This document shows positions 1-38,646 of a stretch of DNA of 38,646 nucleotides, piece by piece. The translations under genes were made by a program, and so were the position numbers. How positions within the stretch are numbered: position 1 is the stretch's first letter; each line of letters opens with the position of its first letter. Below the pieces are notes generated by a model. It worked only from the letters and a program-made list of their open reading frames with translations. It had not been told where the DNA came from and ran no database searches. The DNA is from Candidatus Doudnabacteria bacterium RIFCSPHIGHO2_01_FULL_50_11 (lineage in GTDB: Bacteria; Patescibacteriota; Doudnabacteria; UBA920; 2-01-FULL-50-11), in assembly GCA_001777585.1 (NCBI GenBank), contig MFEO01000003.1, positions 1 through 38,646 of the forward strand, in the 5' to 3' direction.

Positions 1-1
1 A

Positions 2-304
2 CCGGCCGTATCCCAGCTGCTCTACGAAAAAGGGATTCTCCTGGTGCCCGATTTCATTGCGAACGCCGGCGGGCTGATCAATGTGGCAGACGAATTACTG
101 CAAGGCGGATACAATCGAGAACGGGTTATTTCCGGAATAGAGGAACTTAAGAGGACCCTAGATCAAGTTTTGCGTCGTTCTGAACAGCTGCATCGTCCGC
201 CCGACCGGATCGCATTGGACATGGCGCAACATGTTATTGGTCTGCAGAAAAAGGCAGAGCCGAGAGGGAGGCCGGTGAAAACACGGGTAGAAAGCGCAGT
301 ATGA
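2..304 (+). CDS. Leu/Val/Phe-type amino-acid dehydrogenase (Glu/Leu/Phe/Val dehydrogenase family), C-terminal fragment; the 5' end lies outside the window
   Basis: The frame is open from base 2. The translation ...LYEKGILLVPDFIANAGGLINVADELLQGGYNRERV... matches the conserved C-terminal NAD-domain block of leucine/phenylalanine dehydrogenases (NAGGxINVADEL..GYNRER). The stop TGA at 302-304 overlaps the next ATG (ATGA). Confidence 0.8.
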   Translation, partial: PAVSQLLYEKGILLVPDFIANAGGLINVADELLQGGYNRERVISGIEELKRTLDQVLRRSEQLHRPPDRIALDMAQHVIGLQKKAEPRGRPVKTRVESAV

Positions 305-1773
305 ATGCCGCGCTCTTTGATACGAAAACTTATGTCACGGTTTCAGAGCGGTCTTGGGAATTGAGCCGCCGCAAGACCCTTCGCGGCGTCTGGGACCGTA
401 TGAGGAAAGGAGTTCCTGCATATAGGCTTTTTTTGAAAAACGCCGGAACAGCCTCAGGCAGAGCTCCCAGGATTTCCGATCCAGGCGGGATAGGTTCGAT
501 GGACAAACGGAATTATTTTTTTCGTTACCCGATGGAGAAACAGTTTTACCGTGACGCTCTCAATCGCGATTCTTATGTCGCGACAGCAACCTCCGGTTCT
601 ACCGGAACGCCCGCCTATTTTTTCCGAACAGACGAAGTAGACCGGCGGTATGCGCAAATCGCTTCATGGTTTCTAAGCCTCGGACCTAAAGGTTCAACGC
701 TCTTAATTGACTGTTTCGGGATGGGGGTATGGATCGGCGGTTTGATCACTTATCAGGCTTTCAGGTATGCCGGACTCTCCGGTTTTCCCGTAAGCATTAT
801 CGCCCCTGGCGTTAATAAAAAGGAGATCTTTGAGGTATTGCGCAGGCTCGCGCCGCAGTTCCGATCAGTGATACTGGCCGGTTATCCTCCTTTTCTTAAG
901 GATATCTTAGACGGAGCGAAGTCAGAAAAGGTTTTTTTTCGTCCGGGACAGCTGCGTTTGGTTTTTGCGGCTGAAGGATTCAGCGAAGAATTCAGAAATT
1001 ACATGGTTGAGGCGGGCAGGCTGAGATCCCCGTATTTGGATACGATGAATATTTATGGTAGCGCTGAGCTGGGGGCAATGGCGTTTGAGACTCCTTACAC
1101 GATCTTGGTAAGACGTCTTGCAAAAACCGCATCGGAAGTCCTGGATAGACTGTTTTTGCCTAAGCGGCTTCCCACACTCGCGCAATATGACCCCCGCCAT
1201 ATCGTGTTTGAATCACTTGAAGGAAAAATTCTAATTACCGGAGATAGTGCTATGCCATTTTTCAGATATAAAATAGGAGATGTCGGATCAACAATGACAT
1301 CGTCAGAAATCGGGGATGTCTTCGAAGAAGCGGGAATCAAGCTCAATCGGAAACTCTCGGCCGCGGGAATTCCTAAAACCCACTTGCCGCTTGTCGCAGT
1401 CTACGAGCGGGAAGATTTTTCAACGAAGCTCTATGGCGCAATCGTTTATCCCGCGCATATACGCGATGCCCTCAGCGCAAGAGCTTTGCGGGAGGCGATT
1501 ACGGGAAAATTTGCGATGAGGACAGGATTTGATAGATGGCAGAATCAGTTTCTTGAGATCTTGGTAGAACTTAAGCCGGGTAAAAACCCAGCCCGCATCC
1601 TCAAGAAGCGGGTTACAGGCGAGATTGTGGATGGGCTTTTGAGGCAGAATGCCGAGTACCGCAATAATTATCAGTCGATTCCCAGAAAAGTCACCCCTCG
1701 TGTCACGTTATTACCGCATGGAGATGAACGGTATTTCCGGACAGGCATCAAACAAAAATGGGTCATTAAATAA
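301..1773 (+). CDS. ANL-superfamily adenylate-forming enzyme, PaaK / coenzyme F390 synthetase / CapK-like (COG1541-like)
   Basis: 490-aa ORF. It carries the P-loop-like TSGSTGTP (around nt 589-612), YGSAELG, FRYKIGD and a C-terminal Lys-rich GIKQKW. This motif order and the length are typical of phenylacetate-CoA-ligase-like enzymes. The start overlaps the upstream stop by 4 nt. Confidence 0.7.
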   Translation: MNAALFDTKTYVTVSERSWELSRRKTLRGVWDRMRKGVPAYRLFLKNAGTASGRAPRISDPGGIGSMDKRNYFFRYPMEKQFYRDALNRDSYVATATSGSTGTPAYFFRTDEVDRRYAQIASWFLSLGPKGSTLLIDCFGMGVWIGGLITYQAFRYAGLSGFPVSIIAPGVNKKEIFEVLRRLAPQFRSVILAGYPPFLKDILDGAKSEKVFFRPGQLRLVFAAEGFSEEFRNYMVEAGRLRSPYLDTMNIYGSAELGAMAFETPYTILVRRLAKTASEVLDRLFLPKRLPTLAQYDPRHIVFESLEGKILITGDSAMPFFRYKIGDVGSTMTSSEIGDVFEEAGIKLNRKLSAAGIPKTHLPLVAVYEREDFSTKLYGAIVYPAHIRDALSARALREAITGKFAMRTGFDRWQNQFLEILVELKPGKNPARILKKRVTGEIVDGLLRQNAEYRNNYQSIPRKVTPRVTLLPHGDERYFRTGIKQKWVIK

Positions 1774-1777
1774 TATC

Positions 1778-2983
1778 ATGAATCAAGCCCTTCGCTCACT
1801 CCGTCTAAAATTAAGCGCCGTCCGAAATGCGGAGGTCGCGAAACGCCCTTTGATCTTGCAGCTTGGCAAAACAGCTGACCGGAAGGTTTTGAGCGCACTT
1901 ATGCGCCAACGGGCCGTGCGTCAGGTTTCTGATGACTACCCAGAGCAGCTGCGGGAGCTCTTTGCAATCGAACATCCCAAACTTGTTTATCAACCAGATT
2001 TTGAAGCGAGTTTTCAAGATTACCTCCGTTCGCAATCAGGCAAAAAGGATTTGATGGAACAGGGAAACTGGGTGTACTATCCGTGGCTCTCGACTCTGGT
2101 GCACCTTCTTCCGGAGCGCGATTTCCAGCGCGTGCGGACTGCCCGGAATCGGCATTTGATTACTGAAGTGGAGCAGAAGCTGTACTATGATGCAGTGGTA
2201 GGGATCGCAGGCTTAAGCGTGGGCAACAGCGTTATCTTAGCCATCGTTCTTCAAGGCGGCGCGAAAAGGATTCGATTGGCGGATTTCGACAGGCTTGCCT
2301 TATCTAACCTCAATCGGATCAGGGCCGGCGTAGAAAGCCTAGGGCTGGAGAAGGTCTTAATGACTGCCCGGCAGATTTACGCGCTCAATCCATATGCGTC
2401 GTTGGAACTATACGGTGAAGGATTGACGGAGAAGAATATCAAAGACTTTTTTTCCGCAAAACCAAAACTGACGCTTTTAATCGACGAGCTGGACAACATA
2501 GCGATGAAATATTTGATCCGTGAACATGCCCGCAAAAACCATCTCCCAGTTATTATGGGTGCGGACAACGGAGACAATGTAGTCGTGGATATTGAACGCT
2601 ACGATCTAAATTCCAAAACGCCTTTTTTCCATGGCCGTTTAGGCAGGGTCAATTACCAAATGCTCAAAAATTTGGACAAGTTTGGCATTGGCAGGACTAT
2701 AACCCGCCATATCGGTCCGGAAAATGTCACTGAGCGTATGCAACAATCACTGCTTGACATGGGTCGCGGCATCGTTTCCTGGCCGCAGCTTGGAGGAGCG
2801 GCGCTTCTCAACGGTAGCGCATTGGCATATTGCGCCCGTAAAATAGCGACAGCACAGCCCGTAGAAAAGAAGCGCTCGCTCATATCTTTGGACGCGGCAC
2901 TCGATCCGCAATACACTGGCAACGCAGCAAAAAGGCGGAGGCGCAGAATAGTGAAAGATTTCAAAAAATTATTCGGACTCTAA
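1778..2983 (+). CDS. ThiF/MoeB/HesA-family E1-like adenylyltransferase-fold protein (resembles the N-terminal half of Rv1355c/MoeY-type proteins)
   Basis: Rossmann block VVGIAGLSVGNSVILAIVLQGGAKRIRLADFDRLALSNLNRI (a GxxGxxxG variant followed by DxD...NLNR). It is preceded by WVYYPW...VHLLPE. I see no CxxC zinc pairs. I prefer ATG 1778 (4 nt after the ligase stop) to the ORF-track start at 1649, which would overlap the ligase by 125 nt. Confidence 0.7.
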   Translation: MNQALRSLRLKLSAVRNAEVAKRPLILQLGKTADRKVLSALMRQRAVRQVSDDYPEQLRELFAIEHPKLVYQPDFEASFQDYLRSQSGKKDLMEQGNWVYYPWLSTLVHLLPERDFQRVRTARNRHLITEVEQKLYYDAVVGIAGLSVGNSVILAIVLQGGAKRIRLADFDRLALSNLNRIRAGVESLGLEKVLMTARQIYALNPYASLELYGEGLTEKNIKDFFSAKPKLTLLIDELDNIAMKYLIREHARKNHLPVIMGADNGDNVVVDIERYDLNSKTPFFHGRLGRVNYQMLKNLDKFGIGRTITRHIGPENVTERMQQSLLDMGRGIVSWPQLGGAALLNGSALAYCARKIATAQPVEKKRSLISLDAALDPQYTGNAAKRRRRRIVKDFKKLFGL

Positions 2984-2988
2984 TCAAC

Positions 2989-4050
2989 ATGGAACAACAC
3001 ATCCGCAACATACTTGAAGGTGCCGCCACCGCTCCCTCAGGGGAGAATTGTCAGCCGTGGCATGTCGTTGTAAAAGACAACAGTCTGGAGATTTACAATG
3101 TTCCCGAACGGGACCTCTCCCTCTATAATGTCAATCAACTGGGCTCAATGACGGCACACGGCGCGTTTTTGGAGAGTTTGAAAATCGCGGCTTCGGCAGA
3201 AGGGCTCGAAGCGCGAGTCCGCTTGTTTCCGGACGCGTCTCAACCTACGCTTGTTGCTTTAGTGGATCTGGTACAAGCCGATATTTCAGCTGATCCGCTC
3301 GAAAAGTACTTGCGAATTCGCGCGACGAATCGTAAGCTTTACGATAAAGCGCCTGTAGATGCTGCCCAGTACGTACTTCTGAAAACAGCAGCAGATAGTG
3401 TAGCGAGCGTACGAACTTCCTTCATTGATGATCAGGCGCGGATAAAGGATTTATCCGACGCTTTCAGTCTGAACGAGCGTCTGCTTTTTGAGAACCGCGC
3501 TTTGCACGACTTCTTTTATTCTCACGTTCGTTGGACAGAAGAAGAGGATCGCAGGTATAAGACAGGGTTCTTCATCAAGACGCTCGAGCTTCGCGGTCCC
3601 CAGCAGCCAGCCTTCAAGCTTCTGCGCCGATGGGGACTTGCGCGTTTTGCCGCCCGCCTCGGTGTTTCGAAACAGATAGCAAAAGACAACGCTAAGACGT
3701 ATGCTGCCTCGGCCGTTCTGGCGGCATTTCTAGTTCGACAGAACCTGCCCGAAGATTTCGTGCACATAGGACGTGCGATGCAGCGCTTCTGGCTTACGTC
3801 AACCTCGCTGGGGCTTGCCGTGCAACCTATGACCGGAGTTTTATTCTTTATGCAGCGCTTGCAGGCTGAATCCGGCCAGGCGTTTGCGAGTTCGCAGCAG
3901 GCACTCATACGCTCGTCATTCGCCCGTATCTCGTCCGCTTTCGGCGCGGGCGGGGACACTCTGGCGGTGGTGCTCCGAATAGGCCGCGCCGCTGCACCGA
4001 GCGCTCGTTCTTCGCGTTTTAGCGTAGACGAGATAGTGAGCGAAGAATAG
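2989..4050 (+). CDS. Nitroreductase-superfamily FMN oxidoreductase, double-length (Acg / Rv1355c C-terminal-like) form
   Basis: The N-terminal APSGENCQPWH motif is the nitroreductase-fold signature. The 353-aa length fits single-chain tandem nitroreductase proteins. RATNRKLY is present. The start is 5 nt after the ThiF-like stop. Confidence 0.7.
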   Translation: MEQHIRNILEGAATAPSGENCQPWHVVVKDNSLEIYNVPERDLSLYNVNQLGSMTAHGAFLESLKIAASAEGLEARVRLFPDASQPTLVALVDLVQADISADPLEKYLRIRATNRKLYDKAPVDAAQYVLLKTAADSVASVRTSFIDDQARIKDLSDAFSLNERLLFENRALHDFFYSHVRWTEEEDRRYKTGFFIKTLELRGPQQPAFKLLRRWGLARFAARLGVSKQIAKDNAKTYAASAVLAAFLVRQNLPEDFVHIGRAMQRFWLTSTSLGLAVQPMTGVLFFMQRLQAESGQAFASSQQALIRSSFARISSAFGAGGDTLAVVLRIGRAAAPSARSSRFSVDEIVSEE

Positions 4051-4066
4051 TCAGGATTTTCTTACA

Positions 4067-5731
4067 ATGGATCTGCTTCAAAATATTAGTCTCGTACCCG
4101 TCGGAACGGTCATTGCAGCGATCGGTATTTTAGGTTTTGTCGTATTTTTCAATAATTCCAAGAGCGCCACCAATGTGGCGTTTTTGTTTTTTTCACTCGT
4201 TGCTATTTTCTGGAACGGCCTCAACTACCTGGCTTATCAATTTGAATCTCTGACCATTGTTTTGTGGCTCTTGCGGTTCGTCTTGTTTTTTGCAGTGTGG
4301 TACTGTTTCAGCCTTTTGCATTTTTTCTACGTATTCCCGAAAGAGATCACAGTTTTTTCCCGAAGCTATAAATTTGTGCTGCTTCCGATGACAGCAATCG
4401 GCTCTCTTCTCACCCTGACTCCATGGGCAATAGAGAAAATAAACCAGCTTCCTTCTGACGGCTCCGGCGCACCCGATGTATTGGGCCCCGTCATGCCGGT
4501 ATTTGGCATATTGGTCTCAGTCCTCATCACAGCCGGTATTACGTTGCTCGTAAAAAAAATGCTTGCTTCGCGGGACACGGTTCGGACTCAATATAGGTTG
4601 ATCCTCATCGGAACTATCATTACGTTTTCCTGCTACATTGCTTTCAATTTCGTACTGCCAGTATTCTTTGACACGATTATTTTCATACCATTAGGCGCAT
4701 TTTTCACATTTCCTTTCGTTGCTTTCACCAGCTACGCGGTGATCAAGCATAAATTGATGAACGTGAAGGTGATTTCTTCTGAGATCTTAGTCTTCGTGCT
4801 TTCCTTAGTCAGCCTGTTACAGGTTTTGCTCTCCACCGGCCTCAATGCAATCATTTTCCGGTCAATGGTTTTTATCCTCGTCTTGGTGTTCGGCATGCTC
4901 TTGATCAGGAGCGTAGTTCGGGAGGTCAAACAGCGCGAGCAGTTGCAGATTTTGGATAAGCAGCTGGAAGAAGCGAACAAACAGCTGAAGGCCCTCGATC
5001 GGGCGCGCGCGGAATTTATTTCACTTGTCAGCCATCAGATGAGAACGCCCCCCTCGACGATCAAGTGGTATCTGGCGAGCATTCTCGAGGGGGATTTTGG
5101 CGAAACGAGCAAAGACCTGCACGATGCGCTTGAAAGGCTGAATATCACCAACAACGCGCAGATTTCGTTGATAGAGGATCTCTTGAACGTGTCCCGCATC
5201 GAACGGGGGAAAATGGAATTTACCTATGCCGAGACCGACATTGTGAAATTAACGGAGATAAGCGTTCAGGTGCTCCTGCCGGCGGCTGTAACTAAAAACC
5301 TGAAATTGATTTTCAAAAAGCCCAGCGTGAAGATCCCGCTTCTGACCATCGATAAAGAGAAGGTCAGGCAAGTGATTAATAATTTGATCGATAACGCTAT
5401 CAAATACACGAGGTCAGGGTCGGTGACGGTGGAGGTAAAGAAGACTTCCGGAGAAGTTCGAGTGAGTGTCGCCGATACCGGCAAGGGGATTCGTCCCGAG
5501 GAAGCGGGCAGGATTTTCGACAAGTTTGGACGGGCCAAAGACTCGAGCAATTACGCCGCTGGCCTTGGGCTTGGTCTCTTCGTGGCAAAAGTCATCATGG
5601 CCCAACACCACGGCAAGATCTGGGCCGAAAGCGCAGGCGAGGGCAAGGGTTCGAAATTCAGTATTGCTCTACCGATAGCATCAATTGACCAGAAGAGTAC
5701 CACCTATGACCTCGTGACCCAGCGCGGCTAG
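4067..5731 (+). CDS. Sensor histidine kinase with an N-terminal polytopic (about 8-9 TM) sensor domain; no adjacent response regulator
   Basis: The first roughly 280 aa are successive hydrophobic helices, followed by a coiled-coil. The H-box is FISLVSHQMRTPPSTI, the N-box NLIDNAIKYT, G1 DTGKGI and G2 GLGLGL. The start is 16 nt after the nitroreductase stop. Confidence 0.9.
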   Translation: MDLLQNISLVPVGTVIAAIGILGFVVFFNNSKSATNVAFLFFSLVAIFWNGLNYLAYQFESLTIVLWLLRFVLFFAVWYCFSLLHFFYVFPKEITVFSRSYKFVLLPMTAIGSLLTLTPWAIEKINQLPSDGSGAPDVLGPVMPVFGILVSVLITAGITLLVKKMLASRDTVRTQYRLILIGTIITFSCYIAFNFVLPVFFDTIIFIPLGAFFTFPFVAFTSYAVIKHKLMNVKVISSEILVFVLSLVSLLQVLLSTGLNAIIFRSMVFILVLVFGMLLIRSVVREVKQREQLQILDKQLEEANKQLKALDRARAEFISLVSHQMRTPPSTIKWYLASILEGDFGETSKDLHDALERLNITNNAQISLIEDLLNVSRIERGKMEFTYAETDIVKLTEISVQVLLPAAVTKNLKLIFKKPSVKIPLLTIDKEKVRQVINNLIDNAIKYTRSGSVTVEVKKTSGEVRVSVADTGKGIRPEEAGRIFDKFGRAKDSSNYAAGLGLGLFVAKVIMAQHHGKIWAESAGEGKGSKFSIALPIASIDQKSTTYDLVTQRG

Positions 5732-5759
5732 AGGGCTAGATAGACATTTCAAGCTTGCT

Positions 5760-5788
5760 CAACACTTTGTCGAACAAGGTGTTGTTTT
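5760..5788 (+). terminator. Rho-independent terminator after the histidine kinase gene
   Basis: CAACACTTTGT-cga-ACAAGGTGTTG forms an 11-bp stem (one G-U pair) with a 3-nt loop. It is followed by TTTT (5785-5788). Confidence 0.7.
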
Positions 5789-5801
5789 GATTGGGACGAT
5801 T

Positions 5802-5810
5802 TGCTAGTAT
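5802..5810 (+). promoter_or_regulatory. Extended -10 promoter element TGcTAGTAT upstream of pyrC
   Basis: A TGn+TAnnnT motif sits 23 nt upstream of ATG 5833. It is followed by a strong SD, AAGGAGG (5822-5828). It lies just downstream of the 5760-5788 terminator. Confidence 0.45.
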
Positions 5811-5832
5811 GAGCGGATATCAAGGAGGAACC

Positions 5833-7170
5833 ATGAATCAGATGACCGACGCAACGTGGGAGATTCGCGACGTATTGCTTCCTACCGGGGTCCGGGCAAC
5901 CATCAGGATCCAGGGTAAGAAAATTGTTGCAGTCGGCTTCACGAGCCTCTGCGACCGCTATCTTGACGGGAGCAATCTCGAGATCTATCCCGGTTTCCGG
6001 AACGTGCACGTGCATTTTCGACAGCCGGGTTGGGAATACAAGGAAACTTGGGCTACCGCAGTACCTGCCGCAATTGCCGGAGGATATACGCTGGTCTGCT
6101 CCATGCCCAATGCCAAGATACAGACGACTACACTGCAGGCACTCGAAGACAAAATAATCCTTGTCGGAGACCAGCCCATCGACAAACGATTTTGGTACGG
6201 CGCAACCAAGACCAACCACGCAGACTACAAGTATTTGCGAAGCTACGCTCAATGCTGCGGCGTCAAGCTCTATACGTCCTCAACGACAGGGGATATGAAA
6301 ATCGTAGAGCGCGAGATTCAGCGCTATGTCATGGCCACCTGCGCTGATGCCAGAGTGCTTCTGGCAATACACGCGCAAGATGAAGAGCTTCGTCTTCGCA
6401 ATCTTACGCGCCTTCAAGCCCAGCGGGAGCTCGTGATCGCTGACCACTGCAAGATTCAAGACACCGAAGTAGAGCTTCGGGCAGTGATCCAGGCGTTGGA
6501 ATTGCAGAAAGAGACCAGATGCGCGATCTTGCTTTGTCACTTGTCAGCACCCGAATCGCTTGAGGCAGTGGACAGAGCGCGCCAAGCCGGACAGACAGGA
6601 ATTTACGTGGAGACCTGCCCGCAATACCTCTTCCTCAATTCTGATTTTCTCAAAGGGGAATTTGCAGCGGGTTTCAAATGCAATCCGTCACTGCGAAGTC
6701 GCAAACAGATGAAAAGAATGTTCGAGCTTACTTGCCGTCCGGACATAGTAGATGTGATAAGTGATGATCATGCGCCGCACAATCTGGGTCAGGACAAAGG
6801 GATCGTTCGCCTACGCCCACTTGAAATTTCTCCAAGGCCATACGACGAAGTGGCCAGCGGCCTGCCCGGACTGCAAACCACGGGGCTCCTAGTCTACAAC
6901 AGCATGGTTGCAAGCGGTAAAGTCAGTCGCTTCCATTTTGCGAATCTGATGTCCATCAACGCAGGCCGAATCCTGGGGCTGCCTCGCCCGGGGATTGACG
7001 TCGGAGCCGATGCAGACCTGGTGGCGATTGATCCGCAGGCGCGGCATGTATTTCGTCACTATGAGATGTTGAGCAAAGCAGGCTACACTCCGTACGATGG
7101 ATTCGAGGGGAGTGGCAGGATTGCCTTTACTGTTGCGCAAGGAGCGCTCTATGGCGCGGAACTGAAATAG
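5833..7170 (+). CDS. pyrC: Dihydroorotase (cyclic amidohydrolase family)
   Basis: Motifs NVHVHFRQPG, MPNA, IHAQDE, CHLS, ETCPQYL, NPSLR and ISDDHAPH match the type I dihydroorotase pattern. I chose ATG 5833 because of the AAGGAGG SD; the ORF-track start at 5791 is TTG without an SD. pyrF and a pyrE-like gene lie downstream. Confidence 0.8.
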   Translation: MNQMTDATWEIRDVLLPTGVRATIRIQGKKIVAVGFTSLCDRYLDGSNLEIYPGFRNVHVHFRQPGWEYKETWATAVPAAIAGGYTLVCSMPNAKIQTTTLQALEDKIILVGDQPIDKRFWYGATKTNHADYKYLRSYAQCCGVKLYTSSTTGDMKIVEREIQRYVMATCADARVLLAIHAQDEELRLRNLTRLQAQRELVIADHCKIQDTEVELRAVIQALELQKETRCAILLCHLSAPESLEAVDRARQAGQTGIYVETCPQYLFLNSDFLKGEFAAGFKCNPSLRSRKQMKRMFELTCRPDIVDVISDDHAPHNLGQDKGIVRLRPLEISPRPYDEVASGLPGLQTTGLLVYNSMVASGKVSRFHFANLMSINAGRILGLPRPGIDVGADADLVAIDPQARHVFRHYEMLSKAGYTPYDGFEGSGRIAFTVAQGALYGAELK

Positions 7171-7186
7171 AGTTTCGCGCTTTTTT
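7154..7186 (+). terminator. Rho-independent terminator overlapping the pyrC stop codon
   Basis: GCGCGGAACT-gaaatag-AGTTTCGCGC forms a 10-bp stem with one G-U pair, and the stop TAG sits in the loop. It is followed by TTTTTT (7181-7186). Confidence 0.75.
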
Positions 7187-7208
7187 ATTTGTCGCAAAAC
7201 GTTTTTTT

Positions 7209-7217
7209 TGATAGTAT
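7209..7217 (+). promoter_or_regulatory. Extended -10 promoter element TGaTAGTAT upstream of pyrF, preceded by a T8 tract
   Basis: A TGn+TAGTAT motif. A T-rich tract (7202-7209) lies immediately upstream. The predicted leader contains a 7-bp hairpin, TCAGCGG...CCGCTGA (7224-7248). Confidence 0.45.
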
Positions 7218-7273
7218 GTTCTGTCAGCGGTTTAGTTTCTTCCGCTGAATATTGAAAAGGCGAAGAAGGGGAA

Positions 7274-8077
7274 ATGAAAGAGAAAATTATAGTTGCTCTG
7301 GACGTATCAACTGTGGATGAGGCGTTGTCGCTAAGTTCACAGCTGAGTGACCACGTAGGCGGTTTCAAACTGGGATTCGAGTTTTTCTACTCAACGCTGG
7401 CCTCGCTTATGCTGGATCCCATGGTTGACGCGGTTACCAGCTTACACAAGGCTCGCCAGCTTTTTGAGCAGCTTGCCGGCCGGGTGTTTCTGGACGTCAA
7501 GTTCGAAGACATTCCGGAGACAGTGAAGAAAGCCGCCCGAACTCTTGCGAGGTTCCGACCCAAGTTCATCAATCTCCATGCGGCCGGCGGGAAGAAGATG
7601 ATGCTGGCCGCAAAAGAAGGCCTTATTGAAGCTGGGCTTGGAGACATTCCTGTACTTGCAGTCACCGTTCTCACGAGCTTGGATTTCCAAGCACTCTTGG
7701 AGATAGGAGTTTGCAGCAGTTACGGCAATATGTCGGAAGGCGACGGAGTTGAGGAGATTCGAGCTCACGTCATTACGCGAGCCATGCTCGCGAAAAAGTG
7801 CGGTCTGGCCGGAGTGATTGCTTCTGCGCAGGAAGCTCCATTCATTAGACGGATGTGCGGTGACGACTTTCTGATAGTCACTCCAGGTATCCGAACCGCC
7901 TGGGCAACGTGGGCGGGCAGTGCCGATCAGGCACGAATACTCACGCCGCAACTGGCGATCGAGGGTGGGAGTGATTATTTGGTTATCGGACGACCGATTG
8001 TCGACACCCCGGAGTCGGAAGGTGGCCCCGTGGCAACAGTAAAGCGAATTGTAGCCGAGCTGTCGCAGTCCTATTAA
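7274..8077 (+). CDS. pyrF: Orotidine 5'-phosphate decarboxylase
   Basis: Motifs IIVALDV, FKLG, FLDVKFEDIPETV (the DxKxxDIxxT motif), TPGIR, ADQARILTP and VIGRPI. Confidence 0.85.
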   Translation: MKEKIIVALDVSTVDEALSLSSQLSDHVGGFKLGFEFFYSTLASLMLDPMVDAVTSLHKARQLFEQLAGRVFLDVKFEDIPETVKKAARTLARFRPKFINLHAAGGKKMMLAAKEGLIEAGLGDIPVLAVTVLTSLDFQALLEIGVCSSYGNMSEGDGVEEIRAHVITRAMLAKKCGLAGVIASAQEAPFIRRMCGDDFLIVTPGIRTAWATWAGSADQARILTPQLAIEGGSDYLVIGRPIVDTPESEGGPVATVKRIVAELSQSY

Positions 8078-8105
8078 GTTACTGGTGTTTGAAATAGGAG
8101 GTAAG

Positions 8106-8828
8106 ATGCAGACACCCTCTGGTGCCGTTTACACTCACGATGACCTGGAGCTCTTGAAAGAAATGGCCACTAGCCATTTCATCACACTTAGCGACAAGCC
8201 CTACTTACTCAACTCGGGAATCGAGTCGCGCTTCTATGTGCATGGCCGACAGGATCTCACCGACCATCCGCGGCTCGTCTGGATGGTGGGTGAGAAGATC
8301 GCCACGCTGATTGCGAAGCAAACCCTGCGAGCTGATGGCCAGCCTTGTCTCATAGGCATCCCGACTGTCGGCAATTCCTTTGCCCAGGCCGCCAGCATGG
8401 TTGCATTTCGAGAAGGCATCGAGATGCCCAATGGCAAGAGGTTGTGCTATCGAGTCATGCGCGAAGTTCGCAAGGACCACGGTCCCCACAGAGGCTGGGT
8501 CAATGGCGAGCCCGACTCTGGGCAAACCTACTGGCTGGTAGACAACACGCTGACTGACGGGAAATCCAAGCTTGCAGCTACCGCTAAACTCCGACAGGAT
8601 AAGTATCCCTGCGGGTCCGATCACCCGGACACGTACCCTTGTCTTATCTGGATTGATCGCCAGCAGGGAGGCTTGGAGAAATTGAAGGCGGCGGGATTCA
8701 CAAGGCTTGTTGTGGCCTACAATCTTCTCGATGTTGTCTACGCGTATGCCGAGCTGAGGTTATGGGCCAGAAAGTCAGTAAGAATGGTTGCAGAAGAGAT
8801 TCGTCAGCACAAGCTTCTGGGCAAATGA
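8106..8828 (+). CDS. Type I phosphoribosyltransferase, orotate PRTase-like (divergent, with a C-terminal extension)
   Basis: LNSGIESRFYVHG is like the PyrE SGxxSxxYxD block. IGIPTVGNSFAQAAS and VRKDHG are present. The PRPP loop is YWLVDNTLTDGKS. I chose ATG 8106 because of the AGGAGG SD (8096-8101). The context is pyrC-pyrF. Confidence 0.6.
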   Translation: MQTPSGAVYTHDDLELLKEMATSHFITLSDKPYLLNSGIESRFYVHGRQDLTDHPRLVWMVGEKIATLIAKQTLRADGQPCLIGIPTVGNSFAQAASMVAFREGIEMPNGKRLCYRVMREVRKDHGPHRGWVNGEPDSGQTYWLVDNTLTDGKSKLAATAKLRQDKYPCGSDHPDTYPCLIWIDRQQGGLEKLKAAGFTRLVVAYNLLDVVYAYAELRLWARKSVRMVAEEIRQHKLLGK

Positions 8829-8833
8829 AGTGC

Positions 8834-8866
8834 AAGGCGATCGCAATTGCGAATTCGCCTTTTTTT
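8834..8866 (+). terminator. Rho-independent terminator after the pyrE-like gene
   Basis: AAGGCGATCGC-aatt-GCGA(at)TCGCCTT forms about 11 bp with a 2-nt bulge and runs into a T-tract (8860-8866). Confidence 0.75.
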
Positions 8867-8867
8867 C

Positions 8868-8896
8868 TTGGCAAAATGAGAAAATTATCTTATAAT
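8868..8896 (+). promoter_or_regulatory. Sigma70-type promoter for adk-map (TTGGCA-17 nt-TATAAT)
   Basis: The -35 TTGGCA is at 8868-8873, followed by an exact 17-nt spacer. The -10 is a consensus TATAAT at 8891-8896, 35 nt upstream of ATG 8932. Confidence 0.6.
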
Positions 8897-8931
8897 TAGT
8901 TTGTCGGGAGGATTTTTATTTATATTTTTAG

Positions 8932-9606
8932 ATGAAGCCGACAAAAACTCTCAATATTATTTTTTTCGGGCCCCAAGGCTCAGGTAAGGGCACTCAAGCG
9001 AAGCTGCTGGCAGCAAGACTGGGGCTGCGTCATCTGTCTTCGGGTGAAGCGCTGCGGCAAACAGCAAAGCAGAAGACGCCGCTGGGGCGCTATCTGGCGC
9101 GCCAGTTGCCGACCGGCACCCTTACCCCGGTTCCCAAGCTTTTACGGGTTTTCGAAACACATATCAGAAGAATTCCTGTCACGCAGGGTATAATTTTTGA
9201 CGGTTTCGCGAGGCAAATAAGCGAAACTAGGATTTTTCTTCGTAGGCTCAAAGCCATGGGTCGGAACCTAGACCTGGCCATAATGATCGGAATTGTAAGT
9301 TCAGAGACAATCAGACGTCTTAATAAAAGAGTACAGTGTGATAACTGCAGTAGGATTTTCATAGTAGGCGGTAAAATCAAAGCAGGTGCGCGTTGTCCCA
9401 TCTGCGGAGGCACTCTAATACATCGCCTAGATGACACCCCAGAGGCAATTCGAAAGCGACTGAAGATGTACCGCAAACGGACTATTCCGGTCATAAGGTT
9501 TTTCAAAAAGCAAAGGATCTTGGAATTGGTTTCAGGCCAGCACGGTATTTCAAAGGTTCACGCAAATATCCTCAAAGTACTTAAGCGAAGGGGATTAGCG
9601 AAATAA
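8932..9606 (+). CDS. adk: Adenylate kinase (long form with a Cys4 zinc LID)
   Basis: P-loop FFGPQGSGKGTQA. The LID has CDNC...CPICGG. Confidence 0.9.
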   Translation: MKPTKTLNIIFFGPQGSGKGTQAKLLAARLGLRHLSSGEALRQTAKQKTPLGRYLARQLPTGTLTPVPKLLRVFETHIRRIPVTQGIIFDGFARQISETRIFLRRLKAMGRNLDLAIMIGIVSSETIRRLNKRVQCDNCSRIFIVGGKIKAGARCPICGGTLIHRLDDTPEAIRKRLKMYRKRTIPVIRFFKKQRILELVSGQHGISKVHANILKVLKRRGLAK

Positions 9607-9616
9607 TACAAATTTT

Positions 9617-10378
9617 TTGGTCAACATATATTCACCCGATGAAATTAAGTTGCTGCAAAAGAGCGGTGCCATCCTCTCGCGCGCTCTCCATGCCGTTGCA
9701 GCGAGCGCGGTAGTTGGCATAACTACTTTGAAGCTTGACGCGCTCGCAGAGCGTTCGATCCGCGCGGAAGGGGGCGCCCCGGCTTTCTTGGGCTATCACG
9801 AGAAGGACATGCGTCCGTATCCAGCCTCTCTTTGCACCTCTATTAACGAGGAGTTGGTACATTGCATACCGAGTCGCGGGCGAACACTCAAGTCAGGCGA
9901 TATCGTGGGCCTTGATCTCGGGGTCGAGTACAAAGGTTTCATTACTGACATGGCAATTACGGTTGCAGTCGGGCCGATTGAACTCCGTATCCAGAAGTTG
10001 CTCGACGTGACGCAAGAGTGTCTTGCGCGCGCGATCGCGATCGCTCGTCCAGGAGCCACCACCGGGGATATCGGGCACGCAGTTCAGGGTTACGCTGAGT
10101 CCCAGGGGTTTGGCGTAATTAGGGATTTGGTCGGTCATGGCGTCGGCCGTGCAGTCCATGAAGACCCCAAGGTCCCAAACTACGGCAATCCAGGTGAGGG
10201 GTTGGCTTTGCGTGAGGGCATGGTGCTTGCGATTGAGCCGATGATTTCAATGGGTGGTTTTCGAATCAAAATGTTATCCGATGGGTGGGGGATTGCTATG
10301 GCCGATGGCAGCCTCTGCGCGCATTTTGAAAAAACGGTAGCAATCACGGATCTAGGCAGCTTAGTATTGACGCCTTAA
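9617..10378 (+). CDS. map: Methionine aminopeptidase, type I
   Basis: Metal-ligand blocks GDIVGLDLG, ITDMA, GHGVG, AIEPM and HFEKT are present. The start is TTG. adk-map adjacency is classical. Confidence 0.9.
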   Translation: MVNIYSPDEIKLLQKSGAILSRALHAVAASAVVGITTLKLDALAERSIRAEGGAPAFLGYHEKDMRPYPASLCTSINEELVHCIPSRGRTLKSGDIVGLDLGVEYKGFITDMAITVAVGPIELRIQKLLDVTQECLARAIAIARPGATTGDIGHAVQGYAESQGFGVIRDLVGHGVGRAVHEDPKVPNYGNPGEGLALREGMVLAIEPMISMGGFRIKMLSDGWGIAMADGSLCAHFEKTVAITDLGSLVLTP

Positions 10379-10403
10379 ATGCCCAAGACGTCAAGGCTAT
10401 TTT
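10367..10403 (+). terminator. Possible terminator overlapping the map stop codon
   Basis: TTGACGCCTT-aaatgccc-AAGACGTCAA forms a 10-bp stem with one C/A mismatch. It is followed after 4 nt by TATTTT. The T-tract is not directly adjacent, so this is only moderate evidence. Confidence 0.4.
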
Positions 10404-10461
10404 CAAGTTAAAAGCACCATTCCACAGAAGTGAGACGCGTGTATTAACTGATTAGTTCATT

Positions 10462-10490
10462 TTGCCTGATAGATGAAAACCTGTTATACT
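10462..10490 (+). promoter_or_regulatory. Sigma70-type promoter with an extended -10 (TTGCCT-17 nt-TATACT, TGt upstream) for htrA
   Basis: The -35 TTGCCT is at 10462-10467 and the -10 TATACT at 10485-10490, preceded by TG at 10482-10483. The element ends 21 nt upstream of ATG 10512. Confidence 0.6.
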
Positions 10491-10511
10491 GACGTCTGCA
10501 AATAAACTTCG

Positions 10512-11912
10512 ATGAAAGAAAAAAATACTAAAATAAGCCTTTCAAAGGTGACGTCCAAGAAAACCGACGATCGTCCGCCCGAATCGCTGGACAGCGACAT
10601 TGTTGAACAAGGACACGTGAAAAAAGGAGCCCCAGAAGAAGCGTCTGTCATACAGAAAGACGTTCTCGACCCAGGGTTGCTTGACGATTTGGACTTGCAT
10701 AAAAAATTCCAGTCTACTCGTAGTTCGATCGTTGTCGTTGCGGCTATAGTTAGCCTTGTTGTGGGTACGATCTCAGGCATGGCTGGCGGGCGCTATTTAG
10801 GACCGTGGCTGGATGCTCGACTCGGTATTGCTCAAACGCAGTTTTCGGGGACGGAAATCAGGCGAGTGGAGCTTGATGAGAACTCTGCGATCATTCAAGT
10901 AGTGAAGGAAGCCAATCCTGCAGTCGTATCTATCATCATCAGCAAAGATTTACCGAAAGTTCAACAGTATTTTTTTGATCCATTCGGAGATTTTTTCGGC
11001 AGTACCCCGAGTGCCGGATCTGGCGGGACAGAAAAACAGCAGGTCGGTGCTGGGAGTGGTTTCATAGTTTCTTCGGACGGTCTTATCCTGACCAACAAGC
11101 ATGTAGTGGCAGACCAGCAGGCTGAATACACGGTGATCACGAGTGACGGCAAGAAATATATCGCGAAGGTTCTCGCCCGCGATCCTCTCAATGACTTAGC
11201 AGTAGTAAAGATTGACGCTACGAATCTAGCGACCCTGCAATTTGGCAGTTCTGATTCGGTTGAGCTCGGCCAGCGCGTGATTGCGATTGGCAACGCTCTG
11301 GGGGAATTTTCCAACACCGTCACCACAGGCGTTATCTCCGGTAAAGGTCGCACTATCTCCGCTGGAAACGGATCGGGAACAGTGGAAGAATTGCAAGCAG
11401 TAATCCAAACTGACGCGGCAATCAATCCGGGTAATTCCGGCGGCCCCCTTCTAAACTTGGCTGGACAGGTGGTCGGCGTCAATACGGCAATAGACAGTTT
11501 CGGACAAGCGGTCGGGTTTGCAATTCCCTCAGATGAGGGCAAGAAGGTCGTAGAGGATGTACAGAAATATGGAAAGGTCCTTCGCCCTTTCATTGGGGTC
11601 CGTTACGTAATTTTAACGCCTGAATCAGCGAAAGCCCAGGGGATCTCGGCTGACCACGGAGCCTTGATTATCCGAGGGGATACGTCTGCCGATGTGGCGA
11701 TTGTCCCGGGAAGCCCCGCACAGAAGGCGGGACTTGCGGAAGGCGATGTGATCTTAGAGATCAATGGCGAGCAGATTACGAGCGACCATCCCGTAAGTTC
11801 AGCAATACGCTCTTTGAAGCCCGGGACGCAGATAATTTTGAAGATCCTCAAGGGAGGCAAAGATACGAAAGAAGTGCTATTGACCTTGGGTGAAGCATCG
11901 GGGGATAAATAA
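10512..11912 (+). CDS. htrA: HtrA/DegP-family serine protease with a C-terminal PDZ domain and a long charged N-terminal tail before the TM anchor
   Basis: Catalytic blocks TNKHVV (His), NDLAVVKI (Asp) and GNSGGPL (Ser). PDZ-like GALIIRGD...GSPAQKAGLAEGDVILEING. The TM segment is IVVVAAIVSLVVGTISGMAGG. Confidence 0.9.
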   Translation: MKEKNTKISLSKVTSKKTDDRPPESLDSDIVEQGHVKKGAPEEASVIQKDVLDPGLLDDLDLHKKFQSTRSSIVVVAAIVSLVVGTISGMAGGRYLGPWLDARLGIAQTQFSGTEIRRVELDENSAIIQVVKEANPAVVSIIISKDLPKVQQYFFDPFGDFFGSTPSAGSGGTEKQQVGAGSGFIVSSDGLILTNKHVVADQQAEYTVITSDGKKYIAKVLARDPLNDLAVVKIDATNLATLQFGSSDSVELGQRVIAIGNALGEFSNTVTTGVISGKGRTISAGNGSGTVEELQAVIQTDAAINPGNSGGPLLNLAGQVVGVNTAIDSFGQAVGFAIPSDEGKKVVEDVQKYGKVLRPFIGVRYVILTPESAKAQGISADHGALIIRGDTSADVAIVPGSPAQKAGLAEGDVILEINGEQITSDHPVSSAIRSLKPGTQIILKILKGGKDTKEVLLTLGEASGDK

Positions 11913-11915
11913 AGC

Positions 11916-12332
11916 ATGGGCAGGATCATGGCTTTAGACTACGGGAGCAAAAGAATCGGCGTTGCGATATCTGACCCTACTGGTACGATCGTAAGCACGC
12001 CAGAGCCGCCCGTGGAGTCCGGCGACCAGCTAATTACAAGTATTAGGAAGCTAGTTAAGCATTACGAAGTATCGAGACTTATCATAGGCATGCCTTGGAG
12101 TCTGTCAGGGAATAAGACTGAATCGACAAAAGCAGCGCTTGAATTTCAACGCCGTTTGCAGGCAGAGTTTGCTTTCCCAATTTCGGCAGTCGACGAACGC
12201 TACACAACGCGGCAGGCAAAATCAGACTTATCCGCATCAAAAGAACAAGACCGATCGAAGTCTCAAATAGACAATCAATCTGCACGCATACTTTTGGAAA
12301 ACTATTTGTCACATTCTGATTTTAAAAACTAA
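11916..12332 (+). CDS. ruvX: Holliday-junction resolvase-like nuclease RuvX/YqgF
   Basis: (M)ALDYGSKRIGVAISD is the N-terminal signature, and DERYTT is present. The start is ambiguous between ATG 11916 and ATG 11928. Confidence 0.85.
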   Translation: MGRIMALDYGSKRIGVAISDPTGTIVSTPEPPVESGDQLITSIRKLVKHYEVSRLIIGMPWSLSGNKTESTKAALEFQRRLQAEFAFPISAVDERYTTRQAKSDLSASKEQDRSKSQIDNQSARILLENYLSHSDFKN

Positions 12333-12351
12333 TCATTAAAACAAAAACACC

Positions 12352-12504
12352 ATGTCCGTCGAAGTGTTTCCTAAAGCCTATAGGATTATGATCTGGGTTA
12401 TTTCGACTGCCCTGATTTTTCTTATAGTGTTGACCGGGTTCATCGCGTCGCAGGTTGCTTCTATCGACAAAGAAGTGCAACAGCTTCGTTCCACCGGCTA
12501 CTAA
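12352..12504 (+). CDS. Possible 50-aa single-pass membrane protein (below the ORF-track size cut-off)
   Basis: Hand translation gives MSVEVFPKAYRIMIWVISTALIFLIVLTGFIASQVASIDKEVQQLRSTGY*. It has one clear hydrophobic helix. It fills an otherwise 232-nt non-coding gap in a very dense window. No SD is seen. Confidence 0.3.
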   Translation: MSVEVFPKAYRIMIWVISTALIFLIVLTGFIASQVASIDKEVQQLRSTGY

Positions 12505-12510
12505 ACTTCA

Positions 12511-12522
12511 TTCAATATTGAA
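12511..12522. promoter_or_regulatory. Perfect 12-bp palindrome TTCAATATTGAA (candidate operator) upstream of galT
   Basis: The sequence is self-complementary and sits 43 nt upstream of ATG 12565. It is embedded in AATATTGAATATTGG. A GAGC-gaaa-GCTC tetraloop hairpin follows at 12528-12539. Confidence 0.3.
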
Positions 12523-12564
12523 TATTGGAGCGAAAGCTCAGTCCGCCAGTCGCTGCATCTTAAT

Positions 12565-13566
12565 ATGTCAGAATTCAGGCAAGACATTGTAACCAAAGAA
12601 TGGGTCTTGATCGCTCCTTCCCGGTCAGGGCGGCCGAACGAATTTCACACGGAAGAAGCAACGCCTGCCGATCTTCCCGAGGTGCTTGAAAGTTGTGTTT
12701 TCTGTCCTGGATCCGAAGCCCAAACACCTGCCCCGATCGCTACGTATCCGAGCTTGGGTGCTTGGAAGATTCGCGTCGTACCCAATAAATTCGGCGTCCT
12801 CACCCTTGAGCAGCAAGTTCCGAAGAGGGATTTTTATGTGCGCTTGCCGGGCATAGGGTCGCACGAGGTCATTATTACGCGTCCGCACAATCGTCCGGTC
12901 GCGCTCTTAGCAGTAGAGGATGTTGATCTGATGCTTCAAGTTTATATCGACCGGATCAACGAACTAGAAAAACACGAATCAGTTAAATACGTCCATATCA
13001 TACAAAATCACGGGAAGCTTGGCGGCGCTTCACTCACACACCCACACTCGCAGGTTTTTGCGATGCCTTTTTTGGGTCCGCATATTCAGCAAGAGCTGCG
13101 TGGGTCCTCATCACACTATGACATCTTCGACCAATGCCTTTACTGCGAAATACTGCGTCACGAGCGGAGCGGTAAGAGGCGCCTAATATTCGAGACGGCG
13201 CATTTCGTGGTAATATGTCCGTTCGAGAGCAAGATGGCTTACCAGATGCGGATCATGCCGAAGCGGCATGAAGCGAATTTTAATCACATTACACGCGAAG
13301 AAAGACAGGATCTCGCTGCTGTGCTGAAATCATCCCTCCGCCTGCTCCACGATAAGCTTAAGAACCCATCGTATAATTTCTATTTGCACACGATGCCCTT
13401 TCTACGGAGCAAAAACGTGAATCATAACGAAGAAGCGTATCATTGGCATCTTGTGATCTTGCCGCGGATCAATATCTGGGCTGGCCTGGAGCTGGGGACT
13501 GAGATTTACGTTAATACGATACCGCCGGAACAGGCAGCGGAGTATCTTCGCGGCGGATCCACATGA
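12565..13566 (+). CDS. galT: Galactose-1-phosphate uridylyltransferase family (class I GalT / HIT-like nucleotidyltransferase)
   Basis: The zinc motif is CVFCPG and the active site is THPHSQVFA (HxHxQ). The length of 333 aa fits. The stop overlaps the tpiA start (ATGA at 13563-13566). Confidence 0.8.
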   Translation: MSEFRQDIVTKEWVLIAPSRSGRPNEFHTEEATPADLPEVLESCVFCPGSEAQTPAPIATYPSLGAWKIRVVPNKFGVLTLEQQVPKRDFYVRLPGIGSHEVIITRPHNRPVALLAVEDVDLMLQVYIDRINELEKHESVKYVHIIQNHGKLGGASLTHPHSQVFAMPFLGPHIQQELRGSSSHYDIFDQCLYCEILRHERSGKRRLIFETAHFVVICPFESKMAYQMRIMPKRHEANFNHITREERQDLAAVLKSSLRLLHDKLKNPSYNFYLHTMPFLRSKNVNHNEEAYHWHLVILPRINIWAGLELGTEIYVNTIPPEQAAEYLRGGST

Positions 13567-14309
13567 AAAAGTACATCATAGGTAACTGGAAGATGAACCC
13601 TTCCACGTTCGCCGAAGCTGATCGCCTCGCATCTCGCATACAGATGCTAAACCGCGGATCAGCCGAAGTAGTCTTGTGCCCGCCAGTATATTTTTTGGCG
13701 CAGCTCTCGAAGAAATTTCCGCAGCTCTTCTGGGGCGCGCAAGATTGCTTCTGGGAAGCTTCTGGCGCATACACAGGAGAGATTTCGAGCGAGTATATCC
13801 GCACTCACGGAGCCGCGTTCGTTCTGCTCGGACACTCAGAGAGGCGCATGTATCTTGAGGAATCAGACGAAATGGTCGCGAAAAAACTTCGTCATGTGTT
13901 AAAGAGAAAATTGACCCCGGTGCTTTGTGTCGGCGGTGGTGAGGGGTTGCGCGAACCCGAGCAATGTCTGGCAGCGGCTAGAATCCAGCTGACAACAGCA
14001 GTGCGGGGAATACCGGGTAAGATTCTGGCAGGAGGGCGGATTATTATTGCCTACGAGCCTACCTGGGCGATAGGAACAGGCCGTCCTGCGACAAGTAAGC
14101 ATATCGCCGCTGCGGCATCGTTGATACGAGAGCAAATAAGCTCACATTATGGTACAATAATTGCGGATGGAACCCCGGTACTCTACGGGGGGTCGGTGAA
14201 TGCCAGCATCGTGCCGAAATTAAAGAAAAAATCCAATCTCCAGGGTTATCTGGTGGGCGGTGCGAGTCTAAACGCTTTAGAATTTTCTAAAATAATCGAA
14301 TTGAGTTAG
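13563..14309 (+). CDS. tpiA: Triosephosphate isomerase
   Basis: Motifs GNWKMN, GHSERR, AYEPTWAIGTG and YGGSV. Confidence 0.95.
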   Translation: MKKYIIGNWKMNPSTFAEADRLASRIQMLNRGSAEVVLCPPVYFLAQLSKKFPQLFWGAQDCFWEASGAYTGEISSEYIRTHGAAFVLLGHSERRMYLEESDEMVAKKLRHVLKRKLTPVLCVGGGEGLREPEQCLAAARIQLTTAVRGIPGKILAGGRIIIAYEPTWAIGTGRPATSKHIAAAASLIREQISSHYGTIIADGTPVLYGGSVNASIVPKLKKKSNLQGYLVGGASLNALEFSKIIELS

Positions 14310-14374
14310 TGACGCTGCAGTTTTTGCAGCATTGGGTGCAAGGGGTAGCTTCAAGAAAAAGCAAAACATAAGAC

Positions 14375-14818
14375 ATGATTTACATCGCTGCATCGAGAAA
14401 CGGCTATAGATTGAAAGAAGAAATGCTGGAGTACCTCAAACTTCGTGGGTATAAGGTGGAGGATTGGGGGCCGGACAATGACACATTGGTGGAGTATCCT
14501 GATCTTGCCAGATTGGTTGCCGAGAAAGTCGCGGGGAATCACTACTCCCGAGGAATTCTCTTCTCTGGAAAAGGGACGGGCATGTGCATCGCGGCCAACA
14601 AAGTCAAGAATGTGAGCGCTGCCGTTGTATTCACGCCTTCGCTGGCTGAGAAAACCAGGCTTGAGGACAACAGCAACGTGCTGTGTTTGCCCAGTCTGTA
14701 TATTTCCTCTGACGTCGCGAAAGAAATCATCGCGACGTGGCTATCAACCTCTTTCTCGGGTTCAGATTATAACGTCCGCTGCATAAAAAAAATTCGAAAA
14801 ATGGAAAACGATGCCTAA
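14375..14818 (+). CDS. RpiB/LacA/LacB-family sugar-phosphate isomerase-fold protein, divergent (canonical catalytic residues not conserved)
   Basis: The family core GILFSGKGTGMCIAANKV, EYPDLA and NSNVLCL matches in length and order. However, GxDHxG is ASRNGY, CGTG is SGKG, HN is ED, and GGRH is GSDY. Confidence 0.65.
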   Translation: MIYIAASRNGYRLKEEMLEYLKLRGYKVEDWGPDNDTLVEYPDLARLVAEKVAGNHYSRGILFSGKGTGMCIAANKVKNVSAAVVFTPSLAEKTRLEDNSNVLCLPSLYISSDVAKEIIATWLSTSFSGSDYNVRCIKKIRKMENDA

Positions 14819-15788
14819 GAGTCGACTTGACGTCATCACAATCGGCGACTGTACGCTCGATCATTACTTGAAGCTTGACGAAGGCCTGTTGCTGAAAGGA
14901 TCGGGCAGCCGCAGCGGCCGGCTCGTCTTGGCATATTCTCAGAAAACTCCCGTTTCTGAGTTTCTATTTTTCCCCGGGGGAAATGCGCTGAACACCGCCG
15001 TGGGTTTTTCCCGTCTTGGATTGAAAACTGCAATTCACACTTATCTCGGCGCGGGACATGACGGCGAGTATCTGTATGACAGGATCCTTAAAGAAAAAGT
15101 TGACCCGCGTTTTGTCGTTCGCTCAAAGGATCTGGAAACTGACAAAAGCGTAATACTCGTCACGCACGGGGATAGGACGGTCTTAAGTTTCCATTCCCAG
15201 AAGCCTTACCGGTTGCCGTCTATGAGGGCTAGCTGGTTGTATCTGACCTCACTAGGGGCAGGTTATGAGACTTTGTATCAGCAGGTTTCGGCTTTCATTA
15301 AGAAGGCGCGAGTAAGGTTGGCTTACAACCCCGGCTCTCGTCAATTGTACGATTCCATCGCCTCTGTCCGGCGTATGGTCGCAACCTGCGATCTGCTTTT
15401 CGTTAATCTTGAAGAGGCACAGGTGATTACCGGCAAAAAGGCTAAAGACCTTAAGCTTCAGCTTGCGAGCCTGCATAGACTTGGCGCCAAGAAAATTATC
15501 GTGACCCTGGGGCCCAGAGGAGCTTCCTGTTTTGATGGTACAAAGTTTTGGAGAGTAGGAGCATTCCCGGCCCGTCGCGTTGATGCGACCGGAGCGGGGG
15601 ACTCGTTCGCTGCAGGAACTTGCGCCGCCCTCATTCGTCGCCGGCCCATCCAAGAGGCTGTCTTATGGGGCTCGGTGAACGCAGCTTCAGAGATAAGCCA
15701 AGTTGGGGTTCAAAACGGTCTGCTGTCACGGGCCCGGATCGAGCTTCAACTGCGCAGGCACCCAAGTTTTCGAGCTAGAAGTTTGTAG
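14811..15788 (+). CDS. PfkB-family carbohydrate/sugar-phosphate kinase (ribokinase superfamily)
   Basis: The N-terminal block is PGGNALNTAVGFSRLG. The C-terminal anion hole and catalytic Asp are in DATGAGDSFAAG. The start overlaps the preceding gene by 8 nt. Confidence 0.85.
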   Translation: MPKSRLDVITIGDCTLDHYLKLDEGLLLKGSGSRSGRLVLAYSQKTPVSEFLFFPGGNALNTAVGFSRLGLKTAIHTYLGAGHDGEYLYDRILKEKVDPRFVVRSKDLETDKSVILVTHGDRTVLSFHSQKPYRLPSMRASWLYLTSLGAGYETLYQQVSAFIKKARVRLAYNPGSRQLYDSIASVRRMVATCDLLFVNLEEAQVITGKKAKDLKLQLASLHRLGAKKIIVTLGPRGASCFDGTKFWRVGAFPARRVDATGAGDSFAAGTCAALIRRRPIQEAVLWGSVNAASEISQVGVQNGLLSRARIELQLRRHPSFRARSL

Positions 15789-15810
15789 GATGAATTTTTT
15801 CAGCAAGCTC

Positions 15811-15838
15811 TCCTCGGTCAGTCCGAGGAATTTGTTTT
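15811..15838 (+). terminator. Rho-independent terminator after the PfkB kinase gene
   Basis: TCCTCGG-tcagt-CCGAGGA forms a 7-bp stem with a 5-nt loop. It is followed by ATTTGTTTT. Confidence 0.7.
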
Positions 15839-15860
15839 ATCAGAAGATTCATAGTATAAT
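15832..15860 (+). promoter_or_regulatory. Sigma70-type promoter for gap (TTGTTT-17 nt-TATAAT)
   Basis: The -35 is at 15832-15837 and overlaps the terminator T-tract. The -10 is a consensus TATAAT at 15855-15860. It lies in an A/T-rich leader 45 nt upstream of ATG 15906. Confidence 0.5.
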
Positions 15861-15905
15861 AAATCGAAAAGTTTAAACAATATTTTAGAAACAAAATCAA
15901 AAAAT

Positions 15906-16922
15906 ATGGCAAAAATTAGGGTCGGGATCAACGGTTTCGGGAGGATTGGGCGGACGGCGTTTAAGATCGTCTCCAAAAAACCCTCAATGGAGGTAGTGGG
16001 GATCAATGATTTGCTGGACACTCAAACACTTGCGCACCTTTTAAAATATGACACGGTTTACGGCCGTTTTGATCTCCCTGTTGATCAAGATGGTAAGAAT
16101 TTGATCGTGAATAAACGGAAGATTCCGGTTACAGCCTTCAAAGATCCCACGCTTTTGCCATGGAAATCTCTTAAGGCAGATGTAGTGCTTGAATGTACCG
16201 GGCGGTATACGAAGGATGGCGAAGCCGCCGCTCACATAAAAGCGGGCGCTGGGAGAGTAATCGTATCTGCCCCGGTACACGGAGGCGGCATCGAGACCTT
16301 CTTGCTTGGAGTGAACGATAAGAAGTACTCGGGCCAACAGGTGATCTCCAATGCCTCCTGTACTACCAATTGCGTGTCGCCGGTAGCCGCTGTTCTGCAG
16401 AATAAATTCGGCATCGTCAAAGGTATGATGACGACTATTCATGCTTATACTGCAGAGCAGAATCTGGTTGACGGCCCACCTCCGGCGCTCAAGCGTGACT
16501 TGCGACGAGCCCGGGCGGCTGCAGCCAACATCATCCCGACTACGAGCGGGGTGGCAGACGCAATGCAGGCAGTGTTACCGGAGCTTTCAGGGAAGTTCGA
16601 CGGTTTGGCGCTTCGGGTGCCCGTGTTGACGGGGTCTATTTCCGATTTTACCGTTCTTGTGTCCCGCAAGACTTCTATTGAGGAAGTGAACCTGGCATTT
16701 CTGGAATACTCCCGTAACCCCATGTATAAACATATTTTGGAAGTGACTAACGATCCGATCGTTTCTTCGGACGTAATAGGCAACACACATTCCGCGATCG
16801 TGGATCTTGGCCTCACGCGCGTACTCGATGGCGATCTAGTCAAGGTCTTTGCCTGGTATGACAATGAATGGGGGTACGCGAGCCGGCTCGTCGAAGAAGT
16901 TGAACTTGTGATGAAGAGTTAA
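15906..16922 (+). CDS. gap: Glyceraldehyde-3-phosphate dehydrogenase (type I)
   Basis: Motifs VGINGFGRIGR, SNASCTTNC (catalytic Cys) and WYDNEWGY. Confidence 0.95.
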   Translation: MAKIRVGINGFGRIGRTAFKIVSKKPSMEVVGINDLLDTQTLAHLLKYDTVYGRFDLPVDQDGKNLIVNKRKIPVTAFKDPTLLPWKSLKADVVLECTGRYTKDGEAAAHIKAGAGRVIVSAPVHGGGIETFLLGVNDKKYSGQQVISNASCTTNCVSPVAAVLQNKFGIVKGMMTTIHAYTAEQNLVDGPPPALKRDLRRARAAAANIIPTTSGVADAMQAVLPELSGKFDGLALRVPVLTGSISDFTVLVSRKTSIEEVNLAFLEYSRNPMYKHILEVTNDPIVSSDVIGNTHSAIVDLGLTRVLDGDLVKVFAWYDNEWGYASRLVEEVELVMKS

Positions 16923-17001
16923 GGTAAAGTTTTAAAACCGTAAACAAATAAATACAAATACCGAACAATTTTCCAAAAACATAAAAAGCCATCTTGGATG
17001 G

Positions 17002-18051
17002 ATGGGTTTGGTATGTGTCGCCTTGATCGTGATTGCCGCGAGCGCGCTTGTGGTTCTGCAGCATCGGTCAGAATCTTTGCGCGAATCTGTCAGTCAATTA
17101 AATACAGTGTCCGAGTGGCAGACATATCGCAACACCAGCCTTGGATTTGAAATTCGCCATCCTGTCGATTGGGCGGTGACCGCGGGAGAGTCAGGGAGCG
17201 AAGCATGGCTCATTGAGAATGGCAGCAACTCGACATCACGCGGGGAGATCTATATCAGTGTTCAGAAAAATATCGATTCACTTTCGCTGGTAAAGCTATC
17301 GCAATCCGAAAAAGACCGGGAAGGCGGGTATAGTATTTTGAAATCGTATTATGACCCGGACAAGCAAATCGAAATCGACGGGGAAACTGCAATTCAGATG
17401 CGCATACTCAAGCCTGACACTCCGCCGATGGTCTACGATAAAACATGGGTTGGGACGCTCGTCAAGACAACGGTTTTCGTCTCCAGCGGCAACATTTTCA
17501 CTATACAACTGACCTCGCCCCGCGATGCTGAAAAGAACGAGAAATTATACGATCAGGTCCTCGCGACCTTCAAATTCATTAGTCAGCAAGCCACGACCGA
17601 TATAGCAGGTTGGAAAACTTATCGGAATGAAATAGATGGATTTGAAATACAGTATCCGGCGACGGCTGTCACAACAACACAGAATACTGTCAACCATTTG
17701 GCGGTTGCCACGAATAAGCAGTGTGTGTCTATAAGTCCTTATAATAGTGGAAACGAATACGTAGGTTGCCAGGAGATAGAGGCGTGGACAGATCAGGTGA
17801 AGGCCAATTTCGAAGGCGGCACGACTAGGGTCTTGTTGGATTCCTGGGCAGGGGAAGAGTATAACTTCACAACGCCGCAAGATTATATGATCAATGATGT
17901 TCGTATACACATACCCCAGGGTGAACTCTATGCACAGGTTTTTCGTGGAGGCACGTGGTATAAGGTTCATCTTCGCTATCATTTAGATGAGCAGCAAAAA
18001 GGAGAGGAGCTTTTTAATCAAATCATATCTACCTTCAAATTCACAAAGTAG
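17002..18051 (+). CDS. Membrane-anchored or secreted protein of unknown function made of two tandem copies of a W-x-T-Y-R-N...T-F-K-F module
   Basis: The N-terminal hydrophobic anchor is LVCVALIVIAASALVVL. Module 1 runs WQTYRNTSLGFEIRHP...VLATFKF and module 2 runs WKTYRNEIDGFEIQYP...IISTFKF. The stop TAG abuts the pgk ATG directly. Confidence 0.7.
   Translation: MGLVCVALIVIAASALVVLQHRSESLRESVSQLNTVSEWQTYRNTSLGFEIRHPVDWAVTAGESGSEAWLIENGSNSTSRGEIYISVQKNIDSLSLVKLSQSEKDREGGYSILKSYYDPDKQIEIDGETAIQMRILKPDTPPMVYDKTWVGTLVKTTVFVSSGNIFTIQLTSPRDAEKNEKLYDQVLATFKFISQQATTDIAGWKTYRNEIDGFEIQYPATAVTTTQNTVNHLAVATNKQCVSISPYNSGNEYVGCQEIEAWTDQVKANFEGGTTRVLLDSWAGEEYNFTTPQDYMINDVRIHIPQGELYAQVFRGGTWYKVHLRYHLDEQQKGEELFNQIISTFKFTK
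17116..18042 (+). repeat. Protein-level tandem domain duplication (module 1 at 17116-17577, module 2 at 17611-18042)
   Basis: Both modules open with W-[QK]-T-Y-R-N-x3-G-F-E-I-x-[HY]-P and close with [LI]-[AS]-T-F-K-F. The interiors have diverged, so this is an old duplication and not a DNA repeat. Confidence 0.7.
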
Positions 18052-19296
18052 ATGAATCTTCCCTCCCTCAAGAAAGCAAATGTTAAGAATAAGGCCATCC
18101 TTGTGCGGACGGATTTTGACGTCCCGATGACGAAGGGATTGGATGGTCTGGAAGTGAAGGATGATTTCCGCCTGCAGCGCTCGATTGAGACCATCCGGTA
18201 TCTAATTGATCAAGACTGCAAGGTTGTCTTGCTTTCCAAGCTTGGTCGGCCCAAGGGCCAGGACCCGAAGTTATCCCTGAAGCCGGTTGCGCAGAAAGTG
18301 GCCGAGCTTTTGCGATATGGATTTTTTCCCGTAGCTCCGCGAGCGCGAAAGTTGCCCGAACACGACATACCCCGCATGTATTTTCTCGAGGGTAGCCCCA
18401 TTGCTTCTCGGGTGGAAGCGTTCCTTCCGTCAATAGTCAAAAAGGACATTGTATGTTTGGATAATCTTTTGTTTGAGGGCGGGGAGAAAGAGGGAGACTT
18501 GGATTTTGCCAAAAAACTGTCCCAATACGGGGAAATTTATGTTAACGACAGCTTCGCAACGGCTCACCGAGAGTACGCCTCTGTAGTCGCCCTGCCGGGA
18601 CTGCTGCCTCACTATGCCGGGTTGAACTTCGAACAAGAAATCAAAACGCTTTCGCTTGTGCTCGATCGGCCCAAGCGCCCTTATATCGCCATGATCGGCG
18701 GCGTCAAGCTGGGGGAAAAACTAGACGGTCTCGAAGGCATGATCGAGCATGCCGACCGTGTACTCCTGGGTGGAGGATTGGCGACTTTATTTTTTGCGGT
18801 GTTAGACTACCAGACTGGCAAGTCAATACTCGAGGGCGGCAGCGTGTCCGATGCACGCGAGATCTGGAGAAATTATAAAGACAAGATAGTCCTGCCCAAA
18901 GACGTCGTTGTCGCCAGAAGCCTGAAACAGGCCGGAACCGCGAGAGTTTCGGCTCCGCACAGCATTTCACCCGGGGAAATGATACTCGATATTGGACCCG
19001 AGACAATACGCTCTTATAGCGAGTTTATAAAGCAAGGGAGGACTTTGGTATGGAGCGGACCGATGGGCATGTTTGAAGTTGATGCTTTCGCGCACGGAAC
19101 CAAAGCGCTCGGACGACTGTTCGCTTCGCGATGCCGGGGTATCGCGTTCGGGGTGGCAGGTGGCGGCAATACACTCGATGCTCTCGACCGGATAAAAATG
19201 GGACAATACATCGACTTTCTGTCTTGCGGAGGCAGCGCCATGCTTCAGTTCTTAGGTCGCGAGACGATGCCGGCGATCGAGGCTTTGACTCAATAA
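18052..19296 (+). CDS. pgk: Phosphoglycerate kinase
   Basis: Motifs VRTDFDVP, DDFRLQRSIETIRYL, FATAHR, GGVKLGEK, GPMGMFE and GGGNTLDAL. Confidence 0.95.
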   Translation: MNLPSLKKANVKNKAILVRTDFDVPMTKGLDGLEVKDDFRLQRSIETIRYLIDQDCKVVLLSKLGRPKGQDPKLSLKPVAQKVAELLRYGFFPVAPRARKLPEHDIPRMYFLEGSPIASRVEAFLPSIVKKDIVCLDNLLFEGGEKEGDLDFAKKLSQYGEIYVNDSFATAHREYASVVALPGLLPHYAGLNFEQEIKTLSLVLDRPKRPYIAMIGGVKLGEKLDGLEGMIEHADRVLLGGGLATLFFAVLDYQTGKSILEGGSVSDAREIWRNYKDKIVLPKDVVVARSLKQAGTARVSAPHSISPGEMILDIGPETIRSYSEFIKQGRTLVWSGPMGMFEVDAFAHGTKALGRLFASRCRGIAFGVAGGGNTLDALDRIKMGQYIDFLSCGGSAMLQFLGRETMPAIEALTQ

Positions 19297-19300
19297 GCCC

Positions 19301-20572
19301 ATGGCATTAAAAAGCGCGAAAATAAAATCATTGCACGCCCTGGAGATTCTCGACTCTCGGGGAATTCCTACCCTGGAAGTCTCGGTTGTTTTATACGATG
19401 GTACAGTCGGGTGCGCTAGCGTTCCGGCGGGTACGTCCTCGGGCTCACACGAGGCTTATGAGCTCCGTGATCATGATGAGAAGCGCTATCGCGGTCAGGG
19501 GATGATGCGGGCGATTGAGTCAGTGGAGAAGAAGATTTTTCGACACGTAGAAGGCATGGTCGTAGATTCCCAACAGGAAATCGACAAGGCCATCGTCTCT
19601 GCTGATCCCGATCCTCAGAAATCACACATTGGTTCAAATGCCGCGCTCGGCGTGTCTTTAGCCTGCGCTCGCGCCGCGGCTACAGTTTCCGGCCTGCCAC
19701 TATATCGATATATTAGAGAAGCCTACCAGATGCCCGACACCCGGTATCGGCTGCCACAGCCTATGTTCAATCTTTTAAACGGCGGAGCTCACGCAGATTC
19801 GGGCATGGACATCCAAGAATTCATGTTGGTGCCGCAAGCGGCTTCTTTTGCCGAGTCAGTCCGATGGGCTGCGGAGACTTTCGCCGAACTTAAGGATATT
19901 CTCGCATCCCGTGGACTTGCAGTCGGAGTCGGGTTGGAAGGCGGATTCTCTCCCGGGTTGAGCGGCAATCGGGAAGCCCTCAATGTGCTCGCGCAAGCAA
20001 TACAGAGGGTGAGCCTGCCCGCTGATTCTGCGCGGATCGCGCTTGACGTGGCTGCGACCCTGCTCACTCGGGGTGGGCAGGCCGGTGAATATTTTTTCAA
20101 GCGGGAAAAAGCGTCTTTTTCCCGCGACCAGCTGATTGCCTGGTACGCTGAATTGGCAAAAACTTACCCGATCCTTTCTATCGAAGACGGTCTGGGGGAG
20201 GACGACTGGGCAGGTTGGCAGATTCTCTGTAAGCGCTTGCGAGATACCATACTCGTGGTAGGAGATGATTTGACCGTGACCAGTACGCAGAGGCTTCAGA
20301 AGGCGATTGATACCCAGGCCATCAGTGCACTCATCATCAAGCCCAATCAGGTCGGAACATTGTCTCAGACAATAGCCTGCGCACAACTCGCGCACCAACA
20401 CGGCATAAAGCGCATCGTGTCGCATCGGTCAGGCGACACGCCTGATACTTTCATTGCTGATCTTGCCGTCGCTTTGGGTGCCGAGTATATCAAGGCAGGC
20501 TCGGTCACGCGCGGTGAGAGGGTCGCCAAATACAATAGACTGCTGCAGATTGAGAAAGAGTTATCTATATAA
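19301..20572 (+). CDS. eno: Enolase
   Basis: Motifs ILDSRGIPTLEV, LNGGAHAD, IKPNQVGT and SHRSGDTPDTFIADLAV. Confidence 0.95.
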   Translation: MALKSAKIKSLHALEILDSRGIPTLEVSVVLYDGTVGCASVPAGTSSGSHEAYELRDHDEKRYRGQGMMRAIESVEKKIFRHVEGMVVDSQQEIDKAIVSADPDPQKSHIGSNAALGVSLACARAAATVSGLPLYRYIREAYQMPDTRYRLPQPMFNLLNGGAHADSGMDIQEFMLVPQAASFAESVRWAAETFAELKDILASRGLAVGVGLEGGFSPGLSGNREALNVLAQAIQRVSLPADSARIALDVAATLLTRGGQAGEYFFKREKASFSRDQLIAWYAELAKTYPILSIEDGLGEDDWAGWQILCKRLRDTILVVGDDLTVTSTQRLQKAIDTQAISALIIKPNQVGTLSQTIACAQLAHQHGIKRIVSHRSGDTPDTFIADLAVALGAEYIKAGSVTRGERVAKYNRLLQIEKELSI

Positions 20573-20589
20573 GTTTTATTTTTTCCCCA

Positions 20590-22170
20590 ATGGAGAAGAA
20601 AAAATTAGTCGTTCTCACAGTTTTGGATGGTTGGGGGATAGCTCCTCCCGGCGACGGGAATGCCATCGCATCCGCAAAAAAAACAAATTATAATCGTTTT
20701 CTCAAGGATTTCCCAACAAGCCAACTTTCTGCCTCGGGACGCGATGTCGGGTTGAAAGAGGACGAACCGGGTAATTCGGAAGCGGGTCATGAAAATATGG
20801 GCGCCGGGCGGACAATTGAACAAGATAAAATCCTAATTTCGGAAAGCATCCGGGACGGTACTTTCTTCAAAAACGCAGCTTTCGTGGAAGCGCTTAATCA
20901 CGCGAAGAAAAATCGTAGTTCCGTGCACCTGATCGGCTTGTTGTCGGACGAGCGTTCGGGACATGTCGAGCCTGAACACGCCGAGGCGCTATTGTTGTTT
21001 TTCAAACGAAATAATTTCGAGAGAGTTTACCTCCATATTCTCACTGATGGTAGAGATACTCCTCCAAAATCAGCTGAACAATTCCTTAAACGGATGATTC
21101 TGGCTATGAATAGCATCGGGATTGGAACTGTAGTGACGGTTGCCGGAAGATACTATGCCATGGATCGCGCTCATAATTATTCCCGGGTCTGGCGAGCGTA
21201 TGAGGCCATGGTATACGGACGAGGACGGGTAGCCGAGAATGCGTATCAGGCGATCCAGAAGGCTTATAATCGAGGCGAGACCGACGAATTTATTGCTCCC
21301 ACTGTTATTCCTCAGCCTCGGAAAACCGGGGGATCTGCGCCTGTTACCATCAAGGAAGGCGATTCGGTCATCTTCTACAATCTTCGCTCTGATCGGGCTC
21401 GACAGCTGACCCGTGTCTTCCTGCAGCCCGATTTCATCGATGGGGAGGCGGGAGAAGTGTGGGAATTTAAAAAATTCGAAGATTTATTTTTCGTCACTAT
21501 GACTGAATTCTCAAGCGATTTCCCCGCGCTTATCGCTTATCCGACGCGGTTAGTATTCAATTGCCTGCCGGCTTATTTGGAGAAATTCAACGATGTTCAT
21601 CAGCTCTATATTTCGGAATCGGAAAAATTCGCACACGTAACGTATTTTTTCCACGGCAATACTAATCGCGTTTTCCGTAACGAAAAGCGGGTGAGGATTG
21701 ATTCCCGACCCGTTGCCACCTTTGATCTGGAACCAAAAATGAGCGCCCCCGAGATTACTGATCAGCTCGTCGACAACTTGCGTACAGGTTTGTACAATTT
21801 TTGCCTGGTCAATTTTCCTAATGCGGACATGTTGGGTCATACAGGAGACATCAAGGCCGCGAAACTAGGGATTCAAGAGATCGACAAGCAACTCGGGCGT
21901 TTATGGGAAGCGGTGAGGGCCCAGCGCGGCGCAATGATTATCACCGGCGACCATGGTAACGCAGAAGAGATGATCGACCCTCATACAAAAGAGCAGCTCC
22001 AAGAACATTCTCGTAATCCAGTGCCGTTCATATTGTTAGATGAGAACCTTCGCGGCCAATCCGTAAATTTGCGAACCGGGACACTACGGGATATCGCGCC
22101 AACAGTGTTGGACTTAATGGGTCTTTCAAAGCCGAAAGAGATGCTTGGCGTTAGCCTCTTGCGGCACTAG
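20590..22170 (+). CDS. gpmI: 2,3-bisphosphoglycerate-independent phosphoglycerate mutase, copy 1 (variant GGVHSH region)
   Basis: Motifs VLDGWG, NSEAGHENMGAGR (phospho-Ser motif), TDGRDT, NADMLGHTG, GDHGNAE and HSRNPVP. The usual LLSDGGVHSH block reads LLSDERSGHVEPEH. Confidence 0.9.
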   Translation: MEKKKLVVLTVLDGWGIAPPGDGNAIASAKKTNYNRFLKDFPTSQLSASGRDVGLKEDEPGNSEAGHENMGAGRTIEQDKILISESIRDGTFFKNAAFVEALNHAKKNRSSVHLIGLLSDERSGHVEPEHAEALLLFFKRNNFERVYLHILTDGRDTPPKSAEQFLKRMILAMNSIGIGTVVTVAGRYYAMDRAHNYSRVWRAYEAMVYGRGRVAENAYQAIQKAYNRGETDEFIAPTVIPQPRKTGGSAPVTIKEGDSVIFYNLRSDRARQLTRVFLQPDFIDGEAGEVWEFKKFEDLFFVTMTEFSSDFPALIAYPTRLVFNCLPAYLEKFNDVHQLYISESEKFAHVTYFFHGNTNRVFRNEKRVRIDSRPVATFDLEPKMSAPEITDQLVDNLRTGLYNFCLVNFPNADMLGHTGDIKAAKLGIQEIDKQLGRLWEAVRAQRGAMIITGDHGNAEEMIDPHTKEQLQEHSRNPVPFILLDENLRGQSVNLRTGTLRDIAPTVLDLMGLSKPKEMLGVSLLRH

Positions 22171-22179
22171 CGAAATCTT

Positions 22180-23796
22180 ATGAAACTAGTTTTCAAAAAA
22201 ATACTCCTCATCGTGCTGGACGGATTTGGCGTCGCATCAGCGACTCCGGGTAATGCAATTTGTCGCGCGTCAGCTTCAACCTTCGATTCACTCGTGAACC
22301 GCTATCCGTCGTTGACCCTGCAAGCAGCGGGACCGAATGTGGGATTGCCCTGGGGAGAGCCGGGGAATTCAGAAGTAGGTCACATGTGTTTGGGTGCTGG
22401 CAGGATAGTGCTTCAAGACTTACCGAGAATCGATCGCGAGATAACGTCTGGATCATTTTTCAAAAACGAGGCCCTTATAAGCGCGATAGAACATGCACTG
22501 ACCAACCATTCAGCTCTCCACCTGATTGGCTTGTTGGGTTCAGGGGGCGTTCATGCGTCCCAATTGCACCTCTATGCTCTTCTTGATCTGGCGGTGTCGA
22601 AGGGATTGAAGGAAATATACATTCACGCCATCACTGATGGGCGTGACACTCCTCAGGACTCCGGTAGAGAAGCGGTCAAGGAATTGGAGAAGAAAATTTT
22701 GCAAAACGGCGGCGGAAGAATCGCCTCTGTCACGGGAAGATTTTTCGCAATGGATCGGGCGCAACATTGGGATTTAACCGAACTGGCATTCCGAGCCATG
22801 GTTTTAGGCCAAGCACAGACAGCCAGCTCAGCGCTTGGGGCAGTAGATGAGTATTATCGCGTTTCAGTCTTCGACGAGACGATTCCTCCCACCCTGATTG
22901 TCCCTCCCGGAACCCAGCCTATTGGTATCAAGAGCTCTGACTCGGTCATCTGCTTCAATTTCCGCGCCGACCGCATGATCCAGTTGACGACAGCCTTAAC
23001 CGATCCCTCCAGGTGCAAATTTTCCACGGCTTATCCACGTATTCTCAATATTGAAGTTGTGACGATGACAGAGTATAGTCGGGATTTGGAAGTCAAAGTG
23101 GCTTTTCCAAAGATCGTAGTACCCGAAACTATCAGTGAGGTGCTTGCTGCAAAAAGCCTGAAACAGTACCATGTTTCAGAGACAGAAAAATTCCCGCACG
23201 TGACTTATTTTTTCAGCAATGGCCGGGAAGAGCCAGGCACGGGGGAAGTTTGGGATAAGGTGTCCTCCAACACTTTGTACGAAGAACGTTATCAGAATGT
23301 TCCGCAGATGTCCGCACCCGAGCTCACTCAGAGGCTCATAGAGGCGATCGATAAAGATTTTGATTTTTATCTCCTCAATTTTGCGAACCCCGACATGGTC
23401 GGGCACACAGGGAATCTTACCGCTTCAATCGCGGCAGTAAAGGCGATTGACGAATGCCTGCGGAGAATTTACCAAGTGACCGAGAAGCATCCGGAGCTTC
23501 TGATAATGATTACCGCGGATCACGGGAACATAGAGGAAGTACATGAAGTGCATAGCGGGAGAATCCATAAGTCGCACACCACCAATCCGGTGCCGCTGCT
23601 CTTGATTGGCCGGGGACTCGAACTACCCCGACCCCGGAAGCCTGGCTATCTCTATCTGGCAACTCAAGTTCCGGAAGGACTATTGTCCGACGTAGCACCT
23701 ACCTTGCTTGATATCATGCACCTTCCTAAACCCCAGCAAATGACCGGTATCAGCCTGCTGCCGACCTTGATTCGCCAGTTGAGGAAGCCGCAGTAA
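22180..23796 (+). CDS. gpmI: 2,3-bisphosphoglycerate-independent phosphoglycerate mutase, copy 2 (more canonical)
   Basis: Motifs VLDGFG, NSEVGHMCLGAGR, LLGSGGVHAS, TDGRDT, NPDMVGHTG, ADHGNIE and HTTNPVP. The start is 9 nt after copy 1. Confidence 0.9.
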   Translation: MKLVFKKILLIVLDGFGVASATPGNAICRASASTFDSLVNRYPSLTLQAAGPNVGLPWGEPGNSEVGHMCLGAGRIVLQDLPRIDREITSGSFFKNEALISAIEHALTNHSALHLIGLLGSGGVHASQLHLYALLDLAVSKGLKEIYIHAITDGRDTPQDSGREAVKELEKKILQNGGGRIASVTGRFFAMDRAQHWDLTELAFRAMVLGQAQTASSALGAVDEYYRVSVFDETIPPTLIVPPGTQPIGIKSSDSVICFNFRADRMIQLTTALTDPSRCKFSTAYPRILNIEVVTMTEYSRDLEVKVAFPKIVVPETISEVLAAKSLKQYHVSETEKFPHVTYFFSNGREEPGTGEVWDKVSSNTLYEERYQNVPQMSAPELTQRLIEAIDKDFDFYLLNFANPDMVGHTGNLTASIAAVKAIDECLRRIYQVTEKHPELLIMITADHGNIEEVHEVHSGRIHKSHTTNPVPLLLIGRGLELPRPRKPGYLYLATQVPEGLLSDVAPTLLDIMHLPKPQQMTGISLLPTLIRQLRKPQ

Positions 23797-23809
23797 GCAA
23801 CAGCGAGTG

Positions 23810-23818
23810 TGATATACT
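23810..23818 (+). promoter_or_regulatory. Extended -10 promoter element TGaTATACT upstream of acs
   Basis: A TGn+TATACT motif located 14 nt after the gpmI-2 stop. It sits inside a GTGAT...ATCAC inverted repeat. Confidence 0.45.
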
Positions 23819-23840
23819 ATAAGCATCACGCCTTTCAAAC

Positions 23841-25802
23841 TTGAATGAAATAAAAATCAACTCCATGCCCGAAGAAAAAAACAGTCAGCCAAAAGAAAAA
23901 GAGGAGAGTACTACTGAGGTACTACTAAGCGAAGATACTTTGTATAATGCTCCCGAACTTTTCGCCCGAAATGCGAGGGCATCAGATTTCGAGGCTCTAT
24001 ATCGGCGTGCTGAAGCAGACCCTGAAGGCTTCTGGGCGGATTTTGCCTCCGAACTTCCTTGGAAGAAAAAGTGGAAGAAGGTTCTCGATGATTCCAAGAA
24101 ACCCTTCTATAGCTGGTTCGCGGGAGGTAAAACCAATTTGTATACTGCCGCCGTCGAGCGCCATCAGGCGACCGCGGTCAAGGACAAGGCCGCATTCATT
24201 TGGGAAGGGGAGAACGGCGATACAAGGACAATCACATATGGGCAGCTCCACGAGACGGTAAACAAGTTTTCTGCTGGCTTAAGATCGCTTAATCTCAACA
24301 AAGGCGATCGCGTTGCGATTTATATGCCTAATATACCGGAAGTTGCGGTCGCCATGCTCGCATGCGTCAAGATGGGAATCGTCCACTCTGTCGTGTACGC
24401 TGGTTTTTCTGCTCAGGCGATACAGAAGCGCGTAGAAGATGCCGAAGCCAAGGTGATAATCACGACAGACGGCAGTTTCCGAAGAGGAAAGACCCTATCG
24501 CTTAAGGAAGTGGTTGATCAAGCTCTGTCAGCCGGTTGTCCTTCAATCCAGCACTCAATCATTGTCCAGCATGCTAAAAACCCAGTGACAATGAAGGAAG
24601 GACGGGACCTATGGTACCACGAGTTGATCGCACAAGACCTGCCCGTACCCGATACGGAAGTGATGGACTCTGAGGACCCGGCTTTCATTCTATACACTTC
24701 CGGAACAACAGGTACTCCTAAGGGCGTCGTTCACTCTCACGGAGGATATATGGTTGGCGTTTACACGACACTTAAGCTCGTATTCGATCTTCGGGAAAGT
24801 GATGTCTACTGGTGCACCGCTGACCCGGGCTGGATCACGGGACATAGTTATATCGTCTACGGACCGCTGATGAACGGCGTTACTTCGCTTCTATTTGAGG
24901 GAGTTCCGGATTACCCGAAAACAGACAGGATTTGGGAGATGGTTGAGCGCCACCATGTGACCATTCTATATACTGCGCCTACCTTGATTCGAATGATGGC
25001 GAAGTATGGAGAGGCAGGCGTCAAGGCTCACGACTTGTCGTGTCTTAGGCTCCTGGGTTCTGTGGGAGAGCCCATTAATCCCAAGGCGTGGCTATGGTAT
25101 TACGAGCATGTGGGCAACAAACGCTGCCCGATCATGGATACCTGGTGGCAAACGGAAACAGGCATGTTCATGATTTGCCCGCTCCCCCCTGTGCCTCTGA
25201 AAGCTGGGTCGGCGTACAAGCCTTTCCCCGGAATAATAGCAGATGTCGTCGACAAAACCGGCAAGTCGGTGCCTCCTGGCAAGGGGGGGTTCTTGGTCAT
25301 AAAGAATTCATGGCCAGCACAGCTTAAAACATTGTTTCGGAACCCGCAGCGTTATCTGGAGACTTATTTTGAGAAGATACCCGGAGTGTACCTTACTGGG
25401 GACATGGCTAGACGCGACAAAGATGGATATTTCTGGATCCAAGGACGGTCCGACGATGTGCTTAAGATAGCGGGTCATAGACTCAGCAACGCCGAGATTG
25501 AGAGCGCTATAGTGTCACATCCAGCAGTATCTGAAGCCGGCGTCATTGGGAAGCCGGATCCGGTGAAGGGCGAGGTGGCGAAAGCATTCGTAATCTTAAA
25601 GTCCGGCTTTGCGCCATCCCCTGAATTGTCGCAAGAAATTCGTCAGCATATTCGCAAGACAATCGGACCTCTGGCCGTGACCGATGAGGTTGTTTTTGTC
25701 AGCAAGTTGCCGAAGACTCGGAGCGGTAAGATCATGCGGCGCGTTTTGCGCGCTCAAGAACTGGGTGAGGATCCGGGCGATACATCGACACTTGAAGACT
25801 AG
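23841..25802 (+). CDS. acs: Acetyl-CoA synthetase (AMP-forming)
   Basis: Motifs DPEGFW, YTSGTTGTPKGVVHSHGGY, TWWQTETG, YLTGDMARRDKDGYFWIQGR and SGKIMRR. The start is either TTG 23841 or ATG 23865. Confidence 0.9.
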   Translation: MNEIKINSMPEEKNSQPKEKEESTTEVLLSEDTLYNAPELFARNARASDFEALYRRAEADPEGFWADFASELPWKKKWKKVLDDSKKPFYSWFAGGKTNLYTAAVERHQATAVKDKAAFIWEGENGDTRTITYGQLHETVNKFSAGLRSLNLNKGDRVAIYMPNIPEVAVAMLACVKMGIVHSVVYAGFSAQAIQKRVEDAEAKVIITTDGSFRRGKTLSLKEVVDQALSAGCPSIQHSIIVQHAKNPVTMKEGRDLWYHELIAQDLPVPDTEVMDSEDPAFILYTSGTTGTPKGVVHSHGGYMVGVYTTLKLVFDLRESDVYWCTADPGWITGHSYIVYGPLMNGVTSLLFEGVPDYPKTDRIWEMVERHHVTILYTAPTLIRMMAKYGEAGVKAHDLSCLRLLGSVGEPINPKAWLWYYEHVGNKRCPIMDTWWQTETGMFMICPLPPVPLKAGSAYKPFPGIIADVVDKTGKSVPPGKGGFLVIKNSWPAQLKTLFRNPQRYLETYFEKIPGVYLTGDMARRDKDGYFWIQGRSDDVLKIAGHRLSNAEIESAIVSHPAVSEAGVIGKPDPVKGEVAKAFVILKSGFAPSPELSQEIRQHIRKTIGPLAVTDEVVFVSKLPKTRSGKIMRRVLRAQELGEDPGDTSTLED

Positions 25803-25819
25803 GTAAAACTCGAGTAAAT

Positions 25820-26203
25820 ATGAAAACATCTAAGATTCTCATCGTTTTTCTGTTACTTCTCGTCATAGCGGCAGGAGTCTGGGCGGCTTGGTTTTTTTTC
25901 GCACCGACGCGTGTCATAAAATTTCAAGCGGGTACCGTATTTGAGCGTTCCGGACTTCGCGTCCAAGCTGATCGGATCGACAGATGGGTCTGTGCCAAAC
26001 CAAAAGCGGACGGACAGTGTGCTGATGAGGATCTTGAATGGGGCGTTCAGTTGACGATTCGCAATGTAAAAACCGGCGAGTCCGCATACACATATTTAGG
26101 AGAGCAATTGCACCCGGAGTATGAAGCCCTTGGGCTGCACCTTAGCTTGCGTTCTGTAACGGCGAATCCGCCAACTGCCGTGATTGGGATTACGAATAAA
26201 TAG
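25820..26203 (+). CDS. Small N-terminally anchored (or signal-peptide) protein of unknown function
   Basis: 127-aa ORF. The N-terminal hydrophobic segment is ILIVFLLLLVIAAGVWAAWFFFA. It has two Cys residues. It sits between acs and korA with 17-nt and 24-nt gaps. Confidence 0.55.
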   Translation: MKTSKILIVFLLLLVIAAGVWAAWFFFAPTRVIKFQAGTVFERSGLRVQADRIDRWVCAKPKADGQCADEDLEWGVQLTIRNVKTGESAYTYLGEQLHPEYEALGLHLSLRSVTANPPTAVIGITNK

Positions 26204-26227
26204 TGTTGCCCAAAATACTCGTTTCTT

Positions 26228-27952
26228 ATGAATAACCCAGCACAAAATATCACCATCAAGATTGCCGGCGAAGCGGGTTTTGGCATCAAGATTGCCGGCG
26301 CTACACTTGGTAAGGTTCTATCTCGCATGGGGTATCAAATGTTCGACTACACGGAGTACCCATCGCTTATTCGCGGCGGGCACAATACCTTTGAGGTCAC
26401 AGTAGGCGAGCGCGTGCACCATCATACTCGGCCGGTGCATCTTTTGATAGCACTTAACCAGGCGTCCGTGGACTTGCACCAAAGCGAGTTATCTTTTGAC
26501 GCAGGCGTGATATATGATTCTGAGAAAACAAAGCCTGGCACAGGACCGTGGAAGCTGTATCCGGTCCCGCTGTCGCGGATTACCAAAGACGTTGGCGGCT
26601 CGGAATTGATGAAAAATACCGTCGCCTTGGGCGCCGCCCTTGCAGTGCTGGGTGCGCCAGTCGAGGGCTTGCTCGCGATCTTGAGAGAAGCGTTTGCCAA
26701 AAAGAAACAAACTATAATCGATCAAAACGTCAAAGCAGCTTCATCCGGATACCAGTTTGTTCGCGATACTTTCCCCGAGCTGTTTCCCCACCAGGTAACA
26801 AGACTGGGAGAGAGACGGCAGATGTATGTGACGGGAAACGAGGCGGTGGGACTCGGGGCAATCGCTGCCGGGTGCCGGGCGTATTTCGCATATCCGATGA
26901 CGCCTTCATCCAGCCTGCTCGAGTTCATGGCTAAGAAAGGGCCTAAGGTTGGGATGGTCGTGCGGCAGCCGGAAGATGAGATTTCCGTACTCAACACAGC
27001 AATTGGAGCCGGCTTCATGGGTATCCGCTCTATGGTAGGTACTTCGGGTGGAGGATATTCACTCATGGTGGAGGCGACTGGACTCGCCGGCATTACCGAG
27101 ACACCTGTTGTTATCTACATGGGCCAGCGGCCCGGACCGGCGACCGGCCTGCCAACATGGTCGGGACAGGCGGATTTGCGATTTCTAATGCACGCGGCTC
27201 AGGATGAGTTTCCCAGGTTGATCGTAGCGCCGGGCGATCAAGAAGAATGTTTTTATCTGACCGCAGAAGCTTTTAATTTTGCCGAAAAGTACCAAATGCC
27301 GGTTTTTGTACTGATGGACAAAAATCTGGCCGAGGGAGGAAAAACCGTGGCACCCTTCGATCAGTCGAAAATCAAGATCGAACGGGGGGAGTGGGTGAGC
27401 GCGGAAGATATAAAAAAAGAGGGAAAGTATTTACGTTTCAAGGTGACTGAGTCAGGCATATCTCCGCGAGTGCTCCCGGGGACTGCGGGAGGCATCCACG
27501 AGACCAACTCAGACGAGCATGATGAGTACGGATATAATATTGAAGATATTCCGAATCGCAATGCACAGATGGAGAAACGAATGAGGAAATTAGAAAGGGC
27601 GAGGGCTGAAATTCCACCCCCGAACCTGTATGGGCCCAAAGACGCATCGCTGAGTCTGGTTTCCTGGGGTTCGACAAAAGGCACAATCTTGCAGGCACTA
27701 GAAGAATTGTCTAATGTATCAGTGAATTTCATTCACTTCAATTATTTGTGGCCGTTTCCAACCCAAGATGCGGTGAAAATGCTACAGAGCGCAAAACAGC
27801 TGATGGTGGTAGAAAATAATTTTACCGGACAGTTTGATGGCCTGATTCGTCAGTATGTAGGCATCGTCCCTCAACATCATTTGCGCAAGTACGATGGCCG
27901 CCCTTTCTGGCCACATGAAATTGTTGACAAGGTTCATGAAGTAATAAAGTAA
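26228..27952 (+). CDS. korA: 2-oxoacid:ferredoxin oxidoreductase, fused gamma-alpha subunit
   Basis: The N-terminal gamma-like part is ITIKIAGEAGFGIKIAG. The alpha part follows with VTGNEAVGLGAIAAGCRAYFAYPMTPSS and GGGYSLMVEA. Confidence 0.85.
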   Translation: MNNPAQNITIKIAGEAGFGIKIAGATLGKVLSRMGYQMFDYTEYPSLIRGGHNTFEVTVGERVHHHTRPVHLLIALNQASVDLHQSELSFDAGVIYDSEKTKPGTGPWKLYPVPLSRITKDVGGSELMKNTVALGAALAVLGAPVEGLLAILREAFAKKKQTIIDQNVKAASSGYQFVRDTFPELFPHQVTRLGERRQMYVTGNEAVGLGAIAAGCRAYFAYPMTPSSSLLEFMAKKGPKVGMVVRQPEDEISVLNTAIGAGFMGIRSMVGTSGGGYSLMVEATGLAGITETPVVIYMGQRPGPATGLPTWSGQADLRFLMHAAQDEFPRLIVAPGDQEECFYLTAEAFNFAEKYQMPVFVLMDKNLAEGGKTVAPFDQSKIKIERGEWVSAEDIKKEGKYLRFKVTESGISPRVLPGTAGGIHETNSDEHDEYGYNIEDIPNRNAQMEKRMRKLERARAEIPPPNLYGPKDASLSLVSWGSTKGTILQALEELSNVSVNFIHFNYLWPFPTQDAVKMLQSAKQLMVVENNFTGQFDGLIRQYVGIVPQHHLRKYDGRPFWPHEIVDKVHEVIK

Positions 27953-27977
27953 ACTAAGGAGAATCCGCTGAAAAGAA

Positions 27978-28865
27978 ATGATTCCTAATCCCCAGCTTAC
28001 CAATCCGCTCCGTGCCGAGGATTTCAACTCGGAACATTTTCCGACTTGGTGCCCCGGTTGTGGCGATTTCGGCATTTGGGCGTCTCTTAAAAATGCTTTA
28101 GTCAAATTAAATTTGCCACCGCACAGAGTAGTGCTCGTCTTCGGTATCGGCTGTTCCGGTAATTTTTCCAGCTTTGTAAAAGGCAATGTCTTTCACTCAC
28201 TGCACGGGCGGGCACTTCCTGCTGCGATCGGCGCCAAGCTGGCAAATCACGAATTGGATGTGATTGTGATTGGTGGCGATGGGGATGGCTTTGCTGAAGG
28301 GCTCAATCATTTCATTCAGACGGTGCGCTCCAACATCAATATTACTTACGTTGTACACGACAACCACGTGTATTCTCTCACGGTGGGTCAAGCCTCCCCG
28401 ACTTCGATGAAAGGCTTCAAAGGGAAGGCGCATCCAGAGGGAGCTTTCGAATATCAGCTCAATCCCATCTCTCTCGCCATCACCTCCGGCGGCACCTTTG
28501 TTGCACGCGGGTTTGCGGGCGACATTCCTCATCTCTCGGACCTGATTGTACAGGGGGTCAAGCACCGGGGATTTTCCTTCATCGACGTCATGCAGCCCTG
28601 TCCTACCTTCAATCCTGAGTTGTCGTATGATTGGTATAGGCAGAGGATATACAAGCTCGAAACCACCGGTTATATGCCGGACAACCATTTTAAGGCATGG
28701 GAGATTTCTCAGCAGCCGTTTGATGAAAAGATACCCCTAGGGGTTTTCTATCGGGAAGAGCGTGACATTCTCGAAGATCATTTTCCACAACTGAGCCGAG
28801 CTCCTCTAGTCAAGCATGATTTGTCTAAAATCGACATCACGTCTTTGCTTGAAGAATTTATGTAA
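27978..28865 (+). CDS. korB: 2-oxoacid:ferredoxin oxidoreductase, beta (TPP/[4Fe-4S]) subunit
   Basis: Motifs WCPGCGDFGI, GIGCSG and GGDGDG (TPP-binding motif). Confidence 0.9.
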   Translation: MIPNPQLTNPLRAEDFNSEHFPTWCPGCGDFGIWASLKNALVKLNLPPHRVVLVFGIGCSGNFSSFVKGNVFHSLHGRALPAAIGAKLANHELDVIVIGGDGDGFAEGLNHFIQTVRSNINITYVVHDNHVYSLTVGQASPTSMKGFKGKAHPEGAFEYQLNPISLAITSGGTFVARGFAGDIPHLSDLIVQGVKHRGFSFIDVMQPCPTFNPELSYDWYRQRIYKLETTGYMPDNHFKAWEISQQPFDEKIPLGVFYREERDILEDHFPQLSRAPLVKHDLSKIDITSLLEEFM

Positions 28866-28901
28866 CACGCCCTTCACAAGATCCGAGCTGTTCTTCTCGG
28901 C

Positions 28902-28923
28902 ACCGCATACAGCGGTTTTTTTT
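28902..28923 (+). terminator. Rho-independent terminator after korB (with an accessory upstream hairpin at 28883-28900)
   Basis: ACCGC-ataca-GCGGT runs into T8 (28916-28923). It is preceded by CCGAG-ctgttctt-CTCGG. Confidence 0.7.
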
Positions 28924-28955
28924 GAACAAAAATCATAGCCCAGATCTGACTTTCA

Positions 28956-28964
28956 TGATAGAAT
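28956..28964 (+). promoter_or_regulatory. Extended -10 promoter element TGaTAGAAT upstream of recJ
   Basis: A TGn+TAGAAT motif whose 3' end is 22 nt upstream of ATG 28987, just after the korB terminator. Confidence 0.45.
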
Positions 28965-28986
28965 TACAATAACCGAAAGAAATTCT

Positions 28987-30750
28987 ATGAAAAGAAAGTG
29001 GGTTATTCAAGAAAAAATTAGTCCGGAATTCCAAGCTCAATTTCCAGAATTCCCTCTTCTTATCTTACAGCTTCTGAGCAATCGCGGTTTGATAGCATCT
29101 CGTGAGATAGGAGAGTTTTTGAATCCGCAATATCAACGTCTGACCTCTCCATATCTTATGAAAGATATGGACCGGGCAGTGACGAGGATTCTTGAAGCAA
29201 TAGCCAAGAAACAAAAAATCGTGATCTACGCAGATTATGATGCTGACGCTGTGACTGCCTGTACAGTGATGTTCCGGGGACTGCAGGCCTTGGGTGCAGA
29301 GCATCTCTCTTGGTATATCCCGGATCGTTTTGCAGAGGGTTATGGGCTAAATATTGAAGCGCTGAACGTTTTGGCAGACAAAGGCGTTCAGCTTATTATC
29401 ACTGTCGATTGCGGTATCAATGCTATTGAAGAGGTACAGGCCGCGAAAGCAAGAGGAGTTGATGTGATTATAACTGACCACCATCATATTACCGGGGATT
29501 TGCCCCAAGCCTATGCCGTCATCAATCCAAAGCGCGATCCGATAAAGCAAATACAAGGACTCACCGGCGTGGGTGTCGCTTTCAAGGTAGTCCAGGCCAT
29601 CGCCTCATTGCCGCATCAGGAAGTGTATGCAGAGGAATTTTCCTGGGACACAAGCTTATTCCCTAAGATTCATCTGAATACAGGCATTATTCGCCTCCCG
29701 GCCCACTGGGAGAAATGGCTCCTCGATCTGGTCGCGATTGGAACAATCGCTGATTGTCAGAGTTTGATAGGGGAGAATCGCATACTCGTTCACTTTGGTT
29801 TAAAAGTGTTGCAAAAAACGAGATGGCCAGGGTTGAAGGTATTATTACAAAATGCGGGAGCCGACACGCGCAAGCCCGATGCTTTTACCTGCGGCTTTAT
29901 CATAGCGCCTCGCCTAAATGCCGCAGGACGAATTCAGCACGCTGATATTGCCTTCCGGCTGCTTGCCACGGAAGATTTGGGGGAAGCGGGTATGTACGCA
30001 GGACAGCTTGAGAGTCTGAATGCTCATCGGCAAAGACTTACGGAGCAGATTTTTTCGGAAGCAAAATCCCAAGTTGAATTGCAAGGTAGTCAGAAGATGC
30101 TTCTGGTTTTGGGACAAAATTGGCCGAAGGGAGTCGTCGGGTTAGTCGCCTCGCGCCTCGTGGAAGCATACTGGCGTCCCGCTGTGGTACTCGAGCATAG
30201 CGGAGGGATCGCGACCGGATCGGCCCGTAGCATCGGTAATTTCAATATTGTAGAGGCATTCGCCCAACATCGAAGCCACCTCGTGAGATTTGGAGGGCAT
30301 GCGCAGGCAGCCGGTCTCACGATAGAAGTGGATAAGATTCCTCAATTCCATCAGCAACTTTTGGCGTTTGCCGAGCGGTCGCTTGAAGACGATGATTTGA
30401 TCCCGGTTGAATCAATCGACGCTGTTGCGGAGGCTTCTCAACTAAACCTTGAATTCGTCAAGTCACTTTCAATGTTCGAGCCCTTTGGGCCTGGTAATCC
30501 AGCTCCGAGGTTTCTGATGCGATCGGTTACGGTAGAAGGTCTTCGGCCAGTCGGGGTAAGCGGAAAACACGTCAAACTCGAATTGACCCAGAACGGAAAA
30601 ATCATTCACGCAATCGCGTTCGGACAGGCCGAGCGTTACCGCGGGATATCAACAGGCAGCCGGCTTGACGTGATCGTAGAACCGTCAGTGAATTCCTGGA
30701 ACGGAAAAAATGAAGTGCAGGCGAAAATCATAGATTTTTTACCTATTTGA
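28987..30750 (+). CDS. recJ: Single-stranded-DNA-specific exonuclease RecJ (DHH/DHHA1)
   Basis: Motifs DYDADAVTA, ITVDCG, ITDHHH, NAAGR and GGHAQAAG. Confidence 0.9.
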   Translation: MKRKWVIQEKISPEFQAQFPEFPLLILQLLSNRGLIASREIGEFLNPQYQRLTSPYLMKDMDRAVTRILEAIAKKQKIVIYADYDADAVTACTVMFRGLQALGAEHLSWYIPDRFAEGYGLNIEALNVLADKGVQLIITVDCGINAIEEVQAAKARGVDVIITDHHHITGDLPQAYAVINPKRDPIKQIQGLTGVGVAFKVVQAIASLPHQEVYAEEFSWDTSLFPKIHLNTGIIRLPAHWEKWLLDLVAIGTIADCQSLIGENRILVHFGLKVLQKTRWPGLKVLLQNAGADTRKPDAFTCGFIIAPRLNAAGRIQHADIAFRLLATEDLGEAGMYAGQLESLNAHRQRLTEQIFSEAKSQVELQGSQKMLLVLGQNWPKGVVGLVASRLVEAYWRPAVVLEHSGGIATGSARSIGNFNIVEAFAQHRSHLVRFGGHAQAAGLTIEVDKIPQFHQQLLAFAERSLEDDDLIPVESIDAVAEASQLNLEFVKSLSMFEPFGPGNPAPRFLMRSVTVEGLRPVGVSGKHVKLELTQNGKIIHAIAFGQAERYRGISTGSRLDVIVEPSVNSWNGKNEVQAKIIDFLPI

Positions 30751-30760
30751 TGGCTGTGTT

Positions 30761-31165
30761 ATGAGGGCTACATTGTACACCGATGGCGGAGCGCGGGGTA
30801 ATCCTGGCCCAGCAGGCGCGGGCGCGTATGCTGTGACCACAGAGGGGAGAGAAATATTTCGCCTTAAGCGTTTTTTGGGTGAGATTACGAATAATCAGGC
30901 TGAGTATCACGCACTGATTATGGGACTTTCCAAATTGAAAGTTCTGCGATACAAGGAAGTCGATGTGCGCATGGATTCCGAACTGGTCGTCCGTCAGCTG
31001 TTGGGTCGTTACAAAATAAAAAGCCAGAATATCCAAACTCTGGCTCATGAGGCGCTAAGACTGTCGCAATCATTTGAACGCACGACTTTCAGCCATGTGC
31101 CTCGGGAGAAGAATCAAGTAGCGGATGACCTGGTGAACGAGGCAATAGACGAGGCCACTCAATAG
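30761..31165 (+). CDS. rnhA: Ribonuclease HI
   Basis: DEDD residues are in YTDGGARGNPG, TNNQAEYHALI, MDSELV and NQVADDLVNEA. The protein is 134 aa. Confidence 0.85.
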   Translation: MRATLYTDGGARGNPGPAGAGAYAVTTEGREIFRLKRFLGEITNNQAEYHALIMGLSKLKVLRYKEVDVRMDSELVVRQLLGRYKIKSQNIQTLAHEALRLSQSFERTTFSHVPREKNQVADDLVNEAIDEATQ

Positions 31166-31176
31166 GTATCGGAAGA

Positions 31177-32469
31177 TCATCGAATCTCAGATTTGACCAG
31201 CGTGCCGTCTGATAGAAGGTAAAATAAAATTTTTAGGTCGCGATCTATAGCGAAGCTTACGATAGAGTTGTCTGCCTGATCTATTAACGTGATGGTATTG
31301 CGAGCCGGGGTTTCGTATGCCTCTATAACTTTGATCTGTGAACCTTGCCGGTATATAGCGAGTTTGGTCGCATCTGAATAGAGAGCGTGGCTGATGGGCA
31401 CTGACGACCGCAGAATCTCGTCGGGGGGCGATCCAGATCGAGCTGACCATAGCGAGAATCCGTTCTCGTTTCCATACAGCAAGCCTTCGTCTGTTTTGTT
31501 CCAATTTGCATAAGCGACCCCCTGAGCTATATTTTGCCGCAGGGGGATCAATGATACCAGCTGGTCGTCCAATATTGCATATACCCGCCCTCCGTCTGCG
31601 GGTACCAATTCACCTTGGTTATACTCGCCTATCCCATCCGCGAGCACTTGGGGCTGCCCTTCGAGCGGTTTGATACTGAGAAGCTGACTTGCGGTCAAGG
31701 CGAGAAGCGAGTCTTCGCCCAAGACGATGTCAAAAGCGCGATTGGTCACCTGAGTGGCTAGTTTTTTTTGTACGTCATAAAAGAATACTGTTGAGTTTTG
31801 GTCAAGAAGGCCCAGCAAAACGGGAGTCAAAGCGACGATTTTTTTGGGCTGAATGGAATGTAAAATTAAGAGCTCGGTCTGTCCCGTGTCGGGATTGATC
31901 ATATACCAGTTGTTCCCTACGTGGCAGAAGAGGTGAGTGCCAGAGGCCGAACAGCTGACCGGCTCGGAAGTTTTGTCTTGTATAGCAGAGTATACGCTTT
32001 TTTGAGTGACAAGATTTAGAATCGCGAGGCTTGTTGTGGCTTCCACAGCCCAGCGGTTGTCACCCTCAGAGACTAGGGAAATTGTGGAAGTGGAAAGGAC
32101 TGTTTCAGTGGGATGCTCAAAGAAAAGCACGATTGGGTTATTTTGGGGACCTGCAGAAACAACCCTCCCGGACTCAAGCGAAAAATGTTTCACCCAGGTA
32201 TGGTAACCGCTTTTGACCAGTCCAAGATCGTATTCGCCTGGCAATAGGAACGATAGCGTAGCAGGAGTGACTTGTCCGGTTTCCACGCCGTTGAGCGAGA
32301 TTGTAGCCCCCCTTGGCGCTGTCCGGGCGATGATGCTGCCGGTCTGAACCAAGGTGTGGCGCTGCCAGTCATATTGTATCCCCAATGTGCGCAGGAGAAT
32401 GATTGGCGCGATGACAAGAAAAGCCAAAAACAAAGCTGCTAATAAGCCGAAACGATATCTTAATTTCAT
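31177..32469 (-). CDS. PEGA-domain membrane-anchored protein with a long beta-rich C-terminal region of unknown function
   Basis: The N-terminal TM is FGLLAALFLAFLVIAPIILL. The PEGA-like block is PRGATISLNGVETGQVTPATLSFLLPGEYDLGLVKSGYHTW. This is the only minus-strand gene, and it is convergent with rnhA across an 11-nt gap. Confidence 0.75.
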   Translation of the reverse strand: MKLRYRFGLLAALFLAFLVIAPIILLRTLGIQYDWQRHTLVQTGSIIARTAPRGATISLNGVETGQVTPATLSFLLPGEYDLGLVKSGYHTWVKHFSLESGRVVSAGPQNNPIVLFFEHPTETVLSTSTISLVSEGDNRWAVEATTSLAILNLVTQKSVYSAIQDKTSEPVSCSASGTHLFCHVGNNWYMINPDTGQTELLILHSIQPKKIVALTPVLLGLLDQNSTVFFYDVQKKLATQVTNRAFDIVLGEDSLLALTASQLLSIKPLEGQPQVLADGIGEYNQGELVPADGGRVYAILDDQLVSLIPLRQNIAQGVAYANWNKTDEGLLYGNENGFSLWSARSGSPPDEILRSSVPISHALYSDATKLAIYRQGSQIKVIEAYETPARNTITLIDQADNSIVSFAIDRDLKILFYLLSDGTLVKSEIR

Positions 32470-32528
32470 AAAAGCAGTGTATCATGTACTTGTCCTAGAC
32501 CGCTATATGCCCAACGTAAGAAGCAATA

Positions 32529-32537
32529 TGGTATACT
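32529..32537 (+). promoter_or_regulatory. Extended -10 promoter element TGgTATACT upstream of murA
   Basis: A TGn+TATACT motif ending at 32537. The predicted transcription start is near 32544, which excludes ATG 32542 and supports ATG 32557. Confidence 0.5.
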
Positions 32538-32556
32538 GTGCATGGGTAGATTTTCT

Positions 32557-33807
32557 ATGGAGAAATTTGTCATAAGAGGGGGTAAGCCGCTAGCGGGATC
32601 TATTAGGATTGCAGGATCGAAAAATGCCGTACTCCCAATGCTTGCTGCGACCCTGCTCACTCGCGACGTATGTACAATCACTAATGTCCCTGACATTCTC
32701 GATGTCAGGAATTTTTTGCAAATTCTGAAAAATCTCGGATGTGAGGTTTCGATTAAGGGCGGAAAGGTGCAGATACGTGCCGCTCGACTCGTATCGACCC
32801 GATTGGACTCAAGATTAGGAAGTTCCATGCGCGCATCAGTGTTGTTATTGGGGTCCCTGCTCGCGCGCTCGGGGAGGGTGGCAAGTCCGTATCCGGGCGG
32901 CGACCTGATCGGCGTACGGCCTATTGATGTTCATGTCCGCGCATTCCGCAAGCTTGGCGCAAGTGTTGTCTTGCGCAAGCGGGGATTGCACATTCAAACA
33001 TCGAAACTTCGAGGTGCTGAATTATTTGCCGAATCCTCGGTAACAGGTACGGAGAACATTGTTCTGGCAGCTACAACAGCAGCCGGCCGTACAGTACTGA
33101 AATTGGCAGCGCAGGAACCACATGTAGTTGAGTTGTGCCGTTTTTTGGTTGCGATGGGCGCTTCTATTCAGGGTATCGGTACTCACACTTTGATAATCCG
33201 CGGAGCCAGACGTTTGCGAGGCGCGTCCGTTCGGGTGATTCCCGATATGCTCGAGGCAGGCAGCTTCGCGATTCTTGCTGCCGCGACGCGGAGCGAACTT
33301 CGGCTTCGCGATGTCGAACATAGCCACATGGACGCCGTTTACCATAATTTATTGGAAATGGGAGTGCCCTTTGACAGGGCCGGCTCCGACCTTATACTAC
33401 ATAAACCACGGCAGCTTACGGCATGTACTATTCGCACAGGCTTGTATCCCAATCTTGCGACAGATTTGCAGCCGCCATTCGGAGTGCTTGCTACCCAGGC
33501 CCGGGGTACGAGTATTATTCACGACTGGATTTTTGAGGGTCGCCTGGGATACTTAAAGCAGCTGCGGCGGATGGGCGCGAAAGCACAGATTCTCGACTTA
33601 CACCGGGCTTTGATTGAGGGACCGACCAAGCTTGGGGGTGCGACGATCGAGAGTCTGGATATTCGCTCGGGGATGACAATGGTAATCGCCGGATTGGTTG
33701 CTACAGGTAAGACGATCATTGTAAATACTCATAACATAGATCGGGGATACGAACACTTGCCGGAGCGATTGCAGGCCATCGGGGCCGATATTCAACGAAT
33801 TGAGTAG
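32557..33807 (+). CDS. murA: UDP-N-acetylglucosamine 1-carboxyvinyltransferase (Asp in place of the catalytic, fosfomycin-target Cys)
   Basis: MEKFVIRGGKPLAGSIRIAGSKNAVLPMLAA aligns from residue 1 with E. coli MurA. The active-site loop is YPGGDLIGVRPIDVH, against E. coli LPGGCTIGARPVDLH. Confidence 0.9.
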   Translation: MEKFVIRGGKPLAGSIRIAGSKNAVLPMLAATLLTRDVCTITNVPDILDVRNFLQILKNLGCEVSIKGGKVQIRAARLVSTRLDSRLGSSMRASVLLLGSLLARSGRVASPYPGGDLIGVRPIDVHVRAFRKLGASVVLRKRGLHIQTSKLRGAELFAESSVTGTENIVLAATTAAGRTVLKLAAQEPHVVELCRFLVAMGASIQGIGTHTLIIRGARRLRGASVRVIPDMLEAGSFAILAAATRSELRLRDVEHSHMDAVYHNLLEMGVPFDRAGSDLILHKPRQLTACTIRTGLYPNLATDLQPPFGVLATQARGTSIIHDWIFEGRLGYLKQLRRMGAKAQILDLHRALIEGPTKLGGATIESLDIRSGMTMVIAGLVATGKTIIVNTHNIDRGYEHLPERLQAIGADIQRIE

Positions 33808-33877
33808 ATAGAACTCATAAAAACAAAATCGAATTTTATAACAGACTTCACTCTAACTATAAGCGTTACATCCATCT

Positions 33878-34876
33878 ATGCGCATTGGCATCGACCTTGG
33901 AACAGCCAATACTCTAGTATTCGTTCCAAAAAAAGGCATTATCATCAATGAACCAACGGTGGTGGCTATTTCGGTTGCGGATAATCGTATTCTAGCCGTT
34001 GGCCAGGAGGCCAAGGAAATGCTCGGGCGCACACCTGACAGCATTATTGCCCACAGGCCCATGAAGGACGGTGTTATTGCCGATTTCCGAGTCACAGAGG
34101 CGATGTTGCGATATTTTATCAGCAAAGCTACGGGTAGATTCGCCCTCTTCCGGCCAGAGGTCATGATCTCAGTACCAGGAGGGATAACTTCTACAGAGAG
34201 ACGTGCGGTCATAGACGCAGCCCAGTCGGCCGGCGCTAAGGAAGCGTACCTGATCAAGGAGACTATCGCCGCGGCGATAGGGGCCGGTATAGATATCTCG
34301 ACGGCCTCAGGCAACCTCGTGATTGATTTGGGCGGGGGAACGACTGATATTTCAGTCATCAGTCTTGGTGGTATCGTTGCGTCAACGTCTGTGAGAGTAG
34401 CGGGCAATAAGATGGATTTGGCAATCGCGGATTACGTGCGCAAAAAGCACGGATTGGCAATCGGCGACCAGACTGCGGAGGAGATTAAGATTCGCGTAGG
34501 TTCGGCCTTGCCAGTCGAGAAGGAAGATACCGTTGAGATACGTGGGCGCGATGTCATTCAAGGCTTGCCGCGCACCATCTCAGTGTCGACCAATGAAGTA
34601 GTGGAGGCGATCGGTGATTTACTGCAAGAAATCATCGCTGCAGTCCGCCATGTACTCCAAGAGACACCACCTGAGTTGTCAGCTGATATTATCGATAAAG
34701 GCATGGTCCTAACCGGTGGCACGGCCCTTTTGCGCAATCTGGACAAGCTTATTTCACAAAACACCGGCGTGCCGGCATATGTAGCCGATGACGCACCGCT
34801 CTGCGTAGCGCGGGGGACGGGGATAGCATTGGAGCACCTGGATAGCTACAAGCAGTCTATGGTATACGCTAGATAG
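33878..34876 (+). CDS. mreB: Rod-shape-determining actin homolog MreB
   Basis: Motifs IGIDLGTANTLV, DLGGGTTD, GGTALLRNLD and the actin/Hsp70 fold phosphate loops. Confidence 0.95.
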   Translation: MRIGIDLGTANTLVFVPKKGIIINEPTVVAISVADNRILAVGQEAKEMLGRTPDSIIAHRPMKDGVIADFRVTEAMLRYFISKATGRFALFRPEVMISVPGGITSTERRAVIDAAQSAGAKEAYLIKETIAAAIGAGIDISTASGNLVIDLGGGTTDISVISLGGIVASTSVRVAGNKMDLAIADYVRKKHGLAIGDQTAEEIKIRVGSALPVEKEDTVEIRGRDVIQGLPRTISVSTNEVVEAIGDLLQEIIAAVRHVLQETPPELSADIIDKGMVLTGGTALLRNLDKLISQNTGVPAYVADDAPLCVARGTGIALEHLDSYKQSMVYAR

Positions 34877-34897
34877 GGAAAATAAATATAAAAGCCT

Positions 34898-35974
34898 ATG
34901 ATCATTGGAATCGATTCGTCTCGAGCGAATAAGGCGCAAAAAACTGGTACAGAGTGGTACAGTTTTTTTATTATCCAGGAATTAAAGAAAATAGGAGTCA
35001 AGCATCAGTTTCGTCTTTACACTAATACTTTACTTGAGCCAGCGCTCGCGGCTTGCCCTGAGAATTTCGAGCAACGCGTGCTACACTGGCCGCTCAAGTA
35101 CTTGTGGACACAAAAACGTTTATCGTGGGAAATGCTCTTGCACCCCCCAGACGTACTATTCGTGCCCGCGCATACAATCCCAATTTTCTGCCGGGCCAAA
35201 ACTGTAGTAACCATACACGATGTCGGCTTTGCAGCGCAACCGCAGCTCTATCCTTTTCACGAAAAACTATATCATCGGGCATCCGCCTGGTTCGCTGTGC
35301 ATTTTGCAGATCGTATTATCTGTCCGACCGAATTCACGAAGCGTGAGTTGATAAAGTTTTATCATGCGGACCCGGCAAAAATAGCCGTCATACCTCATGG
35401 CGTCGAAGTCCCGAAGAATATCGAGAGCACGAAGTGGAATCGTCCATACCTGTTGTACATGGGTAGGGTCGAGCAGAAGAAGAATATTATGAATCTTTTG
35501 GAAGCATATGCTCTCGTGCATATGAAACACCAGGATCTCCGCTTGATTCTTGCGGGCAGACTCGGATTTGGAGGTAAAGAATGTGTAGCTTGGGTTAATT
35601 CGCAGGGGCTGGGGCAAAGCGTGGAATTTACCGGGTCGATCATAGAGGACAGAAAATGGTCATTGTACCGCGGCGCCCTGGCTTTGGTCTTTGCCACGCT
35701 TTACGAAGGATTTGGTCTGCCCTTGCTCGAAGCGCAAGCGGTAGGATGCCCTGTAGTCACGTCTGATCTGCCTGCGCACCGGGAAGTAGCGCAAGAAGCC
35801 GCCGTATATGTGGACCCTGCGTCGCCACAATCAATAGCACAGGGAATCGAGCGTGCTTCGGATCCTGGAGTAGCGCAAAATTTGGGTAAACTCGGAAGGC
35901 TGAATGCTGCAAATTTCACTTGGTCCAAGACTGCCGCTTCAACCCTTGGAGTTTTAGAAAGTTTGGGTAGGTAG
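34898..35974 (+). CDS. Glycosyltransferase, GT4 family (GT-B fold)
   Basis: The C-terminal EX7E-type block is YEGFGLPLLEAQAVGCPVVTSD. The N-terminal half is typical of GT4. Confidence 0.85.
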   Translation: MIIGIDSSRANKAQKTGTEWYSFFIIQELKKIGVKHQFRLYTNTLLEPALAACPENFEQRVLHWPLKYLWTQKRLSWEMLLHPPDVLFVPAHTIPIFCRAKTVVTIHDVGFAAQPQLYPFHEKLYHRASAWFAVHFADRIICPTEFTKRELIKFYHADPAKIAVIPHGVEVPKNIESTKWNRPYLLYMGRVEQKKNIMNLLEAYALVHMKHQDLRLILAGRLGFGGKECVAWVNSQGLGQSVEFTGSIIEDRKWSLYRGALALVFATLYEGFGLPLLEAQAVGCPVVTSDLPAHREVAQEAAVYVDPASPQSIAQGIERASDPGVAQNLGKLGRLNAANFTWSKTAASTLGVLESLGR

Positions 35975-35995
35975 CGCAGCTTGAGGCAAAAAATG

Positions 35996-36004
35996 TGGTA
36001 TACT
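35996..36004 (+). promoter_or_regulatory. Extended -10 promoter element TGgTATACT placed 7 nt upstream of the holB ATG (predicts a leaderless mRNA)
   Basis: A TGn+TATACT motif with the -10 at 35999-36004 and the ATG at 36012. No SD is possible in the 7-nt spacer. Confidence 0.5.
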
Positions 36005-36011
36005 ATCTTTT

Positions 36012-36950
36012 ATGGAGAGAAGAAAACCGCCTATTTCAGAGAAATATTTTCCTGCCGTTTTGGGCCACGAGAAACAGAAACGTTTTTTTGTGACTGCGTT
36101 GACCACACAACGCCTTGCTCATGCGTACCTTCTTAGCGGAGAGGCGCACTTGGGCAAGACCACATTTGCCTTGAGTCTCGCCCGATGGCTTTTATGTACG
36201 GATTCTAACACGACACGACCGTGCGGAGCTTGCCAATCCTGCAGACTTCCGATCGAGAATAACCCTGACTTGAAATTCTCAGATGAAGTGACCGCGCTGG
36301 GAGTGGAGGAAATTAGGATGGTACAGGAGCAATTGTCATTGTCTGCTTTCTCTTCGGGCCGAAAAATACTAATTGTATCCCGAGTCGAGCGACTCTCAGA
36401 CCAGGCCTGTCAGGCACTTTTGAAGTTTTTGGAAGAACCGGATGCGAGCACGAACATTGTGCTCACTACTGACAATCCCGGGGCATTGCCGGCGACTCTG
36501 CGTTCCCGCGCGCAGATTGTTCGCTTCCCGAAAGTGTCTGATCAAATAGTACAACTGGCCCTTGACCGTTTCTCTATAGATGGTGATCTTAAGAAGCGAA
36601 TACTCAAAATCGCGAGAGGCGCGATCGGAGTAGCCTTGCATCTTGCGTCGGATCCGCAAGCGGTTGAAGCGAATTTGCGTCTTCAGGCATGGCACGAAGA
36701 TATGCTTATCGCATCGCGAGTAGAAAGATTGGTGCGGGGAGAGCAACTGCTGAAAGAACACTCGGACGATCTGGGTCATTTTCTTCAAGATTGGCTTTCC
36801 TATGCCGCTATGACTACGGGGCAGGGTACTGAATCTAGCACGCGCGGTGTGGCCTTGCGCTTGTGTGGGGGCCTGCTTGCAGCGCAGCGGCTTTTGGATC
36901 AGTCAGTGAACAAGCGATTGGTTCTTAATAATTTATTGTTGGAATTTTAA
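36012..36950 (+). CDS. holB: DNA polymerase III delta-prime subunit (clamp-loader AAA+)
   Basis: Motifs HAYLLSGEAHLGKTTFALSLARWLLC, the zinc module CGACQSC, and SRAQIVRF (SRC-like). Confidence 0.8.
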   Translation: MERRKPPISEKYFPAVLGHEKQKRFFVTALTTQRLAHAYLLSGEAHLGKTTFALSLARWLLCTDSNTTRPCGACQSCRLPIENNPDLKFSDEVTALGVEEIRMVQEQLSLSAFSSGRKILIVSRVERLSDQACQALLKFLEEPDASTNIVLTTDNPGALPATLRSRAQIVRFPKVSDQIVQLALDRFSIDGDLKKRILKIARGAIGVALHLASDPQAVEANLRLQAWHEDMLIASRVERLVRGEQLLKEHSDDLGHFLQDWLSYAAMTTGQGTESSTRGVALRLCGGLLAAQRLLDQSVNKRLVLNNLLLEF

Positions 36951-36954
36951 TTTC

Positions 36955-37986
36955 ATGCGACACTTTCGTTTGCTGGCTATCTCAAGCTTAGTCCTAACCC
37001 TAGCCGCCTCGTGCAACCCATTTGGGGTAAGCGGCGGGGGGGGAGGACTGCTGAAAAGCGTTGATTCGGGTGAGAGCTGGGACTTTGCTAATAAACTCGA
37101 AGCACAGGGTACTATAGCTGGGGTTACTGCAACCAGGATCCGAATTGATCGTAATAAGTCTGATCAATTGTACTTAGGAACTTCATCTTCTGGCGTCTAC
37201 TCAAGCGCCGATAGGGGAATCGTCTGGAAGCAAATACTGGCTGGACCAAAGATATTTGACCTCCAGGTAAACCCTGGAAATTCTGAAGAGATATTTGCGG
37301 GCGGCTCGTTTGGAGACGTCGCGAAAGCGTTTCGCTCCGGTGATGGCGGTCAGAGCTGGGTAGAAGCCTACTCCGAAGCCAAAGGATCCACATTTGTATC
37401 TGCCGTGGCCTATCACCCGTCTGACAATAAAATTATTTATCTCGGGCTCTCATCTGGCGAGATTGTACGTTCTGCAAATGGGGGGGAAACCTGGAATCTT
37501 TTTACCCGACTGAACGATCGGATTGTACGCATCGAGGTTGAGCCGGAAGATGCTCGGCTCATGTACGCCCTGAATTTTATGAGTGGTTTGTGGCGATCCA
37601 CCGATGGTGGTGGCACGTGGCAACAAGTAACAGATAAGATCAGCGCGCGGAATTTCCATGATTTTCGTACGGTCCGAGGTTCTCCCTCGTCTCTGTATCT
37701 TGCGACCGGCGACGGACTCTGGCACTCAAGCAACCGAGGCGAGACATGGACAAAACTTCAATTGCCCCTGCACGAGCCTACTAGTATTGTATCTTCCGTT
37801 GAATTAAACCAACGCGCACCTGCACATTTATTCGCCACAGTGGGGCAGACGCTATACATATCTTCTGACGGCGGAAATTTCTGGAAAACCAAAGCCTTGA
37901 GCACTTCGGCAACCGTTCGCGATCTGGTGCTTGACCAGAACGAAACTAACGTAATGTATGCAGCTCTTGGCGTACCAATGCAATAG
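36955..37986 (+). CDS. Putative lipoprotein with seven Asp-box (BNR) repeats, predicted 7-bladed beta-propeller (Ycf48/sialidase-like fold)
   Basis: A signal peptide precedes LTLAASC (lipobox-like) and then a Gly5 linker. Seven S-x-[DN]-x-G-x-[STN]-W boxes are present: SVDSGESW, SADRGIVW, SGDGGQSW, SANGGETW, STDGGGTW, SSNRGETW and SSDGGNFW. Confidence 0.75.
   Translation: MRHFRLLAISSLVLTLAASCNPFGVSGGGGGLLKSVDSGESWDFANKLEAQGTIAGVTATRIRIDRNKSDQLYLGTSSSGVYSSADRGIVWKQILAGPKIFDLQVNPGNSEEIFAGGSFGDVAKAFRSGDGGQSWVEAYSEAKGSTFVSAVAYHPSDNKIIYLGLSSGEIVRSANGGETWNLFTRLNDRIVRIEVEPEDARLMYALNFMSGLWRSTDGGGTWQQVTDKISARNFHDFRTVRGSPSSLYLATGDGLWHSSNRGETWTKLQLPLHEPTSIVSSVELNQRAPAHLFATVGQTLYISSDGGNFWKTKALSTSATVRDLVLDQNETNVMYAALGVPMQ
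37036..37043 (+). repeat. G8 homopolymer inside the lipoprotein coding sequence (encodes part of the Gly5 linker)
   Basis: GGGGGGGG was read directly at 37036-37043. It lies just 3' of the lipobox Cys codon. Confidence 0.9.
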
Positions 37987-38001
37987 CTAACACGCAAACC
38001 T

Positions 38002-38559
38002 ATGAGGCTACTTGCCATAGACAAGAGGTTAAAAGATTTTGAAATAGCTATCGAGCACTTACATACTGAATTAAGCTCAGTTCGCACCGGACGGGCCAAT
38101 CCAGCGCTTGTTGAAGGTGTTGTTGTGGAAAGCTACGGCACCAGGCAGCCGCTCAAGAACCTATCAACCATTTCAGTATCCGACGCGCGTACGTTGATCA
38201 TTCAGCCCTGGGATAAGAGCATCCTTTCCGACGTCGAAAAGGGCATACAAGCTTCAAACGTAGGTATCCAGCCAGTCAATGATGGCGTAAAGCTCCGGCT
38301 GGTATTACCGCCGTTGAATGAGGAACGGCGCGTTGAATTGGTAAAACTCATCAAACAGATGGCAGAGTCAGCCCGCATTAGAATGAGAAATATCCGTGAA
38401 GAGATTTGGAAGGAGATCGGCAAGCAGCAGAAGGACAAACAGATTACTGAGGACCAGAAATATCAGGCGGAGAAAGACTTAAAAGAATTGCTGGAGGGGT
38501 ATAATGAAAAGATAAAAGTGATTATTGAAAAAAAGGAAAGAGAAATTTTAACGGTTTGA
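38002..38559 (+). CDS. frr: Ribosome recycling factor
   Basis: The protein is 185 aa. Motifs LHTELSSVRTGRANPALVEGV, PLNEERR and the C-terminal coiled region are typical of Frr. Confidence 0.95.
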   Translation: MRLLAIDKRLKDFEIAIEHLHTELSSVRTGRANPALVEGVVVESYGTRQPLKNLSTISVSDARTLIIQPWDKSILSDVEKGIQASNVGIQPVNDGVKLRLVLPPLNEERRVELVKLIKQMAESARIRMRNIREEIWKEIGKQQKDKQITEDQKYQAEKDLKELLEGYNEKIKVIIEKKEREILTV

Positions 38560-38560
38560 T

Positions 38561-38646
38561 ATGATTTTTTTAACAATCATAATTTTTGTCTTAGTTCTAG
38601 GGGTACTCGTATTGGCGCACGAGCTAGGTCATTTTGCAGTCGCACG
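38561..38646 (+). CDS. rseP: RseP/site-2 protease family (M50) zinc metalloprotease, N-terminal fragment; continues beyond the window
   Basis: Hand translation gives MIFLTIIIFVLVLGVLVLAHELGHFAVA. This is a TM helix followed by the HExGH zinc motif. frr-rseP proximity is common. Confidence 0.7.
   Translation, partial: MIFLTIIIFVLVLGVLVLAHELGHFAVA

What the first reader, a model, noticed from the sequence alone, without database searches (positions are those of the whole stretch)
301..4050. Uncharacterised three-gene cassette: PaaK/F390-synthetase-like adenylating enzyme + stand-alone ThiF/E1-like protein + double-size nitroreductase-fold protein
The three ORFs are packed with 4-nt and 5-nt gaps, so they are almost certainly co-translated.

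The cassette combines two unrelated ATP-dependent carboxylate-activating folds. One is ANL (TSGSTGTP, YGSAELG, FRYKIGD). The other is E1-like (GIAGLSVGNS...DFDRLALSNLNRI). Both sit next to an FMN-oxidoreductase fold (ENCQPWH).

An E1-like protein paired with a nitroreductase-type dehydrogenase is the partner logic of azole-forming RiPP machinery (McbB/McbC, SagC/SagB). Here there is no YcaO, no visible short precursor ORF, no transporter and no peptidase. It is therefore not a canonical TOMM cluster.

I do not know of a characterised pathway that joins this pair to a PaaK-like ligase. Keeping about 3.7 kb for this in an otherwise housekeeping-only, apparently reduced genome suggests a real function. 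Candidates are activation, ligation and oxidation of a small acid, a cofactor-like molecule or a protein C-terminus.
Basis: partly seen in the sequence, partly recalled or inferred. Interest (0 to 1): 0.8.

Follow-up and report, generated by a model that had tools for sequence, protein, structure and literature searches.

The report
Oxazolone-type pathway with ligase in CPR bacteria
The three genes are part of a five-to-six-gene operon, conserved across hundreds of tiny "candidate phyla radiation" bacteria, whose ThiF + flavin-oxidase pair matches the recently characterised oxazolone synthetases, but with an ATP-dependent ligase in place of the usual acyltransferase and a membrane sensor kinase attached.

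Summary
Three tightly packed genes lie at 301-1773, 1778-2983 and 2989-4050, with 4-nt and 5-nt gaps.

The ThiF and double-nitroreductase proteins are not an uncharacterised pair. They are the two halves of the Rv1355c family (NCBIfam NF005901). Members of that family and their relatives (TrzS, the split TyzB/TyzC, and OxzB) are experimentally shown oxazolone synthetases. They cyclise an N-acyl amino acid with ATP and desaturate it with FMN and O2.

Four features are new here:
- **No N-acyltransferase.** The usual N-acyl-amino-acid synthase gene is absent. A distinct, distant PaaK-family adenylating ligase sits in its place, next to ThiF in 57 of 58 related loci, and is sometimes fused to it.
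- **An amino-acid/2-oxo-acid enzyme upstream.** In 42 of 76 loci one lies directly upstream of the ligase (44 have one in the cluster). It is a Leu/Phe/Trp-type dehydrogenase, a class I/II aminotransferase or a class IV aminotransferase, never two kinds.
- **A 7TM histidine kinase.** It closes the operon in 50 of 58 loci, whatever the gene order.
- **Distribution.** The block occurs in at least 592 species-level genomes, almost all Patescibacteria.

The window cuts the operon inside the dehydrogenase gene.

The most likely function is synthesis of an N-acyl (dehydro)amino-acid/oxazolone small molecule, possibly a signal. I rate it a new variant of a known kind.

The parts
2..304 (+). 3' end of an ELFV-family (Leu/Phe/Trp-dehydrogenase-type) amino-acid dehydrogenase gene, cut by the window start. 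Its stop overlaps the ligase start (ATGA).
   Evidence: PF00208 and the ScyB model hit the fragment. The full-length 366-aa gene is seen in the near-identical strain at L095:7487-8587. Its best PDB matches are Leu DH 1.6e-66, Trp DH 1.2e-61 and Phe DH 5e-49, against Glu DH at about 1e-24.
301..1773 (+). Distant PaaK-family (ANL superfamily) adenylate-forming ligase, 490 aa. Proposed to be the acylating or acyl-activating enzyme of the pathway.
   Evidence: No Pfam hit; PaaK and F390 NCBIfam models score only about 24 bits. The AF2 model has pLDDT 90, and Foldseek matches PaaK1/2 and BT_0428 at about 1e-22. A family profile hits PaaK2 at 4e-13. Invariant residues lie in core ANL-type motifs (SGST 98-101, YG 252-253, D327, R370, K484; motif assignment is mine). 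It sits next to ThiF in 57/58 loci. Fusions with ELFV DH and/or ThiF exist.
1778..2983 (+). Stand-alone ThiF/E1-like adenylyltransferase of the Rv1355c (TrzS) clade, 401 aa. Predicted ATP-dependent cyclase.
   Evidence: NF005901 at 4.8e-93 over profile positions 6-347. 36% identity (E 9e-62) to a PGAP-named Rv1355c family protein. Shared motifs GLSVG, LADFDRLxLSNLNR, D-E-x-D, VDxERYD and WPQL. AF2 pLDDT 86, with Foldseek hits to ThiF, MoeB, TcdA and AclA.
2989..4050 (+). Monomeric double-nitroreductase-fold flavin-dependent oxidase (FDO), 353 aa. Predicted C-alpha/C-beta desaturase.
   Evidence: NF011424 at 1.1e-63; NF005901 at 3.2e-57 over profile positions 375-718; Acg family at 6e-44. PDB hit to Acg 2ymv at 2.6e-07. 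27% identity to the C-half of an Rv1355c family protein. Present in 53/58 loci, and fused to ThiF in L071 and L085.
4067..5731 (+). Sensor histidine kinase with a membrane-embedded multi-TM (HisKA_7TM) input domain, 554 aa, 16 nt after the FDO gene.
   Evidence: PF16927, PF00512 and PF02518. About 8 hydrophobic segments in residues 1-285 with no large loop. Present in 50/58 loci. Always last and co-directional in at least 8 different gene orders, with a median gap of 49 nt.
5760..5784 (+). Terminator-like hairpin plus T-run, 29 nt after the kinase stop codon. Probable operon end.
   Evidence: The total number of such sites in the region is not above chance, so only its position is suggestive.

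Best explanation
The region is the core of a conserved operon of Patescibacteria (CPR). It probably makes a small N-acyl-(dehydro)amino-acid or oxazolone compound by a variant of the oxazolone-synthetase pathway.

Proposed steps:
1. **Dehydrogenase or aminotransferase.** A Leu/Phe/Trp-type amino-acid dehydrogenase interconverts a hydrophobic or aromatic amino acid and its 2-oxo acid. In other lineages a class I/II or class IV aminotransferase takes its place. The enzyme type is shown; its direction and role are inferred.
2. **Ligase.** The PaaK-family ligase adenylates a carboxylic acid. The acid could be an aryl or alkyl acid, or the 2-oxo acid made in step 1. The ligase then delivers the acyl group to the alpha-amino group of an amino acid, giving an N-acyl amino acid. 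This replaces the acyl-CoA-dependent N-acyltransferase (OxzA/TyzA/TrzA) of the known systems. This step is inferred.
3. **ThiF.** The ThiF protein adenylates the carboxylate of the N-acyl amino acid, and the amide oxygen closes a 5(4H)-oxazolone ring. This is inferred by homology to TrzS and TyzB, for which the reaction has been shown.
4. **FDO.** The nitroreductase-fold FMN oxidase desaturates C-alpha/C-beta. This is inferred by homology to TyzC and the TrzS C-domain.
5. **Kinase.** The co-transcribed multi-TM histidine kinase, with a nearby single-domain response regulator, senses either the product or a membrane or redox cue that controls it. The linkage is shown; the ligand is unknown.
For: **ThiF and FDO are the two halves of a characterised enzyme family**
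- They map onto complementary halves of the Rv1355c-family model (312.7 and 194.3 bits).
- They align with a PGAP-named family member at 36% and 27% identity, and the ATP-site motifs are shared.
- TrzS, TyzB/TyzC and OxzB are biochemically characterised as an ATP-dependent cyclase plus an O2-dependent desaturase of N-acyl aromatic amino acids.
- Both split and fused ThiF-FDO forms occur next to the ligase in CPR.

**The ligase is tied to ThiF**
- It is adjacent to ThiF in 57/58 loci, across at least 8 gene orders.
- Fusion proteins exist: ligase-ThiF, ThiF-ligase, ELFV-ligase and ELFV-ligase-ThiF.
- The triple fusion is an uninterrupted ORF found in two assemblies.

**No N-acyltransferase is present**
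- None occurs in the window, upstream in L095, or in the compact operons.

**The ligase is an adenylating enzyme of the right kind**
- It has the PaaK fold and invariant residues in core ANL-type motifs.
- Structural neighbours listed by Foldseek include McbA, titled an amide bond synthetase in its PDB entry, and AjiA1 and ClxA, which from memory act without CoA.
- A GH3-like ATP-dependent enzyme is known to replace an N-acyltransferase in N-acyl-ornithine synthesis.

**An amino-acid/2-oxo-acid enzyme is part of the pathway**
- Three non-homologous enzyme kinds occupy the slot directly upstream of the ligase, and never two together. One is present in the cluster in 44/76 loci, and directly upstream in 42 of them.

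**The closest non-CPR ThiF relatives pair with acyl-transfer enzymes**
- In Streptomyces the ThiF is translationally coupled to a GNAT. In Kitasatospora it sits next to a KAS III.

**The kinase is linked to the operon**
Against: - No product, substrate or activity is known for any CPR member.
- PaaK-family enzymes are mostly CoA ligases, and this organism does use CoA: it has an acetyl-CoA synthetase and a 2-oxoacid:ferredoxin oxidoreductase in the same window. The ligase could therefore simply make an acyl-CoA for an unlinked acyltransferase.
- The FDO is only 27% identical to the actinobacterial domain.
- The arginine preceding the APS(G)xNxQPW motif is not conserved in the CPR set. The residues mutated in TrzS (R540, Q651) could not be mapped.
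- The characterised FDOs need O2, whereas many CPR organisms are thought to be anaerobes.
- Ligase homologues outside CPR (Nonomuraea, Gemmatirosa, Cellvibrionaceae) have no ThiF or FDO neighbour.
- 32/76 loci have no dehydrogenase or aminotransferase next to the ligase.
Confidence: 0.6

Rival explanations
1. The end chemistry is the same (oxazolone or N-acyl dehydroamino acid), but the ligase is an ordinary acyl-CoA ligase. It activates an aryl or alkyl acid to its CoA thioester, and an unlinked N-acyltransferase then makes the N-acyl amino acid.
For: The closest structures are bona fide CoA ligases (PaaK1/2, BT_0428, 2-hydroxyisobutyryl-CoA ligase). The organism has CoA-dependent enzymes in the same window (acetyl-CoA synthetase at 23841-25802 and OFOR at 26228-28865).
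Against: No acyltransferase lies in or near the operon in the window, in L095, or in 58 related loci. The ligase is physically fused to ThiF and to the dehydrogenase in some lineages, which argues for consecutive steps. The scores against the PaaK and F390 equivalog models are far below cut-off (24 vs 646 bits).
Confidence: 0.2
2. The operon is a RiPP-like or protein-modifying system. The E1-like protein adenylates the C-terminus of a peptide or protein, and the nitroreductase-fold enzyme oxidises it (McbB/McbC- or SagC/SagB-style, or MccB/PaaA-style).
For: The ThiF model also matches the peptide-modifying enzymes PaaA and MccB (ranks 12-20). A confident extra N-terminal domain of about 110 residues is present.
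Against: There is no YcaO, precursor ORF, peptidase or transporter in the window, upstream in L095, or in related loci. The gene junctions are 4-16 nt, leaving no room for a precursor. The N-terminal region is shared with the small-molecule enzyme family Rv1355c/TrzS (NF005901 aligned from profile position 6). The ThiF-FDO family that has been characterised acts on small molecules.
Confidence: 0.05
3. The dehydrogenase or aminotransferase plus the PaaK-like ligase form an amino-acid salvage or fermentation route: aryl or branched-chain acid to acyl-CoA to 2-oxo acid to amino acid, as in the indolepyruvate-oxidoreductase-linked pathways of anaerobes. ThiF, FDO and the kinase would then be only neighbours or regulators.
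For: BT_0428-type PaaK homologues are among the best structural matches. An OFOR is encoded about 22 kb downstream. The dehydrogenase is of the Leu/Phe/Trp type.
Against: No OFOR or IOR lies in the operon in any locus examined. The ligase is more tightly linked to ThiF (57/58 loci) than to the dehydrogenase or aminotransferase (44/76 loci). Ligase-ThiF fusions exist.
Confidence: 0.08

Closest known systems
TyzB + TyzC (Rv2338c/Rv2337c) of Mycobacterium tuberculosis, the tyrazolone pathway (PMC10404671)
   Same: A split arrangement: a stand-alone ThiF-like ATP-dependent cyclase next to a stand-alone, roughly 350-aa monomeric nitroreductase-superfamily flavin-dependent oxidase, in one operon.
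   Different: The N-acyl amino acid there comes from TyzA, an acyl-CoA-dependent acyltransferase with an AHL-synthase/FeeM-like fold. Here no such gene is present. Instead there is a PaaK-family ligase, an amino-acid dehydrogenase and a 7TM histidine kinase. By sequence, the window proteins are nearer the Rv1355c model than any other NCBIfam model. TyzB and TyzC themselves were not compared here.
TrzS (Rv1355c) / OxzB, fused ThiF-FDO oxazolone synthetases (PMC12856293; bioRxiv 10.1101/2020.06.11.147165)
   Same: The window's ThiF and FDO cover profile positions 6-347 and 375-718 of the Rv1355c-family model. The ATP-site motifs are shared. Fused versions occur in some CPR relatives (L071, L085).
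   Different: The genes are split here. Identity is only 36% and 27% to a named family member. The partner is a ligase rather than TrzA/OxzA. The hosts are Patescibacteria rather than Actinomycetota or Pseudomonadota.
NasY-ThiF-nitroreductase(-methyltransferase) clusters for N-acyl dehydrotyrosines: stieleriacines, thalassotalic acids and kyonggic acids (PMC12479983)
   Same: ThiF plus nitroreductase in an operon-like arrangement. An optional methyltransferase is present, and a SAM-methyltransferase-like gene sits between the FDO and the kinase in some CPR loci. The end product may be the ring-opened N-acyl dehydroamino acid rather than the oxazolone.
   Different: Those clusters use an N-acyl amino acid synthase as the hallmark enzyme, and no ligase, dehydrogenase or kinase is reported.
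PaaK phenylacetate-CoA ligase and PaaK-family relatives (PDB 2y27, 2y4o, 4r1l; AjiA1 6wuq; ClxA 9s45)
   Same: The same two-domain ANL fold and nucleotide-binding motifs (Foldseek E about 1e-22; profile E 4e-13).
   Different: About 16-19% identity. About 60 residues longer. Far below the PaaK equivalog cut-off. No paa operon. Whether it uses CoA is unknown.
OlsH, a GH3-like ATP-dependent N-acyl-ornithine synthase (PMC12493201)
   Same: A precedent for what it may work like: an adenylate-forming enzyme that makes an N-acyl amino acid directly and replaces an acyltransferase (OlsB) in an otherwise known pathway.
   Different: A different branch of the adenylating enzymes (GH3, not PaaK), a different product (a membrane lipid), and no sequence relationship tested here.
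TcdA (CsdL), tRNA t6A dehydratase
   Same: The closest solved structure by sequence to the ThiF core (E 2.6e-08). It also closes an oxazolone-type ring by adenylating an N-carbamoyl amino-acid carboxylate (review PMC12596934).
   Different: It acts on tRNA, lacks the roughly 110-residue N-terminal domain and has no FDO partner.

Membership tests
Oxazolone synthetase system (OxzAB / TyzACB / TrzAS) | ThiF-family ATP-dependent cyclase of the Rv1355c/TyzB/OxzB clade | tested here: met
   NF005901 at 4.8e-93 (312.7 bits) over profile positions 6-347. 36% identity, E 9e-62, to the PGAP-named Rv1355c family protein at L088:4857-6983.
Oxazolone synthetase system (OxzAB / TyzACB / TrzAS) | Nitroreductase-superfamily flavin-dependent oxidase fused to, or directly adjacent to, the ThiF gene | tested here: met
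   There is a 5-nt gap to the ThiF gene. NF005901 at 3.2e-57 over positions 375-718, NF011424 at 1.1e-63, Acg family at 6e-44. Fused in L071 and L085.
Oxazolone synthetase system (OxzAB / TyzACB / TrzAS) | Conserved ATP-site aspartate of the ThiF domain (D217 in TrzS of M. smegmatis) | tested here: inconclusive
   The D-E-L-D-N aspartates (D236, D239) are invariant in 32 CPR homologues. D239 aligns with D202 of the TY66 family member. I did not have the M. smegmatis sequence, so the exact equivalence to D217 is inferred.
Oxazolone synthetase system (OxzAB / TyzACB / TrzAS) | FDO residues shown to matter in TrzS (R540, Q651) | tested here: inconclusive
   Two candidate arginines align between the window protein and TY66, but neither is conserved across the CPR set. 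The numbering could not be mapped.
Oxazolone synthetase system (OxzAB / TyzACB / TrzAS) | Adjacent N-acyl-amino-acid synthase / N-acyltransferase (OxzA, TyzA, TrzA, NasY) | tested here: not met
   No acyltransferase domain occurs in any of the 35 window ORFs scanned with Pfam, nor in the 7.4 kb upstream in L095. The compact operons leave no unassigned gene. tblastn with two Streptomyces GNATs found nothing significant in 1.3 Mb of loci, which is a weak test.
Oxazolone synthetase system (OxzAB / TyzACB / TrzAS) | Product is an N-acyl oxazolone or N-acyl dehydroamino acid | not testable with these tools
   This needs expression and LC-MS.
Rv1355c family protein (NCBIfam NF005901 equivalog) | A single polypeptide scoring at or above 476 bits | tested here: not met
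   The genes are split. The halves score 312.7 and 194.3 bits separately. The window proteins are homologues of the two domains, not a member of the fused equivalog.
Phenylacetate-CoA ligase PaaK (TIGR02155) | Score above the curated cut-off of 646.3 bits | tested here: not met
   24 bits, E 1.3e-05.
Phenylacetate-CoA ligase PaaK (TIGR02155) | ANL/PaaK two-domain fold with adenylation motifs | tested here: met
   Foldseek matches at 1.2e-22 to 2y27 and 1.0e-21 to 2y4o. Profile hit at 4.2e-13 to PaaK2. Invariant SGST, YG, D327, R370 and K484.
Phenylacetate-CoA ligase PaaK (TIGR02155) | Location in a paa catabolic operon | tested here: not met
   No paa genes occur in the window, L095 or related loci.
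TOMM / azole-forming RiPP cluster | YcaO cyclodehydratase and a short precursor gene near the E1-like and dehydrogenase genes | tested here: not met
   Absent from the window, from L095 upstream and from the related loci.
Two-component sensor kinase with HisKA_7TM input | PF16927 + HisKA + HATPase_c | tested here: met
   PF16927 at 31 bits (cut-off 28.6), PF00512 at 33.6 bits and PF02518 at 93.3 bits. Multi-TM profile.

The most novel reading that the evidence does not exclude
The operon is a self-contained signal synthase plus receptor module that is widespread in Patescibacteria. An oxazolone or N-acyl-dehydroamino-acid autoinducer would be built from an imported amino acid alone. The dehydrogenase or aminotransferase makes the 2-oxo acid. 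The ligase couples that 2-oxo acid to a second amino-acid molecule without CoA or fatty acids. ThiF and the FDO then cyclise and desaturate the product. The compound would be sensed in the membrane by the co-transcribed 7TM histidine kinase and relayed through a CheY-like single-domain regulator. This would be the first dedicated small-molecule signalling circuit of CPR bacteria, possibly used between episymbiont cells or towards the host. It would also give oxazolones a physiological role.
Probability: 0.2. Interest if true: 0.85.

Novelty: new variant of a known kind. Interest (0 to 1): 0.62.

Why it matters
CPR/Patescibacteria have very small genomes with few biosynthetic pathways and almost no recognised specialised metabolism. 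Yet this roughly 5.5-kb block is retained in at least 592 species-level genomes.

Linking it to the oxazolone synthetases gives these "hypothetical" or "ThiF family / phenylacetate-CoA ligase" annotations a testable chemistry.

It extends a pathway so far described, in the papers read here, only from Actinomycetota, Pseudomonadota and Planctomycetota. It also shows a non-orthologous replacement of the first enzyme, with an adenylating ligase in place of the acyl-CoA N-acyltransferase.

The physiological role of oxazolones is an open question (the authors of PMC12856293 speculate about signalling). The invariant coupling to a membrane sensor kinase here offers a direct handle on that question.

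Tried and rejected
**Searches that found nothing**
- A single-sequence PDB search with the ligase found nothing. A profile was needed.
- Pfam has no model for the ligase.
- No tRNA or Rfam element occurs in the window.
- PADLOC gave only weak generic domain hits, so a defence-system reading was dropped.
- A literature search for AclA, the top structural hit of the ThiF model, found nothing usable, so I attach no function to that match.

**Tests that were inconclusive or weak**
- Mapping TrzS residues R540 and Q651 onto the window FDO was inconclusive, because I had no M. smegmatis sequence and the candidate arginines vary in CPR.
- The gene downstream of the TY66 Rv1355c homologue, which I hoped was a TrzA, does not look like an acyltransferase. 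It was useless as a probe.

**Arguments I dropped**
- "CPR lack CoA, hence a CoA-independent ligase." The window itself encodes an acetyl-CoA synthetase and an OFOR.
- The promoter and terminator scans are not above chance overall. Only the hairpin after the kinase is mentioned.

**Contexts that did not help**
- Non-CPR ligase homologues (Nonomuraea, Gemmatirosa, Cellvibrionaceae) gave no ThiF or FDO context, so they say nothing about the coupling.

Full report
**1. The observation**

On the + strand, ORFs run 301-1773 (490 aa), 1649-2983 and 2989-4050 (353 aa). I read the junctions directly.
- The ligase ends TAA at 1771-1773. Then comes TATC, then ATG at 1778.
- The ThiF gene ends TAA at 2981-2983. 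Then comes TCAAC, then ATG at 2989.
- Homologues of the ThiF protein all start at the position of ATG 1778, not at the upstream ATG 1649. The product is therefore 401 aa, and the 4-nt and 5-nt gaps are right.

Two more junctions were not in the finding.
- The stop of an upstream gene overlaps the ligase start (gtATGAatg).
- A fourth downstream gene starts 16 nt after the nitroreductase stop.

**2. What the three proteins are**

*ThiF protein*
- It matches Pfam ThiF at 1.3e-16.
- Its strongest match is the NCBIfam equivalog "Rv1355c family protein" (NF005901), at 4.8e-93 and 312.7 bits over profile positions 6-347 of 722.

*Nitroreductase-fold protein*
- It matches the other half of the same model: positions 375-718, 3.2e-57, 194.3 bits.
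- It also matches a second ThiF-oxidase fusion family (NF011424, 1.1e-63) and the Acg family of FMN oxidoreductases (6e-44).
- Its only clear solved relative is Acg (2ymv).

*Comparison with a named family member*
- I compared both proteins with a PGAP-named Rv1355c family protein from a Mycolicibacterium plasmid (L088:4857-6983).
- The window ThiF is 36% identical over 294 residues (E 9e-62). The oxidase is 27% identical over 283 residues (E 5e-13).
- The distinctive ThiF motifs of that family are shared and nearly invariant in the CPR homologues: GLSVG in place of the usual GxGxxG, LADFDRLxLSNLNR, D-E-x-D, VDxERYD and WPQL.
- The AlphaFold model of the ThiF protein (pLDDT 86) matches the cores of AclA, ThiF, MoeB, TcdA/Tcd1, PaaA and MccB. 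It has a confident extra N-terminal domain of about 110 residues.

*Ligase*
- It has no Pfam match, and scores only about 24 bits against the PaaK and F390-synthetase models.
- Its AlphaFold model (pLDDT 90) is clearly a PaaK-family ANL enzyme. Foldseek gives E about 1e-22 to PaaK1, PaaK2 and BT_0428.
- Next come a "PaaK family AMP-ligase" (6six), AjiA1, 2-hydroxyisobutyryl-CoA ligase, ClxA and the amide-bond synthetase McbA.
- A profile of the family reaches PaaK2 at 4e-13.
- Invariant residues lie in what I take to be the core ANL motifs: SGST 98-101, YG 252-253, D327, R370 and K484.

**3. The ThiF + oxidase pair is a known enzyme system**

A full-text search for Rv1355c led to the relevant work.
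- OxzB of Pseudoalteromonas rubra is a ThiF-nitroreductase fusion. It converts N-acyl tyrosine, made by the acyltransferase OxzA, into tyrazolones.
- Rv1355c itself is TrzS. It makes N-acyl tryptazolones from the N-acyl-Trp produced by TrzA.
- Planctomycete and other producers of N-acyl dehydrotyrosines carry NasY + ThiF + nitroreductase, sometimes with a methyltransferase.

[quoted passage not shown] None of these papers mentions a ligase or Patescibacteria.

**4. The real unit and its conservation**

*Distribution of the ligase family*
- More than 1,200 homologues were found in the 5.8-billion-protein set. The closest named ones are from Doudnabacteria, Kaiserbacteria and "Patescibacteria group".
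- Among 1.84 billion representatives there are 403 clusters at E<=1e-30.
Nearly all of the best 80 are labelled as CPR lineages.

*Co-occurrence.* I mapped each component by tblastn in 84 non-redundant loci (the window, three look-up loci and the 80 loci of the scan). Among the 58 loci with enough flank:

| Component next to the ligase | Loci (of 58) |
|---|---|
| ThiF | 57 |
| Nitroreductase-fold oxidase | 53 |
| HisKA_7TM histidine kinase | 50 |

- The oxidase comes in two types: the window type, and a more Acg-like type.
- At least eight different orders of the biosynthetic genes occur. The kinase is always last and on the same strand, with a median gap of 49 nt.
- Two Magasanikbacteria loci carry ThiF and the oxidase as one 731-733-aa ORF.

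*The slot upstream of the ligase*
- It is filled by one of three non-homologous enzyme kinds: an ELFV dehydrogenase (33 loci), a HisC-like class I/II aminotransferase (8) or a class IV aminotransferase (3).
- Together these account for 44 of 76 loci with enough upstream sequence. In 42 of them the gene lies directly upstream of the ligase. Two kinds never occur together.
- The dehydrogenase belongs to the Leu/Phe/Trp branch. Its PDB matches are Leu DH 1.6e-66, Trp DH 1.2e-61 and Phe DH 5e-49, against Glu DH at about 1e-24. Its best NCBIfam model is the Trp dehydrogenase ScyB.

*Fusion proteins*
- Fusions exist for ELFV-ligase, ligase-ThiF, ThiF-ligase and ELFV-ligase-ThiF.
- The 1,242-aa triple fusion is an uninterrupted ORF in two assemblies. 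An oxidase gene lies upstream of it, and a hydrolase and the 7TM kinase lie downstream.

*What lies upstream of the window*
- A contig from a near-identical strain (98.1% DNA identity over 7.4 kb) shows it.
- It carries the full 366-aa dehydrogenase, an AT-rich 277-nt spacer, a divergent single-domain response regulator, and then an ECF sigma factor.
- There is no YcaO, no paa genes and no acyltransferase.

*The rest of the window*
- It is housekeeping: pyrimidine genes, adk, map, HtrA, glycolysis, acetyl-CoA synthetase, OFOR, recJ, murA-like, mreB and frr.

**5. How it most likely works**

*Shown*
- The identity of the folds.
- The homology of ThiF and the oxidase to the two domains of a biochemically characterised enzyme family.
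- The genetic coupling of dehydrogenase or aminotransferase, ligase, ThiF, oxidase and kinase, including protein fusions.

*Inferred*
- ThiF adenylates the carboxylate of an N-acyl amino acid and closes an oxazolone ring. The oxidase then desaturates it.
- The acyltransferase is absent, and the ligase is the gene most tightly tied to ThiF. The ligase is therefore the best candidate for making the N-acyl amino acid.
- It could do so directly through an acyl-adenylate. Precedents are OlsH in ornithine-lipid synthesis and McbA, titled an amide bond synthetase in its PDB entry. From memory, AjiA1 and ClxA also act without CoA. Alternatively it could act by way of an acyl-CoA.

*The dehydrogenase or aminotransferase*
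- Three unrelated enzymes fill the slot, and all of them interconvert an amino acid and its 2-oxo acid. That step therefore belongs to the pathway.
- I cannot tell whether it supplies the amino acid or the 2-oxo acid. The latter would let the cell build the whole molecule from one imported amino acid.

*The kinase*
- It has about eight membrane segments and no sizeable external loop. That fits sensing in the membrane.
- Whether its ligand is the product is unknown.

**6. Caveats**
- The organism clearly uses CoA, so a plain CoA-ligase role cannot be excluded.
- The oxidase is divergent, and I could not map the residues mutated in TrzS.
- The characterised oxidases need O2.
- Ligase homologues outside CPR have no ThiF or oxidase nearby. 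In Nonomuraea the ligase follows a kinase-regulator pair, and in a Cellvibrionaceae genome it sits near a short-chain dehydrogenase/reductase (SDR) and an esterase.
- The nearest non-CPR ThiF relatives are coupled to a GNAT or a KAS III. This fits the idea that this ThiF clade works on acylated substrates, but it is only suggestive.

**7. Verdict**
- The finding is real and the fold calls were good.
- The core chemistry is no longer unknown. This is an oxazolone-synthetase-type pathway.
- It is a new variant. A distinct PaaK-family ligase replaces the acyltransferase, and an amino-acid/2-oxo-acid enzyme and a dedicated 7TM sensor kinase are attached. The whole block is conserved across Patescibacteria.
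- I found no description of this variant in the literature I could search.

Noticed in passing
L095:6805-7209 (-) and 7210-7486 (upstream of window base 1 in a 98%-identical strain): A 134-aa single-domain (CheY-like) response regulator is transcribed divergently from the operon across a 277-nt AT-rich spacer. Similar stand-alone receivers lie next to the operon in 11/58 related loci. An ECF sigma factor and a 523-aa ORF with no domain hit lie further upstream.
   Followed up: partly
L093:6001-9729 and L094:819-4547: A 1,242-aa ELFV-dehydrogenase / ligase / ThiF triple-fusion ORF, identical in two assemblies, is followed by an alpha/beta-hydrolase and the 7TM kinase. Two-domain fusions (P0137, P0148, P0204) also exist.
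   Followed up: partly
L021, L044, L075 (GTP cyclohydrolase II); L045, L046, L055, L068 (ApbE); L021, L044, L046, L048 (S9 peptidase): Some CPR versions of the cluster have extra genes inserted among or beside the core genes: a riboflavin-pathway GTP cyclohydrolase II, an ApbE-type FMN transferase and a prolyl-oligopeptidase-family protein. The two flavin genes may relate to the FMN oxidase. This was not examined.
   Followed up: no
L034:5340-6281 and homologues in L035, L042, L045, L046, L060, L081: A roughly 310-aa SAM-methyltransferase-like gene sits between the oxidase and the kinase in several loci. This recalls the methyltransferase in the Stieleria N-acyl-tyrosine clusters.
   Followed up: partly
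L001:13420-17488: In a Doudnabacteria genome the operon lies directly upstream of heme-copper oxidase genes (COX2, COX1, COX3, COX4, UbiA). That is unusual for CPR, and it may matter given the O2 requirement of the known oxidases.
   Followed up: no
L091:5717-9389 (Nonomuraea gerenzanensis); L083:7878-14716 (Cellvibrionaceae MAG): Ligase homologues outside CPR (33% and 41% identity) lack ThiF or oxidase neighbours. In Nonomuraea the ligase directly follows a HisKA_3 kinase and a LuxR-type regulator. In the Cellvibrionaceae contig it sits between an unassigned ORF and an SDR, with a carboxylesterase upstream and a HisKA_3-type kinase 3.4 kb downstream.
   Followed up: partly
L087:6917-8715, L089:5989-7763, L090:5224-8108: The closest non-CPR relatives of the window ThiF (36-40% identity, on Streptomyces and Kitasatospora linear plasmids) overlap a GNAT gene or a KAS III gene and have no nitroreductase. 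These are possibly further uncharacterised variants of the acyl-amino-acid cyclase theme.
   Followed up: no
L011:2667-10148; L017 and L029: One locus carries two tandem ligase-ThiF pairs. Two others carry two or three tandem copies of the 7TM kinase, and in L017 each copy is followed by a response regulator.
   Followed up: no
window 20590-22170 and 22180-23796: Two tandem paralogues of cofactor-independent phosphoglycerate mutase lie inside a glycolysis gene run (GAPDH, PGK, enolase). A PsbP_2-like ORF (17002-18051) is inserted between GAPDH and PGK.
   Followed up: no
window 23841-28865: An acetyl-CoA synthetase and a two-subunit 2-oxoacid:ferredoxin oxidoreductase are present, so this small-genome organism does use CoA thioesters.
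   Followed up: partly
window 1-38646: Almost every gene is on the + strand. The only large minus-strand gene is a PEGA-domain protein at 31177-32469. Cumulative GC skew rises steadily across the window, consistent with a single replication arm.
   Followed up: no
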